NCBI GenBank assembly: GCA_963664395.2 | Contig: OY761159.2 | Coordinates: 1,312,001-1,376,000, forward strand | Reading direction: 5' to 3' | Source: Candidatus Binatia bacterium | Lineage (GTDB): Bacteria > Desulfobacterota > Binatia > Bin18 | DNA: 64,000 nt | Shown here: positions 1 through 64,000 of the stretch, piece after piece | How positions within the stretch are numbered: position 1 is the first letter of the stretch | Layout: every line of letters begins with the position of its first letter | Translations under genes and position numbers: made by a program | The notes under the pieces: generated by a model | Database searches by the model: none | Seen by the model: the letters and a program-made list of their open reading frames with translations, nothing else | What the model was told of the DNA's origin: nothing

Positions 1-942
1 AGTCGGCTGCTCGTCGGAAGCTTGGGACGCTTGTGGGTCGGACGCTCCCGTGTCCTGTTGAGGATCGGGAGACCCGGTCGGTTGGGGGGCAACGCCGGGG
101 ACACTGTAGTCGACCAAGATCTGCTGGATTTCTGCTGCGTGCTGCGTCAACAGGCCGTTGAGCGTATTTTTCAGCGCTGTGTCGCTCTTCCGAACGCCGA
201 GCGCAATGTCATAGACAAAGAGGAGGGACTCCGATTCCGCCTCAGACGACACGGGCACCACTCGCAGTGCGACGGCTTGCTTTTGAGCGAAATAGCCAGC
301 AATCGGTCCCCACACAATGGCCGTATCGATCTCTTTGTTGGCGACGGCTTCAATAATTTTTCCCGGTGGACTGTCGTCGGCGTAATTTCCAAAGACGCTG
401 TAGCCAACCACATTGTCCACTAGCCCGCGTCTACTCAGTACATGGGCCGGCGGGCTGTTGGTGTAGTCATCGCCGATCAGGTGAACGCCGATTTTCAGTT
501 CTTTGAGGACGGGGTCGTCAAAGGAGGACAGGTCGTAGGGCGCGTCTTCGGGATAGACAAAAGCGTAGACCGAACGGTAATATGGCTGCGTCGTCAAGAC
601 CGTATCAATAGCGGCCGGCAGGCCCATGACCACATCACACTTGTCGGCGTTGAGCGTGCCGCGCAGGAAGCCACGCCGCTGGGGCCACCACGTATAGGCG
701 ACTGATTGTCCCAACCCACGGGCCAGGATTTCAGCGATTTTATTCTCGAATCCCTCTTGCTGCCGATTAGAAAACGGCAGGTTATTGGGATCTGCACAGA
801 CACGAAACAGCTTGGCCGCTTCTGAAGTCTCCGCTGCCCAGGCAGCATCCGGGAGGAGAGGGGTAGGCAGGAACAGGAGGAGAGCAAGGCAGGCGGAAGA
901 AAGGGATACTACTCGTCGTACCCCCTCAGTTTGATTGAGCAT
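1..942 (-). CDS. xoxJ: XoxJ/MxaJ-family periplasmic substrate-binding protein (3' end runs off the window)
   Basis: Hand translation from ATG at 942 (absent from the ORF track because there is no stop in the window): signal peptide, then FRVCADPNNLPFSN..GFENKIAE..YTWWPQRRGF..CDVVMG..TQPYYRS..AIVWGPIAGYF; directly downstream of xoxF. Confidence 0.9.
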   Translation of the reverse strand, partial: MLNQTEGVRRVVSLSSACLALLLFLPTPLLPDAAWAAETSEAAKLFRVCADPNNLPFSNRQQEGFENKIAEILARGLGQSVAYTWWPQRRGFLRGTLNADKCDVVMGLPAAIDTVLTTQPYYRSVYAFVYPEDAPYDLSSFDDPVLKELKIGVHLIGDDYTNSPPAHVLSRRGLVDNVVGYSVFGNYADDSPPGKIIEAVANKEIDTAIVWGPIAGYFAQKQAVALRVVPVSSEAESESLLFVYDIALGVRKSDTALKNTLNGLLTQHAAEIQQILVDYSVPGVAPQPTGSPDPQQDTGASDPQASQASDEQPT

Positions 943-983
943 ACCTAGATGAAGAGACCTTACACCGGGTCAAGAGAATCCAT

Positions 984-2801
984 TTACTCAAGCGCGAAGA
1001 CGTATAACATCCCGCCTTTATTCGTATCTTTTCCGAGATCGGCAAAAGCGCCTACCGCGCCAAGGGCCGCGGTGGGATCGTCCGTTGACAGGTCGGCGGC
1101 GACGACCAGGCCGGACCAACCGCCGATCCCGGACATGATCGCCACGTACTGCTTGCCGTCCGGTCCGAGATAGGTCATGGGCGCGCCAATAATTCCGGAG
1201 CCGGTTTTGAACTTCCACAGTTCTTCGCCAGTCGAGGCGTGTACGGCCTTGAACCAGCCGGCCATGGTCCCGTAGAACACCACATCCCCGCCGGTCGAAA
1301 GCGCACCGCTCCAGGCCGACCATTTCTCTTTGATGCCCCATTTTTTCTCACCGGCAACCGGATCCCAGGCAATGAATTCACCTCGGTGGCCGCCAGGACC
1401 GGGGAACATTTTTACAATCGCTCCAACGTAGGGCACGCCGGCGATATAGCGGACTTTCATACCCTCGTAATTCATGCACAGATGGTTTGTTGGCACGTAA
1501 AAGAGTTTGGTCCGGGGCGAATATGAGACAGGCTGTTGGTCCTTGGTTCCCATTGCACCAGGACAGATGCCTTCCACATTCGTTCCCTCTTTCGTCCGTT
1601 TTTCGGCATTCTCAACCGGGCGGCCAGTCTCAAGGTTAATCTCTTTGGCCCAGTTCACGTGACCGAATTTATCCGCGGCCAACACCTTGCCCGAAGTCCG
1701 GTCAACTTTGTAGGCGAATCCGTTGCGGTCAAAGTGAACCAGGACCTTGTGGGCTTTTCCGTCTCCATTGGCCGGCAGGTCAATCAAGACGCTTTCGTTG
1801 ACGCCGTCATAATCCCAGGCATCATGCGGGGTCATCTGATACGCCCACTTGGCCTGGCCCGTATCCGGGTTGCGGGCAAACAGCGTCATGGACCACTTAT
1901 TATCCCCCGGCCGCTGGTCCGGATTCCAGGCGCCTGGATTCCCCGTGCCATAGTAGAACAGGTCGAGTTCGGGGTCGTAGCTATACCAGCCCCAGGTTGT
2001 GCCGCCGCCGCGCTTCCATTCCTCACCTTTCCAGGTGGACACGCCAAGGTCTTTGCCTTGGTGCGACTCGTACGGAGACGAAAAGTCGTCCCCGATCAAG
2101 ACTTCGGAGTCCGGGCCGGTGCTATACGCCCGCCAGATCTGCTCGCCGGTATCGACATGATTTGCCGTGACAAATCCGCGCACGCCAAATTCACCCCCGC
2201 TCACGCCGGTAATAACTTTGTCACGCACGACCAAAGGCGCCATGGTAATGGTCTGGCCTTGTTTAATGTCACCCTGCTTGACCTTCCACAGCTCTTTGCC
2301 GGTCTTGGCATCCAGGGCAACGGTGTGCGCGTCGAGCTGATTAAAAAAGATCTTGCCGGCAGCATAGGCCGCGCCCCGATTCACCACATCACAGCAGGCA
2401 ATCGGAATAGCATCCTCGTTTTGTATAGGCGCATATTTCCATTTCATGGCGTGGCCCGGATCCGATAGATCAATGGCATACACAATATTGGGGAAGGGCG
2501 TCACAATATACATGGTGTCGCCGATAACCAGCGGCGTGCCTTCGTGCCCGCGCAGGACGCCGGTCGAAAACGTCCAGACGACTTTCAGGCCCTTCACATT
2601 CTGCGTGGAGACCTGGTCCAGGCTGCTGTAGCGAGTGAGGGCATAGTCTCGGCCTGAGGTCGCCCACTGGCCGGGGGTTTTCTGCATGTCGAGCAGTTCC
2701 TGCGAAGCCTGTCCGAGTTCAGAAAAAAGAGGCAAGAGCAACAGTCCGGCAACGAGCAGAACCGTCTGTCCCCCACCCCTTCTTACGAATCGTGTATTCA
2801 T
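984..2801 (-). CDS. xoxF: PQQ-dependent methanol dehydrogenase, lanthanide-dependent XoxF type
   Basis: Signal peptide, vicinal ACCDVVNRG disulfide, GGEFGVRG, GTGNPGAW, and TPHDAWDYDG with the extra Asp (D-x-D) that marks Ln-binding XoxF, where MxaF has D-Y-A. Confidence 0.92.
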   Translation of the reverse strand: MNTRFVRRGGGQTVLLVAGLLLLPLFSELGQASQELLDMQKTPGQWATSGRDYALTRYSSLDQVSTQNVKGLKVVWTFSTGVLRGHEGTPLVIGDTMYIVTPFPNIVYAIDLSDPGHAMKWKYAPIQNEDAIPIACCDVVNRGAAYAAGKIFFNQLDAHTVALDAKTGKELWKVKQGDIKQGQTITMAPLVVRDKVITGVSGGEFGVRGFVTANHVDTGEQIWRAYSTGPDSEVLIGDDFSSPYESHQGKDLGVSTWKGEEWKRGGGTTWGWYSYDPELDLFYYGTGNPGAWNPDQRPGDNKWSMTLFARNPDTGQAKWAYQMTPHDAWDYDGVNESVLIDLPANGDGKAHKVLVHFDRNGFAYKVDRTSGKVLAADKFGHVNWAKEINLETGRPVENAEKRTKEGTNVEGICPGAMGTKDQQPVSYSPRTKLFYVPTNHLCMNYEGMKVRYIAGVPYVGAIVKMFPGPGGHRGEFIAWDPVAGEKKWGIKEKWSAWSGALSTGGDVVFYGTMAGWFKAVHASTGEELWKFKTGSGIIGAPMTYLGPDGKQYVAIMSGIGGWSGLVVAADLSTDDPTAALGAVGAFADLGKDTNKGGMLYVFALE

Positions 2802-2940
2802 AACACCCCCCTTTGCTTACTCTTCAGGAATCTGGAGAGCATACTCAATCTCTGGGGCACCCCTATCGCTCTCACACAGAGCGAGATTGTGAGCCACTCC
2901 CAGCAGGAGGAAGCTACTCTGGAAGGGCTGGCTTTGTCAA

Positions 2941-3705
2941 TCATGATCTTGAACCAGCCGTATGAGGGTGAGTTCCTCCCCTGGCGCAATCATCCTGCTG
3001 TATCAGGAAGAGACAGGTGTATGCCGCTCCAAGTAGAGCGGCTTCCGCAAAAATTTTTAAGCCTTCCTCAACGCCACCGAGCCATTTCCCCAAGAAATCG
3101 CTTCCCCCTTGGCTCATACCCATGAGGAAAAGAACATCGTTGCGATTCACTATGGCATCAAGCACCCCCATAAGGACGAACAGGACAAATCCACACATCA
3201 CAAGTGGGAGAGCCGCTCGATACTGGACAAGTTCGCAGCGGTAGACATACAGGACTGATGCACCGATGAACCCATACCCCAGCACAATAGCGTCATCGAG
3301 CCGGTCGGTCAGACCGGTCTCTTGGAGCTGTGCAACCCGGTGCACAAAACGATCCAGGGATTCATGAATCCTGGCGACTTCGTCTAGCGCCAGGAAAAAA
3401 AACCCAAGGGTAATCAGCAACCAGACAAAAGCAGGATTGCGCCACACCTCTCGTAGCCTACCGCCCGTCCGACAATAGAATACCCCTCCAGCAAGGCCGC
3501 CGATCGCGAGAAGATGAACAAACGACAGCCACGTAATCGGGTCGCCTTCGCCGGTATAGGCGGTGGGGTTCTGGTGCCAGGCAAAGCCAAGACCGAGGGC
3601 AAGCAAGACAGCAAGAAGGTCAAGGGAGACGAGGGAGAGCAGGAGTGTCGTAGGAGAGCAGGGGAAGGGAGTCCGATTCACGTCGTCACAGTCCTCTCCG
3701 GGCAA
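2941..3705 (-). CDS. Hypothetical multi-pass membrane protein
   Basis: 254-aa ORF with about 6 hydrophobic segments; FLALDE..RIHE and EEGLK motifs. Confidence 0.7.
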   Translation of the reverse strand: MPGEDCDDVNRTPFPCSPTTLLLSLVSLDLLAVLLALGLGFAWHQNPTAYTGEGDPITWLSFVHLLAIGGLAGGVFYCRTGGRLREVWRNPAFVWLLITLGFFFLALDEVARIHESLDRFVHRVAQLQETGLTDRLDDAIVLGYGFIGASVLYVYRCELVQYRAALPLVMCGFVLFVLMGVLDAIVNRNDVLFLMGMSQGGSDFLGKWLGGVEEGLKIFAEAALLGAAYTCLFLIQQDDCARGGTHPHTAGSRS

Positions 3706-3721
3706 CCGCGCCGGGCGGCTT

Positions 3722-4684
3722 TTATTTTATCGCATACGCATTCGCCGGTGAGCCAACCCCGCCGGGTAGATTGAGCGGAATGGAAACCAGCATAAACTCA
3801 TAGCTCCCGTCGTGCACACATGCCTGAGCCAACCCCTCAACATCCCACATCTCTCCAATGGGCATGCCTTGCAGGGCAATGAGCCGACGATGCTGAAAGC
3901 CAACTGCTGGGTCTACTGGCAAGGCTTCGACCGCAATATTGTCCGCGGCAATAGCAGCAATCTGTCGATCCCAGAGCCAAGCGGCGGTTTCTTGCGAGGC
4001 GGCCAGACCCGGACAGGCATGCGGCGCTTCGCCGGCTCCCAGAGTGTCTCGCAACGCCTCCCGTCCTCTTTCATCCAAGCTTTTATACCACTCCAGCCAA
4101 CCGGTTCGCAGAATCAGGATATCGCCCGGTTCGAGTTGCACCTTTTGCTCACGCGCGACTTGTTCGAGAAAGGCCCCATCCATCTCGAACTTTTTCGTCA
4201 TGTCGAGCGGCGTCTGCTGCTGTTCCATATAGCGTGCGCCGTCCAGTACAACACCGCGTCCGACTATGCCGTGCTGAGCCCAGTGCTCAATACCGAGTTC
4301 ACCTTTTTCGTCCAGATCGACATCCTGCCGGCCGCCGTAATAGCCATACTCACGAAAGCGAATGTGGCGCAGGCTGTCCCACTGGCTTGAGCCCTGCATC
4401 GCAAAATTATCAACATAGTCGTCACGCCCGCCTCGACCGACTTCGATATGGTGTCGATAGCCTTTGCTCCGAAATCCATCGTAGAGTGTAATTGGGAAAT
4501 CCAGCGGAAGGCTGAGGTTGAACACCTGGCCAGTACGAATCAGTCGTGCGGCGCGCTTGACTTTTTCCGGCGTCAGTAGATTCACTGATCCCATCTGGTC
4601 TTCCAGCCCAAAGACCTCCCAGGCATGGCGCTCTTGTGTCTCTCCAACGTACGGCAGCTCCTCAAACTTCGGAATACTCGACAT
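3722..4684 (-). CDS. Cyclase family (kynurenine formamidase-like) metal-dependent hydrolase
   Basis: QGSSQWDSLRH, GIVGRGVVLD, PGDILILRTGW, IAADNIAVE, GEMWD, PGGVGSPANA. Confidence 0.88.
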   Translation of the reverse strand: MSSIPKFEELPYVGETQERHAWEVFGLEDQMGSVNLLTPEKVKRAARLIRTGQVFNLSLPLDFPITLYDGFRSKGYRHHIEVGRGGRDDYVDNFAMQGSSQWDSLRHIRFREYGYYGGRQDVDLDEKGELGIEHWAQHGIVGRGVVLDGARYMEQQQTPLDMTKKFEMDGAFLEQVAREQKVQLEPGDILILRTGWLEWYKSLDERGREALRDTLGAGEAPHACPGLAASQETAAWLWDRQIAAIAADNIAVEALPVDPAVGFQHRRLIALQGMPIGEMWDVEGLAQACVHDGSYEFMLVSIPLNLPGGVGSPANAYAIK

Positions 4685-4970
4685 CGTTCCCCTCCCGTGT
4701 GCTTGAAACAAAATCCTCTCCTAGCAGAGACATCTGGTGAGGACAAATATCGGGATTCTCAGAATCAGGAAAAGTGACCCTGAGAGCGGCCTTCAATAAA
4801 GAGGCTATTGCCAGGCAGGGAGCTATACAGTCAGGACTTTATCAAATAGAGTGCACGCACGGATTTCACACCGCATCCCCAAAGAGTCTTTTGTCTGCCC
4901 GAGGTGAAGAGAGACGAAGAGAGACGAAGAGCTGAGGTGGGAGCGGGAAATGCAGGAAAGGTAGCACACA

Positions 4971-5570
4971 TTGACACTTGAACTGATGCTCTGGGGACTC
5001 GTAAAGGGCACGACCGGATTTATTGGAATCATTCTGTATTCCAGCTTTTTTGAATGGGCGCTGCACAAGTATCTGATGCACACCCTGCTCCTACCCTATT
5101 CATTCCGAGCCCACGCACTCGTCCACCATGGGCTCTTCCGGGCTGACTCAACCTACCATATCCAGCCTGGAGTTGATCCAAAAAAGGTCACGTTTGCGTG
5201 GTGGAACGCTCCGCTGCTCATCGGACTGCATATGCCCCTCTTGCTCAGCCTAGGCTGGTTGTTTGGTTGGTCCGTGTGTGTTGGCGGGATCCTTGCCCTG
5301 GCAGCCGATTATGTCCTGTACGAATACGTTCACTATTGTATGCACGTCCCGCAGGACCGCTGGATTGAACGCACGCACGCCTTTCAATTCGTGCGCACCC
5401 ATCATTATATCCATCATCGTTACCCCTACCAGAACCTCAACGTGGTAAACGTACTGGCAGACTGGGTCATTGGCACCATGCGGACGGCCAAGGATATTGA
5501 TCTGAGCGCCGACCCAATCGTGCATCCACAGGCTGAGCAGGAGCTGGCAACACCCATTGCCGCGCTCTAG
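4971..5570 (+). CDS. Fatty acid hydroxylase / sterol desaturase superfamily membrane di-metal enzyme
   Basis: His boxes EWALHKYLMH, HALVHH, YEYVHYCMH, HHYIHH; TM helices. Confidence 0.85.
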   Translation: MTLELMLWGLVKGTTGFIGIILYSSFFEWALHKYLMHTLLLPYSFRAHALVHHGLFRADSTYHIQPGVDPKKVTFAWWNAPLLIGLHMPLLLSLGWLFGWSVCVGGILALAADYVLYEYVHYCMHVPQDRWIERTHAFQFVRTHHYIHHRYPYQNLNVVNVLADWVIGTMRTAKDIDLSADPIVHPQAEQELATPIAAL

Positions 5571-5613
5571 TCTGGTCTGTTCAGTTCCGAAGTGTTCTCC
5601 GGCAGTGTGAGAC

Positions 5614-6207
5614 CTACCGCGCTTCCTTCTCTCGATAGGACCCCAGCGCGCTACCCGCCCCTTTCCTGATCGTCCGGTGTTCAGGCGGAGTGGGTCGGAG
5701 AACGGCCGGCCACTTGTCGGATTGTGGTTCCGTTCCCTCTTGGGCTGTTGCGGCGGGCGCTGTGTCGCCAAAGACCGGCGTTCGGCGTATGTCGATACCT
5801 GGGACATTATAGCTGAACTCAACCGGAATCCCATTCGGATCAAACGCATAGATCGAATGGATAAAGCCATGATCTATCGGACCTGAGACCTCATAGTCTG
5901 CGGCAACAAGTTTGTCTTTGAGTTCCCATAGCTCATCAGCGGACTCGACTCCAAACGCGACATGGTCAAAGGCAATCGGACCACGGAACGCGACTCCATG
6001 CCGTTTTTCCGGTACTGGCTCTGCTCCGTCCCATTCAAAAAAGGCAACCGTGTCAGTCTCGGACAGCTCAAAGAAATAATGCCGAAAGCCTTGCTCGCCA
6101 AGCGTGGCCACCAGGCGCATGCCAAGCAGATCGCGCCAGAAACGGATCGTCTTATCCATGTCGCCAGTGACAAACGCCAGGTGATTCACACCCGTAAATC
6201 GGACCAT
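5614..6207 (-). CDS. VOC/glyoxalase family protein
   Basis: GVNHLAFVTGDMDKTIRFW, FDHVAF, SIYAFDPNGIPVEF. Confidence 0.88.
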   Translation of the reverse strand: MVRFTGVNHLAFVTGDMDKTIRFWRDLLGMRLVATLGEQGFRHYFFELSETDTVAFFEWDGAEPVPEKRHGVAFRGPIAFDHVAFGVESADELWELKDKLVAADYEVSGPIDHGFIHSIYAFDPNGIPVEFSYNVPGIDIRRTPVFGDTAPAATAQEGTEPQSDKWPAVLRPTPPEHRTIRKGAGSALGSYREKEAR

Positions 6208-6305
6208 CGCAGCCTCCTTATTGTTAGCGATTCCTACAAACGCGTACGAAGCATACCATTATCCCCGAATCGGAGGATTGTGTCAGCCATAGTACTCAGA
6301 TTCAA

Positions 6306-6659
6306 TTATGAAGGGGAACGCTCTTGCTCCATATAGGTCCTGGCAGAGGAATAGGACGAGACACTATACGGGACAAGGAACGTCAGGACGATCTTGAACA
6401 ACAACCGAGGAGAGAATTCGAGATGAAAGAGCACATCGTACTGATTGATCACGGTGAGGAGTGGCCCCACGATGCCAGCCACCTTCAGCGCACGCCTGAC
6501 AGTCTCACGCCGAAACCAATAATAGAGGAAACGCCTTCCTCCACCGGACTGATTGCCTGGGGCCATCGGATATATCTCTCCCCATCCTTCGCCGTATGAA
6601 GTGCACTCTCCGGGCGAGTGCAACATCCTGCAAGCGAGCTTTATATCATACCCTGCCAC
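6306..6659 (-). CDS. Small NrtS-like membrane protein (true start may be internal, near 6566)
   Basis: RRALKVAGIVGPLLTVINQ..LTFLVPYSVSSY resembles the NrtS small nitrate/nitrite transporter family. Confidence 0.65.
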   Translation of the reverse strand: MAGYDIKLACRMLHSPGECTSYGEGWGEIYPMAPGNQSGGGRRFLYYWFRRETVRRALKVAGIVGPLLTVINQYDVLFHLEFSPRLLFKIVLTFLVPYSVSSYSSARTYMEQERSPS

Positions 6660-6679
6660 GGATGTACTGACTCATTGAG

Positions 6680-6806
6680 AAGGAGGGTGGATATTGTGCT
6701 CATCACCGGCCTGTTCAATTCTATGAATCGACTCGCAGACAGGTTGGGCGTCGAGCTTGACCCACAGATGCCGCATCTGCTGGACGCCAACGCGGATAAG
6801 AGGTAA
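6680..6806 (+). pseudogene. C-terminal remnant of a CMD/AhpD peroxidase-related protein
   Basis: DIVLITGLFNSMNRLADRLGVELD resembles the C-terminal helix of CMD-like proteins; no N-terminal part or CxxC upstream. Confidence 0.5.
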
Positions 6807-6844
6807 ATCGACGGGCGGCCGGATGTATGCTCGGGCCCTCGCCC

Positions 6845-7972
6845 CTACAACGTTTTCTCGAATACCCGGTAGGTCTTGTATATCCGGGCGCCCATGCGTT
6901 CGAGACCACGCTGCATGCTCCAGTTATCTTCAAGAATCCACGAACATTCCACGAGACGATAGCCATACGCGAGTACGTGCTGCCAGAGTTTGAGATACAG
7001 CATAGCGTCAAGACCACGCACCCGCACATCCGGATTGGTCCCCAGCAAAAGCACCCGGAGCGCGTCGATTCTGCGTTTGTACCAGAGCAATTTCAGCGCC
7101 CCCAACGGGAATAGCCGGCCATTCATGCGCCGGAGTACCTGATTGTAATCCGGCAGGGCAAGAGCAAAACCGACGGGCCGATTATCCAATTCCGCGATAA
7201 GGCACAGCTTGGGGTCAGCGACGAGGCGAAGCGTGTGCGCAAGCAGATCCACCTCAGCTTCAGTCATCGGTACGAAGCCCCAGTTGTGTTCCCAAGCCCT
7301 ATGGTAAATACCGTGCAACAGGCGGACTTCTTCTTCGAATCGCCGTACATCGATTGACCTGATAGTGATGGCCTGTTTCCTCTGTAGCCGCTGTACCCCA
7401 TGCACGAGCCGCTCGGGGATAGTCGCGTCTTCACGCAGGTCAATGAGATACGCCAACAGATCCTTGGCCTTGGCATAGCCCGCGGTTCGGATCAGCCGGG
7501 CATAGTAGGGACGATGGTGGGACATCATCACCATGGGGGCCGTATTGAAACCATTGACCAACAATCCACATTCCTCGTTGGTCGAGAAGCTCATCGGCCC
7601 CCGAACGCTCCGCACCCCGCGCTGACCGACCCACTGTTCCGCAGCGGCCAATAACGCCTGGGCAACATCCTGGTCGTCGATACTCTCAAAAAATCCGAAG
7701 AAGCCAACCGACTCGTTGTGAAATTGGATATGCCGATGGTTGACAATGGCCGCAATCCGTCCCACGACCTGCCCATTCAGGCGGGCAAGAAAATATTGGA
7801 CATCAGCGTGTTTGTGGAAGGGATGCTTTTTTGGAGAGAGGAGTTTTTTCAGATCAAAAAGCAGCGGCGGGACCCAAGCCGGGTCATCGCTATACAGCTG
7901 CCACGGCAGTTGCGTGAACTGGTGAAGATCCTGCCGGTTACGGACCGGAGCTATCCGTACATCTCTGGACAT
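6845..7972 (-). CDS. bcerS: Bacterial ceramide synthase (bCerS/YghO-like GNAT N-acyltransferase)
   Basis: WVPPL, VVGRIAAIVN, GFFGFFE, GPMSFSTNEECGLLV, AWEHNWGFVPMT, ECSWILEDN; adjacent to spt. Confidence 0.85.
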   Translation of the reverse strand: MSRDVRIAPVRNRQDLHQFTQLPWQLYSDDPAWVPPLLFDLKKLLSPKKHPFHKHADVQYFLARLNGQVVGRIAAIVNHRHIQFHNESVGFFGFFESIDDQDVAQALLAAAEQWVGQRGVRSVRGPMSFSTNEECGLLVNGFNTAPMVMMSHHRPYYARLIRTAGYAKAKDLLAYLIDLREDATIPERLVHGVQRLQRKQAITIRSIDVRRFEEEVRLLHGIYHRAWEHNWGFVPMTEAEVDLLAHTLRLVADPKLCLIAELDNRPVGFALALPDYNQVLRRMNGRLFPLGALKLLWYKRRIDALRVLLLGTNPDVRVRGLDAMLYLKLWQHVLAYGYRLVECSWILEDNWSMQRGLERMGARIYKTYRVFEKTL

Positions 7973-8044
7973 CTATAGCGTGGCACAGCGTCGTGGGTCT
8001 GCTCGGCACTCGCTGAAACATTGCACAGCACAGAGGAAACGCTC

Positions 8045-9238
8045 CTACACGGCAACCTTCTCTACCTGGATGTGAGGCCGAGTACGGGCAAAGGCGTCTA
8101 AGACAAAGTCAATCTGTTCATCGGTGTGTGTTGCCATCATGGAAATCCGAATCCGACACGAATTCTCAGGCACGGCCGGTGGAATAACCGGATTGGTAAA
8201 GATACCGGAATCAAATAATTCCTTCCAGATCATGCCCATCAACCACATATCTCCGACAATGATAGGAATCACCGGCGTATCACTCGTCCCGATATTATAG
8301 CCCAGACTCTTGAGCCCGGCCTGCATGCGGCGGGTATTGCGCCACAAGGCGACACGCCGTTCGGGTTCTTCTTCAATAACCTGAAGGGCAGTTAACACGG
8401 TGGCCAGCGACGGCGGTGGCATACTGGCGCTGAAAATCAAAGAACGGGCATGGTGTTTGATATAGTGAATAACCGGCTCCGGCCCGGCCACCACACCGCC
8501 AATCGCGGCTAAAGACTTTGAGAATGAAGACATAATGAGGCCGACCCGGTCCTCTACATCGAAATGCTGCGCCGTACCACCACCGTTCTTGCCTAACACT
8601 CCAAAGGCGTGGGCATCATCAACCATAATCTCGGTCTGGTACTGCTCGGCGAGGGCAACCAGACTCGGCAGGTCTGCGATATCGCCTTCCATAGAAAAGA
8701 TGCCGTCGGTGACAATAAGCTTCCCGGCCTTGGGCGGTGTCTTCCGAAGCTGCTGTTCTAGTGTTTCAAGGTCCCCATGCGGATAGCGGAGCACGGTCCC
8801 GTGGGAGAGCTGAGAACCGTCTACCGCGCTGGCATGATCGAGCTTATCAAGGTAGAGATAGTCGCCTTTTCCGATCAAGGTCGACAGGATACCTAAATTT
8901 GTCTGGTACCCCGTGCTAAAAACGAGCGAGGCTTCTTTGTTGAGAAAACGGGCCAAGCGCGCTTCGAGTTCATCGTGCAAATCCAGCGTCCCATTTAAGA
9001 AGCGGCTGCCGGTACACCCACTGCCATAGCGTCTGAGAGCTGCCTCGGCTGCCTCCAACACCTTGGGATGGTGGGTGAGGCCGAGATAGTTATTGGAGCC
9101 CATCATCACCTTGGGCTCACCTCGCACGACGACTTCGGTTCCTTCAGACGATTCTATGGGTGTAAAAAACGGATAATACCCGGTCGCTTGAGCCTCTCGA
9201 GCACGAGTAAAGCGAGCACATTTCTCGAAAAGGTTCAT
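8045..9238 (-). CDS. spt: Serine palmitoyltransferase (PLP-dependent alpha-oxoamine synthase)
   Basis: GYYPFF N-terminus, GSNNYLGL, GCTGSRFLNGT, DDAH, FSKS PLP-lysine; flanked by bCerS and an NAD-dependent reductase. Confidence 0.88.
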   Translation of the reverse strand: MNLFEKCARFTRAREAQATGYYPFFTPIESSEGTEVVVRGEPKVMMGSNNYLGLTHHPKVLEAAEAALRRYGSGCTGSRFLNGTLDLHDELEARLARFLNKEASLVFSTGYQTNLGILSTLIGKGDYLYLDKLDHASAVDGSQLSHGTVLRYPHGDLETLEQQLRKTPPKAGKLIVTDGIFSMEGDIADLPSLVALAEQYQTEIMVDDAHAFGVLGKNGGGTAQHFDVEDRVGLIMSSFSKSLAAIGGVVAGPEPVIHYIKHHARSLIFSASMPPPSLATVLTALQVIEEEPERRVALWRNTRRMQAGLKSLGYNIGTSDTPVIPIIVGDMWLMGMIWKELFDSGIFTNPVIPPAVPENSCRIRISMMATHTDEQIDFVLDAFARTRPHIQVEKVAV

Positions 9239-9337
9239 CCCGTCCCCCTCTCTCCATGACATCCCCGATTGTCAGTTTGCATGACATGTTGCGGTTCCGG
9301 TTTCACCCCAATCTCCCAACCCTACCAACGGTGTTCG

Positions 9338-10396
9338 CTATAACCATGTCTGTTGTTTGTACCATGCTGCTGTTTCAGCAAATCCAGTTGCCATCGGAAT
9401 CTGCGCCTCAAATCCTAACTCCCGCTTGGCCAGCGCAGTTTCGCACAGCCAAGCAGGGGCGAAGAGTTCCTTGACTTTTTCGCGATTGAATATCGTTGCT
9501 CGCCCTCTGACCGCCGCTCCGCCTTCGCTCACAGTTGCCGCCATCTGCACCAGAAACCATGGGATACGAACCATACGGACTGAGCGCCCAACGGCCTGAC
9601 TTATACACGTGGCAATTTCGCTCCAGGCATAGGATCGTGATTCCGCCACGTGATAGATCCCACGCGCGCGTGGCATTATGGCCGCGCGTAGCAGCGCCTG
9701 GACTAAATCTGCAACGTGGACGAGCTGCACAATTCTCTCCGGGCCGGCCGGCATCAGCAAAACACCACGGGCGGCGAGACGGAAGAGCAAAAAGAAATCT
9801 TTCTCCCGTGGGCCATATACCACCGGCGCACGCAAGCTGACGACCTCGAAAGCGTCGGACGCAGCCAAGCAGGCTTGTTCTCCAACGAGCTTACTCCGCC
9901 CGTAGGCAGTAATAGGGTGTGGCTCGTCGTGCGGTTCAACAGGCTGTCCCTCTCGTGCCGGGCCCGCTGCCGCGAGTGAACTGAGATACACCAGTCGTTG
10001 CGGACGCGGTTGCGCAGCCCGCATAGCCTGAACGAGCAGCTGCGTCCCCTCGGCATTCGAGCGCAGATACTCCTCCTCTGAGCGGGCTTTTGTGACGGCC
10101 GCAATATGGAAAACCGTATCAACTTGAGAGACAGCTCGCATAAGGCTGTCTCGATCTTCTAGCGAGCCTTGGATCAATTCGACCTTTTCGACCTTGTCAG
10201 CCTTATCACAGGCAAGTCGAGAAATATCACTCGTAGGGCGCACGAGAACGCGCGGCCAGACGCCTTGTTTAATCAGTGCATCAACAAGGTGCGAGCCAAT
10301 AAAGCCAGTCCCCCCCGTCACAAGGACACGGGTGCCTGCCTTCACCAGCGGAGTGCGTGGTGTTATCCCTCGGGTACTCACAGTAGCTCGAATCAC
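9338..10396 (-). CDS. cerR: NAD-dependent epimerase/dehydratase-family reductase, probable ceramide/3-oxo-sphinganine reductase
   Basis: TGGTGFIG, SSLAA, YGRSK, VYGP; first gene of the run containing spt and bcerS. Confidence 0.75.
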   Translation of the reverse strand: MIRATVSTRGITPRTPLVKAGTRVLVTGGTGFIGSHLVDALIKQGVWPRVLVRPTSDISRLACDKADKVEKVELIQGSLEDRDSLMRAVSQVDTVFHIAAVTKARSEEEYLRSNAEGTQLLVQAMRAAQPRPQRLVYLSSLAAAGPAREGQPVEPHDEPHPITAYGRSKLVGEQACLAASDAFEVVSLRAPVVYGPREKDFFLLFRLAARGVLLMPAGPERIVQLVHVADLVQALLRAAIMPRARGIYHVAESRSYAWSEIATCISQAVGRSVRMVRIPWFLVQMAATVSEGGAAVRGRATIFNREKVKELFAPAWLCETALAKRELGFEAQIPMATGFAETAAWYKQQTWL

Positions 10397-10586
10397 GTGA
10401 AGTCGGACGCTAGATAACAGATTTCCCCAATTTAACCAAGGGGCAACATAAATACCATAGGAGTTTTATCAGAAATAACGTCGTTTTTGAGTGTGCAGTT
10501 CTCTCTCATTCCTCAACGCTCTCTTGACAACACTATTCTGAGCGCTCTTTATAGAGACCTCTCATCCACGTTGGAAAAGTCTCTTT

Positions 10587-11735
10587 ATGCCGACCGGCCG
10601 GAACAAATGGGGTGGCGCAGTGCAACCGAGCGATTCGTCTGTCACGTCTCTTCGTGACCTTTCTGAGGAGATATCAGACGAGCAGCTCGTCGCGCAATTA
10701 CGCAAGCGCTTTGCCGCCACGTTCCAACTCAACGCGAGCCTCTATTGGCTTGACCTCTTGCTGTCTTCTCTTTTGGGGTGGATTGCCTTTTGGTTGAGTG
10801 TGCAACAATCATTCGGCTCTCTTGCCTATCTCGCAACTACGAGTATCGCCCTCATAGCTCTCCTCCGCGCAGCCTTATTTATTCATGAAATTGCCCACTG
10901 TAAGCGGGGCAGCCTGCCTGGTTTTGAATGCGGCTGGCATGCCTTGGTCGGCCTGCCTTTCATGCTTCCCAGTCTCATGTATGTGGGCTCCCATGGGGAT
11001 CATCACCGGCCTCACACCTTCGGTACAACGAGCGACCCCGAGTATGCGCCGCTCGTTCACGGCAATATCCTCGGTCTGACGTGGTTTGTTCTCGGTGTCC
11101 TCATCATTCCCGTCTTATTGCCCCTACGATGGGGCCTCATCGGTCCTTTTTCGTATGTTGTCCCCCCGCTGCGAAAAATCGTTATTCAGCGTGCTTCAAC
11201 CCTTGTGATCAATCCTGCCTATCGCCGCCCTCTGCCTGGAAAACGGCAGAGGTTGCGTTGGCTCGTACAAGAATGGGCAGCCGCGCTGGTAGCTTGGCTG
11301 GTGTGCGCAAGCTGGCTTGCCGGGCAGTTTCCGACCGCCTGGCTCATGCAGTGGTATATCGTTACGGCTGGCATGTTGATAGTGAACCAAGTCCGGACTC
11401 TAGCGGCCCATCGCTATGACAATACCGGGCGGCGGTTGAGTGTGGCCGAGCAACTGCTCGATTCTGTCAATTTGTGTGGCTGGCCAGTTTTGACCGTTCT
11501 CGCCGCCCCCGTAGGTCTCCGCTATCACGCCCTGCACCATCTCGTACCGAACGTCCCCTACCACAGTCTCGGTCGGCTCAATCGTCAGTTACAAGAGGTC
11601 TTGCCTCCCGCTTGTGTCTATCAGCAGACAATGGAACGCGGTATTCTCTCGGCTATCCACAGTCTGGTACGACGGATGGGCCGGAGTCGCAGCTCTTCAA
11701 CGCTTAGCGAAGAGCACGTTGGCGAAGAAGCTTAA
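10587..11735 (+). CDS. Membrane fatty acid desaturase family protein (candidate sphingolipid desaturase)
   Basis: His boxes HEIAH, HGDHH, HALHH; TM helices; divergent from cerR. Confidence 0.85.
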   Translation: MPTGRNKWGGAVQPSDSSVTSLRDLSEEISDEQLVAQLRKRFAATFQLNASLYWLDLLLSSLLGWIAFWLSVQQSFGSLAYLATTSIALIALLRAALFIHEIAHCKRGSLPGFECGWHALVGLPFMLPSLMYVGSHGDHHRPHTFGTTSDPEYAPLVHGNILGLTWFVLGVLIIPVLLPLRWGLIGPFSYVVPPLRKIVIQRASTLVINPAYRRPLPGKRQRLRWLVQEWAAALVAWLVCASWLAGQFPTAWLMQWYIVTAGMLIVNQVRTLAAHRYDNTGRRLSVAEQLLDSVNLCGWPVLTVLAAPVGLRYHALHHLVPNVPYHSLGRLNRQLQEVLPPACVYQQTMERGILSAIHSLVRRMGRSRSSSTLSEEHVGEEA

Positions 11736-12738
11736 ACAACACCGGCCAGCCTAAGAGCAGTGGATAGCGCCGTTGTCGCTCTGAGAGCTCAACCCACACC
11801 CCGGTATGCCGCCCCAGCTTCCATAAGACATAGGGCAGCCAGTCATCAAATGTCAGCGCGGTTTTGAAGAGTCGCACGGCATACAGGCATTTTGCCCCTG
11901 TCGCCCGGACAGCCCAACTCAATCTCCCTGTCCAGCGTGTGAGCCGTGGCATAGAGACCAACCACTGTCCATCTTTTTCTCGGCAGGCACACCTCCCCTG
12001 CTGCTCCAGTAGTTGGAGCCCTAAGCGTGCGACTTGGTCATAGCGCTCGGGGGATGCTTCGTATACTGCCCGGATGGTTTCCGGTCGTTCGGTCCGAAAC
12101 TCAGTCCGATACGTCTCTCGAAACCCTCTCTGCCAGAGGTCGGCGGGGTGAAAGGACCGGGTCAGATTATTCCGTGCGAAAAATGGAAGAACGCGAGAGA
12201 GAAACGTCAGCGTGGCTTGCGTGGCTGCGTGTATCACCCTGTCCTGCACCACCTCACTGCGTACAAACACGAGAAGCGCCGGCTGACAGAATCGGGCCCA
12301 GATAATAGCTGGGACAACGGCTGGAGTGGTGGCGCACTCAAAATCCGCAGTCGAGATAACCGCATACTTCGCCCGCAGAGTCTGCGCTCCCTGCCCGACC
12401 TCAATATAGAACACATTCGGCGGCAGCAGAGCGTTCAGTATGCGGAGCGCGGCCATCTTGGCCGCGCATAGTCGCGGGCTGGAAGTCCGCGCTCCGTCTA
12501 GGGGCCTTTGATAGAAAGACCGGTACGAGCGGACAAGAACGTAAAAGTCGAGAACAGCATCAGCCATCTGCTGTGTTCGGAGGCAAGAGCCATAAAACAA
12601 TACGGCGTCCACCGCCTCACCATGGCGCTGCTGGATTTCCGTAGCAATAATCCGCGCTGCTTCAGGCACCGGCCGGGTCCACTCTCGGGCCAAGAGAGAC
12701 GTGAGGGCAGGAAGAGGCGGTTGCAAATAGTCGCGCAT
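11704..12738 (-). CDS. Tam41/Mmp37-like lipid-phosphate cytidylyltransferase (CpgA-like)
   Basis: AVLFYGS..AVLDFYVLV nucleotidyltransferase motif, NALLPPNVFY, AKYAVIS, WARFCQP; follows the DAGK gene. Confidence 0.7.
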   Translation of the reverse strand: MRDYLQPPLPALTSLLAREWTRPVPEAARIIATEIQQRHGEAVDAVLFYGSCLRTQQMADAVLDFYVLVRSYRSFYQRPLDGARTSSPRLCAAKMAALRILNALLPPNVFYIEVGQGAQTLRAKYAVISTADFECATTPAVVPAIIWARFCQPALLVFVRSEVVQDRVIHAATQATLTFLSRVLPFFARNNLTRSFHPADLWQRGFRETYRTEFRTERPETIRAVYEASPERYDQVARLGLQLLEQQGRCACREKDGQWLVSMPRLTRWTGRLSWAVRATGAKCLYAVRLFKTALTFDDWLPYVLWKLGRHTGVWVELSERQRRYPLLLGWPVLFKLLRQRALR

Positions 12739-12740
12739 AC

Positions 12741-13766
12741 TTACGCTCGAATAAAACGGAGTCGATGGTCTGTAGAAAGATGCAGTGTCCGGTCCGGCTC
12801 CGGCTCAAAGAGTTCCCCATCAATGGTAAAACCGCAGTCCATCTGCATAGTCAGACGCTCAACATTATGACTGCAATAGCCCGAGTCCAGCGCAAACGGA
12901 GGAGGGGGAAACCCGCGTAAAACCTTCCATACAGCAACAGGGCTACGCACGGCATTGGCCGCAATAGCGGTAAAACGGAGCGGGGCAGGCTCTTGTCCCC
13001 AAAACGGACAAATACGGAGTAAGAGCCGTTTCAGTGTGGTCGCCATCATGAGTTGAAGCGGCTTTTTTTCAAGCCGGTCTACTGGCGTCTCCTTTTCCAG
13101 TGGCTTTCGGTAGGGGTGGGTTTGAAACCCGCCCGTACAGAGACCAATTTCATCCGGAGCAAACACGCCGCGGTGTGAACCGCTCGCTACCTGCAGGAGG
13201 GCTCCACCTAAAAAGAGTCCGGCGCCGAATAAACCCTGTAAACGCCGCTTGGGATAGAGCTGATGCTTAAAGGTCAGCGCCCGCTGGATCACACCGGCAC
13301 CGAAAAACATGCCATATTGAGCGCGCGTGCCTGGTCCGGAGTCGATTCGCAACACCGGCCGCTTCACTACGCGCTGCTCAAGCGTATTGGCCTGCATAGC
13401 GCGGATCAAGGCGACGAGGCCGGCGGCCGGCGTACCGGTACTGCCAATATCCGTCGCGTTCATATTTGTTCGTCCGCCAGACAAGGGAGCAATAGCCGGC
13501 AGCGACTCAAAGATCGTGCGTTCCAAGACCTCAGTCAACACACGTTGCAGCGTGCCATCTCCGCCATCGACAGCGAGGAGGGTCACACCGTGGTGCGCGA
13601 GGCGGGCAAGCGCGTCAGGCACTTCTGCACTCGATCCGGTCGTCACATGCACGACCTCAGGCGCGTTCTTGAGTACCTGCCTGAGCGCAGTCAGGGAGGA
13701 GGAGCGGGTTTCAAACCCGCTCCTCCTGTGACCGGCCTGGCAATTACTGAAGAGACCCAGTCGCAC
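12741..13766 (-). CDS. Diacylglycerol/sphingosine kinase family protein, probable ceramide kinase (CpgB-like)
   Basis: GGDGTL, GGRTNM, GMFFGAG, IDGE; sphingolipid context. Confidence 0.8.
   Translation of the reverse strand: MRLGLFSNCQAGHRRSGFETRSSSLTALRQVLKNAPEVVHVTTGSSAEVPDALARLAHHGVTLLAVDGGDGTLQRVLTEVLERTIFESLPAIAPLSGGRTNMNATDIGSTGTPAAGLVALIRAMQANTLEQRVVKRPVLRIDSGPGTRAQYGMFFGAGVIQRALTFKHQLYPKRRLQGLFGAGLFLGGALLQVASGSHRGVFAPDEIGLCTGGFQTHPYRKPLEKETPVDRLEKKPLQLMMATTLKRLLLRICPFWGQEPAPLRFTAIAANAVRSPVAVWKVLRGFPPPPFALDSGYCSHNVERLTMQMDCGFTIDGELFEPEPDRTLHLSTDHRLRFIRA
13110..13138. repeat. REP-like GTAG palindrome inside the kinase CDS
   Basis: GTAGGGGTGGGTTTGAAACCCGCCCGTAC, imperfect hairpin. Confidence 0.8.
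13697..13727. repeat. REP-like perfect palindrome inside the 5' end of the kinase CDS
   Basis: AGGAGGAGCGGGTTT-C-AAACCCGCTCCTCCT, perfect 15-bp arms with the same GGGTTTnAAACCC core. Confidence 0.8.
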
Positions 13767-14958
13767 GGAAGTCCCGTAATCCTGGGAAGAGCGAGACTGT
13801 AACCTCCGGTCGGGGTAAGGGATTCAGGAAGGAGACTTTTGTCACCCCAGTACCGGTGAGATGCATGGGCTCGCTCGTCTGGTCGGATTGGAAAGTGATA
13901 TGAAAAGGGGAGAGTAACCACACCCGGCGTGGTTTCAGCTTGAGCGCCATCAGGAACCGGAAGGGCTGCGGGATGTCATCCAATGGATCATGGCGGAGGA
14001 GTAGCTGGTTGAGCTGGATGGAGCCTTTGAACCGCTCACTCTCGAAATGAAGCTGTTGTGGGACATGGTAATTCCCAACGTTCTGCACCTCCCCATCGAA
14101 GGTCACATCAAAATTATGTGCCTGGTGGACCACCTGGTGTCCGTTTTTAGCAACCAGCCAACGGCTCTGCGTCCCCTGGGGTGTTGTCAGGTCTGCCAGA
14201 TAGAACGACATCTCCGGTATCGTATTGTCCGCACTGGGCAGTGAGAAGAACTCCAAGCGCCGCAGGACAAGATCGGACTCGGCTGCATTTGTCCAGCTAT
14301 GCGTGACAGCAACAGAGCCCTGGATTGGGGCTGGCTCAGCCATCCCTTTGACCCAGACATCTCCTTCTGCCCGCGCAGCGGGATCAAGCAGATCAATGGC
14401 ATAACCGGACGGGGGGAAGTCGGTGGACCAGAGAGCTGATCCGCTTGGATAGAAATCCAGCGCAACATGCGTACGCTTCTTTTTGACCTGCAGCGCATTT
14501 TTGGGACCATGCTGGTCGAGCCAACTGGAACCCACTTCCATCCGGAGTCGGTCCGGAGAGAGTTCCCAGCGGCTTTCGCGCCGACCAGTGCGAAAGCGCC
14601 GACTCTGGCCATTGGGTTGAATAACATGCCCAATCACAGCCGCGTTCCGATCTCCAAATCCTAAATTGGTGATCAAAAATTCCGTAAAAAAGAAATGGCC
14701 GGAGTCGAAGCGCGCCGTCAGCTCCCACCGTTCGTACGCGAACTCCCCCGGAAGGAGACGAGCCGCGGGGTTGCCCCGTTCGGGCACAGCAAAGACCGGA
14801 GCAGCAAAGACCGGAGCAGCAAAGAGGGGAACAGCAAAGAGGGACGAAGCCACACCATGCCAGCTCATCCCGCCCACGAGCAACAAGCAGCCAGCGATAA
14901 TGATCCCTGGCCAACCAGGCCAGCGCTGGGACATAGGTGCCGATACGCCTTTCTTCAT
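13744..14958 (-). CDS. Membrane-anchored or exported lipocalin-like (AttH/CrtC/Svf1-like) beta-barrel protein
   Basis: ATG at 14958 overlaps the stop of the upstream phosphotransferase (ATGA); N-terminal TM; YERWELTARFDSGHFFFTEFLITN and VTHSW motifs; beta-rich. Confidence 0.55.
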   Translation of the reverse strand: MKKGVSAPMSQRWPGWPGIIIAGCLLLVGGMSWHGVASSLFAVPLFAAPVFAAPVFAVPERGNPAARLLPGEFAYERWELTARFDSGHFFFTEFLITNLGFGDRNAAVIGHVIQPNGQSRRFRTGRRESRWELSPDRLRMEVGSSWLDQHGPKNALQVKKKRTHVALDFYPSGSALWSTDFPPSGYAIDLLDPAARAEGDVWVKGMAEPAPIQGSVAVTHSWTNAAESDLVLRRLEFFSLPSADNTIPEMSFYLADLTTPQGTQSRWLVAKNGHQVVHQAHNFDVTFDGEVQNVGNYHVPQQLHFESERFKGSIQLNQLLLRHDPLDDIPQPFRFLMALKLKPRRVWLLSPFHITFQSDQTSEPMHLTGTGVTKVSFLNPLPRPEVTVSLFPGLRDFRATGSLQ

Positions 14959-16238
14959 GCTGGCGTCCCTACTTCCTGCCATGTTTGAACAGGCCGACCG
15001 CGCCAGCGTTGGATACAGGCTTGGCCCAGGCGTAGGGTATGAAACACAAGAGAACAGATGGTCCAGACCGCAACTGACCAAAAGCCCAGGTCAGGACGAC
15101 CAGCAAGTGTCCCCAGCGTTAACAAAATAAGATTCGGATTCCGGCGCGCGGTAATGGTACGAAAAAACGAATCAATGGGTCGCCACGAATGGATTTCCAT
15201 ATGAAAAGCCAGCAGAAAGAGCCCTTCGAGTAATCGTCCGAGAATATACCCTCCAATGATAATCGCTGGGACGGGATCATGCCAGATCAAGGCAAGAGAA
15301 AAACTGCTCGTCAGGCCCATCGCCCAAGCCCAATACCAGAAGGGAGGGTGGGCAAGGTCAAGGCCGTGATCCAATACATGACCGATTCGACTTGAGGTAC
15401 AGGTGACGCGGGCCAGCTTGCCATCCACTGTATCCAGAAAAGTCATAAACCAGGCTCCCGCTAATCCAAGGCCAAATTGCCCTTGGACAAAGAGCCAAGT
15501 CGCCGCGCCCACCAACAACCAGCTGAGCCCGGTCACCATGTTGGGGGACACATGGGATTGAGCCAGCAGGCGCGTGACGGCGCGGGCTGGTAGGGGCCAG
15601 ACCCACTTCGTGACCAGGTCAGTAATGCCCTTATACGACGCGCGAAATATACGATTTTCAACCTGAGTCAGCGAGTCCGCACCCACCTGGAGAAGATAGG
15701 GTGGGTCGTGTTTGCGCAACGCCGAGGAATAGGCTGAAACGAGGTCGTCAGGAACACAGCACAGCAGGCGTTTCCGTTGCGCGTCACTCAGAGACGTTGT
15801 ACCAGCGAGGAAGGGGAGCACGGCATCTCTTTGGCTTCCTTGCTGGCTCCCTTGCTGGCTCCCTTGCTGACTCCCTTGTGTTACTGTCGCGACAATTGTT
15901 GAGGGTGTAGCCGGATCAACGAGGGCCATGCTCTGGACGACACTGCACTCAAGACTCCTCTCAAGCATTGCACCGATTAAGCGCTCGTCAAAAACATAAT
16001 CCACTCGGAAAACAAGGAGTGGGCTATCAGACGGAGCAGGCGGAGTTGTTCCAGTCGCAATCTGCTCATCAGACACACCCGCGGCGCGGAGGGTCCGACA
16101 CAGACGTTCTGCTGGCGAGAGGCCCCACACTTCAACCAAGTCCGTAGAGGCGGGTTCGAAATCCGCCCCTACGGCTGCAAAGTCGGATTGTTCAGCAAGC
16201 CAAACCTGAACGCGCTCGGCTCCTGCCACCGGCTTCAT
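14955..16238 (-). CDS. CDP-alcohol phosphatidyltransferase (CpgC-like) with N-terminal soluble domain
   Basis: YKGITDLVTK, SPNMVT, LDTVDGKLARVT...GHVLDHGLD signature. Confidence 0.88.
   Translation of the reverse strand: MKPVAGAERVQVWLAEQSDFAAVGADFEPASTDLVEVWGLSPAERLCRTLRAAGVSDEQIATGTTPPAPSDSPLLVFRVDYVFDERLIGAMLERSLECSVVQSMALVDPATPSTIVATVTQGSQQGSQQGSQQGSQRDAVLPFLAGTTSLSDAQRKRLLCCVPDDLVSAYSSALRKHDPPYLLQVGADSLTQVENRIFRASYKGITDLVTKWVWPLPARAVTRLLAQSHVSPNMVTGLSWLLVGAATWLFVQGQFGLGLAGAWFMTFLDTVDGKLARVTCTSSRIGHVLDHGLDLAHPPFWYWAWAMGLTSSFSLALIWHDPVPAIIIGGYILGRLLEGLFLLAFHMEIHSWRPIDSFFRTITARRNPNLILLTLGTLAGRPDLGFWSVAVWTICSLVFHTLRLGQACIQRWRGRPVQTWQEVGTPA
15830..15878 (-). repeat. 12-bp tandem repeat encoding (QGSQ)n
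   Basis: Four near-identical units giving QGSQQGSQQGSQQGSQ in the CDS. Confidence 0.7.
16144..16172. repeat. REP-like GTAG palindrome inside the phosphotransferase CDS
   Basis: GTAGAGGCGGGTTCGAAATCCGCCCCTAC. Confidence 0.8.
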
Positions 16239-16365
16239 ACCGCTCCTCCTCTGTCACGCGATAGCTCGACCAAGGCCATGCCTGGGCCACAGCGTTCGAG
16301 TGAGCGGTCTTATCATACGCCAGGGAAGTGGTATAGGCTGGCTACAGTTGCGTATATTGAGAATT

Positions 16366-17313
16366 ATGTCAGTCTTTACGCTTGCCCATTTATCAGATCT
16401 GCACGTCACACCGATCCGTGTCCGGCGGCCTGTGGACTTTCTGAATAAGCGCCTCTTAGGTGCCTTGTCGTGGTCCCTGCGGCGACGAAAGGAATATCGG
16501 CCCGAAGTCCTGGCCGCGCTGGTCAAGGATTTACACACTCAGGGACCCGACCATGTGGTCATTACCGGCGACCTCACCAATGTGGCGCTGCAAGACGAGT
16601 TCTCGGCCTCACTCCCGTGGTTGCAAAAACTTGGCGGCCCACAGCACGTTTCCGTTATCCCAGGGAACCATGACACCTACACGCGCCAGAGCGAATCTTC
16701 CCCATGGACGTATTGGGGCGAATACATGCGCTCTCGTACCCCAGCGGATACGGGGTCAGACACGCCGGGGCTTCCTTCAGGGTTTCCGGCAACCGAGTTT
16801 CCGACCCTCCGCACCTGTGGACCAATCGCCATCGTCGGGGTCTCAACAGCGCGGGCAACCGCACCATTTCACGCCTCAGGAACGATAGGAGAGACCCAAC
16901 TGGGCCGACTTGAACAGCTCCTCAGGGCGTTGGCAAAAACTCCCTTGGGTCGGGTCGTGCTCATTCACCATCCTCCGCAAAACATCGCCCTGTCTGCCCG
17001 CCGTCGGCTCACTGACGCAGCTGCCTTTCGGGCCGTGCTCGCCACAGCCGGCGCAGAGCTTATTCTGCACGGCCATATTCACAGAACGGTCACAGCGAGT
17101 ATCCCCGGACCCTACGGGCCGATTCCCGTTGTTGGGGTCCGCGCCTCATCAGCGATTGGCCGGCGGCCGCATCGACGTTCGCGCTATCATCTGTATCGAA
17201 TCGAGCCACAAGGCGCGGTGAATGGACGAAGGCGTTTTCAGATCACCTTGACCTCTCGGGCCTATAACCCGAAGGATACCAGCTTCCAACACTATGACGA
17301 ACAGAGTCTCTAG
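16366..17313 (+). CDS. Calcineurin-like metallophosphoesterase
   Basis: SDLH, ITGDLTN, PGNHD, IHH, HGHIH motifs. Confidence 0.9.
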   Translation: MSVFTLAHLSDLHVTPIRVRRPVDFLNKRLLGALSWSLRRRKEYRPEVLAALVKDLHTQGPDHVVITGDLTNVALQDEFSASLPWLQKLGGPQHVSVIPGNHDTYTRQSESSPWTYWGEYMRSRTPADTGSDTPGLPSGFPATEFPTLRTCGPIAIVGVSTARATAPFHASGTIGETQLGRLEQLLRALAKTPLGRVVLIHHPPQNIALSARRRLTDAAAFRAVLATAGAELILHGHIHRTVTASIPGPYGPIPVVGVRASSAIGRRPHRRSRYHLYRIEPQGAVNGRRRFQITLTSRAYNPKDTSFQHYDEQSL

Positions 17314-17382
17314 CAACACTTTACGCTTGACTCATCCACCAGCCAGGAGCTAGAAGCAGAGCAGCATCTGATAACAGAGTGT

Positions 17383-18423
17383 GTGATTATGAAGAAACGC
17401 CAATCCTTGTTTCTCCTGTTCTTTCTTGGTCTCTTGAGCCCAGTGTTCAGCCCTCAGCTTGCCCATACGGTGCCAGTCGCCGAGGAGGTGCTCTCGGCCA
17501 TGGTGACGGTCCATGCGGAGGTACCGGCCAGTGCGCGTACCGCCCAATTTCTCGGTGAGCAACGGATCGGGAGTGGTGTGATCATCGATACGGAGGGCCA
17601 CATTCTCACCATCGGCTATTTAGTCATGGAAGCACACAGGGTTGAGGTCACTGGTCTGGATGGCAAACGCGTCCGGGCCACTGTTGTCGCTCATGACACG
17701 CAAACCGGCTTTGGCCTCTTGCGCGCGAACGAGCCGCTCAATGCCACCCCCATGCCGTTCGGCACGTCAGCTGACCTGACTGAACGAACAGAAGTCATCA
17801 TTGCCAGCGACAGCACTGCGGCGTCGGTGCGCCCGACTCTGGTGACCTCACGGCGGGAATTTGCCGGCTATTGGGAATACCTACTCGAAGACGCCATTTT
17901 CACCGCGCCGCCGCATCCCCGCTATGCCGGCGCCGCGCTGATTGGACCGGACGGCAAGCTGCTGGGCATCGGCTCGCTCTTGGTCAATGATGCCCTCCCG
18001 GGCAGAGGGTCTTTAACCGGGAATATGTTTGTTCCTATTGACCATCTCAAACCCATTCTTACAGACCTGATTCGCACCGGCCGCACCAGGGCAGCGCCTC
18101 GGCCCTGGCTCGGACTCTTTACCGAGGAATTCCGCGACAAGCTTGTTATCATGTTTGTGGCACCAGACGGACCAGCGGAGCAAGCAGGGGTGCGGGAAAA
18201 CGATTTGATCCTCAAGGTTGCCGGCCAGCCGGTCACCGATCAGGCTGACTTCTATCGAAAGGTGTGGGCGGTTGGGGAGGCGGGTGCCGATATCACCCTC
18301 ACTCTCCTCCAGGGGACAGTGATCACAGACATTACGGTGCGCTCTTCGGACAGGGGACAGTATTTTCGTACAGTTCCTGACCCGAAAAAGCCGGACACCG
18401 CAGAAGCGCTCCAGGCGACCTAG
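17383..18423 (+). CDS. HtrA/S1C trypsin-like protein with PDZ domain, apparently lacking catalytic His and Ser
   Basis: Signal peptide, GSGVIID, LTIGYLV in place of LTNxHV, YAGAALI in place of GNSGGPL, C-terminal PDZ (PWLG, GPAEQAGV). Confidence 0.8.
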   Translation: MIMKKRQSLFLLFFLGLLSPVFSPQLAHTVPVAEEVLSAMVTVHAEVPASARTAQFLGEQRIGSGVIIDTEGHILTIGYLVMEAHRVEVTGLDGKRVRATVVAHDTQTGFGLLRANEPLNATPMPFGTSADLTERTEVIIASDSTAASVRPTLVTSRREFAGYWEYLLEDAIFTAPPHPRYAGAALIGPDGKLLGIGSLLVNDALPGRGSLTGNMFVPIDHLKPILTDLIRTGRTRAAPRPWLGLFTEEFRDKLVIMFVAPDGPAEQAGVRENDLILKVAGQPVTDQADFYRKVWAVGEAGADITLTLLQGTVITDITVRSSDRGQYFRTVPDPKKPDTAEALQAT

Positions 18424-18542
18424 AGACCTAGCCCGCGCCCCTTCTCCCCTCTCTATTACGAGCACGGCTCTGGAGGAGAGTGATCCCTTCGCTTGTTATC
18501 GATTAGTGGTGAGCCTTGGGTTTCCCTCTATGGCTTGAGGTA

Positions 18543-19238
18543 CTACTGGAAGTGTCGTTCGAGTTCGGCTCTGTCGGCAAGGGCCGTGTCCACGATCTCC
18601 TGGCTGTGGGAGCCGGGGGTAAGCGGGGCGTCGAAACGGAACCGGAGCCGGCCTTTGAAGAGGGGCGGCAGGAAACCAGTCTGCATCAGTTCCGCGCGTT
18701 CGAGGCGCAGGCCGGTTGCGGTCTGGCGGACTCGGATGCGCCTCAGGGAATACTCTTTCTCTTTCACATGAATATAGGTGACGAACCCTGGCGGGTGCCG
18801 CAAGGCGTCAATGTCCTGATAGCTGCCAGTTGGAAGCTGCTCGGGCAGCACGAAAAAGTGCTGGGCAGTACAGTACAGGCAGGGAGCGGCGCCTGCCTGC
18901 CGCCGGGCCATCGTCGTCGCACCTGAACGCTCGGCGGTGACCAGGACCTCCGCCAGAGTACCCTCCCGCCATTGCGGCGGCACCGACACGTGAGGCGGCG
19001 GTGGCGGTATTTGCCGAACGATCGCATACACAGCCAGGGTATCTTGGCCCTGAGCCGGATAGACACCCCACAGAGCGTCAGAGGCGGCCAGCGCAGACAC
19101 CACGAACACCGTCAGCGCCACCATCGTCGCCAAAGCCGCTCGCCGCAGCCGACGCCAGTACCGCCCATTTAGTCCCGGGCCTGACGGCATTCGACCATGG
19201 TGGTGATGAATCCGTCGCACGGTTCGGCTCAAGCGCAC
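18543..19238 (-). CDS. Hypothetical protein with N-terminal TM/signal segment
   Basis: 231-aa ORF starting 9 bp after the SnoaL-like gene; basic N-terminus followed by a hydrophobic helix. Confidence 0.55.
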   Translation of the reverse strand: MRLSRTVRRIHHHHGRMPSGPGLNGRYWRRLRRAALATMVALTVFVVSALAASDALWGVYPAQGQDTLAVYAIVRQIPPPPPHVSVPPQWREGTLAEVLVTAERSGATTMARRQAGAAPCLYCTAQHFFVLPEQLPTGSYQDIDALRHPPGFVTYIHVKEKEYSLRRIRVRQTATGLRLERAELMQTGFLPPLFKGRLRFRFDAPLTPGSHSQEIVDTALADRAELERHFQ

Positions 19239-19247
19239 AGCACCCCC

Positions 19248-19964
19248 CTAATCATTCTGGAAGGCGGCCATCACCGCTGCCGTGTCATACGCCTCACGAT
19301 AATGTGTGACCACCCCATGCAGCAGGGTCCAGGCGGCCATGACGGCCACCTCGTAGCTTTTTCCGGTTGCCTTCACCCGGCTGCGTTCCTCACACATCAC
19401 GATTACCCGGTTGCCCTGCGCGATGAATTCTTTGGGAATAAGTTGTTCGACCTCTATCGCTTTTCCGCGCGTGGCAAACCACTGTGCGACCTGCCCACGC
19501 CCGCGGACTGTTCCGGCCCAGGGAATCGCCTCAGGTCCGGGCGACTGCCATTCTACATCTTCAGAGAGAGAGGGCAGAATAGGTGTCAAATCGCCTTTTT
19601 CTCCAGGCATCAGGAGATGAGTATAAATCTGGCGGACGATCCGGACATTGTCCGGCTTAGGTTCCTTGCGGGGTTTTATCTTGTCCTTTGAGATCGCCCA
19701 GGCGGCGGTAAAGGTATCGAGGACAGGGCCGTAAAACACATTTTCCGTTTTTCGGCGTAACACTTCCGGGTCATTCTCTACAGCGTGGCTCTTGTCAGGC
19801 TGGGTGTCCGGAGTGGACTGTGTTCCAGCCTGGTCCATCGTTTCTGCTGCTTTCTTTTTACGCTGCGAGACCGCCCAAGCCGCGGTAAAGGTATCAAACG
19901 CCGGGGAGCTGAACGGCTGCCCTGTCTGCTCCAGCATTTCTTCAAGGTCTTTCTTCTCTGCCAT
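19248..19964 (-). CDS. SnoaL/NTF2-like protein with N-terminal duplicated motif
   Basis: C-terminal LSEDVEW..IPWAG..GRGQV..FIAQGNRV..YDTAA; N-terminal DTFTAAWA[VI]S occurs twice. Confidence 0.8.
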   Translation of the reverse strand: MAEKKDLEEMLEQTGQPFSSPAFDTFTAAWAVSQRKKKAAETMDQAGTQSTPDTQPDKSHAVENDPEVLRRKTENVFYGPVLDTFTAAWAISKDKIKPRKEPKPDNVRIVRQIYTHLLMPGEKGDLTPILPSLSEDVEWQSPGPEAIPWAGTVRGRGQVAQWFATRGKAIEVEQLIPKEFIAQGNRVIVMCEERSRVKATGKSYEVAVMAAWTLLHGVVTHYREAYDTAAVMAAFQND

Positions 19965-20784
19965 ATGCTGTATCCTTTACCCGTTTTGCCAGAATCCGTT
20001 CAACCGTCACCAGGTCAGCGGGGGTGTCCACATCAATAGCAGCTTCTGCAAATGGCAGCTCGACAATGCCGACCTGTGCCCCCAGTACACGAGAAGCCTG
20101 GGCAATAGCAGTGGGACGATCGAGCCGACGCAAGAGGAAACGCAGCAGGTTCCCCAGCCCAAACTCACGCACGAGCCGCCAGGGCCGCTTCCGAAACTGC
20201 CCAGCCCGCACCCAAAACCGGACCGCACTGGCCGCCTGTGGGGTACGCAGTAGAAAGAGATTCGTTCCACCCAGGCTCTCATCTGCCAGGGGCAGAAACG
20301 TGCGCCGTGACTCGGGATAATGCGCGCGAAAGAGTGAAGCAGAGACCACCCCAACAACGACATCGGCATCGATTCGTTGGGCCGCCGTACAGAAATACTC
20401 AACCATGACGGGAGAGAGCAGCGCATGATCAGCCGTTGTCACCAGCACAGGACCATCAGCCCGCTGCGCTTCAAAGTAATCCAGCACGCTCGCTGCCGGA
20501 GAGTGTTGACTCGCGTGAAACGCGATATCCCCTGCTTCAGCACAGTCAGCCAATACTGAAGCATCGTCAATACTGACCACAATGCTCTGCACCAGCGGGG
20601 CAGCACGGAGGCTGTTGAGCACCCGCGCAATCATCGGAACTCCAGCAACAGCGATACAGGCTTTGTGACTCTGACCCGCAGCGTGGGCCAAGATATCCTT
20701 CGGCCCGCGTCGTCCGGCGAGAATCAATGCCGTGACAGGAAGAAGGATGCTCTCCTCTGTCCTCTGAGCTGCTGCGCTGGTCAC
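19942..20784 (-). CDS. MobA-like NTP transferase / nucleotidyltransferase
   Basis: LILAGRR, HKACIAVAGVPMI, LVTTADH, AAIDVDTPADL. Confidence 0.85.
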   Translation of the reverse strand: MTSAAAQRTEESILLPVTALILAGRRGPKDILAHAAGQSHKACIAVAGVPMIARVLNSLRAAPLVQSIVVSIDDASVLADCAEAGDIAFHASQHSPAASVLDYFEAQRADGPVLVTTADHALLSPVMVEYFCTAAQRIDADVVVGVVSASLFRAHYPESRRTFLPLADESLGGTNLFLLRTPQAASAVRFWVRAGQFRKRPWRLVREFGLGNLLRFLLRRLDRPTAIAQASRVLGAQVGIVELPFAEAAIDVDTPADLVTVERILAKRVKDTAYGREERP

Positions 20785-20936
20785 GTCGGCATTGTAGACG
20801 GCGGAGAGAACGATGCAATTCCTGTTTTGTAGAGAGAGTGTCTGGGACCCAGCCGACCAGTAGACGACGCGTCACCCCCCTTTTCCCCTTATCGCCACCC
20901 GGCTAGACTACCCAGCACTCAGAGGAGGGATATTTT

Positions 20937-22193
20937 TTGCGTATCTGGATTGACGCGACGAGTCCGAGCAGCCGATTACGGATCTTCGGCATGACGCTAC
21001 TCGAACGACAGCTGCACACGCTTCTTGAGGCCGGCCTGGAACCGGCAGAGGTATATGTCCAGCTCGCCTCTGAGACGACCGATTTGCCTGCACTTCTCCC
21101 CGCGTCTCTTGTCCGGAAACTTCCGATCCAGTGGGGTCATGTCTATCGAACAATAGTGGAATATCGGACCAGTCTGCCTAATGACACGCGCGACGACCCT
21201 TTGCTCGTCCTGGAGGCCAGTGCAGTTATTGACAGTCGGCTCCTCCGCCATCTTACGGCACTGCCTGGTTCCTGGGTGGCACGTGGGGAAGTGGGCGCAG
21301 AGCAGACCGCAGCCTTGCGCCTGGAAGGAGACGTTCTGCTTCCAAATTCAATAGGTGCAACCGGTTTCTCCCTGCCGGATCTTGCGCAAAAAAGCCTACA
21401 ACAAGGAAGCGTACAAGAGTTAGTCCTGACTGACGTTCCATCCTACATTCGAAAGCTGCGGCGCGACCTCCCCGTCTATCTGTTTCGTATTGTGGACCCA
21501 GCCAGCCGGGACCGGGCGGAACGCTTTCTGTTTTGGTCCAACTACAAGGGCTCAACCGACTTCTTTACCAAATATATCTACCCACCCTTAGTCTGGCGAG
21601 CCGTCCATCCACTGGCGCGCTGGCGCGTCCAGCCCAATAGCATCTCGCTGTTTAATGTCTGCATTACCTTCCTGGCCGTGCCCCTCTTTGCGCAGGGCTA
21701 TTGGGCGACAGCCTTTACACTCGCGTATACGATGAGTGTGCTGGATTCCGTTGACGGCAAGTTAGCCCGCCTGACCTTCAGCGCATCCAAGCTGGGCAAT
21801 ATTCTGGATCACGGCTTGGACATCGTCCATCCGCCGTTGTGGTATTTTGCCTGGGCGTGGGCCTTGCGTGCGGAAGTTACAGCCGCCCCGGTGATGCAGC
21901 TTGCAGTCTGGATGGCCGTCTTTTATGTTGCGGACCGTATTGTCGCCGGTCTGTTCAGGGCGCGGGTCGGTCAGTCCATTCATGGTTGTACGCCGTTTGA
22001 TGAGCGTATGCGGACTTTCATTTCGCGGCGCAACATCAATGTGCCCGTCTTTATGCTCGGTCTCCTGCTGGGCATCCCTATTCCGACTTTTGTCGCGATC
22101 GTGGTGTGGCAGGTCATCTCTCTCCTCTTTCACTCGCTACGCTTGGTGCAGTTCTGGAACGGGAAGCCTGAACTCGGAACAGTGGAACCGTAA
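20937..22193 (+). CDS. Second CDP-alcohol phosphatidyltransferase (CpgC paralogue)
   Basis: YKGSTDFFTK, QPNSIS, LDSVDGKLARLT...GNILDHGLD. Confidence 0.88.
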   Translation: MRIWIDATSPSSRLRIFGMTLLERQLHTLLEAGLEPAEVYVQLASETTDLPALLPASLVRKLPIQWGHVYRTIVEYRTSLPNDTRDDPLLVLEASAVIDSRLLRHLTALPGSWVARGEVGAEQTAALRLEGDVLLPNSIGATGFSLPDLAQKSLQQGSVQELVLTDVPSYIRKLRRDLPVYLFRIVDPASRDRAERFLFWSNYKGSTDFFTKYIYPPLVWRAVHPLARWRVQPNSISLFNVCITFLAVPLFAQGYWATAFTLAYTMSVLDSVDGKLARLTFSASKLGNILDHGLDIVHPPLWYFAWAWALRAEVTAAPVMQLAVWMAVFYVADRIVAGLFRARVGQSIHGCTPFDERMRTFISRRNINVPVFMLGLLLGIPIPTFVAIVVWQVISLLFHSLRLVQFWNGKPELGTVEP

Positions 22194-22219
22194 TGCCCCA
22201 GTAGGGAGTTTCCCGACTC

Positions 22220-23962
22220 ATGCGTCTGCTCCTTGCCTTTGCCCGCGCCCATCCCGGCCGTAGTGCCCTCACGCTCGCCTGTCTGATTTTTGCGACCCTT
22301 GCCGAAGGGATCAGCTTCTCCGGCCTCCTTCCCCTCTTCGGTCTCGCCACACAGTCCCGGAGTACCACGCCGGCACCGGATACGCCCCCCACGGGCTTGG
22401 AGCAAGCCATCAGCACTACGCTCGCAACCTTCGGCCTCCAGCCGAATATCGGCCTGCTCTGCCTTATCATTGTCGGCGGCATGGTCCTCAAAGCCGCGTT
22501 TGTCCTGCTCGCGCAAAAGCAGGTGGGCTATACCGTCGCCCACGTGGCGACCGACCTGCGGCTTTCTCTGCTGCGCTCTCTCCTGGCCGCACGCTGGGAA
22601 TACTATGTCCGTCAGCCGGTGGGCGGCTTTGCCAATGCGTTTGCGACCGAAGCCAGTCGGGCCTCTGAGGCATACCTCCACGCGGTAACGATTATTGCCT
22701 TCAGTATCCAGGCCATCTTGTATATCGGCCTCGCCTTGGCCGTCTCCTGGCAGGCCACCCTGGCGGCCGCACTTTTTGGTCTGTTGATCGTCTTCGGATT
22801 ACATCGTCTCGTGCGTATGGCGCGGCGGGCCGGAGCCCGTCAAACCGCTCTGTTAAAGAGCATTCTCGGACAACTGACCGATGTGCTGTATGCGGTCAAG
22901 CCACTCAAGGCCATGGCCCGCGAGACGCAGATCGGTCCACTCCTCGAACATGGCACACGGCGCTTGCACCGCGCCCTCCAACGTGAGGTCTTGAGTAAAG
23001 AAGCGCTACGGGCCTTGCAGGACCCGCTGCTGATCGCCTGTCTGGTCGGTGGGCTGTACATCGCGTTGACGCGCTGGGCGTTGTCCCTCGACGCGGTGAT
23101 TATGCTCATCATCCTTTTTGGCCGGACCTTGAGCAGCCTGAACAAAGCGCAACGTCAGTACCAACGTATGGCGTCCCGGGATAGTGCCTATTGGTCCCTA
23201 CAGGACACTCTCCAGCAGTCAGATGTCGCCCGAGAAATCAACACCGGTACCCGCCAACCGTATCTCACCCAAGCCATTACGCTTCAAGACGTTAGCTTTG
23301 CGTATGCAGAGAAATCCATCCTTGACCGGGCATCGTGCACCCTTCCAGCGGGAGAAGTGACCCTTCTTCTCGGCCCCTCGGGAACAGGCAAAACGTCTAC
23401 GGTTGACCTGATTGCCGGCCTGCTGCGGCCCCACAGTGGCGCAGTACTCATTGACGGGGTCCCGCTTGATACGATTGATCTCAAAGCCTGGCGAAACACC
23501 ATCGGCTATGTGCCGCAAGAAATGCTGCTGCTCCACGAAAGTGTTTTTACCAATGTCACGCTAGGCGATACGGCGCTGACAGAGGCGGATGTGGAAGTGG
23601 CCTTGCGGGCGGCTGAGGCATGGGAGTTTGTGCAAAGCCTGCCGGACGGGATATTGACCGGGGTTGGCGAGCGCGGCGCCCGTTTGTCCGGTGGGCAGCG
23701 ACAACGTATTGCTATCGCGCGTGCCCTCGTCCACTCTCCTCAACTCCTCATTCTGGACGAAGCCACCACCGCGCTGGACCCGGACAGCGAGGCTGCCATT
23801 TGTCAGACCGTTCGGCGACTGCGCGGAACAATGACTATCCTGGCGATCTCCCACCAGCCTGCCTTATTGGACATTGCCGACCATGTCTATCGATTAGAGA
23901 ATGGCCATCTCAGACCAGTTGACTCAGCCGCTTCGCCTCACTCCGTACAGAAAATTGCGTAA
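22220..23962 (+). CDS. MsbA-like ABC exporter (TMD+NBD), candidate lipid flippase
   Basis: TM domain, then GPSGTGKT, LSGGQRQR, ILDEATTALD. Confidence 0.9.
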   Translation: MRLLLAFARAHPGRSALTLACLIFATLAEGISFSGLLPLFGLATQSRSTTPAPDTPPTGLEQAISTTLATFGLQPNIGLLCLIIVGGMVLKAAFVLLAQKQVGYTVAHVATDLRLSLLRSLLAARWEYYVRQPVGGFANAFATEASRASEAYLHAVTIIAFSIQAILYIGLALAVSWQATLAAALFGLLIVFGLHRLVRMARRAGARQTALLKSILGQLTDVLYAVKPLKAMARETQIGPLLEHGTRRLHRALQREVLSKEALRALQDPLLIACLVGGLYIALTRWALSLDAVIMLIILFGRTLSSLNKAQRQYQRMASRDSAYWSLQDTLQQSDVAREINTGTRQPYLTQAITLQDVSFAYAEKSILDRASCTLPAGEVTLLLGPSGTGKTSTVDLIAGLLRPHSGAVLIDGVPLDTIDLKAWRNTIGYVPQEMLLLHESVFTNVTLGDTALTEADVEVALRAAEAWEFVQSLPDGILTGVGERGARLSGGQRQRIAIARALVHSPQLLILDEATTALDPDSEAAICQTVRRLRGTMTILAISHQPALLDIADHVYRLENGHLRPVDSAASPHSVQKIA

Positions 23963-23969
23963 AAGGCAT

Positions 23970-25208
23970 ATGGGTCAATCTATGGGCTCTTCGGGTTTTT
24001 CAACAACACTCCGCAAGAGAGTGGCTTCAATGCTGCGGACAGAACCGTACGCCATGCCGGGCACACCTGGGAATCTCGGCCACCAACCCGTGGTATGGGT
24101 CCTGACCTCACACAAGCCAGGACATACCACCCAAGTCCTTGGTTTGGCCAATGCGCTGGGGTGGCCGTTTATAGTGAAAACTGTACGCTTTCGTGGACAG
24201 ACGAATCTGCATAAGCGTCTAGCCGGAATACACCGCGCCACACGCTTTGGTATGGATACAACCCGCTCAGACCCGCTCAACCCACCCTGGCCCGACCTTA
24301 TTCTGACCGCCGGGTGGCGACCGGCACGGGTCGCACGCTGGATTCAGCAGCAGAGCGGAGGGCGGACCCGACTCGTGGTGCTCGGTCGCAAAGGGAGTCG
24401 TCCGCTCCAGCCAACAGACGTGAGTGTCGCTTGCGCCCACTTTCGCTTGCCCCCGCATCCCCGCCGGATCGAGACCCTCGCGCCGCTGGCCCATGTCAGT
24501 CCGGAACAGCTTCGTCAGGGAGCAGCGCAATGGCGACATCTGGCCCAAGACGCCCCACACCCTTGGATTATGCTCCTAGTCGGCGGCGCAACCGCTCGCT
24601 ATCAGCTTGATCCACAGATTGCACGAAAAATGGGAGAAGACGTCCACGCGTTTGCCGCAACCGTCAATGGCAAAGTCTTTGCGACCACCAGTCGCCGGAC
24701 AGGCACAGCCGTAACCGAAGCATTAATTACGGGACTCGGATCATCACACTTTGTGTACACCTGGCAGCCCCATCAGCGGGACAACCCTTATATGGGCTAT
24801 CTCGCGCTGGCCGATGTCTTAATCGTCACCGGTGAGAGTGAATCCATGCTGGCTGAGGCGGCGACCACTGACACACCGCTCTATATTTATCCCTTGCCGG
24901 AACGACCCAACGATATGGTGGGGCGCTGCAAGGAATGGGTACTCAAGCAGGCGCGGGCGGAACGGCGCAGCCCACGTGGCAGCGTCCGACCTCAGCGGGG
25001 CGTGTCTTATTTCTGTGCCCGCTTGATCGAACGCGGCGTTATCCAACCACGCCGGGATCTGCACGCATTGCACGAGGCGTTAGTGCAGCGGGATATCGCC
25101 CGTTTTTTTGGTGCCCCGGTCGACCTCTCCCCGCGTCCCACCCTGCGCGAGTTTGCAACCGTTGCCCAACAGGTTCGCCGCTTACTTGGATTTCACGTAC
25201 AGCCATGA
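23970..25208 (+). CDS. ELM1/GtrOC1-family putative glycosyltransferase
   Basis: KPGHTTQ, PPWPDLILTAG, LVGG, TTSRRT, NPYMGYLALAD, VTGESESMLAEA. Confidence 0.85.
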   Translation: MGQSMGSSGFSTTLRKRVASMLRTEPYAMPGTPGNLGHQPVVWVLTSHKPGHTTQVLGLANALGWPFIVKTVRFRGQTNLHKRLAGIHRATRFGMDTTRSDPLNPPWPDLILTAGWRPARVARWIQQQSGGRTRLVVLGRKGSRPLQPTDVSVACAHFRLPPHPRRIETLAPLAHVSPEQLRQGAAQWRHLAQDAPHPWIMLLVGGATARYQLDPQIARKMGEDVHAFAATVNGKVFATTSRRTGTAVTEALITGLGSSHFVYTWQPHQRDNPYMGYLALADVLIVTGESESMLAEAATTDTPLYIYPLPERPNDMVGRCKEWVLKQARAERRSPRGSVRPQRGVSYFCARLIERGVIQPRRDLHALHEALVQRDIARFFGAPVDLSPRPTLREFATVAQQVRRLLGFHVQP

Positions 25209-25984
25209 CCCCACTCGTTTTCCTGCGTCACGGCCAGAGCGTATGGAATCAGGCCCGTCGTTTCACCGGCTGGGCCGACGTTCCGCTCAGCCCAGATGGA
25301 CAACAGCAGGCCAGACGGGCCGCCCAACTCATCCGGGCTGGTGGATTTTCCTTTGATGTATGTTTTACCTCATGTTTACAGCGTGCGACAGACACGCTGC
25401 AGATTATCCTCACAGTCCTCAACCCTGAGCTCTCGCCACCCGCAGTCCATACGAGCTGGCGGTTAAATGAGCGGCATTACGGCGCGCTGCAAGGGCTCAA
25501 CCGACAAGACGTCGCTCAGCAGTACGGACACGAACAGGTTGTGGTCTGGCAGCAGCATTTTGATATTGCTCCGCCGGCCTTGGACCCGACCGACCCACGC
25601 TTCCCCGGACATGACCCTCGCTATGCCGACCTCACAGACCTTGAGCTGCCACGCACGGAAACGCTGAAAGATGTGCGAGCCCGGGTGCTGCCCTACTGGC
25701 ACGACGTCATTGTCCCGAAGATCAAGAACGGTCAGCGGATTTTCGTTGTGGCGCATGGCAACAGCCTGCGCGCCCTGACCACCTATCTGGATGGCGTGGC
25801 CGCAGAAGATATCCCACGGGTGAAACGTCCCCTGACGGGCGAACCCTTTGTATACGAGTTTGACCAGAACGCCGTCCCACGCCGGCACTATTCCCTCCGC
25901 CGGGCTCCAAAACTGCAACGCTGGCTGAAGACGAAGCTCGGACAGCGGCATTCCCGGTCAAAGGATCGTCCGGGGGTGGGATAG
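25205..25984 (+). CDS. gpmA: 2,3-bisphosphoglycerate-dependent phosphoglycerate mutase
   Basis: LRHGQSVWN..RFTGW, WRLNERHYGALQG, AHGNSLRAL; ATGA overlap with the ELM1 stop. Confidence 0.9.
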   Translation: MTPLVFLRHGQSVWNQARRFTGWADVPLSPDGQQQARRAAQLIRAGGFSFDVCFTSCLQRATDTLQIILTVLNPELSPPAVHTSWRLNERHYGALQGLNRQDVAQQYGHEQVVVWQQHFDIAPPALDPTDPRFPGHDPRYADLTDLELPRTETLKDVRARVLPYWHDVIVPKIKNGQRIFVVAHGNSLRALTTYLDGVAAEDIPRVKRPLTGEPFVYEFDQNAVPRRHYSLRRAPKLQRWLKTKLGQRHSRSKDRPGVG

Positions 25985-26047
25985 GCACTCCGGCCCTGAT
26001 GGAATATCAAGCTTGGCAGCGGCAGTGGATGGAGTAGGATACATTGC

Positions 26048-26761
26048 ATGCACTATCTTGATCTCAACCGGGTCAATACTATTGACCCGGCAGCTTTTCA
26101 AGCACAGAAGCCCTATCCCTGGATCAACCCGCAGGGATTACTCACCCCAGAAGGCTATCACAGACTTTTGGCGCATCTGCCCGCGCAAGAACAGTTCACA
26201 CCCAGCTTTGGCAGACAGCGCGCCCACGGCCAGCGCAGTCATGACCGTTTTATGTTGGCCTATCACGACGCCCTCCCGGTGGCCCAGGAATGGAAAGATT
26301 TTATTGCCGAGCTGCGTGGCTCGACCTATCAGGATTTTCTCGGTCGTTTACTCGGCACGCGCGCTTTCGAACTACGCTTTCACTGGCACTACACCCCGCG
26401 CGGCTGTTCCATCTCGCCCCATTGCGACGCCAAGCATAAGCTTGGATCATATATTTTTTATTTCAACACCGAACAGGATTGGGACCCAAGCTGGGGGGGT
26501 CAGACCTTGCTCCTCGACGACGGAGGTCGCTTCCCACGCACCTCCGCGCCAGAGATAAAGGAGTTTGATAGCGTCTCACCCTCACACGCCATGGGCAATT
26601 CCAGCCTGCTCTTCGCCCGCAACGGCAGCTCCTGGCACGCCATGCGGCCGCTGCAGTGCCCGGAAGACCGGCTGCGCAAGGTCTTTATCGTTGTGATAAA
26701 TCACTTTGGACCGGTCGAACGTTTGAAACGATTTTTTGGCTGGAAAGCGAAAGGGTATTAA
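26048..26761 (+). CDS. 2OG-Fe(II) oxygenase (prolyl-hydroxylase-like)
   Basis: PHCD (HxD), WGG, SWH, and distal R (RKV). Confidence 0.8.
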   Translation: MHYLDLNRVNTIDPAAFQAQKPYPWINPQGLLTPEGYHRLLAHLPAQEQFTPSFGRQRAHGQRSHDRFMLAYHDALPVAQEWKDFIAELRGSTYQDFLGRLLGTRAFELRFHWHYTPRGCSISPHCDAKHKLGSYIFYFNTEQDWDPSWGGQTLLLDDGGRFPRTSAPEIKEFDSVSPSHAMGNSSLLFARNGSSWHAMRPLQCPEDRLRKVFIVVINHFGPVERLKRFFGWKAKGY

Positions 26762-27076
26762 GCGGAGGCGAGAGAAAAAATTTTCTTCAATGGGTTAAGA
26801 CAAGCTGCATTCCCGACTGAAGCTTATCAAGATACGGCTGAGTTGCCGTATAATACCTGTTGTGGGCGGAACGGTCGCCAATAGTCTTTGCCTCTGTAAG
26901 CGCATTTTTTAGAGCCTTTTTCGATTCACGGCCTAAAGGGAGCCCAGATGGTTCCACAGCGCGGTTAATAATATCTTTAAGTATAAAATAATTATTGTCT
27001 TGTCGAATTTCTGCCCCTAGCCATAGAAGCCCTCCTGACAGACGTATTCCTCGCCTGTCGGTAATGAAAACTGTTC

Positions 27077-27125
27077 GTCAAACGCTAGAGACGTTTGACA
27101 GAAATTCGGCGCAACCTTGCGCCGA
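27077..27125 (+). promoter_or_regulatory. Two adjacent inverted repeats upstream of SDR-ACAD (possible operator)
   Basis: GTCAAACG-N7-CGTTTGAC overlapping a TTGACA, then TCGGCGCAA-CC-TTGCGCCGA. Confidence 0.35.
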
Positions 27126-27181
27126 GAGAACCTTCCAGAAATAATACCCTTTCACTTTTCCGCCCTGAAGAGGAATTCTCT

Positions 27182-27886
27182 ATGACTACCAGCCCACACT
27201 GTTTAGTTATCGGTGTTGGACCCGGTTTGGGCATGGGCTGCGTGCGGCGCTTTGCTGCCGGTGGCTACCGGGTGTCGATGATCGCCCGGCATGCCGGGCG
27301 GCTGGAGTCGTGGGCTGCCGAAATTGACGGCAGCGCCGGATTTCCCGTGGATGTCGCCGCTGAGGGCGCATTCCGCCGGACGCTCAGCCACATTGTCGCC
27401 GAGCACGGACTGCCGGAAGTCGTGGTGTATAATGCCGCGCGGGCGACGTTGGGGCATTATAGCGACATCAGCATGGAGGACTTTGCACTCAATTTTCGCA
27501 CGAATACCGCCGGCCTCCTGATCCTTGCCCAAGAGTTGGCTCCGGCCATGGTAGAACGCGGTTCCGGTTCGCTCATGGTCACCGGCAATACCGGTTCGCT
27601 ACGGGGCACGCCGAATTTTGTGGGTTGGTCCCCAACCAAGGCCGGACAACGTATCCTGGCCGAATGCCTGGCCCGCGAGCTTGGACCAAACGGGATTCAT
27701 GTAGCCTATATTGTCGTTGATGCCCTGATCGATATGCCCTTTGCCCGTCGCGGCTTCCCCGACAAGCCCAAAGATTTCTTTTCCCAGCCAGCAGATTTGG
27801 CAGAAACGGTTTTTCAGACCGCCCATCAGCCCAAGTCCGCCTGGTCGTTTCTGGTTGAGTTACGACCGTTCGGGGAAAAATGGTAG
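27182..27886 (+). CDS. SDR family oxidoreductase
   Basis: GVGPGLG, VVYNAA, atypical WSPTK, HVAYIVVDALID. Confidence 0.88.
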   Translation: MTTSPHCLVIGVGPGLGMGCVRRFAAGGYRVSMIARHAGRLESWAAEIDGSAGFPVDVAAEGAFRRTLSHIVAEHGLPEVVVYNAARATLGHYSDISMEDFALNFRTNTAGLLILAQELAPAMVERGSGSLMVTGNTGSLRGTPNFVGWSPTKAGQRILAECLARELGPNGIHVAYIVVDALIDMPFARRGFPDKPKDFFSQPADLAETVFQTAHQPKSAWSFLVELRPFGEKW

Positions 27887-27951
27887 CCATTTCCCACCCG
27901 TTTGCAGAGCGTTGATAGGTTCAGCCGGCTTTATCGAGAACGAGGACAGCA

Positions 27952-29109
27952 ATGGATCATGAGTTGAGCGCCGAAGAAACGCAATTGGTCGAGACTGCGA
28001 AAACATTTGCCGCAGAAAAAATTGCCCCTTTTGCCGCAGAGTGGGAACTCAACCGGACAGTGCCTCTCTCTCCCTTCCGGGAGGCAGCAGCCGTGGGCCT
28101 CACCGGAGTGCTGGTACCCAAAGCAGTCGGTGGACAAGGTGCCAGCCATATGGCGGCTGCCAGAGTACTGGAGGAGCTGGCCGGGGCGTGCTTTGCCTTT
28201 ACCTTTAGCCTCTGGGTCCACAACAACATGCTCAACACTATTGCCCGCAATGGCACGCCGGACCAAATCGAGCGCTACGTTCCACCGATGCTGGCAGGAG
28301 AAAGAATCGGGGCGTTTTGCTTGACGGAGCCCGGTGCCGGCAGTGATGCCGCAGCGATTACAACACTAGCCGAGAAATCGACTGACGGCTGGCGGCTGAG
28401 TGGAGAGAAAGCCTGGGTCACAAATGGCGTCAGTGCAGATGTGTTTGGAGTCTATGCTCAGACCGCCCACGCCCAGGGCTGGCGGGGTATTGCCAGCTTT
28501 CTGATGGCTGGAGATACCCCAGGTCTTGAACGCACACCACAGTACACCATGCTTGGTGGCCATGCGTTGGGAGCCGCTGGTCTCGCGCTGACACACTGTC
28601 CGGTTCCCGAGGCAGATATGCTGTTTGGCCCAGGAGACGGATTTAAGGCGGCCATGCGGGGCATCAATATGGCGCGGACGTTTGTTGGTGCGGGCTGCTG
28701 TGGCATGCTGCATGCCAGCCTCAAAACCGCATTGGCGTATGGAGCAAAGCGGCACGCATTTGGCAAACCGATTCTGAGCTTTCAGGGCCTGCAATGGGAA
28801 CTTGCCGACGTGGCAACTGATCTTGAGGCGGCGCGGTTACTGACGTATCGCGCCGCTGCGACCCTGGACCGGGGGGAGAGCGCCGTTGCTGAGGCCGCAC
28901 ACGCCAAGAAATTCGCCAGCCGAGTGGCGCTCACAGGCGTCTCACAGTGTATGCAGGTCATGGGCGCAGAAGGATTACGCACCAACAGCCCACTTGGTCG
29001 GCACTTGGCCATGGCCAAGATGACTCAATACATGGACGGAGCGACGGAAATTCAGAATATTGTGATCAGCCGCACGCTGCTCAAAGAATACGGCCTTGAC
29101 GTTGGGTGA
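27952..29109 (+). CDS. Acyl-CoA dehydrogenase
   Basis: FCLTEPGAGSDA, GEKAWVTNG, RHAFGKPI, DGATEIQ. Confidence 0.92.
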   Translation: MDHELSAEETQLVETAKTFAAEKIAPFAAEWELNRTVPLSPFREAAAVGLTGVLVPKAVGGQGASHMAAARVLEELAGACFAFTFSLWVHNNMLNTIARNGTPDQIERYVPPMLAGERIGAFCLTEPGAGSDAAAITTLAEKSTDGWRLSGEKAWVTNGVSADVFGVYAQTAHAQGWRGIASFLMAGDTPGLERTPQYTMLGGHALGAAGLALTHCPVPEADMLFGPGDGFKAAMRGINMARTFVGAGCCGMLHASLKTALAYGAKRHAFGKPILSFQGLQWELADVATDLEAARLLTYRAAATLDRGESAVAEAAHAKKFASRVALTGVSQCMQVMGAEGLRTNSPLGRHLAMAKMTQYMDGATEIQNIVISRTLLKEYGLDVG

Positions 29110-29182
29110 GAGATTTTCCCGGACGCTGCTTTACCTCTCTCCAACGGCGTCGTCGTTCAGGAGCGGGAAGCCGGCGAGAAGG

Positions 29183-30004
29183 TCAACGCGTCTCGCAAAA
29201 CCGCTCAAACAACCCTGGGTCGATCCTCTTCTTTTTTCTCTCAAAGAAATACATCTTGGTCCAGGCAGCGAAATAACAGAGTTCTATGAAGGGCAGATAA
29301 GGACGAAAGTCAGGCACACCGTCTCGAAAGAGATGCTGGAAAAAGGGGGTTTGAAACGGACCGAGCCAACGGGCCAAAGCGCTTGTCACACCCGTTCCAA
29401 TCAATTGATCCTTACGCAAACTGTCTGCATCAACGCCGCATACCATGCCATCTCTGTGGGTTACGATGAAATTTTTGCGGACGGCGTCCACATAATCAAA
29501 TCCTATCCAGACGGACTCCGGGGCCAGTTTCTCCGCAGCGGTACCGAGACTACGGTATACAGACTCTGAAAGAATGCCGACCTGATTGAGGATGGAAAGG
29601 TCACGCTGGAGCCGATACAAGACGGTCGTCTCCGCTATACTCACGGCCTGAGCACTGTGGCGATACGTCGCTGCGTAGAAATTCGCTATCTTTTCGACTA
29701 GGGCGGCATCGACAGTGGTAATCGGGCTGCCCTCAACATATTCGAGCCACAGTTCATGCTCATACCGGATGGCAACGGCCGGGAAATAGGGACTGCCTTT
29801 GAATGCCTCTAAATTTCGCTCGAATTCCGCCGCAAGCGCAGTGTCGCGCAGAATGAGCCGTTTGAAACGTTTCCCATTGCGTGTTGTAAACAGAGTCTGT
29901 TGCGAGTTTTGGAGACGGTTGCCAACCGCACGGGAGCACAGATACCGTAACCGCCGCGCAAGACGGAAGGTCTTTGCCTCAGCCGAGAAGCGTCCTCTCA
30001 ACAT
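29183..30004 (-). CDS. Protein-kinase-like (APH/Kdo-kinase-like) hypothetical protein
   Basis: LWLEYVEG hinge, D-x-x-x-K-N (DAVRKN) catalytic loop, downstream VD metal site. Confidence 0.55.
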   Translation of the reverse strand: MLRGRFSAEAKTFRLARRLRYLCSRAVGNRLQNSQQTLFTTRNGKRFKRLILRDTALAAEFERNLEAFKGSPYFPAVAIRYEHELWLEYVEGSPITTVDAALVEKIANFYAATYRHSAQAVSIAETTVLYRLQRDLSILNQVGILSESVYRSLGTAAEKLAPESVWIGFDYVDAVRKNFIVTHRDGMVCGVDADSLRKDQLIGTGVTSALARWLGPFQTPFFQHLFRDGVPDFRPYLPFIELCYFAAWTKMYFFERKKKRIDPGLFERFCETR

Positions 30005-30007
30005 AGA

Positions 30008-31252
30008 ATGCTCATGAATATATCAACAACCAGTAATGGAGGAAATCCCCTTGGCCATACAGATGGCAGACATATTGGGATTTTTGTCCGCTCGTTTGGC
30101 GGCGGCGGCGGCGCGGAGCGCGTTATGCTCAACCTTGCCGCAGCATTAGCCGATCGCGACTATCGTATTGATCTCGTTATGGGCCGTAAAAAAGGGCATT
30201 TCCTGGAGGAAATTCCAGACACTGTCAATATCGTTGATCTCAGTCCCCCTTCAGCACATCGGCTGTTACCCACGCTGATGAATATGCGGCATATCAGTAG
30301 GCTACTCGGTTCAGACGTATTCAACCGCAAAGCCGCCTGGATTTTCGGGATTGTCCCCGCCTTGGCAGCATACCTGAACAGTCGGCAGCCCACGGTTCTA
30401 TTGTCCGCGCTCGACTACACCAATATTGCCGCACTGTTAGCGCAGCGTTTGAGCGCGAGTTCGACACGTCTGGCAATCAGCATACATAATCACCTGTCTA
30501 CGGCCGCAGCACGAGCGAGCAAACCGCACGAACGGAAAATCCCCCAACTGGCCCGCCGTTTCTACCCCGAGGCGGACCGGATTGTTGCGGTGTCGGATGG
30601 CGTCGCTGCCGATCTGGCTCAGGTGATAGACGTACCGCGCTCGCGCATTGCAACGATTTATAATCCTATTTTTCGTCCGGAGATCCTCATTCAGGCTCAA
30701 GCGCGACTCGATCATGCCTGGTTTACTCCAGGCGCTCCCCCTGTGATCCTCGCTATTGGCAAACTCAAGCCTCAGAAAGATTTTGCCTGTCTGATTCGAG
30801 CATTTGCTCGCGTTCGAGCTATACGTCCGGCTCGGCTACTCATTCTCGGCGAAGGGCCACAGCGAGAAGCGCTACTCTCTCTGGCGCGCAAACTCAATGT
30901 CGAAAATGATGTGGCTCTGCCTGGTTTTGTCGCCAATCCTTTTGCGTATATTGGCCGGGCCGCCGTCTTTGTCCTGTCTTCTGCCTGGGAGGGACTGTCG
31001 AACGTCATTATCGAAGCGCTCGCCTGCGGCTGTCCAGTGGTGAGCACAGATTGTCCGAGCGGCCCGGCGGAAATCCTGGACGGAGGAACGTATGGCAGGC
31101 TCGTGCCTGTGGGAGATGACGCGGCCTTAGCCAATGCCATCTTGGCAACGCTGGACAATCCTCCCCCTCGGGACCGCTTACGCGACCGGGCACAGTTCTT
31201 CTCCGTTGACTGCGCGGTCGAGCGCTACCTCGACGTTCTGCTGGGAGATTGA
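30008..31252 (+). CDS. GT4 glycosyltransferase
   Basis: GGAERV, AVSDGV, KDF, SSAWEGLSNVIIEALACG, TDCPSGPAEIL. Confidence 0.92.
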   Translation: MLMNISTTSNGGNPLGHTDGRHIGIFVRSFGGGGGAERVMLNLAAALADRDYRIDLVMGRKKGHFLEEIPDTVNIVDLSPPSAHRLLPTLMNMRHISRLLGSDVFNRKAAWIFGIVPALAAYLNSRQPTVLLSALDYTNIAALLAQRLSASSTRLAISIHNHLSTAAARASKPHERKIPQLARRFYPEADRIVAVSDGVAADLAQVIDVPRSRIATIYNPIFRPEILIQAQARLDHAWFTPGAPPVILAIGKLKPQKDFACLIRAFARVRAIRPARLLILGEGPQREALLSLARKLNVENDVALPGFVANPFAYIGRAAVFVLSSAWEGLSNVIIEALACGCPVVSTDCPSGPAEILDGGTYGRLVPVGDDAALANAILATLDNPPPRDRLRDRAQFFSVDCAVERYLDVLLGD

Positions 31253-31280
31253 ATGAGACTCGTGAAGGTTGGCGTGGGCA

Positions 31281-32075
31281 TTACAGCTCGACGCTCGGCA
31301 GGGACGCTGGCAGCGCAGCTAGCGAAGCCGATAGACGGGAGAAGTGGGTGCGGACTTGGGCCAAATCTTCCGGCGTATCAGTCTCGGCCCACCACAGGCC
31401 CTCGATTGAGGCGACTTCGACTGAGTTGGATGAGTCGGCCATGGAATCGATGACTGACAAATACCAGCGCTGGAGCGAGGTTGGATCGCGCATGGCTTTC
31501 TCCACAGTAGCCTGAAATGCGTTCACGCCAGTGGCGCGAAACGTCATGAGCCCGATAGATTCGCCATGCACAACAGCCGGTGGCAATGTTTTCCCAACCG
31601 CCGCAAGGCTGCGCTCGTGTCGAATCGAGACCTTCATGTCATCGTCGTCATAGCTTGGCTTCCGATCTATAGCCAGGGTTACAGGGGCAAGCGGAGCGCG
31701 CAGGAGACGCTCTAACACAGCGGGTTCAAACAAGGTATCGCCGTTCAGCAGGACAAAATCCTCAGTCATCTCCGGGATGGCTGTCCAGCACGTGGCGAGA
31801 TTATTCGATACTGCAAAAAAAGGATTAAAGCGGGTGGTCACTGCGATCTCTGGCAGCAGGCTGCGGGTGAGAAAGTCTGCTATGAAATCTTCTACTTGGT
31901 CTGCCCCAAACCCGACCATCACCGTCACGTGTTGAATACCGCACGCGGCGAGAGCCCGGAGTTGGATTTCCAGAGCGGGCCGACTCCCGTCAACTGCTAA
32001 CAGGCATTTGGGCGTTGTTGCGGTCAGAGGCAGGAGTCGCTTGCCCTGCCCCGCGCTCAAGATGATAGCCTTCAT
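31281..32075 (-). CDS. Phosphocholine-cytidylyltransferase-like NTP transferase (CpgD-like candidate)
   Basis: MKAIILSAGQGKRLLPLT, PKCLL, LLNGDTLF, DDDMKV, GESIG, WAETDTPEDL. Confidence 0.85.
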   Translation of the reverse strand: MKAIILSAGQGKRLLPLTATTPKCLLAVDGSRPALEIQLRALAACGIQHVTVMVGFGADQVEDFIADFLTRSLLPEIAVTTRFNPFFAVSNNLATCWTAIPEMTEDFVLLNGDTLFEPAVLERLLRAPLAPVTLAIDRKPSYDDDDMKVSIRHERSLAAVGKTLPPAVVHGESIGLMTFRATGVNAFQATVEKAMRDPTSLQRWYLSVIDSMADSSNSVEVASIEGLWWAETDTPEDLAQVRTHFSRLSASLAALPASLPSVEL

Positions 32076-32294
32076 GTATTTCTGCTCGGGAGATATGCTC
32101 CGGGATGAACCTGGGATAGTCTATCCACTATGTGCCACATAGTCCCACATAGTGCCGCCTTCTATTATCCGATTATCCGATCCTGCAATGGGACAGTAGC
32201 CGAATGATTCTGCCCGGTATAAGAGAAAACCTGCAACGAATCAAGCAGGACGAGGCCGCCCGATAGCTGGACTGGCTGGTGATGGGCTTCCGGT

Positions 32295-34864
32295 ATGCAT
32301 CAGACCTCTGCGCTCTTCAGACGACGGCTGGGACGAACGCTCAGTCGTTACGTCGCCGAAGAACTTGTTTTTCCCATACTCCTGGCCTTCGGAGGGCTCA
32401 CCGGGTTGCTCTTGGCCCAGGACTTGGTCGGGCTGTCGGATCTCATTATTAATCGCGGCTCCGGTGCGTCAGCGGTTATTCAGATTATTTTCCATACCTT
32501 TCTGCCACTCGCTACCTTGACCCTGCCCTTTGCCTTTCTCATTGGTACACTGCTCGGCCTGGGGCGGCTGAAGGCGGATTGCGAAGTTCTTGTCATTGAA
32601 GCCATGGGCATTTCGGGGCGGACGCTGCTCTGGCCCGTGTCACTGATTGCCATTGTGATGACAATTTTTGCCTTCCTGCTCACTCTGGAGATTGCTCCCT
32701 ATGCAGCGCGTTCACGCTCTCAATTATTTCAGCAACTGGTCCAGGATAATCCCGGCGTGATTCTGCGACCGGGGATAGTCCATGAATTTGGTGGATCGAA
32801 AATCGTTGTTCGAGAGATTTCTGCACGTGGGGATCAGCTTCGTGGCGTCCTGCTGTGGATGGAGGAGGATGGACAGACCAATCTGATCGGCAACACTATT
32901 TTTGCTGAGCAGGCGACTCTCACACCGCAACACAATGCGTCGGCAACCTTGACTCTGCTGGATGGGGTGGCATTGATCCCGCCGCAACAAGGGGGAGGAG
33001 AAACACGTTTTAATAGATTCAGCACGACGCTTGAAGGCTATGCGATTGCGAAGGATGACAGCGAAGATCGTCTCGCCCGAGCCTCACTGGCATCCTTAGC
33101 CCGGCTCGCTGCCGACCCCGGCCCGTCCCCCCGGCTCGCGCTTCAAGCCCACACCGAATTTCATCGCCGCTTTGCCTCCCCGGCTGCGTGTCTGGTCTTT
33201 GGCCTGCTTGCCGTCGCGCTGGTACTCCAGAGCCGCCAACTTTCTCGCGCAACAAGCGGGATTGCCGGCCTCTTTGTCACCATCGCCTACTATGGCCTCG
33301 TCCAACTCGGCGAAGGGCTTGCCCAAGCACAGATCCTCGGTGTTGGGGTCAGTGCCTGGCTACCAAACATCACTATTGGGAGCTTTGCGCTCCTGCTTTT
33401 GTACCAAGGAGAACTCAAAGCCAAGACTGCCTGGTCAATCGGCCGTCTGACCCGACCAGCATTCCGGCCAGTCCAGAGGATACGTTTTCAGCGCGCTCTG
33501 TTACGGGCGCGCGGCGTGGTTGCGCATTACTTCTTTGAGCCAGTCCGGAAGCTATGTGCCCGGCGCTATCTGTTATCCCGCTATATTGTGCGGCAGTATC
33601 TCCAGAGGATACGTTTTCAGCGCGCTCTGTTACGGGCGCGCGGCGTGGTTGCCGGCGCTATGCCCGGCGCTATCTGTTATCCCGCTATATTGTGCGGCAG
33701 TATCTCCAGAGGATACGTTTTCAGCGCGCTCTGTTACGGGCGCGCGGCGTGGTTGCGCATTATTTCTTTGAGCCAGTCCAGAGGCTATGTGCCCGGCGCT
33801 ATCTGTTATCCCGCTATATTGCGCGGCAGTATCTCCAGATGCTGGGGGTCGCATTTGGTCTGTTACTCGTGGGCTATTTCCTGGTGGATATTCTTCGTCG
33901 CTTCCAGCAACTGGCCCGCTATCAGGCCGAGAGCATGGAGGTTGTTCGGTTTTATGCGGCCCGGCTTCCCCTCTTGGCTTCCCGCATCCTTCCGATGGCC
34001 CTCCTCCTGGCCACAGCGCTGACCGTCAGTCTCCTGTCCGCCCAGCGCGAACTCATTGCCGTGCGAGCCTGCGGTATTGCGGCATCACGAGCATTAGCCC
34101 CGATTTTTCTCATCGCGGCACTCATCACACCAGCCTATTTCCTCTTTAATGAAATCGTCGTCCCTCAAACAAACGCGCTGGCTGACCATCTCAAAGAAAC
34201 ACAGATCAAGGACCGCGGCGCAGGGGCACAGCGCCTGGAGAAAGCCATCTGGTATCGTGCCGGGACGCATGCGTATCAAGCAACCCAGCTCGACCCTACG
34301 CTCGGGAAAGCTCAAGACCTTTCGATCTATGAGCTGGGAGCGAACGGCTTGCCAGTGAGCCGCACGGACGCACGCTCAGCCTCTTATGTTGGGCAGGGTA
34401 TGTGGGAACTGGTTGACCCGGTGCGGGTCGAAATCTCAGAGCAAGGATTACGGACCACGCCTGCTGAGCCCCTGACCCAGCTCGGCACGACGCCCCGTAA
34501 AAAAAAGGTGGATACCAAGAGTTGGAACGTGCAGCGGCTCACCCAAGAGATACGGGAAGCGGAAGCCGCAGGATATCAGGCTACAACCTATCGGGTAGAT
34601 CTGCACGCCAAGCTTGCCCTGCCGTTGACCTGTCTCCTCTTCCCGGCGGTCGTCTTGTTCTTTGCGGTACACGGACCACCATTTCCTGGTCCGGCGCCGA
34701 CGTTCTTTGCCAGCATCATCCTCGGGGTGAGCTACATCGTCCTGTCCGATGTCTTTATTTCACTCGGCTATGGCGGCTTCCTCCCACCGAGCCTTGCCGG
34801 TTGGAGTGTCTCTGGGCTCCTGTCCATACTTGCCGTCGGATTCGCTCTCCGCCTCAAAAACTAG
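32295..34864 (+). CDS. lptFG: LptF-LptG fused permease, frameshifted by an internal tandem triplication
   Basis: First half is LptF-like (RLKADCEV..GIS, EFHRRFASP, AWLPN); second half is LptG-like (YLLSRYI, RELIAVRACGI, LHAKLALP, LPPSLAGW); removing the 104-bp middle repeat unit restores one reading frame. Confidence 0.8.
33472..33833 (+). repeat. Tandem triplication of 129 + 104 + 129 bp
   Basis: Units start TCCAGAGGATACG at 33472, 33601 and 33705; the middle unit is 25 bp shorter; units 1 and 3 differ by a few substitutions. Confidence 0.92.
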
Positions 34865-34871
34865 GTGTTCC

Positions 34872-35648
34872 ATGCGCGCTCCGGCTGTTATTTTTCCCCT
34901 GAGATATATCGGTACTATATCTCAGGTCAGGCTGCTACTTATTTTGTTGTGGCTTACCTGTGGCCTGCCGATGAACGCTGGCTGTACGGCCACTAGTGAC
35001 ACGAGCCAAGAAGACACGTCTTACACAGCCGCACGGAACCGCATGGTGATAGAGCAGATAAAGAAACGGGGAATTCAGGATGAACGCGTCTTACACACGC
35101 TCACGACCGTCCCGCGGCATCTGTTTATCCCGCCAGCCTACCGGGATCATGCTTACGACGATGGCCCTCTCCCCATCGGTCAGGGACAGACCATCTCCCA
35201 GCCCTACATCGTGGCGCTCATGAGCGAGCGTTTGGAACTCAGCGGCGATGAGCGCGTGTTGGAAATCGGTACGGGCTCAGGCTATCAGGCTGCGGTTTTG
35301 AGCCTCCTGGCGAAACAGGTGTATTCCATTGAGATTGTCCCCCAACTGATGTCCACAGCGAGTCGGCTGCTCGCACAACTCGGTTATGACAACGTGACGG
35401 TGCTACTCGGAGATGGGAACGTTGGTTGGGAAAAAGAAAAACCGTATGACGCGATTATTGTCACTGCCGCCGCACCCCATATTCCTCCTGCGCTGATAGA
35501 ACAACTCGCCGAAGGCGGGCGTATGGTCCTGCCGGTTGTCCGCGGCGAGGAGCAGTACCTCCTGAGACTGCGGAAACAGCAGGGCCGGATTGTTGAGGAA
35601 GACTTGGGGCTGGTCCGGTTTGTCCCGTTAGTGGGAGGGGCATCGTAG
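34872..35648 (+). CDS. pcm: Protein-L-isoaspartate O-methyltransferase
   Basis: VPRHLF, GQTISQPYIVA, VLEIGTGSGYQAA, YDAIIVTAA, VRFVPLV. Confidence 0.93.
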   Translation: MRAPAVIFPLRYIGTISQVRLLLILLWLTCGLPMNAGCTATSDTSQEDTSYTAARNRMVIEQIKKRGIQDERVLHTLTTVPRHLFIPPAYRDHAYDDGPLPIGQGQTISQPYIVALMSERLELSGDERVLEIGTGSGYQAAVLSLLAKQVYSIEIVPQLMSTASRLLAQLGYDNVTVLLGDGNVGWEKEKPYDAIIVTAAAPHIPPALIEQLAEGGRMVLPVVRGEEQYLLRLRKQQGRIVEEDLGLVRFVPLVGGAS

Positions 35649-35716
35649 CACAACCCGGCGCTGCTCCAGGGCACAAGCCCACACGGCTGCCCTTGGAGCA
35701 GCGGTCAAACCGCTCG

Positions 35717-36138
35717 TTATTCTTTCTTCCCCCCCGCATGCACAATCAGTTGCGCAGAAACGTGGGCGGGGTGCAGCTGACACTTCACATCAAACAGACC
35801 GGCTTTGTCTGCCACAAACTCGACCGTCTTGGTCTCGCCGCTGTTGACCACCTCTTCGACGCCAAAAGCCGGAATGGAAAAACCGTGGTTGGGCGGGTCG
35901 CCGGGAATCTTATTCACCACTGTGATCTGGACCTTCTCGCCTTGCTCGGCAATAAGCACGGACGGAACAAACATTTTTGCGCCTTCATACAAGACGTTTA
36001 CGACCGTAAATTTCCGAGTCGCAGCCATCTCTCCCTCAGCGTGCTGGTCGGCCCAGGCCGCGGGTGCGACCGTCACCGCGAGCCGAGTGCGAGCAGGCTC
36101 AGCGTTGTTCGTGTGATTCTCCACCACTGCTGGATCAT
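35717..36138 (-). CDS. Small periplasmic cupredoxin (signal peptide interrupted by a 1-bp frameshift near 36083)
   Basis: NHGFSI and CQLHPAH Cu ligands; AAGGAGG RBS before ATG at 36138 gives MIQQWWRITRTTLSLLALG, which joins LAVTVAPAAWA if one base is added. Confidence 0.75.
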
Positions 36139-36385
36139 ACCATCCTCCTTCACTACGTTAGGATAATGATTGTAGTGAGCCCAGGTGGGCCGAGCTCAAC
36201 GTGCTGCCTGTTACAAGGAGGCGAGCTGGATAGTCGGGTGTCGGTTCGGGCTAACCGCAGGAGAGTTTATAGCAGTCCCTCGCTGGGACGTGGAAAAGGC
36301 CACCATGCGATGATTGCAACGGGACCGCCTGTTCGTTCGCTTCCAGGGCTGACCCTCCCGTACTTCCTTGCTATGATGCGCCGAC

Positions 36386-38577
36386 ATGTCCGCCCACGCC
36401 GCCTTCAAACTCGTCTCGGACTTTCAGCCCCAGGGTGACCAGCCCCAGGCGATTGATCAACTCACCCAAGGCTTGCAAAACGGTCTGGATCGGCAGGTTT
36501 TGCTGGGCGTCACCGGCTCGGGCAAAACCTTTTCCATGGCGCATGTCATTGCGCGGCTGCTAGGTCGTTAACCGGCCGGCACTGGTGATGGCGCCCAATA
36601 AAACGCTGGCAGCCCAGCTCTACAGCGAATTCAAAGAACTCTTCCCTGAAAATGCGGTGCGCTACTTCGTCAGTTATTACGATTACTACCAACCCAACAG
36701 AGATTAAAGGCTACGAACGCCTACGTCCCCCAGAGCGATACCTATGTGGAGAAAGACGCCTCGATTAACGAAGAAATCGATAAGATGCGCCACTCCGCGA
36801 CCAAGGCGCTATTAGAACGGCGCGATACCATTATCGTCGCCAGCCCGGTGTCTCGTGTATCTATGGGCTCGGGTCGCCCGAATCATATTTCGACCTCATC
36901 CTCTTTGTCGAAGAGAGCAGCGAAGTGAACCGCGACGCGCTGCTCCGCAAGCTGGTCGATATTCAGTACCAGCGCAACGACTTTGACTTTCATCGCGGCA
37001 CGTTTCGGGTACGGGGCGATGTGGTCGAGGTCTTTCCTGCCTATGAAGAGAGCCGGGCGATTCGGATTGAATTCTTTGGCGATACGGTTGAGGCGATTGC
37101 CGAGATCGATCCGCGCAGAGGCAAGGTCCTGCGGCGGCTGGATAAAATTGCTATCTATCCGGCAAGCCATTATGTCACCACCTCCAGCCGGCTGAAGCGC
37201 GCCACGCAGGCCATCCAAGAGGAACTGACCGAACGGCTCACAGAGCTGCAAAAGGAAGACAAGCTCGTTGAAAGCCAGCGCTTGGAGCAACGCACCCGGT
37301 ACGATTTAGCCCTCTTACGAGAAATGGGCTTTTGTCCGGGTATCGAGAATTACTCGCGTCATCTGGATGGCCGACAACCAGGCGAACCGCCCCATACGCT
37401 GCTCAACTATTTTCCTGACGACTACCTCGTCTTCATTGATGAAAGCCATGTCACCGTTCCTCAGATTGGCGGCATGTACCGCGGCGACCGCTCGCGCAAG
37501 ACCACCCTGGTGGAGTATGGTTTTCGTCTGCCCTCCGCGCTGGATAACCGCCCCCTCAGCTTTCATGAATTCGAGCACCGCGCCGGCCAGACCGTGTATG
37601 TCTCAGCCACGCCGGGTGACTATGAACGCGAGCAGGGCAAAGGCCGCATTGTTGAACAGCTCATTCGTCCCACCGGCCTGCTGGACCCCGAAATTGCGGT
37701 CCGGCCAGCCGGAGAACAGGTGGATGATCTCCTGGAAGAAATTCGGCTGCGGAGTGAAAAAGGCGAGCGCGTGCTCGTAACCACACTGACCAAACGGTTG
37801 GCTGAAGACCTGACCGATTACTATCAGGAAATAGGCATTCGGGTGCGCTATCTCCACTCGGATATCGACACCCTTGAGCGCGTAGAAATCATTCGCGCCC
37901 TACGCCAAGGCAGCTTCGATGTCCTGATTGGCATTAACCTGCTGCGCGAGGGACTCGATATTCCTGAGGTGTCTCTGGTGGCCATTCTCGATGCGGACAA
38001 AGAGGGCTATCTGCGCTCTGAGCGTTCACTGATCCAAACCATTGGCCGCGCCGCTCGAAATATCAATGGGACCGTCCTGCTCTACGCAGATAAAATAACC
38101 AATTCGATGCAGCGGGCCATCGATGAAACCCTCCGGCGGCGGCGTCTCCAATCCAAGTATAATAAGAAGCACGGCATCACACCTGAAAGTATCCGCAAAG
38201 CCCTGTCTTCGCCACTCGTGACGGTCTATGAAGCCGACCATGTGACGGTTCCCATCGTTTCTGAAGACAGCGCAGACTATAGCGCAGTCCGCGACCTGCC
38301 CAGGCTGATTGAACAGACCCGCAGGGAAATGAAGGCGGCGGCGGCGGCGCTGGACTTTGAACAGGCCGCAGAACGCCGGGATCGCTTACAAAATTTGGAA
38401 CGGCGTGCCCTGGGTTTGCCTGGTGAAGCAGCCGTCTCTCCAGTAGGGATAGGTTTGAAACCCGCCCCTACTGCGCCAGGCACGAAACCGGCCACAAGAG
38501 GCCGCAAGAAAAAGACCCCTTCACAGAACTCAAGCAAAGCCCTGTCCCGAGGCCGCCGCGCGCGCTGGCGGGGTTGA
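36386..38577 (+). CDS. uvrB: Excinuclease ABC subunit B, 5' part disrupted by several small insertions
   Basis: [40 protein letters not shown] and C-terminal UVR domain; extra bases near 36557, 36696 and 36845. Confidence 0.93.
38443..38471. repeat. REP-like GTAG palindrome inside the uvrB 3' extension
   Basis: GTAGGGATAGGTTTGAAACCCGCCCCTAC. Confidence 0.8.
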
Positions 38578-38736
38578 AAGGCTGAGTGGAGTCGGCTGGC
38601 GCTACGCGGGCTCGACCTACAGGACTCTTCCCCTGCTTTCCGCTAGGGGGGCTCCCGCGTAGGATGTCAGGGTACTTCCACTCCGCTCGCAAACTGCTAA
38701 AAGCGGACAGCCAGACGGAACGGTCAAGGAACAGCC

Positions 38737-39384
38737 ATGTCACAAGACCGAAAAGACCCCACCGAACACACGGACGAGATTGCCCACGCTCGCGCCATTC
38801 TCAATGTAGAAGCAGAGGCCGTACGTGCTATTCATCTCAACAACGATTTTCTTCGAGCACTGGATATCCTGGAGCACTGTACCGGCAAAGTTATTCTCAC
38901 CGGCATGGGAAAAGTCGGTATTATTGCCATGAAGATTGCGACCACGCTTTCCTCAACCGGCACCCCGGCCTGTTTTCTGCATCCCGGAGAAGCGGCTCAC
39001 GGCGACCTTGGACTGATCGGCAAAAACGATGTCATCATCACGTTTTCCAACAGTGGCAAAACGCGCGAGGTTTTGGAAACCATAGATCGAGCAAAACAGT
39101 TGTACGACGTACCGCTGATAGCCGTGACCGGTCATCCGCGCTCGCCCATTGCCCGTAAAAGCGACCTGGTTCTCAGTGTTGGTGCCATTAAAGAACCCTG
39201 CCCGATCGGCCTGACTCCCTCAGCTAGTACCACAGCCATACTCGCCTTGGGCGATGCCTTGACCCTCGTCCTCATGACCCGCAAACGCTTTACCAAGGCC
39301 GATTACGCCAAATTCCACCACGGCGGATATTTGGGTCAACGCGCCCGCAAAGAAGCAGAAGAAGAACTGACCGCCAGAACGTAA
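38737..39384 (+). CDS. kdsD: KpsF/GutQ-type arabinose-5-phosphate isomerase, SIS domain only (no CBS pair)
   Basis: TGMGK, STGTPA, HPGEAAHGDLG, SNSG, TPSASTT, FHHGGYLG. Confidence 0.8.
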   Translation: MSQDRKDPTEHTDEIAHARAILNVEAEAVRAIHLNNDFLRALDILEHCTGKVILTGMGKVGIIAMKIATTLSSTGTPACFLHPGEAAHGDLGLIGKNDVIITFSNSGKTREVLETIDRAKQLYDVPLIAVTGHPRSPIARKSDLVLSVGAIKEPCPIGLTPSASTTAILALGDALTLVLMTRKRFTKADYAKFHHGGYLGQRARKEAEEELTART

Positions 39385-39396
39385 AGCCCAAAAGCA

Positions 39397-39696
39397 TTGA
39401 TCCACCTACTGACCGAGCGGTTGGGGCTGGTCAATGAGGTTGTTCCGCGTGACCAGCTCGAAGCAGAAACCATGAAACTCGCCCAACGCATTGCCCTGCA
39501 GGACGCCTATGCGCTGCGGATTGCTAAATTCTCGATGAACCAGATGCAAGACGAAGCCGGCTTTCGGACCGGCGTCACCGGCGCGTTTCAATCGTATGCA
39601 CTCACGCGCATGTATCGTCTGGAAAAAGGCGAAGACACATTTGCGGGGCCGAAGCGTGCCAAGGAACGCGACGCGGCGTTTGGGGATAATCGCTAA
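39397..39696 (+). pseudogene. C-terminal fragment of an enoyl-CoA hydratase/crotonase
   Basis: ERLGLVNEVVPRDQL..LAQRIA..ALRIAK; the catalytic N-terminal two-thirds are absent. Confidence 0.7.
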
Positions 39697-39699
39697 GTG

Positions 39700-40644
39700 C
39701 TACTCCAAACGAAAGCAGGGAAACAGCTCAGCCGCAAGGTGGCGCAATTGATCCATGGTCGCGGCCGCGGGTACAGCCGGAAGAAGCGTGATATGCCGTG
39801 CCCCGGCGTCAATATAGCGCTGTAGCGTGGCGGCGCACTCCGAAGCCGGACCGAGCGCGCTGTACTTATCAATAATCGTATCAAAGGATTGGTTGTACTC
39901 GGTTGACAGCGTGCGCACAGCGTTGGCTCTCGCTTCTTCGTAGGTCGGGGCGATGCAGAAATAGAGGACAACGCCTCCAGTAAACGTGGTACGCGACGCT
40001 TCGTCGCGTTGCTGCCAGTGCTCCAGCGCCTTGTCCAAACTCGTACGAAAACGCTCTGGCGTTACAAAATACGCGAGCCAGCCGTCCCCATACGTCCCGG
40101 CCCGCTTCAACGCGGCATCAACTCGGCCACCGACCCAGATAGGCGGATGCGGTTGCTGAAGTGGACGCGGGGCCATATTGGCATTCTCAAATTGCAGGAA
40201 CTGTCCATCAATCGTCGCCGAAGGATCGGTCCAGAGCGCCTTAATCACCCGCAGCCCTTCAGTGGCACGCCGGCCCCGTTCTCGTAACGCAATGCCGCAG
40301 GCTTCATATTCTTTTTGAAACTCGCCTCCAACACCAACGCCTAGAATGGATCGCCCACCGGACAGCCAATCCAATGTGCCTATCATTTTGGCGACCAGGG
40401 TCGGATTCCGTAACGGCAGGAGCAGCACCCCGGTGCCGAGTTTGATTGTTGTCGTACGCGCGGCAAACGCCCCCAGCATGGTAAACGGGTCAAGCACCGG
40501 GCTGTGCCAGAGCACATGGTCGCGGTAGAAAAGAATGTCATAGCCAAGCTGTTCGATTTCCTCGGCCCAACGACACAGCGTCGGTCCGGAAACCAGCCCG
40601 CCCCCAAACCCGCCTAAGGTTGTCCCGAATGTGACCTGGCTCAT
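39700..40644 (-). CDS. LLM-class flavin-dependent oxidoreductase
   Basis: DPFTML, LGTGVLLLPLRNP, GVGVGG, PPIWVGG. Confidence 0.9.
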   Translation of the reverse strand: MSQVTFGTTLGGFGGGLVSGPTLCRWAEEIEQLGYDILFYRDHVLWHSPVLDPFTMLGAFAARTTTIKLGTGVLLLPLRNPTLVAKMIGTLDWLSGGRSILGVGVGGEFQKEYEACGIALRERGRRATEGLRVIKALWTDPSATIDGQFLQFENANMAPRPLQQPHPPIWVGGRVDAALKRAGTYGDGWLAYFVTPERFRTSLDKALEHWQQRDEASRTTFTGGVVLYFCIAPTYEEARANAVRTLSTEYNQSFDTIIDKYSALGPASECAATLQRYIDAGARHITLLPAVPAAATMDQLRHLAAELFPCFRLE

Positions 40645-40659
40645 CTTCCGTATCCTTGA

Positions 40660-41532
40660 CTAGCCGTGTTTGACCACGACTTCGTCGGCAAAACGCTCCA
40701 TGGCGGTGGTGACATCGCCAGCCCGTAGGGCGTGCATGTTGACCAAGAGACGCTGGACGCCGAGGTCTTCGTACACCGCGAGACTGGCCAGCCCTTCACC
40801 GGAGTAGTTCCAGTACGCGGTGATTTCGAGTTCCTGTCTGTCACGGCCCTGTCGGTCACACTCTTCTGCCAGCGCCTGCATATGTGCCCGGTAGTCGTCC
40901 AGGTCTTTGCCAATCACATACCAGCCGTCGCCATATTTGACCGTGCGCCGGATGGCAGATGCCGTCACACCCCCAATGACCAGCGGCACTCCACCCGCCT
41001 GCACGGGTTTGGGGTGCATGCTAAAGCCCTGCCAGTTGACAAACTCGCCGCGGAAATCGATCTCCTCACCGGTCCAGACTGCCTTGAGCGCTTCGAGATA
41101 TTCGTTGGCCCGTTTTCCCCGTCGCTCGAATGGAACGCCGATAGCGGCAAACTCCTCACGCAGCCAGCCTATGCCCAGGCCGAGCATCAGTCGTCCTTGG
41201 GACAGATGATCAATCGACGCGGCCCATTTGGCCAAATAGAGCGGGCTCATCTGGGGCAGGATGTTGACTCCGGTACCCAGCCGAAGCGTGTTGGTTGCCG
41301 AGGCTATAAAGGTTAATGCAACCAAAGGGTCGATAATCGGTGCGTCAGGTTTGAACGGCAGTTTTCCGTCCGGGTTGTAGGGATACACAGAGTCATAGCG
41401 CTTGGGAATGATCACATGCTCCGCTGTCCAAACGGACTCATACCCGAGCGCTTCCGCTTTTTGGACAAACGGAATCAGCATGTCCGGGTATGTGAATTCA
41501 CGCAGGTTAATCGGGACGATACCGAATTTCAT
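40660..41532 (-). CDS. LLM-class (probably F420-dependent) oxidoreductase
   Basis: GYESVWTAEHV, DPLVAL, GLGIGWLREEF, PKPVQ. Confidence 0.9.
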   Translation of the reverse strand: MKFGIVPINLREFTYPDMLIPFVQKAEALGYESVWTAEHVIIPKRYDSVYPYNPDGKLPFKPDAPIIDPLVALTFIASATNTLRLGTGVNILPQMSPLYLAKWAASIDHLSQGRLMLGLGIGWLREEFAAIGVPFERRGKRANEYLEALKAVWTGEEIDFRGEFVNWQGFSMHPKPVQAGGVPLVIGGVTASAIRRTVKYGDGWYVIGKDLDDYRAHMQALAEECDRQGRDRQELEITAYWNYSGEGLASLAVYEDLGVQRLLVNMHALRAGDVTTAMERFADEVVVKHG

Positions 41533-41708
41533 ACCTTACTCCTTCCGAGGGAAGAGCCGTCCAGGTGTTTTCAGGAGTCTACGCCCGACCAGGAGGCTCG
41601 AAGGCGGCGGGTAAGACTATAGCCGCCCGATTTCCTCATCATGCCTGCCGTTTGGGTGCTTTTCCTGAAGGGAATCAAGGTCGGCTCAGAGACTATTCGA
41701 CTCGTTGC

Positions 41709-42635
41709 TTACATCATTCCCGTGTTCCCAGCGACAGTCCGGCTGCCGGCACCCTCTTCCATCTGCTGCACGGCAAAGATGGAACGGTAGCCGGCGGACC
41801 AGTCGGGCGGCATGAGGCACGGGCGCGGGTCGAAATCGATCCACTTCGCGGCCTCGCCACGGATAATTTGATTCGAGAGCGGGAACCGGTCTGTCAGGTT
41901 TGTGAGCGTAATGGCATCGGCCGCCGCGTACGTCTGGAGGAGGAGGGGCCGCATGCGCGGCGAGTGATTGGGCATCGACCCGTGGACCATACGGCAGTTA
42001 TGGACGGTCACAGAGCCTCTCGGGCCTTTCAGCCACACGGCATTCTGTGTGCCAACGCGGGCCACATCCCGGCCGTTGAGGGCGCCGGTCCACTCATTGT
42101 TCTCGTTGTACAGATCAAAGAGCGGTCCCTTATGGCTTTCAGGAATCACCCCCATCGGCCCCATCTCCTCGTCCACATCGCTCAGGTAGACGCCAATCGT
42201 GAGGGGTGAATAATTGGTGTGCGGCCAGTACTGAATATCCTGATGCCACTTCACCTCTTCGCCCCCAGCCGACCATTTGAAGTTGAGCTTTGAGTGGTGG
42301 TATTTCACGTTCGGACCGAGCAGGTCTTGGGCGAGGTCGGCCAGCGGTCCTTCAAACGTAAACTCGCGATAGACCGGATGCGTATCGACCGGGCTAAGGA
42401 GACGCCGCAGGCGGGGATTGCTCGGGGTATGACTCGGTTCCACGTCAAAGAGTTTTTTGGACGGGGTTGCTACCCTGCTCTGCTCAATGAACTCGTTGGT
42501 CGTTGCCCAGAGGGTATCCAGCCAGTCATCAGAGATGAATTTCTCCAACAGCAGATATCCCTGATCGAAATAAAACTCACGCTGCTCTTGGGTGAGGACC
42601 TTTGGGCTATGGGCGAGGATCTCTTCCGTTTTCAT
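41709..42635 (-). CDS. Phytanoyl-CoA dioxygenase family protein
   Basis: KLNFK, WHQD, HNCRMVHGS..N.S..R. Confidence 0.9.
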   Translation of the reverse strand: MKTEEILAHSPKVLTQEQREFYFDQGYLLLEKFISDDWLDTLWATTNEFIEQSRVATPSKKLFDVEPSHTPSNPRLRRLLSPVDTHPVYREFTFEGPLADLAQDLLGPNVKYHHSKLNFKWSAGGEEVKWHQDIQYWPHTNYSPLTIGVYLSDVDEEMGPMGVIPESHKGPLFDLYNENNEWTGALNGRDVARVGTQNAVWLKGPRGSVTVHNCRMVHGSMPNHSPRMRPLLLQTYAAADAITLTNLTDRFPLSNQIIRGEAAKWIDFDPRPCLMPPDWSAGYRSIFAVQQMEEGAGSRTVAGNTGMM

Positions 42636-42670
42636 AGTGTCTCCCTCTGTTGTGGACAGGCCGAAGCATA

Positions 42671-43792
42671 TCAATCGCCAAAGCTGGTCCCGACCAGACG
42701 AGCCGATTCAACGAGGGGATGATCCGGGGAGACCAGTTTCTTTTTCCCAGCTATTTCTTCCAAGGGTACGGGGCGGATTTTCTGGTCCTGCACGGCCAGC
42801 ATAAAGCCGTCACGGCCTTCTTGCAGAAACTGCGCACAGCGCGTGCCCAGCCAGGTGGCGAGGACACGGTCTGTGGCTGAGGGTGTCCCACCGCGTTGGA
42901 GATGACCAAGAATGGTCAGGCGCGATTCCTGGCCCGTGAGACGTTCCAGCTCTTCAGTCAGATGAATCGTATGTCCGATGTGGGCTTTATGGAATTTTTC
43001 GAGCTTGCCGGAAGCCTTTTCTTTTTCATCTTTGTCTTTCGCATTCCTTTTTTGGGAGACGAGCGCCTCAACCTTTTCTGCAGCGCTTATGGACATCGCA
43101 CCTTCTGCGACCACAACAATACTAAAATGTTTCCCCTGTCGGGTGCGATCTCGAATCGTTTGTGCAACACGTTCAACCTTATAGGGAATTTCCGGGATAA
43201 GAATGACATCCGCCCCACCAGCCGTCCCGGCCTGGAGGGCGAGCCAGCCCGCCCTATGGCCCATGACCTCGACTACGATAATGCGGTCGTGACTGGTCGC
43301 GGTTGAATGCAGGCGGTCTAGGGCTTCGGTCGCAGTGTCCACAGCAGTGTTGAACCCGAAGGTCACATCGGTCTTGGCAATATCGTTGTCAATTGTTTTC
43401 GGCAGGGTGATGATACTCAAACCGGCCTTTTTGAGACGCAACGCATTTTTCTGCGTGCCGCCTCCGCCCAGACACACCAGCGCATCCAAATGATGCCGGC
43501 GGTAGGTATCAACAATCGCATCCGTCATGTCATGGATTTTGCCACCAATGGACATCCGGTGCGGTTTGTCTCTGCTCGTGCCGAGAATGGTTCCTCCGTC
43601 GGTGAGAATACCCGAGAACGCTTTACTGTCTAACTCCAGTGTCTGGTTCTGAACCAGGCCGCGAAAACCATTTTGAAAACCGATCAGCCGAATATCATAC
43701 GCATCCAGGCAGGCCTTGCCGATTGCGCGAATTGCGGCATTCAGCCCTGGACAATCACCGCCGCTGGTTAAAATTCCTACGTATTGCGCCAT
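42671..43792 (-). CDS. pfkA: 6-phosphofructokinase (group III-like)
   Basis: [43 protein letters not shown]. Confidence 0.93.
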
Positions 43793-43947
43793 GCCTGTGT
43801 GCCTCTATTATGGTCTACGTCTACTCGATATCGAGAGCGAGTCAAAAAATCCAGTCTATACAAGAGAATGCAACGGACGGTAGCCGACCGTGAAGGCGAA
43901 AACAAGTTGGCCGCGGCATACAAACGCATAATGAGGAGGGCAAACGC

Positions 43948-44352
43948 ATGCAAACAGAAGAAACCCGGGCCTTAATCAAAACCTATTACGAAACGCTGCC
44001 GACCGGAGATCGGAAAAAGCTGGCGTCTCTGTTTACCGAAGACATTGTCTGGTATCCACCCCAGAGTGCGCCGATTGGTGTCATTGAAGGTCCAGAGGCG
44101 GTGGCCGCCGAACTGGGCGGCGATACACCCAAAAAAATGTTCGACATGAAGACCTTCCGCCTGACCATCCATCGTATTCTGGCTGATGGAGATACTGCGG
44201 TTGTTCAGCACGCCATCTCTGCCAAGTCCAAAGAAGGCGAGCAGTACGATAACGAATACTGCTGGGTGTATCAGTGTCGCGACGGCAAAATCGCCAAGAT
44301 CGAAGAGTACGCGGATACGCTCAAGGCCGCCCGGATTTTCAAGTGGGTGTGA
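43948..44352 (+). CDS. SnoaL/NTF2-like protein
   Basis: EDIVW, ADGDTAVV, YDNEYCWV, IEEYADT. Confidence 0.85.
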   Translation: MQTEETRALIKTYYETLPTGDRKKLASLFTEDIVWYPPQSAPIGVIEGPEAVAAELGGDTPKKMFDMKTFRLTIHRILADGDTAVVQHAISAKSKEGEQYDNEYCWVYQCRDGKIAKIEEYADTLKAARIFKWV

Positions 44353-44439
44353 GTGAGAAATATGGGGGGCTCAGACTCGTCCGCCCCCCACAACACGGTA
44401 GATACCTCGTCTCACGGAAGCATATCCGCCATTGAGTGT

Positions 44440-45354
44440 TTACTGGGATTGATCGTCGTCCCCTGGTATCTTTTCGGATTGCTCCTCGTATCCTGGGTCA
44501 GGTCCCCCCGCTGGTTCGACGGTTACTTCGATAGTATCAGCCCCATACTTCTCAGCCAGAAATCTTTCCCGGTAGAGGGAATAGGCGGCGTCACAGACTT
44601 TTGTCGTATAGTGCGCGTTATAACCACCGCCTACGACCGCGCCTACGACCGGAACAAATTGAGCCAACTTCGCTTTGGTAAGACGTATGCCCAGCGCCTT
44701 TGATATTTGTTGGATGATCTTCACAAAGGCGTGCCCCTCAAGAGTCTTCCATGTTTTCTTTTTAGCGGCATCCTGAGCAATTCTTACGAGTTGGGCCATT
44801 GCGATTGCTTTTGCTGCATCATTTGGGCTAGACGCTAAGCCCAATATATTCATGGCGAACAGGCGTTCTTGTTGTAAAGAAACGTCAAAGCCGTAATACG
44901 TGGCATATTCGCCAATCGCACGAAGGTTCAGAGTCACGAGGGCCGGGATGTCAACAGCAATTCCAAGGGCACCGGCAACACCCGTAGCCGCACCCTCTCC
45001 AAGCGCCAAACCCTTGTACTTTGCGGCGAGCCAGCCAACCACTTTATCAACATCCTCTAGGTCGAGAGAGAAAATATCGGGACGTTCATGAATATCATGG
45101 CCGGCGGTACGAAATTCCTTGTAAATAGCCTCCGGTCTTACCGACCACTGAGCAAAGTCATTCAAGACATTAAAAATACCTCCAATGGCTTTTTTGATCA
45201 CAGTTCCTAAGAGGGGGGTTTCCATAATGAAATCCCCAGCTTTATCGAGGGGCCGGTTTATTATTTGCATGGCTCGGCCAAACCAACTGGTTTTTTGAGT
45301 TTTCCACGCGTGAATTTGCTCAAGAGCGCTACGTTCGTAGGCTGACATTGGCAT
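44440..45354 (-). CDS. EcsC family protein
   Basis: EGAATGVAG..DIPAL..YGFD..KLAQFVPVVGAVVGG..YRERFL; visibly more AT-rich than neighbours. Confidence 0.85.
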   Translation of the reverse strand: MPMSAYERSALEQIHAWKTQKTSWFGRAMQIINRPLDKAGDFIMETPLLGTVIKKAIGGIFNVLNDFAQWSVRPEAIYKEFRTAGHDIHERPDIFSLDLEDVDKVVGWLAAKYKGLALGEGAATGVAGALGIAVDIPALVTLNLRAIGEYATYYGFDVSLQQERLFAMNILGLASSPNDAAKAIAMAQLVRIAQDAAKKKTWKTLEGHAFVKIIQQISKALGIRLTKAKLAQFVPVVGAVVGGGYNAHYTTKVCDAAYSLYRERFLAEKYGADTIEVTVEPAGGPDPGYEEQSEKIPGDDDQSQ

Positions 45355-45583
45355 ATTTATTATCCATCTCCTTTTGAAAGATACTCTATGCACTTCAGGC
45401 GCAGAACGATTTGATGAGCAAAGATATAGCTCTTACGGTGTGCAATTCGACGACTGTCAAGCTGACGGGACAAGAATATATAGCCTGCTCTGAAGAAGGT
45501 GCAAGTAAGGTGTGCCTGATTGTCCCGCCTGCCCAGAACCGTTAAAACGACTCCCTACTACCGACACACGAGGGAAGCAAACA

Positions 45584-46052
45584 ATGAGCGAACGACCGTT
45601 TAGGGTGCTGGGGATTCAACAAATCGCCGTGGGTGGGCTGGATAAGAATCCACTGCGGAAGTTTTGGGTCGATACCCTGGGGCTGACCCTGAGCGGCAAT
45701 TATCGCAGTGAGAACGAGAATGTGGATGAGGATATTGCGGTGATTGGCTCGGGACCTCTCAAGCTGGAAGTGGACTTGATGCAGCCTATCGATCCCGAGA
45801 AACGGCCTAAGGTCCAGGACCCGCAGCTGAACCATATTGGTCTGTGGATCGACGATCTGCACGCAGCCGAAAAATGGCTAGCAGAGCAAGGCGTACGCTT
45901 CACGCCGGGCGGCATTCGGAAAGGCGCGTCCGGCTATGATGTGTGTTTCATCCATCCCAAGGGGAACGTGCGTAGAGTTTCCGCTGTGTGGTGAGGGCGT
46001 ATTGATTGAGTTGGTACAGGCTCCGGCTGAGGTAGTTGCGGCGTTGTCGTGA
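45584..46052 (+). CDS. VOC family (methylmalonyl-CoA epimerase/glyoxalase-like) protein, frameshifted near 45968
   Basis: [38 protein letters not shown]; continues [15 protein letters not shown] in another frame. Confidence 0.8.
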
Positions 46053-46111
46053 GAGGGGAAACCCACCCCGGTCCTTCGACAAGCTCAGGACCTCCCCTCC
46101 AAGGAGGGGAT
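46053..46111. repeat. Nested intergenic palindromic repeats
   Basis: GTCCTTCGACAAGCTCAGGAC hairpin embedded in CCCACCCC...CCCCTCCAAGGAGGGGA; the latter recurs as TCCCTCCGAGGAGGGGA at 46831. Confidence 0.55.
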
Positions 46112-46236
46112 TATATACTAAAGTGCCCAATTTCCCCCGCACCTAAAGCCAGAGTAGCGTACTGGCTTTCTGTTTCTCAACTTATAGTCGTGGGAAGTTA
46201 GGCACGAACAATCATTCAAAGGAAGGATTTGGACTG

Positions 46237-46704
46237 ATGCCGATAGCGAAGACAGACTGCCCCCATTGCGGTGCCCCCTTCTACCCACAATGGGAAGCCG
46301 CGGACCTCAAAACAGCCAGCCCAGACCGCACCCAAGGCACCCTTGTGGGTCGGACGTGGACGACAACATGCACGTCTTGCGACAAGGTGATAATCGAATT
46401 TGGAGCTGTGGTAGATAATGTACCGGCGGAGGAATGGGATTCCCAGCAGGTTTTCCCCGTTCCACCAGAAACGGTCATCGAGATCATCATCAAAGTATTC
46501 ATCGATTTGGAGAATATCCGCCGCCGTCAGGAAGGCGCACCCAAAATGACAGACGATGAAGAGGATGCCCAGCGAACATCCTTGCGAGGGTTCTTCAAAG
46601 ACGCTTGGGAAACCGTGAAGACCGGAGGCGACGCGGTGCAGGTTATTGGCAAGTACCTCCCATTCTTCCAGACGTTGCTTGCCCAACTACCGCCGCCTTC
46701 CTGA
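46237..46704 (+). CDS. Hypothetical protein with CxxC..CxxC zinc-ribbon-like N-terminus
   Basis: AAGGAAGG RBS, CPHC and CTSC, amphipathic C-terminus. Confidence 0.6.
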   Translation: MPIAKTDCPHCGAPFYPQWEAADLKTASPDRTQGTLVGRTWTTTCTSCDKVIIEFGAVVDNVPAEEWDSQQVFPVPPETVIEIIIKVFIDLENIRRRQEGAPKMTDDEEDAQRTSLRGFFKDAWETVKTGGDAVQVIGKYLPFFQTLLAQLPPPS

Positions 46705-46865
46705 AGATTATCCCTCTGAAAAAATGTTCATGTCCCCCTCACACAGCATAATAGAATAGTTGAGAGTAGAGAGACTGGGGTGCTACCCTAGTTTTTGGTG
46801 TCAGGGTTTTTGGGTACTATTGTATGCAATTCCCTCCGAGGAGGGGATTTTCCGGGGAATTAGGA

Positions 46866-46892
46866 AGGGCAACCACGGGGGGTTGCCCCTAC
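46866..46892. repeat. Intergenic REP-like palindrome
   Basis: AGGGCAACC-ACGGGG-GGTTGCCCCTAC, ending in CTAC (GTAG on the minus strand). Confidence 0.6.
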
Positions 46893-46920
46893 ACTATGCC
46901 TTCCCCAACTCCCAGATTCT

Positions 46921-47754
46921 TCACTTTCCGGGTACTCGGTACATTCGGATCGGATGGGGCGTGCGGTGGAATTCGGGCAGGTCGCGCCAGGGCCGACCGG
47001 CGGTGATACCGCCATCTACGGCTAGAGCCTGACCGGTCACAAAACTCGAATCATCACTGGCCAGCCATAAGGCGGCTTTGGCGATCTCTTCAGGTTCACC
47101 AACCCGACCGAGCGGATGCAGATGGGCCGCGCCTCTGCGCAGACCAGCAACCTGTTTGTCCGTTGGCGACGGCCGGCCTACGGCGAGGGGCGTCACAATC
47201 GCGCCCGGACAGATGCAGTTCGCTCGAATATTGAACTCGCCGAGTTCCAATGCAACCGACTTGGTCAGATGAATCACCCCCGCCTTTGCCACACTATAGA
47301 GGTGGGTCGCCATGCCGGCTTCAACCCCGGCAGCGCTGGAGGTGCTGATAATACTGCCGGATTGCTGTTTCTTCATGACAGGCGCTGCGTGTTTCATGCC
47401 GAGAAATACGCCTTTGAGCAGCACATCAAAAGTCATATCGTAGTCTTCAACGCTGATACTCTCTATCGGTCCCAGCGCGCCACCAAATCCGGCGTTATTA
47501 TAGATACAGTCTAAGCGTCCCCAGCGTTCGACCGCGGCATCAATGGCCGCTTTGACCTCAGACTCCTGGGTCACGTTCACTTGAACAAAAGCGCCTTGGT
47601 CTCCCAGCTCTTCGGCGACTTCCTGGCCCTTGTCTGCCTGCATATCGGCAACCACAACACGCGCCCCTTCTGCGGCGAACAGGCGAGCTGTTGCTGCGCC
47701 AATACCGCTGGCTCCGCCTGTAATCAAAGCGACTTTTCCGTCCAGCTTGCCCAT
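46921..47754 (-). CDS. Classical SDR oxidoreductase
   Basis: TGGASGIG, NNAG, YSVAK, NCICPG. Confidence 0.92.
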   Translation of the reverse strand: MGKLDGKVALITGGASGIGAATARLFAAEGARVVVADMQADKGQEVAEELGDQGAFVQVNVTQESEVKAAIDAAVERWGRLDCIYNNAGFGGALGPIESISVEDYDMTFDVLLKGVFLGMKHAAPVMKKQQSGSIISTSSAAGVEAGMATHLYSVAKAGVIHLTKSVALELGEFNIRANCICPGAIVTPLAVGRPSPTDKQVAGLRRGAAHLHPLGRVGEPEEIAKAALWLASDDSSFVTGQALAVDGGITAGRPWRDLPEFHRTPHPIRMYRVPGK

Positions 47755-47794
47755 CTTCTCCCCCTTATTCTTTGCTCCGCTCTTTGCTCTCTGC

Positions 47795-49210
47795 TCAATG
47801 ACCGGCGTCTGCTTGTGGTCGCTGTTCCGGAGAGAGCGAGAGCACGTAAAAGACCAGGTCCCAAAGGTCATTTGGCTCCAATACCTCTTCGTATGCCGCC
47901 ATAGACGAGCCGTCCATGCCGTTGGCAATACGTCGATAGATATCACCAGGCGTATGGCCACCCCGGAAATTCCATTTGTGGGTTAAATCGCGCGGTTGGA
48001 CAGGATCGCCCTCCGAAGTTTTCAACTCCTGACCCGAGCGCCCATCGCCCCTGCCCTCCACCCCATGACAGCTTGGACAGCCGGAATCCACATACACCGA
48101 CGCGCCGCGGGCAATACGTTTCTGCGTCACTTGGGGTGGAGCGGAAACCGGAGTTGGCGGGGTCCCTGACTCGGGTGCAAACCGCTTTGAGAATTGCTTG
48201 ATGTAAGCGACAACCTCCTGCCGCTCCTGGTCGCTGAGGATAGCCTCAAACGCCGGCATCCCACTCCCGGACAGCCCTTTTGACACGATTCGGAACAGGT
48301 CGGCATCGGTGGGTGGACTCCCGGTGGGTGTGGAACGATAGCGGAATGAGCCATGCACGAAGTCACGCGGTCGTGGAAGCCAATTCAGGGCAAGCGTCCC
48401 CTGCCCGTCACCAGCCACGCCGTGACAGCCACTACACTGGCCGGCGTATATGGCTTTGCCTCGTTCTGGCGTAGCGGGTTGCTCAGCGGCCTCGTCGTGA
48501 GGAACGGCAGGGGATCGATCGTACTCCCGAAAGAATGCGGCAACGGCACAATCAGTCAAAAATGAGGACAAGTCACTCCGCAGTCGGTCTGCCAGATAGA
48601 TCGTCGTTCGATCTTGTCCAAGTGCAATTGAGGCAGACTGTCCGTCTGAGGCAATGCTGAGCAGCCGGGCATTGAGAAGAGGCAACGCCGGGCTTTTGGG
48701 TGCGGTGACGCTTTGAAAAAACTCTTGCCAGGGGCGCAGCGTCTGCGCATCCAGGCCGGACAATCGCTCGGCAAGATCAACGCTGAATATGCCGCCACGA
48801 GAGGAAAAAAATACTGGAAAATCAGTGTCTCGCCAGCGGCGTTCGACGATCATATGTCCAAGGGCCTGTCCGAAAGGGACGACCACATCCTTTTGCCAGG
48901 CAGTGTCTTTGGCCCAGCGGAAGATGATGCCGGGCGGCGCATCTTTTCTCGTTTCCCGGTTCAGTTCTTGGCCCAGTCCAACGAGCTGAAAGGTATAGAT
49001 TTTTTTCGCCTTGGCCCATGCGAGAAACGCCGACCAGCGTGGATTGCCGGGAGTCAAGGTGAAGGTGTCTGACCGGAGAGCCGCGGCCGGATTATAGCTC
49101 GTTCGGATATCGCTACAGGCTGGTGTCTCCGCAGTGGGAGAAGAAAGCAGAGCGGAACAGTGCAAGAGCAATACGAGCGCAACAGAGCACCGACCAACTT
49201 TTCTCAGCAT
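47795..49210 (-). CDS. Exported di-heme c-type cytochrome with uncharacterised N-terminal domain
   Basis: Signal peptide; CSGCH and CPSCH; PRPRDF..YRSTP..MP. Confidence 0.85.
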   Translation of the reverse strand: MLRKVGRCSVALVLLLHCSALLSSPTAETPACSDIRTSYNPAAALRSDTFTLTPGNPRWSAFLAWAKAKKIYTFQLVGLGQELNRETRKDAPPGIIFRWAKDTAWQKDVVVPFGQALGHMIVERRWRDTDFPVFFSSRGGIFSVDLAERLSGLDAQTLRPWQEFFQSVTAPKSPALPLLNARLLSIASDGQSASIALGQDRTTIYLADRLRSDLSSFLTDCAVAAFFREYDRSPAVPHDEAAEQPATPERGKAIYAGQCSGCHGVAGDGQGTLALNWLPRPRDFVHGSFRYRSTPTGSPPTDADLFRIVSKGLSGSGMPAFEAILSDQERQEVVAYIKQFSKRFAPESGTPPTPVSAPPQVTQKRIARGASVYVDSGCPSCHGVEGRGDGRSGQELKTSEGDPVQPRDLTHKWNFRGGHTPGDIYRRIANGMDGSSMAAYEEVLEPNDLWDLVFYVLSLSPEQRPQADAGH

Positions 49211-49239
49211 CGTATTAATTATGCTGCACCGCGGGCAGA

Positions 49240-51012
<1,773 letters not shown>

Positions 51013-51129
51013 ACGATCTCCCTTGTGCTGTTACCTGGCAGGGGACTATTCCGGCCAGGGTTATGATTATGCCCAGAATGCATGCTCGTCTTGTGAGGGG
51101 CGGTAGTATGCCAGAGGGCGTTCGATCGA

Positions 51130-51963
51130 TCAATGCTGAGGGGTAAAGAATGCTTCAAGCTGCCTCACTGCCTGCTGGGGTAGTGCCGCGATCTCTCCGG
51201 CGGCCGTATTTTCCCGGACCCGTTCCAGGCGCGAGGTGGCGGGCAGCAGAATCGCGTCTTCGGATTTTGCCAGGAGGTAGGCGAGCAGCGCCTGCCCCGG
51301 AGTTGTCACCCCATAGGGCTCCAGGAAAGACAGGTCGTGCCGTTGCAGGACACGCAGCAGTTGGGAGCGATTAAAGATGGGGCACAGCGGCGTCATGATT
51401 AAGACACCCATATTACACTGCTGGGCCAAGGGGAGGATGGCATGTTCGGCTTCTCGCTCTCCGACATTGTACGGAATCTGGATCGTATCAAAGATGCCGG
51501 TTTGCATGGCCGCCATCATTTCCGGGAACATGCTGGTTCGATAGTCCGTAATGCCCAGAAACCGAATGCGGCCCGCGGCCTTGTATTCTTCAAGGAGCGG
51601 AGCAACTGTGCGCCAAGCCGCCATATTATGGACCTGCATGAGGTCAATAACTTCGACCTGAAGTTTCTGGAATGATGCTTCGATGCGGCGCTGAGCGGAG
51701 GCGCGATCCGTCGCCAGGACCTTGGTTGCGATAAGCACGGCCTCGCGCCGTCCCCGCAGCGCCCGGCCTAGCACGCTTTCCGCCTCACCATACATGGGCG
51801 CGGTGTCAAACAGATTCACCCCACAAGCCAAGGCTTCGGCCACCAGCCGTCCGACATGCTCGATCGCCCGCTCTCCCTGCACATCGAACGCATTCCACGT
51901 GCCCATGCTCACGGCACTGACGCGCAGGCCGGTTCGACCCAGAGTGCGGTATTGCATCGCCAT
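51130..51963 (-). CDS. Aldo/keto reductase
   Basis: LGRTGLRVS, FDTAPMYG, IATK, QVHN. Confidence 0.9.
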   Translation of the reverse strand: MAMQYRTLGRTGLRVSAVSMGTWNAFDVQGERAIEHVGRLVAEALACGVNLFDTAPMYGEAESVLGRALRGRREAVLIATKVLATDRASAQRRIEASFQKLQVEVIDLMQVHNMAAWRTVAPLLEEYKAAGRIRFLGITDYRTSMFPEMMAAMQTGIFDTIQIPYNVGEREAEHAILPLAQQCNMGVLIMTPLCPIFNRSQLLRVLQRHDLSFLEPYGVTTPGQALLAYLLAKSEDAILLPATSRLERVRENTAAGEIAALPQQAVRQLEAFFTPQH

Positions 51964-51990
51964 CCTCAGTGAAGAGCGCCTGACACCAGT

Positions 51991-54399
51991 CTAATACAAC
52001 ACTTCCGCCGCTTTGAATTGGGCAATCTCCTCGTCCGTATATCCCAGCAGGTCCTTCATCACATACTCAGTATCCTGACCCATGAGTGGAGCGGCGGAAC
52101 GGACGCCGTTTGGCGCGGCGGTGAGCCGCCACGGAATGCCGATATGGGTCTGGACCTCCACCTCGGCATGCGGCAAGCGGGCAAAAAAGCCACGTGCGTT
52201 CAAATGCGGGTCCTCGCTCAGGTCTTTACTATTCATTGACGGAAAGGCCGCCACCCCCACGGCCTGGAGCGTTTCCGTTACCTCCCATTTCGTTCGCTCT
52301 TTGGTCCACTCCGTCAGGAGGCGTTCGAGTTCATCTTCGTTGGCTTTGCGGTCTGCCGCGGTGTGAAAGCGGGCGTCCTGACCGAGCTGGGTGTGGCCGA
52401 TGGCCTGGCACAACGCCTGCCACTCTTCATCCGTCCCGCAGACGATGCTGACCCATTCATCCTGGTCGGCCTCCTGCCCGGCACAGCGGAAGCAGTTATG
52501 CGGAGCCATCCACGCATCCCGATTGCCTCTGCGAGGCGGTTGGGTTGTATTCATGGCGTAGTCCATCCAGCCTTCCGCCAGTAATGCCGCCATGGTTTCC
52601 CATAATGAGGCATCAATATGCTGCCCTTTTCCAGTTCGCTTTCGTGCGGCCACAGCAGCAGTAACGGCCACGGCAGCGTTCAGACCGCCGTTTGGGTCAC
52701 CATACGAAATGCCAACTTCCTGGGGACCGCTCTCGGGATAGCCAGTCAGCGAAGACAGGCCGGTCAAGGGCACGATGGCCGGACCATAGCCCATATAGTT
52801 TTTCTGTGGTCCTGTATGTCCATAGCCGGAAATTGAGGCCATGATCAGATCAGGATGACGTTGTGTGAGCTCCTCATAGCCTATGCCCAGGCGCTCCATC
52901 ACGCCCGTCGCAAAATTTTCCACCACAACATCAGATTTCTCAATCAGAGCTTTCACAATAGGCAGGGCTTCCGGTTTACTCAGGTTGAGCAGGGTACTCT
53001 TTTTGCCCTGATGCCATTGGTTGAAATAGCCCGAACGATTGAGACTCGGCTCCATGCCTGTCGGATAAATGGGGACCCGTCGTCCGAGGTCAGGGCGCAC
53101 GTGAGATTCAACCCGAATGACCTCTGCGCCAAGATGGGCCAGTTGTAAGGCACAGTATGGCCCTGCCCACGCCCAACTGAAATCAATAACACGAAGACCC
53201 TCAAGGGGCAGCGTGTTGTTGGGGGTTGGGGACTGGGGGTTCGGGGTTGGGGGGGCTGATTTGCCCAAAATATCGTCATTATGCTCGCCCAGCAGGGGGG
53301 CCGGGCGGCGAATGGCCCACCAGGGCTCTTTGAGCTGGTAGGGTGGGCCCAGATGGGTCAGTGTCCCGGCCTTCGGGTGGGTCACGTCAACAAAAAAATT
53401 GCGGGCTTTGAGCTGTTCCTGTTGGGCCATGGTTTCCATGGACAATACGGGGGCAAAACAAATCCGGCGCTCCTGGCCGGCCTCGAAGAGGTCCTGGACT
53501 GTCCAGCCCCGCATCCATTCGTCGAGATAGGTCTTGAGCACGTCCCAGTTCTCAGCGCGGACAAAGGGATCTTTGAATATTTCCCAACTCGCCCACTCGG
53601 GATTCCCCATGAGATCAACCAGGCGCTCCCACTGATCCTGCTCCACCGTTACCACAAAGATCAGGCCGTCCTGACACTGATACATGCCCCAGGGATAGAG
53701 CAGGCGTCGACCCAGCCGGGATGCCACCTGCCCCATATAGGAGTAGTAGACAAAGTTTTGTTCCAGGAAGGACGCCACAAACTCCTGAATCGAAAGATCG
53801 ATATGCTCACCCTGGCCGGTTTCGTAGGCTTTGCTATACGCGGCCAGGCTGGTCATGGCCGCAGCCAGCCCGCCCTGAAAGTCGGCTTGGTGGCCGGCCG
53901 CTTTGAGCGGGGGTAAGTCCGGCCAATTTGACGCGCCGGGACTCAGCCAGGCCCAGCCGCCCCCGTGGGCCAAGTTCAATTCATAGGCTCTGTAGTCTTT
54001 ATACGGGCCGGTCAGCCCAAACGGTGTGATTGAGCACATCACCAAGCTGGGATTCACCTGCTGAAACGCCGTATAGGAAATGCCCAGCTCAGCCATGGCA
54101 GGCGGGGCGTAGTTGTGAATGAGCACGTCGGTCTGCGCAATCAGGGCGTGCAGACGTTCAGCGTCCTGGCGGATATCACAGGTAACGCCGCGCTTATTGG
54201 TATTCAAATATAAAAAGAGACCACTCTGTTCCGGGTCGGGCTGCCCCTGAGGAAACGGGCCGCGGGCGCGCGCCAAGTCACCACTCGGTTCTTCGACTTT
54301 GATCACCTCGGCGCCCAAGTCTGCCAGCAACTTTGTGGCATACGCCGCAGATACCATATTGCCGAGTTCTAATACACGAACGCCTTCCAAGCCGTGCAT
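51991..54399 (-). CDS. Tandem two-domain CaiB/BaiF family III CoA-transferase
   Basis: Two LEG[VL]RV..LGAEVI[KR]VE repeats; second domain has GPY, ENF, SISGYG. Confidence 0.92.
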   Translation of the reverse strand: MHGLEGVRVLELGNMVSAAYATKLLADLGAEVIKVEEPSGDLARARGPFPQGQPDPEQSGLFLYLNTNKRGVTCDIRQDAERLHALIAQTDVLIHNYAPPAMAELGISYTAFQQVNPSLVMCSITPFGLTGPYKDYRAYELNLAHGGGWAWLSPGASNWPDLPPLKAAGHQADFQGGLAAAMTSLAAYSKAYETGQGEHIDLSIQEFVASFLEQNFVYYSYMGQVASRLGRRLLYPWGMYQCQDGLIFVVTVEQDQWERLVDLMGNPEWASWEIFKDPFVRAENWDVLKTYLDEWMRGWTVQDLFEAGQERRICFAPVLSMETMAQQEQLKARNFFVDVTHPKAGTLTHLGPPYQLKEPWWAIRRPAPLLGEHNDDILGKSAPPTPNPQSPTPNNTLPLEGLRVIDFSWAWAGPYCALQLAHLGAEVIRVESHVRPDLGRRVPIYPTGMEPSLNRSGYFNQWHQGKKSTLLNLSKPEALPIVKALIEKSDVVVENFATGVMERLGIGYEELTQRHPDLIMASISGYGHTGPQKNYMGYGPAIVPLTGLSSLTGYPESGPQEVGISYGDPNGGLNAAVAVTAAVAARKRTGKGQHIDASLWETMAALLAEGWMDYAMNTTQPPRRGNRDAWMAPHNCFRCAGQEADQDEWVSIVCGTDEEWQALCQAIGHTQLGQDARFHTAADRKANEDELERLLTEWTKERTKWEVTETLQAVGVAAFPSMNSKDLSEDPHLNARGFFARLPHAEVEVQTHIGIPWRLTAAPNGVRSAAPLMGQDTEYVMKDLLGYTDEEIAQFKAAEVLY
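53218..53252 (-). repeat. Five heptamer repeats (CCCCAAC-like) in the interdomain linker
   Basis: GTTGGGG GTTGGGG ACTGGGG GTTCGGG GTTGGGG on the + strand; encodes PTPNPQSPTPN. Confidence 0.75.
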
Positions 54400-54507
54400 A
54401 ACGGATCCTCCTTCTGTGAAGAGTAAATGTGTCCTCCAACAGAGACAAAAAGCTGGACACGTTTACTCTGTGTACCGTAGCGGGCCTATCAAGGCGGCAA
54501 CAGCGCG

Positions 54508-56208
54508 TCAACGCGGTCGGCTTCCTGCCGCCCAATTGAGGCGAATATCCCAGGTATAAATTTTGTCTGGCGGGAGTGTCGGGGCGGTTGTGTTATCAAC
54601 CTGCTCGTACACGTTTGCCGGCGGGCGTAGCGTTGCGTCGCGACCGTAGACAAAGTCCTGGTCTTCGACAATGAGCTTATAGGCCTTATTGAGCAATAAG
54701 GCCCGCGCGGGGGATGGGGTAATCAGCTCGTAGACATCCCGTGCCGCGGCAACGGCTGCATAGTTGACCGATCCGTCCGCCCGGTACCAACGCGCCGCCA
54801 TTTCCGCATTATTGCGAAACTCGGTGCCGCCTCCCACGCGTTCGAGATAGGTCAGGATTTCCCCCTGCTGTTCGTTCATATTGGGCGCATCCGGCATGCC
54901 GCGCAGATTGATATAGCCCCAGCCGGCGGCCCCGTCGATTTTGCGCGGGAAGCTATACGTCTTGTCAATCGAAGAGCCGACCGCGTTATGGCAGCCCATG
55001 CAGAACATGGTCTCTTCGTAGGTATTGAAGCGCAGCCGTCCGTCCTTGTCCTCAATAAACCCCTGGAGCAGCCAACCCATTTTATTGTACAGACCCGCAT
55101 GGCCGCGGTCCGGATAATGAGGCAGCGTGCCTTCCAGCTTTTCCTGATATTCCTCGTCGTAGTAATGCGCGAGGATGGTGGGAGACAGGAAATCCCGCTT
55201 CAGCATATAGCGCACTTCTTTCATCCGCCGCGCATTCGTGATGCTCCCGTCCGCGCCGACGCCGACATAGCGCACCGTATGCAGGAATTCCGTCCGGTGG
55301 GGATAGACATACGGTTCAACCCGCGTATCACTCCCTGCTCCCACATAGGTTGTCGGTCGGGTGAGGGCGTGAATGCGCCCGAGTGCGCCGTCCCCGTTCA
55401 GGTCCTGGCCGAGTTGAGTCTCATCAATGGGCAGGCTGCCAATGGTCTCAAAGCCCTTAATCGCGGCTTCGAGAATCGCCAGATTGGCTTTATACACTTC
55501 GCGCGAATAGACCCCGTCCTGTGTGTGTCGAAACTTGGCCGGCAACCGGAGCAGCACATCATCGGTAGATCCATTGGTCGGCCAAAACGTGCTCGGAAAG
55601 GGTTTATAGGCAAAGGCCACCCAGTGGCTGCCATCTTTGGCAAAGCCCTGCTCATCAAAGGCGGCCGCCCCAGCGGCCAGGTTGTGAAGCCGGGGAATAT
55701 AGCCCCGAAATTGCACCGCCTCCAATCGGCCGGCCAGTTCGGAAAAATTATCGTGGTTAATCCACGCCTGTATGGCAGCGTCACTCATGGCGGCGACCCG
55801 CTCACTACGGTCTTCAAACAGATTCCGCCAGCGATTGGTTTGCCCGGCCTGACTAAAACTGTACGCCCGCTGTAAGCGGGCATCGTTCATCCGATTTTCA
55901 CGGCCCGGGATATGATCTTGATGACAGACGTAGCACGGATTAAAGCGGCCCTCGGTCCGGGTATAGCATTGCGGAGGGATCACCGCTTCGGGGTTATAGA
56001 CGCCGACCAGGCCCGGTCCGGGAGAGCGGGGCGGCAACACCTCAGTCCAGCCTCTCAGCAGGGCAACCTTTTGAACTGAAGTGATTGGATGGGTTGTCGA
56101 ACGAGGTGGGCGCGTCCTGTCCGCTGTGTGCTGAACAGGCGCGTCTGCCCGTACCTCCGGAAAAACACTAAGAACACTCAATGTAATAAGACTGAGGAGG
56201 AGTTTCAT
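54508..56208 (-). CDS. Uncharacterised exported di-heme c protein
   Basis: Signal peptide; NPCYVCH and FCMGCH; ATGA-coupled to the PhoX-like gene. Confidence 0.75.
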   Translation of the reverse strand: MKLLLSLITLSVLSVFPEVRADAPVQHTADRTRPPRSTTHPITSVQKVALLRGWTEVLPPRSPGPGLVGVYNPEAVIPPQCYTRTEGRFNPCYVCHQDHIPGRENRMNDARLQRAYSFSQAGQTNRWRNLFEDRSERVAAMSDAAIQAWINHDNFSELAGRLEAVQFRGYIPRLHNLAAGAAAFDEQGFAKDGSHWVAFAYKPFPSTFWPTNGSTDDVLLRLPAKFRHTQDGVYSREVYKANLAILEAAIKGFETIGSLPIDETQLGQDLNGDGALGRIHALTRPTTYVGAGSDTRVEPYVYPHRTEFLHTVRYVGVGADGSITNARRMKEVRYMLKRDFLSPTILAHYYDEEYQEKLEGTLPHYPDRGHAGLYNKMGWLLQGFIEDKDGRLRFNTYEETMFCMGCHNAVGSSIDKTYSFPRKIDGAAGWGYINLRGMPDAPNMNEQQGEILTYLERVGGGTEFRNNAEMAARWYRADGSVNYAAVAAARDVYELITPSPARALLLNKAYKLIVEDQDFVYGRDATLRPPANVYEQVDNTTAPTLPPDKIYTWDIRLNWAAGSRPR

Positions 56209-57818
56209 TGAATTTTATTTTTTGATCCAAAACCGAAATATCGATAGGACTGCCTTTCGAGACGGTACGCCGTCCGTGCGCCAAAATCATACTTCAGCGG
56301 TCTGACCCGAAAACCCGACAGCCGAATGAGGTCATCGGTCCGAAAATCATCCACCAACGGCATATTGCCGTCGGCACTATGCTGGATAGCAAAATACGCT
56401 TGGGTCCCGTCTGGCGTAAAAAGAAAACCGGTTGACTCGGCAGACCCATCGGCAATTTTGAACAGTCGCACACAGCCGTCAGACTTGATATCGTCGTCCG
56501 CGCCGTCCGGCAGACACGCCCACACATCACTATTCCCCCGGCTCGTCCCATTGTCTTCGATGACAAACAGCACCCCCGTTGTCGGCTGAAAGGCAAGGTT
56601 ATCCGGCTGACTGAACTCGGGGTTGCCTTCAACGAAACGGTTCAGCACGATCTCCCCCGTTGTCCCGGTTGCCACGGTCACATCCTGATCAATCGCGCAT
56701 TGCACCTCGCCGTAGTTGCCCCCGGCATGGTTGCCGGTGACGGCGAAGCAGAAGCGAATGGCATCCGGCTGGTCGGGGTCGCTGAACAGCGGATCACGGT
56801 GGAGGTCCTCAGGACGGTAATAGGCCGTTGCCCCAGCCGCATTGGCGGCCTCGCGGCCAATGCGGGGTGCACCCGCATCAACAGACGCTGCCGTTGGCGT
56901 CAGTGGAATCCAGGCTCCGTTTCCAATCTCGCAACCTTGGCCGAACTGCTGTCGGTCATCCCGACACGACACTTGCAGCGCATAGGTTGTCCCTTCGATA
57001 AATGGAGAGTGATCGAGTGACGGGATGTTCCCCGTGCCGGGGTCGTACAGGTTGGCAGGGATGAATTTATACACTGCGCCGCCATCGGTATCGCCCCGCC
57101 CATAGCTCCCAGGCCGCTCTTCATCGCCCGCAATCACAACCCCTGTTTCATGCACCAGAAAGCCTTCGTACCGGATCACAGGAAAGGCGGTGCGCTTGAT
57201 AATGCGATCCGAAGCGTCTCGTCCGGCCTGATCTACGATCCGGGCCGGAGCGCCGCCCTTGCCTCGCGCAAGGATGGTGAACTCGTCAGCCGTCAGAGGG
57301 TCAAGGATTTCATACACGGACCCCGCGTCGCTGACGAAGTCTTCTTCGGTTGCGATCACCGTGCCCCACGGCGTGGTCCGAATCCCATCGCAAATCGTCA
57401 TCCCGCGTACGAGGGTTGTGACGGCCCGTGTTTGCAGGTCAACGACTTGGACGCCCGGTGTCAGCTTATCCCCAACGGCAAAGGACGCACCGCATGAACC
57501 GCTCAGGCAGCCGAGGACTTCTTCAATACAGCCGATCAAGTGGGTTGGGTGAGCAGCAGCGTGCGGCCAGAAAGCCATCTGATCCCAGTCCTGTCCGACT
57601 TCACGCGAAAAGTATTCTGCCTGAATACCTTTCCGCAGAAAAAGAAACTGCTCCTCCACGGTTTGGGTTGGCGTACGGAAATCGGGTTCTTCTTGACTTG
57701 CTGCTTGTAGCGTACACGTCAGGACAAGAGCCGCTGTCGTGAAGAGTGAACGTGTCAACAGCTTGAGAGTAGTGGAGGACACGTTCACTCTTTTGATTAC
57801 ACGCGTGAGACCAAACAT
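56205..57818 (-). CDS. phoX: PhoX/DUF839-family alkaline phosphatase-like protein
   Basis: CDGIRTTPWGT..TEE, RYEG, RPED, PDN, IED, ESTG..F.PDG..IQH. Confidence 0.8.
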   Translation of the reverse strand: MFGLTRVIKRVNVSSTTLKLLTRSLFTTAALVLTCTLQAASQEEPDFRTPTQTVEEQFLFLRKGIQAEYFSREVGQDWDQMAFWPHAAAHPTHLIGCIEEVLGCLSGSCGASFAVGDKLTPGVQVVDLQTRAVTTLVRGMTICDGIRTTPWGTVIATEEDFVSDAGSVYEILDPLTADEFTILARGKGGAPARIVDQAGRDASDRIIKRTAFPVIRYEGFLVHETGVVIAGDEERPGSYGRGDTDGGAVYKFIPANLYDPGTGNIPSLDHSPFIEGTTYALQVSCRDDRQQFGQGCEIGNGAWIPLTPTAASVDAGAPRIGREAANAAGATAYYRPEDLHRDPLFSDPDQPDAIRFCFAVTGNHAGGNYGEVQCAIDQDVTVATGTTGEIVLNRFVEGNPEFSQPDNLAFQPTTGVLFVIEDNGTSRGNSDVWACLPDGADDDIKSDGCVRLFKIADGSAESTGFLFTPDGTQAYFAIQHSADGNMPLVDDFRTDDLIRLSGFRVRPLKYDFGARTAYRLERQSYRYFGFGSKNKIQ

Positions 57819-57869
57819 CCAGACTCCTCCTCAAGAAAATATGTATAAGGCGGGCAGACAGGTAGTCGC

Positions 57870-59813
57870 CTACAGCCGGATACGCACCTCAATCGCCCAG
57901 AACACGGCTTGGGTCGATTCCTCGACGGTGTGACCAACCGTCGTCAGTCGGAGCGCCGGCTCCGGCGGCGGTTCATACGGGGAGGAGAGGCCGGTAAATT
58001 CCTGAATCTCCCCTGCCCGCGCCTTATGATACAGCCCTTTCACATCGCGCTCCTCACACACTTCAAGCGGGGTGTCTACATACACCTCAAAAAAGCGGTC
58101 AGCGCCGATGATCTCTGCCGCGTGTTGCCGGTCGGTGTGAAACGGTGCAATAACCGGCACAAGCACAATCACGCCAGCCTGATTAAAGAGCCGCGCGACT
58201 TCGGCAATGCGGCGGATATTTTCCGCGCGGTCACCTTCCGAGAAGGTGAGGTCTCGATTCAGACCAAAACGCAGATTATCACCGTCGAGCCGATAGACAT
58301 GGAATCCTTCCGTATGCAGACGCTGCTCAAGCTGTTCCGCAATGGATGATTTTCCAGAGCCGGACAAACCCGTCAGCCAGACCGTCAGCGCGCGTTGCCG
58401 CAGGGCGCGCTGACGCTCAGCAACTGAAATCAACCCGGCTTCCGCCCGGATATGGACTGACTGTTGACCTCCTGTCCGAACGGACACGTTCGGCTGAGCA
58501 AGGGGTTCCGGCCGGCGGTCAATAATCATCCCGGCACCGACCGTATTATTCGTCAGACGGTCAATGACGACAAAGGCACCGGTCGCGCGGTTCTTACGGT
58601 ACGGATCAAAGGCAAGCGGCTTTTCGAGCTCAAATGCACACCGTCCGATTTCATTGAGGGCGAGTTGAGCGGCGTCCTCACGGTGGAGGGTATTCACGTC
58701 CATACGATACCGCACCTCGGCAATCACCCCCGGCGTTGTGTTGGTGGTGTGCTTGATAAAATACTGCTTGCCAGGCTGCATGGGCTCTTCAGCCATCCAC
58801 ACCAGCATGGCTTCAAAGCGCGTGGCTATGAGGGGCACATTGTTGGGATGAACGAGCATATCTCCACGACTGACGTCGATTTCGTCTTCAAGCGTCAGGG
58901 TCACGGCCAACGGCGGCATGGCCTGCTTCAGTTCCCCCTCAAAGGTATGGATGGCTTTCACCCGGCTTGTTTTGCGTGACGGAAACACCATGACTGCATC
59001 GCCCGGGCGCACGATGCCGGAGGCCACCGTTCCACAAAAACCGCGAAAGTCCGGATTGGGGCGATTGACGTATTGGACCGGAAAACGAAAGTCGATCAGA
59101 TTGGTATCCGAAGCAATATAGACGTGCTCCAACAGGTGCATCAGCGGGCTGCCCGCGTACCACGGCAGGTGCGCGCTTTTGTTCACCACGTTATCGCCGC
59201 TCAGCGCCGCCATGGGCAGGAAGTGCACCTCGCCCAGCTCGAGTCGGGCGGCAAAGTCGGTATAGTCTTTGACAATCCGCTCAAAGGCCTCTTGGCTGTA
59301 GTCAACCAGATCCATCTTATTGACGGCAACAATAATGTGCTTGATGCCCAACAGAGAGGCGATAAAGCTGTGTCGCCGAGTTTGGGTCAGGACGCCATAG
59401 CGGGCATCGATCAGGATAATAGCCAAGTCGCACGTCGACGCGCCGGTTGCCATGTTCCGGGTGTACTGCTCATGACCAGGGGTGTCGGCAATAATGAATT
59501 TTCGTTTGGCGGTCGAAAAATAGCGATAGGCAACATCGATGGTGATGCCCTGTTCACGTTCGGCTTTGAGGCCGTCGGTCAGCAGGGCGGGGTCAAATTC
59601 CGTATCTGTCGTGCCATGTCGGACCGAGTCTTTTTTCATCGCCTCAAGCTGATCCTCGTAGATCATCTTGGAGTCGTATAAGAGCCGGCCGATAAGGGTG
59701 CTTTTGCCGTCATCCACACTGCCGCAGGTCAGGAAGCGCAGCAGGTCCTTGCGTTCATGTTGGGCAAGATAGGCTTCAATATCTGTCGCGATCAGGTCAG
59801 ACTGGTGAGACAT
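57870..59813 (-). CDS. cysNC: Bifunctional sulfate adenylyltransferase subunit 1 / APS kinase
   Basis: [21 protein letters not shown]; C-terminal [16 protein letters not shown]. Confidence 0.96.
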
Positions 59814-59855
59814 ACCGGAGTACCGTTCTTTCCGTGGGAGCGCGGCCAACTTGCC

Positions 59856-60836
59856 TTAGAAGTAGCCTTCCTTTTTCTTCTCTTCCATGGAGCCGGACTG
59901 GTCGAAATCAATGACGCGGCCTTGCCGTTCGGACTGCGTAGCCAGCAGCATTTCCTGAATAATCAACGGCAGGGTGTCGGCCTCGGATTCAATTGCGCCC
60001 GTCAGCGGATAGCAGCCCAGGGTGCGAAAGCGGACTTTCTTCAACTGCGGTTGTTCGCCCGGATGGAGCGGCAGACGGTCGTCGTCTACCATAATGAGCA
60101 CCCCGTCGCGCTCGACAACCGGACGCTCCTTGGCAAAGTACAGCGTCACAATCGGGATGTGTTCGCGGTAGATGTATTGCCAGACATCCAGCTCGGTCCA
60201 ATTCGACAACGGAAAAACACGGATGCTCTCGCCTTTATCAAGCCTGGAATTATACAGATTCCACAGTTCGGGGCGTTGGTTCTTGGGGTCCCAGCGATGG
60301 TTGCGGTCACGGAACGAATACACCCGTTCTTTCGCCCGTGATTTCTCTTCATCACGCCGCGCGCCCCCAAAGGCCGCATCAAATCCGTACTGATTGAGTG
60401 CCTGTTTGAGCGCCTGCGTCTTCATCACATCGGTGTGCTTTTTGGAGCCATGCGTCATGGGACTGATACCCGCTTTTACCCCGTCCGGGTTGATATACAC
60501 GATGAGGTCGAAGCCGAGTTCGTGTTTGATATAGGTATCTCGGAAGGTGATCATCTCTCGGAATTTCCAGGTCGTATCAACGTGCAGCAGGGGGAAGGGC
60601 AGCGTACCCGGCGCGAACGCTTTGCGGGCCAGGTGCAGCATGACCGCCGAGTCTTTGCCGATGGAGTACAGCATGACCGGATTGTCAAACTCAGCCGCCA
60701 CCTCCCGAATGATATGAATACTCTCGGCCTCAAGACATTTGAGATGCGTGAGGGAATAGGAAGTCTTTTCATGCGAGGGCTGCTGATTGGACGGATTCCC
60801 AAGGGTCTCCACTGCCGACACTCCTTCCTCAATCAC
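59856..60836 (-). CDS. cysD: Sulfate adenylyltransferase subunit 2
   Basis: [39 protein letters not shown]. Confidence 0.96.
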
Positions 60837-60858
60837 ACGGCGTCAATTGGATCTCAGC

Positions 60859-61599
60859 TTAGCCGGCAGGCGTCGAACAGACCGCGCAGTGCGGATTCTT
60901 CTCAATCGTCTGCTCGGTAAAATGAAACGCCGGAACTGTCCACTCCAGCAGTTTGGGCTGGCTGTCCGCAGCGGCCTGCACGATGATTTTGAGGGCTTCG
61001 GTCGCCTGCTGCGCACCGGCAAAGAGCGCATGTGGCGCGTCTAGCGGGAGGGCTGCGAGCGTTGTTCCGGCCTGCCCTCCATCACACCCTACTACGGAGA
61101 AGAGACAGCGCAGGCACGGCCACTCGTCCCTGTCACCTCGACTCACGAATAGTTGTCCGCGCTCCTGGGTGGCGACTGTCCACACGAACGGCTTCTGCCG
61201 GGCGTAACACACATCGTGTAAGGCAGGCGTTGTTGCCACTATCAGATCATACTGTTGACCCAATTGGTCAGGCTGCTGGTCGGGCCGGTCGGTATGGGTC
61301 ACAATCGTGCAATCGGGGTTGAGACGCCTGAGCGTGTTCGCTATGGGCGACGTATCCGGTCCACGGCCCGGTCCACAGAATTGTTCAGCCAATGCGGAAA
61401 AGACCAGTGGAGCCTTGGAGCCGGCCACACCTATAGTCCCAACTCCGGCAGCGGCCAGATAGAATAGAGCGGCGGCGGCTAACGGCCCGTCCCCGTCAAC
61501 ATAGACGCGACTCCGGAGAATCTTTTCCTGCCCTGTACCGCCAACCTGAGGCAGGATGATCTGTCGGCTGTAGCGTTCAATCTGAGTGTCTCCGAGCAT
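60859..61599 (-). CDS. Degenerate ThiF/MoeB-family protein (inactive adenylation domain)
   Basis: Keeps ERYSRQIIL..VG..GQEK and both CxxC Zn motifs; P-loop is DGDGPL and the DxD..SNLxRQ segment is absent. Confidence 0.8.
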   Translation of the reverse strand: MLGDTQIERYSRQIILPQVGGTGQEKILRSRVYVDGDGPLAAAALFYLAAAGVGTIGVAGSKAPLVFSALAEQFCGPGRGPDTSPIANTLRRLNPDCTIVTHTDRPDQQPDQLGQQYDLIVATTPALHDVCYARQKPFVWTVATQERGQLFVSRGDRDEWPCLRCLFSVVGCDGGQAGTTLAALPLDAPHALFAGAQQATEALKIIVQAAADSQPKLLEWTVPAFHFTEQTIEKNPHCAVCSTPAG

Positions 61600-61648
61600 G
61601 GATCATTCCGAAGCAGTGAAGAACGTACGGTCAAAGAGAACGGCTCAG

Positions 61649-62662
61649 TCAGGCCGCTCCCTGTGCCTGGCTTTTAGTGTGACGGGCGTGACGCTGGTTA
61701 TACTCTTTCCAGCCGGCCCACAGATTTGTACTCAGATATTTGTCTCCAAAATCCGGGAAGAGCGTCACGACGCTGCCTGCCTCGATTTCACGGGCAACCT
61801 GGAGTGCGGCCCACATCGCCGCACCGGACGATTGGCCGACTAAGATCCCTTCTTCCCGGCCGAGTCGATATACCGTTTCATAGGCATCTTCGGTCGAAAC
61901 ATTGATCTTTCGGTCAAGCCGCTCTTCAGAGTAAATGCCGGGTACGATCGAACTGTCCATATGCTTGAGCCCCTCAAGCCCATGGAAGGCGTCATCCGGT
62001 TCCACCCCAATAATCCGGATATCCGGATTTTTCTCCTTCAGGTAGCGCCCGGTTCCCATCAGTGTGCCGCCGGTCCCCATGCCGGCCACAAAATGGGTTA
62101 TTTGCTCTTTAGTCTGCCACCACAGCTCCGGTCCGGTTGTCTCATAGTGGGCCAAGGGATTATGCGGATTAAAGTATTGATCCGGTTTGAAATAGTGCTC
62201 GGGATCCTTCTTCAACATGTCCCGACACAGTTCCAAGGCGCCATCCGAGCCCTCCATGGGGCTGCTGAAGATCATCTTTGCACCATACGCGGCAATGATT
62301 TTTTTCCGTTCCATACCAACGTTGGCCGGGATACATAGCTTGACCGGATAGCCCAGCACTGCCCCAATCATGGCCAGCGCAATCCCGGTATTCCCGGATG
62401 TCGAGTCGAGAATAATTTTGCCCTGGGTCAGCGCGCCGGTCTCAAGGCCCTTGCGGACCATACACAGCGCCGGGCGATCTTTGACCGACCCACCAGGATT
62501 GAAGCCTTCGAGCTTGGCATAGATTCGAACGCCTGGGGCAATAGGCGTGGTCAGTCGGGTAATTTCGAGCAGCGGCGTATTCCCGATCAGATGCAGGACG
62601 GACGGAACACGCAGGGGTCCTGCCGGAGGGGGCCCCTCGGTCGGACTAGGCAGGAGTGACAC
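61649..62662 (-). CDS. cysM: PLP-dependent cysteine synthase family protein (CysM-like)
   Basis: IGNTPL, NPGGSVKDR, STSGNTG, GMGTGGT, GDKYLS. Confidence 0.85.
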   Translation of the reverse strand: MSLLPSPTEGPPPAGPLRVPSVLHLIGNTPLLEITRLTTPIAPGVRIYAKLEGFNPGGSVKDRPALCMVRKGLETGALTQGKIILDSTSGNTGIALAMIGAVLGYPVKLCIPANVGMERKKIIAAYGAKMIFSSPMEGSDGALELCRDMLKKDPEHYFKPDQYFNPHNPLAHYETTGPELWWQTKEQITHFVAGMGTGGTLMGTGRYLKEKNPDIRIIGVEPDDAFHGLEGLKHMDSSIVPGIYSEERLDRKINVSTEDAYETVYRLGREEGILVGQSSGAAMWAALQVAREIEAGSVVTLFPDFGDKYLSTNLWAGWKEYNQRHARHTKSQAQGAA

Positions 62663-62665
62663 GCC

Positions 62666-62941
62666 TCATCCTCCGGCAATAGCAGGCACGATGGACACTT
62701 CGTCGCCCTCTTTCACCGGAGTGTCCAGACCATTGAGGAAACGAATGTCCTCACCATTCACAAAGATATTGACAAAACGACGGACCGCGCCAGCTTCATC
62801 ACACAACCGTTCTTTAATACCAGGAGAATTGTTCTCCATATCATTGACCAACGCCCCAACCGTGGCTCCATCGGCCGAGACTGCTTCCGCACCTCCAGTA
62901 AAGCGGCGCAACGGGGTTGGGATACGTACCTGAGCACTCAT
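62666..62941 (-). CDS. MoaD/CysO ubiquitin-like sulfur carrier
   Basis: [17 protein letters not shown], ends VPAIAGG. Confidence 0.92.
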
Positions 62942-63039
62942 GTTCACTCCCTCCTGATTCAGAATCACTCGTCTACTCTTTCGAGCTTCTACTGTTACGT
63001 TTTTGCTCCGGTCTGACAATCACCCTGCCTGATTTTCAT

Positions 63040-63813
63040 TCAGACCGGAGTGCAGAGTCTTTCCAACTCATAGGCTTCGGAGTGTAAGCCCGTAATCGTC
63101 CGCGGCGTGCCGCACAGCGGACAGTGCGGGCTGGGGCGCACCCGGACCTCTCGCCAGCGCAGGGCGAGGGCGTCATAGGTCAGCAAGCGGTCGGTCAGGA
63201 GTTCTCCCGTTCCGCTCAGATATTTTACCGCCTCGGCAGCCTGAACACTGCCCAGACTGCCGGCCAGGCTGCCAAGGATACCGGCCTCCTGGCAGGTGGG
63301 ATTCTCATCGGGATGAGGCGGAACCGGGAACAGGCAGCGCAAACACGTCGTCTGATGGGGTAAGACCGTCAATGCCTGACCGTGGAACTGGACAATGCCG
63401 GCGTAAGAGAGTGGTTTGTTGAGCAGCCCGGCACCGTCATTGATCAAAAATTTTGTAGCCACGCCATCCGTTCCGTCAATAATAAAATCATAGCCGGCAA
63501 AGACATCCGCGAGATTGCCCGCATGCAGCCGCTGGTTATAGGTCAGCACCGTTATCGAGGGGTTGAGTTGCTGAATTTTTTCCCTGGCCGAATCGACCTT
63601 TGGCTTTCCTATATCCGGGGTAAAGTGCAAGATTTGCCGTTGCAGGTTTGACAGCTCGACACTGTCCGAATCCACCAGACCAATCGTTCCCACACCCGCG
63701 AGGGCGAGCCCAAATGCGGCCGGAGAGCCAAGTCCGCCAACGCCAACCACCAGGACTTTCCCCTCACGAACGCCGGTGGGAATCGCCGCTTGTGCCGGTT
63801 TCCGCTTCTTCAT
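63040..63813 (-). CDS. moeB: ThiF/MoeB adenylyltransferase lacking the N-terminal RYSRQ arm
   Basis: GVGGLG, DSDSVELSNLQRQ, DGTD, CLRC, TCQEAG, CPLC; no rhodanese domain. Confidence 0.88.
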   Translation of the reverse strand: MKKRKPAQAAIPTGVREGKVLVVGVGGLGSPAAFGLALAGVGTIGLVDSDSVELSNLQRQILHFTPDIGKPKVDSAREKIQQLNPSITVLTYNQRLHAGNLADVFAGYDFIIDGTDGVATKFLINDGAGLLNKPLSYAGIVQFHGQALTVLPHQTTCLRCLFPVPPHPDENPTCQEAGILGSLAGSLGSVQAAEAVKYLSGTGELLTDRLLTYDALALRWREVRVRPSPHCPLCGTPRTITGLHSEAYELERLCTPV

Positions 63814-63854
63814 TTTCCTGACTCATTTCCTTGGCGTATCCGACAGCGTATGGC

Positions 63855-63884
63855 AAAAAGCCTCTTCCCAACAGGAAAGAGGCT
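63855..63884 (-). terminator. Rho-independent terminator-like hairpin upstream of moeB
   Basis: Minus strand AGCCTCTTTCC-TGTT-GGGAAGAGGCT followed by TTTT. Confidence 0.6.
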
Positions 63885-63918
63885 CGGCTTCGATCTCTCT
63901 TTGCCCATGCTAAAAGTC

Positions 63919-64000
63919 TTATTCGTCCTCAAACTCGAAATCTATTTCCTCAATATCGATACCTAGAACGGCCCCTCGTCCTGTTCTGACCGCGACATCT
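63919..64000 (-). CDS. 3' end of an unidentified CDS with acidic C-terminus
   Basis: Open frame ..RTGRGAVLGIDIEEIDFEFEDE* entering from the right edge. Confidence 0.35.
   Translation of the reverse strand, partial: DVAVRTGRGAVLGIDIEEIDFEFEDE

What the first reader, a model, noticed from the sequence alone, without database searches (positions are those of the whole stretch)
60859..63813. Complementary half-dead ThiF/MoeB pair: candidate bacterial heterodimeric E1 resembling eukaryotic NAE1-UBA3 / SAE1-SAE2
Seen: 63040-63813 has the full adenylation site (GVGGLG, DxD, SNLQRQ, DGTD, TCQEAG Cys, Zn motifs) but no N-terminal RYSRQ arm in any upstream frame. 60859-61599 keeps ERYSRQ and the Zn motifs but has lost the P-loop and SNLxRQ. 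They flank a GG-terminated ubiquitin-like carrier and a CysM in one operon. Established: MoeB/ThiF are homodimers in which the RYSRQ arginine completes the partner's active site in trans; eukaryotic E1s split this into an inactive domain that donates the Arg and an active domain. Inference: an obligate heterodimer with one active site, a prokaryotic parallel of E1 subfunctionalisation that I do not know to be described for sulfur-carrier pathways.
Basis: partly seen in the sequence, partly recalled or inferred. Interest (0 to 1): 0.85.

Follow-up and report, generated by a model that had tools for sequence, protein, structure and literature searches.

The report
Split E1-like enzyme for cysteine synthesis
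In this bacterium's cysteine-synthesis operon, the enzyme that activates a ubiquitin-like sulfur carrier appears to be split into a working subunit lacking its N-terminal arm and a dead subunit that keeps little else, which mirrors the two-part design of eukaryotic ubiquitin-activating enzymes.

Summary
On the minus strand lies thiF(active, no N-terminal arm)-cysO-cysM-thiF(dead, arm kept)-cysD-cysNC. The dead copy lacks the MoeB catalytic residues G41, R73, K86 and D130 but keeps R14.

The pair is a conserved lineage trait, not a local accident:
- 65 distinct partner-bearing loci were examined, and 62 also have the armless active gene. The other 3 are cut by contig ends.
- No armless gene was found without a partner.
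- Four related loci have one canonical arm-bearing ThiF and no partner. One genome has two intact copies, and one has a half-degenerate partner.
- All 121 partner-family proteins keep RYSRQI exactly. dN/dS is 0.25-0.42.
- In some families the partner has shrunk to 119-200 aa and keeps only the arm and the interface helices.
- A fused dead-plus-active version sits next to cysM-like genes in Bacillota.
- The heterodimer model scores ipSAE 0.93 against 0.00 for controls, but MoeB and ThiF dimers are already solved, so this may reflect memory.

Best reading (about 0.75): a heterodimeric CysO adenylyltransferase with one active site. Whether the arginine is catalytically essential is untested, and it is reported dispensable in MoeB and ThiF. 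This is a new variant of a known kind.

The parts
63040..63813 (-). Active ThiF/MoeB-type adenylyltransferase subunit (257 aa). It has every catalytic motif but no N-terminal RYxRQ arm.
   Evidence: Pfam ThiF 236 bits over profile positions 19-237. In the 28-sequence alignment of the armless family, G24, G26, G27, G29, D48, S55, N56, L57, R59, Q60, K72, D113, T115, D116, C157, C160, C174, C231 and C234 are invariant, and the N-terminus is variable.
63814..63918 (-). Leader and intergenic region upstream of the operon. It holds no hidden arm-coding frame.
   Evidence: Three-frame translation. End of the upstream BamD-like gene. No Rfam family. Promoter and terminator scan at chance level.
62666..62941 (-). 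CysO-like ubiquitin-fold sulfur carrier ending AIAGG. It is 91 aa from the ATG at 62941; the longest ORF starts at a TTG at 63019.
   Evidence: The 91-aa form aligns end to end with orthologues. It was found in 376 of 401 genomes of the class.
61649..62662 (-). CysM-type PLP cysteine synthase (337 aa).
   Evidence: PALP 240.6 bits; TIGR01136 cysKM 353.9 bits (cut-off 344.15); TIGR01138 cysM 385.6 bits (cut-off 394.2, just under).
60859..61599 (-). Catalytically dead ThiF/MoeB paralogue (246 aa): the proposed arm-donating partner, analogous to an inactive adenylation domain.
   Evidence: It lacks the P-loop, D62, R73, K86 and D130 equivalents and keeps the arm and both CxxC motifs. dN/dS is 0.25-0.42.
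61516..61599 (-). Codons 1-28 of the dead paralogue: the arm MLGDTQIERYSRQIILPQVGGTGQEKIL, with R12 equivalent to MoeB R14.
   Evidence: RYSRQI is identical in 121 of 121 family members. Residues 1-20 have the lowest entropy, 0.31 bits. Residues 5, 8-13, 15-16 and 18-19 lie in the predicted interface facing residues 54-61 (SNLQRQ) of the active subunit.
59856..60836 (-). CysD, sulfate adenylyltransferase small subunit.
   Evidence: NF009214 540.8 bits (cut-off 413). It starts 22 nt after the dead paralogue's stop.
57870..59849 (-). CysN-CysC fusion (sulfate adenylyltransferase large subunit plus APS kinase).
   Evidence: NF004035 1009 bits (cut-off 715).

Best explanation
The two ThiF genes encode the two halves of one heterodimeric, E1-like adenylyltransferase dedicated to the CysO-type sulfur carrier.

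The upstream protein is the only catalytic subunit. It binds ATP-Mg and the carrier's GG tail and forms carrier-AMP. The downstream protein cannot bind ATP. It dimerises through the usual ThiF/MoeB interface and lays its N-terminal RYSRQ arm, with R12 equivalent to MoeB R14, across the catalytic subunit's nucleotide site. That is the role the second protomer plays in MoeB and ThiF homodimers, and the role the inactive adenylation domain plays in eukaryotic E1s. After sulfur loading, the carrier thiocarboxylate feeds CysM to make cysteine. CysD and CysNC in the same operon supply activated sulfate upstream.

Shown here: the anatomy, the strict co-occurrence, purifying selection, the fused form in Bacillota, and the evolutionary intermediates.

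Inferred: the physical heterodimer, that there is a single active site, and that the arm is the property under selection.
For: 1. Complementary losses. The active copy keeps the equivalents of MoeB G41, R73, K86 and D130 but has no arm. The dead copy has lost all four and keeps R14 (residue roles from PMC12355090 and PMC13139853, passages read).

2. Co-occurrence.
- Of 80 loci fetched with the partner profile, 41 carry a partner. 38 of these have an armless P-loop-positive ThiF upstream on the same strand, and 3 are cut by contig ends. The other 39 hold a canonical ThiF only.
- Six further loci follow the same pattern. Three of them duplicate earlier loci.
- Of 25 CysO loci from 15 other GTDB families, 20 have armless plus partner, 4 have a single arm-bearing ThiF with no second arm motif within about 7 kb, and 1 has two intact arm-bearing copies.

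3. The arm is what is conserved. RYSRQI is exact in 121 of 121 members. All 20 divergent partners keep [YW][SA]RQ, and family f114 keeps only the second Arg. Partners of 119-200 aa retain the arm, the first beta-alpha-beta unit and the interface helix.

4. Selection and co-divergence. Partner dN/dS is 0.25-0.42 in 12 pairs. Predicted-interface residues are more conserved than the rest, 1.10 against 1.59 bits, p = 0.002. Distance matrices of the two proteins correlate with r = 0.954, and 0 of 2000 permutations reach that value.

5. Gene fusion. Proteins of about 460-495 aa carry a dead arm-bearing N-domain and an armless active C-domain.
- They occur in 11 of 401 genomes of a Bacillota phylum sample, and 10 of 11 are followed directly by a CysM-like gene.
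- The N-domain matches the partner profile (hhalign 99.5%, E 7e-23) far better than it matches the active profile (E 4e-5).
- The AF2 model has pLDDT 82.4 and pTM 0.89. The whole-length PDB matches among those listed are eukaryotic UBA1, UBA6 and UBA7, with TMq 0.55-0.65.

6. Complex prediction.
- ipSAE was 0.93 (runs 0.94, 0.93, 0.93), and the best of 3 controls scored 0.00.
- This mark was reached by 58 of 80 solved complexes and 2 of 110 mismatched pairs.
- The runs agree in at least 90% of contacts, and partner pLDDT is at least 82.
Against: - No biochemistry exists for these proteins.
- MoeB and ThiF homodimers are solved, so the complex score may reflect memory of those structures rather than this pair (one search says so).
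- Homodimer models were not run, so no preference for the heterodimer over a homodimer was shown.
[quoted passage not shown] An armless ThiF might therefore work alone.
- The genome holds a third, arm-bearing rhodanese-MoeB that could in principle pair with the armless subunit.
- The 25 class-level loci were picked by me for long contigs, not at random. Related genomes are not independent samples.
- Most genomes are MAGs. Two loci (L123, L130) show frameshifted genes.
- The operon contains no rhodanese or JAB (Mec+) gene, so sulfur loading and cysteine release are unexplained locally. One Prok-JAB lies elsewhere in the genome.
Confidence: 0.75

Rival explanations
1. The two proteins do form a heterodimer, but the partner is mainly a structural stabiliser or scaffold. 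It would keep the catalytic subunit soluble, or dock CysM or a sulfur donor. The arm would be conserved as part of the dimer interface, not because its arginine is needed for catalysis.
For: - PMC13139853 reports that inactive Tcd1 is needed for Tcd2 solubility while its Arg finger is nearly dispensable, and that the MoeB and ThiF fingers are non-essential.
- PMC11354881 describes the inactive adenylation domain as providing structural stability.
- Interface residues outside the arm are also conserved: 1.30 against 1.71 bits, p = 0.016.
- Cys97 in the LNPDC motif is invariant across the 35-sequence alignment of the partner family. Its role is unexplained.
Against: - The arm motif is the single most conserved element, exact in 121 of 121 members.
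- In family f114 the first Arg is lost but the MoeB-R14 equivalent is kept.
- The arm was lost from the catalytic subunit only where a partner supplies one.
Confidence: 0.15
2. The armless ThiF works without the partner, as a homodimer or paired with the genome's rhodanese-MoeB. The dead paralogue would then have a separate role, for example binding or sequestering the carrier, or regulating sulfur assimilation.
For: - Some ThiF-family enzymes lack the finger (TcdA).
- A canonical arm-bearing rhodanese-MoeB exists at C1:80746-81450.
- Armless singletons from other lineages (P0256 from Nitrospinota, P0339) were seen, and their genomic context could not be checked.
Against: - Co-occurrence is strict in 62 of 62 loci where the contig allows the check.
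- Arm-bearing enzymes have no partner (4 loci).
- The two domains occur fused in a single chain.
- The two proteins co-diverge with r = 0.954.
- In the shortest partners the ThiF core is largely deleted, which argues against a carrier-binding role.
Confidence: 0.07
3. The dead copy is a decaying duplicate or an annotation or assembly artefact with no function.
For: - It evolves 1.64 times faster than the active copy.
- Its length varies from 119 to 338 aa across lineages.
- Two matches carry in-frame stops (G666, G594).
Against: - dN/dS is 0.25-0.42 in 12 of 12 unsaturated pairs.
- It is present in 52 of 54 sampled genomes of its GTDB family. The two misses are 65% and 84% complete.
- The arm is invariant.
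- The reading frame is intact in the window.
Confidence: 0.02

Closest known systems
E. coli MoeB-MoaD and ThiF-ThiS (PDB 1JW9/1JWA/1JWB, 1ZUD/1ZFN)
   Same: Both window proteins are members by sequence: 162-173 bits for the active copy and 49-70 bits for the dead copy. The Rossmann-like adenylation fold, the Zn CxxC pairs, the GG-tailed beta-grasp substrate and the trans-acting N-terminal arginine (MoeB R14, ThiF R11) are all shared.
   Different: MoeB and ThiF are symmetric homodimers with two active sites. Here the arm and the active site sit on different polypeptides, so at most one site per dimer can be complete.
Eukaryotic heterodimeric E1s NAE1-UBA3 and SAE1-UBA2, and single-chain UBA1/UBA6/UBA7
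   Same: Both pair an inactive with an active adenylation domain, and the inactive one donates an arginine to the single active site. The fused Bacillota relative's model finds UBA1, UBA6 and UBA7 as the whole-length matches among those listed (TMq 0.55-0.65).
   Different: The window proteins have no catalytic-cysteine (FCCH/SCCH) insertions and no ubiquitin-fold domain, and there is no E2. They are 246 and 257 aa with a single ThiF hit each. The product is presumably a thiocarboxylate for metabolism, not a protein conjugate.
Bacterial BilD E1 of type II Bil antiphage operons (PMC10557695, passages read)
   Same: It is a bacterial E1 with an N-terminal inactive domain and a C-terminal active domain forming a pseudo-dimer, with one key arginine (Arg9) supplied by the inactive domain.
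   Different: BilD is a single chain with a CYS domain. It works with an E2 and a DUB in a conjugation and defence pathway. The window system is two genes in a sulfate-assimilation and cysteine operon. That paper states that all known bacterial ThiF-, MoeB- and Cap2-type proteins are homodimers.
Yeast Tcd1-Tcd2 (PMC13139853, passages read)
   Same: It is a ThiF-family heterodimer in which an inactive paralogue contributes an arginine finger to the active paralogue. Relatives with one gene form homodimers with two sites.
   Different: It is eukaryotic, mitochondrial-membrane anchored and acts on tRNA (ct6A). Tcd1 keeps a nearly full domain. There is no shrinkage to an arm-only partner and no sulfur carrier.
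M. tuberculosis CysO-CysM-Mec+ pathway with MoeZ (PMC3227635 seen in a search listing only; pathway details recalled)
   Same: A GG-tailed carrier plus CysM lie in one operon, and the carrier is activated by a ThiF/MoeB-type enzyme.
   Different: The mycobacterial activator is a single MoeB-rhodanese fusion, and a JAB (Mec+) gene lies in the operon. Here neither ThiF has a rhodanese domain, and the only Prok-JAB is about 480 kb away.

Membership tests
ThiF/MoeB adenylyltransferase (PF00899), active enzyme | Glycine-rich ATP loop, ribose-binding Asp, SNLxRQ Arg, Lys, and Mg-binding Asp (MoeB G41, D62, R73, K86, D130) | tested here: met
   The 63040-63813 protein has G27, D48, R59, K72 and D116. 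These are invariant in 28 orthologues. Pfam 236 bits.
ThiF/MoeB adenylyltransferase (PF00899), active enzyme | N-terminal RYxRQ arm carrying the trans arginine (MoeB R14, ThiF R11) | tested here: not met
   For the 63040-63813 protein, the Pfam match starts at profile position 19, no arm is coded in any upstream frame, and 0 of 120 closest homologues have one.
ThiF/MoeB adenylyltransferase (PF00899), active enzyme | The same catalytic residues, tested in the 60859-61599 protein | tested here: not met
   G41 is replaced by P39, D62 by G60, R73 by E72 and K86 by D82, and D130 is deleted. The same losses occur in 121 of 121 family members. The fold membership is kept (Pfam 80 bits, cut-off 28.1) and the arm is present.
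Canonical E1 adenylation core (inactive plus active domain pair) | Two paralogous adenylation domains, one inactive, with the inactive one donating an arginine to the single active site | tested here: inconclusive
   The sequence features are met. In the model, the partner's arm residues 8-13 face residues 54-61 of the active subunit. ipSAE is 0.93 against a best control of 0.00; the mark was reached by 58 of 80 solved and 2 of 110 mismatched pairs. Physical binding is not shown, and the pass may come from solved MoeB and ThiF dimers.
Canonical E1 (UBA1, NAE1-UBA3 type) | Catalytic-cysteine domain insertion, ubiquitin-fold domain, cognate E2 | tested here: not met
   The proteins are 246 and 257 aa with a single ThiF hit each. 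The operon genes are thiF, cysO, cysM, thiF, cysD and cysNC. No search for E2-like genes in the whole genome was run.
CysO-CysM protein-thiocarboxylate cysteine pathway | GG-tailed ThiS/MoaD-fold carrier adjacent to a CysM-type PLP enzyme | tested here: met
   Carrier: Pfam ThiS 68.8 bits, ends AIAGG. CysM: TIGR01136 353.9 bits (cut-off 344.15); TIGR01138 385.6 bits is just under its 394.2 cut-off.
CysO-CysM protein-thiocarboxylate cysteine pathway | JAB (Mec+) hydrolase and a rhodanese-bearing activator (MoeZ type) | tested here: inconclusive
   Neither is in the operon. One Prok-JAB (70.7 bits) lies at C1:895063-895407, and one rhodanese-MoeB lies at C1:80746-81450. Whether either serves this pathway is unknown.
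CysO-CysM protein-thiocarboxylate cysteine pathway | The carrier is adenylated and converted to a thiocarboxylate, and CysM uses it | not testable with these tools
   This needs enzyme assays and mass spectrometry.

The most novel reading that the evidence does not exclude
One bacterial class preserves a complete natural series of how E1 asymmetry arises:
- a single homodimeric CysO-ThiF (families f6, f118, f120);
- two intact paralogues flanking cysO-cysM (G076);
- an armless enzyme with a half-degenerate partner (G463);
- an armless enzyme with a fully dead partner (the window);
- a partner shrunk to a 119-200 aa arm-donor protein that is little more than the arginine arm plus interface helices.

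An independent fused dead-plus-active form occurs in Bacillota in the same cysteine-synthase context. If the miniature partners are sufficient to activate the armless enzyme, they would be the smallest known trans-acting E1 subunits. They would also give a tractable bacterial model for the origin of the heterodimeric and pseudo-dimeric design of eukaryotic E1s through duplication followed by complementary loss.
Probability: 0.5. Interest if true: 0.85.

Novelty: new variant of a known kind. Interest (0 to 1): 0.78.

Why it matters
Textbooks and recent reviews treat bacterial sulfur-carrier E1-like enzymes (MoeB, ThiF) as symmetric homodimers. They treat the inactive/active domain asymmetry as a hallmark of eukaryotic E1s, with antiphage BilD as the only recent bacterial case.

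Here the same asymmetry has evolved inside a housekeeping sulfur pathway, as two separate genes. Living intermediates and a fused counterpart both exist. This makes an old question directly testable with small soluble bacterial proteins: how and why did E1s give up one active site, and what does the inactive half contribute?

There is also a practical point for annotation. Both genes are labelled 'ThiF family adenylyltransferase' or 'MoeB', although one cannot bind ATP and the other is probably incomplete alone.

Tried and rejected
- Promoter and terminator scan of 57500-64000: 4 and 7 sites against 3.1 and 5.8 expected, so uninformative.
- Rfam scan of 57000-64000: no family.
- Class survey with the partner profile at E <= 1e-50 gave 56 of 401 genomes, almost all in one GTDB family. 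Later loci showed that this threshold misses divergent partners in at least 11 other families, so it is a lower bound and I do not use it as a distribution.
- The phylum-level search at 1e-10 could not separate partners from canonical MoeB.
- A search for longer (fused) relatives of the window's partner found only canonical ThiF fusions to rhodanese, MoaE, ThiS or JAB at 27-37% identity. No close fused form was found.
- The origin of the partner lineage is unresolved. In both trees the partners sit on long branches outside the Binatia CysO-ThiF clade. I cannot distinguish tandem duplication from recruitment of a second ThiF.
- Homodimer against heterodimer complex models were not run, because the session allowed one complex job.
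- Burroughs, Iyer and Aravind 2009, on the E1-like superfamily, could not be read: the PMC id I recalled is not held. It may bear on the novelty claim.
- Paper supplements were not consulted.
- The genomic context of armless singletons from other phyla (P0241, P0242, P0256, P0339) could not be fetched.
Full report
**Anatomy**

The minus strand of 57870-63813 carries six tightly spaced genes:
- an armless ThiF (63813..63040);
- a GG-tailed ThiS/MoaD-fold carrier (likely 62941..62666);
- CysM (62662..61649);
- a second ThiF-like gene (61599..60859);
- CysD (60836..59856);
- a CysN-CysC fusion (59849..57870).

The gaps are 98 nt (or 20 nt if the carrier starts at the upstream TTG), 3, 49, 22 and 6 nt. 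Family assignments come from Pfam and NCBIfam. Upstream, after 105 nt, lies an unrelated BamD/YfiO-like lipoprotein gene. The neighbourhood is conserved in relatives. Record titles of the closest loci name Candidatus Binatia MAGs.

- The first ThiF matches the Pfam model only from position 19. It has 18 non-homologous residues before beta-1, and no upstream frame codes an arm.
- The second ThiF aligns with E. coli MoeB over its whole length. Its R12 matches MoeB R14.
- The residues that a 2025 review names as the adenylation machinery (G41, R73, K86, D130; PMC12355090, passages read) are P39, E72, D82 and a deletion. Both zinc CxxC pairs remain.
- The genome also has a third, complete ThiF: a 392-aa rhodanese-MoeB with its own arm, far away.

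**It is a conserved pair, not a local accident**

The partner has more than 2,600 database hits. The best 120 (40-98% identity) plus the window all carry RYSRQI exactly and all lack the P-loop, DxD, SNLxRQ and Mg-Asp motifs. The first 28 residues are the most conserved stretch. The 120 closest homologues of the active protein (66-99% identity) all have the P-loop, and none has an arm.

Loci fetched with the partner profile, 80 in all:
- 38 have armless ThiF plus partner on one strand, ordered thiF(active)-(thrC-like)-cysO-(cysM)-(NIL ORF)-partner-cysD-cysNC.
- 3 have the partner but are cut by a contig end.
- 39 hold a canonical ThiF only and no partner.

**A natural experiment across the class**

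The carrier is found in 376 of 401 sampled genomes of the class. That tally includes eight genomes flagged unpublished, and no other claim knowingly rests on them. I fetched 25 carrier loci from 15 other GTDB families, choosing long contigs, so the sample is not random.

- 20 loci have an armless active ThiF and, after cysM, an arm-bearing degenerate partner of 119-274 aa.
- 4 loci (f6 twice, f118, f120) have one canonical arm-bearing ThiF and no second arm motif in any frame within about 7 kb.
- 1 locus (G076, family f3) has two ThiFs that both keep the arm and the catalytic motifs.
- Another f3 genome (G463) has an armless enzyme and a partner that still keeps the D62, R73 and K86 equivalents but has lost N70 and D130.

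Of the six loci fetched, three appear to duplicate loci already in the set, judging by matching contig lengths. Two of the other three (G653, G463) come from other families, and all three show the same pair. Counting the window, 62 of 65 distinct partner-bearing loci have the armless gene, and the other 3 are truncated. I found no armless gene without a partner, and no dead partner beside an arm-bearing enzyme.

**What is under selection in the partner**

- All 20 divergent partners keep [YW][SA]RQ. In f114 the first Arg is Leu, but the MoeB-R14 equivalent stays.
- The shortest partners keep the arm, the first beta-alpha-beta unit and a C-terminal helix that aligns with the core interface helix. 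The middle of the domain and the zinc site are gone.
- dN/dS of the partner is 0.25-0.42 in 12 unsaturated pairs, against 0.08-0.34 for the active subunit.
- Predicted-interface residues are more conserved than the rest, also when the arm is excluded.
- Pairwise distances of the two proteins across 37 loci correlate with r = 0.954. The partner evolves 1.64 times faster. This shows joint vertical inheritance, not interaction as such.

**Trees**

- The armless enzymes, the four canonical Binatia enzymes and the upstream G076 copy form one clade (SH-aLRT 98). The canonical four are sister to the rest.
- All partners lie on one side of a branch (97), and the intact downstream G076 copy attaches next (98).
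- The partner lineage is long-branched. Its origin, whether duplication or recruitment of a second ThiF, is unresolved.
- The arm-bearing upstream G076 copy sits inside the armless group. The arm was therefore either lost more than once or that row is misplaced.

**A fused form**

Among the best 150 cluster representatives for the active protein, ten are 460-495 aa. Their N-terminal half has an invariant arm (RYxRHI) and no ATP motifs. Their C-terminal half is an armless, fully equipped ThiF.

- One cluster member is annotated only as 'ThiF family adenylyltransferase' in a Thermoanaerobacterium genome. No NCBIfam model is specific for these proteins.
- They occur in 11 of 401 sampled genomes of that phylum. 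In 10 of the 11, a CysM-like gene follows directly.
- The N-half matches the Binatia partner profile much better than it matches the active profile.
- The AF2 model (pLDDT 82.4, pTM 0.89) finds whole-length matches, among those listed, only to eukaryotic UBA1, UBA6 and UBA7. ThiF and MoeB cover only its C-half.
- A fusion of the two parts in the same metabolic context is classical evidence that the split parts work together.

**Complex model**

ipSAE was 0.93 (three runs: 0.94, 0.93, 0.93), and the best of three controls scored 0.00. This mark was reached by 58 of 80 solved complexes and 2 of 110 mismatched pairs. The runs agree in at least 90% of contacts, and partner pLDDT is at least 82. 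The partner's residues 5, 8-13, 15-16 and 18-19 touch residues 31, 34-40 and 54-61 of the active subunit, which are the ATP-loop helix and SNLQRQ. Because MoeB and ThiF dimers are solved, this shows likeness to them. It does not show that this pair binds.

**Mechanism and its weak points**

I read the pair as a one-site heterodimeric CysO adenylyltransferase, with the partner acting as arm donor. The weak points are as follows.
- The arginine finger is reported non-essential in MoeB, ThiF and Tcd1 (PMC13139853). The partner may matter more for stability than for chemistry.
- Homodimer models were not compared.
- Sulfur loading and cysteine release lack local genes. One JAB and one rhodanese-MoeB lie elsewhere in the genome.

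**What is known**

Five full-text searches and passages from five papers turned up no two-gene inactive/active ThiF pair, and no tandem dead-plus-active ThiF, in a bacterial sulfur-carrier pathway.
- PMC10557695 states that known bacterial ThiF-, MoeB- and Cap2-type proteins are homodimers, and it presents BilD as a fused exception.
- The 2006 survey of prokaryotic Ub-like operons (PMC1779556) lists carrier, E1 and cysteine-synthase operons, but 'heterodimer', 'two E1' and 'duplicat' do not occur in it.
- The 2009 E1-superfamily paper could not be read.

I therefore file this as a new variant of a known kind.

Noticed in passing
L030 3119-4393 (also L023, L027, L041-L043, L047 and others); absent from the window's operon: Many relatives carry a 417-430 aa threonine-synthase-like PLP enzyme with an N-terminal zinc ribbon between the armless ThiF and cysO (Pfam PALP 233 bits). 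In some loci it replaces cysM. It may use the same carrier thiocarboxylate to make homocysteine; that idea is recalled from the Streptomyces MetM/MetO work and was not checked. The window's genome has hits elsewhere, at C1:2436164-2437333 (37% identity, one TAG inside the match) and C1:648011-649180.
   Followed up: partly
L023 5722-5997; L043 5643-5930: In some relatives a 91-95 aa NIL-domain ORF (Pfam NIL 40-46 bits) lies between cysM and the dead ThiF. The window has only a 49-nt gap at that position.
   Followed up: no
L102-L111 (G1097, G1017, G1123, G832, G876, G917, G953, G1173, G986, G1071): Bacillota proteins of about 460-495 aa fuse a dead arm-bearing ThiF domain to an armless active one and are followed by a cysM-like gene. 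In the two loci whose ORFs were scanned against Pfam (L102 and part of L104), no ThiS-like carrier was seen.
   Followed up: partly
L126 (G076) 4964-5737 and 8548-9456; L115 (G463) 5968-6810: One family (f3) holds apparent intermediates. One genome has two intact arm-bearing ThiFs around cysO-cysM. Another has a partner that keeps part of the ATP site (GAGAVG and the D62, R73, K86 equivalents).
   Followed up: partly
L124, L125, L129, L131, L132, L138, L141 active subunits; also L114: In several families the active subunit's glycine loop is GxGAxG (the MoeB G41 position is Ala) instead of GxGGxG. The other catalytic motifs are kept.
   Followed up: no
Window 61309-61311 (Cys97 codon of the dead ThiF): Cys97 in the LNPDC motif is invariant across the 35-sequence alignment of the partner family, although it is not a zinc ligand. 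Canonical ThiFs have no Cys at this position. A role in persulfide relay is conceivable but untested.
   Followed up: no
L123 (G483) 4967-6953; L130 (G478) 5995-9612: The active ThiF in L123 is split over two frames. In L130, cysM is in four pieces. These are assembly indels or real pseudogenes; which one was not resolved.
   Followed up: no
Own genome C1:80746-81450 (L001 1420-2598, minus strand): A third ThiF: a 392-aa protein with an N-terminal rhodanese domain and a complete arm-bearing MoeB domain. It lies beside 4Fe-4S ferredoxin-like and FAD-oxidoreductase-like ORFs.
   Followed up: partly
Window 54508-56208 (-) and 56205-57818 (-): Two large overlapping-stop ORFs (566 and 537 aa) with signal-peptide-like N-termini lie downstream of cysNC. 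The first contains two CxxCH motifs (CYVCH, CMGCH) that suggest haem c binding.
   Followed up: no
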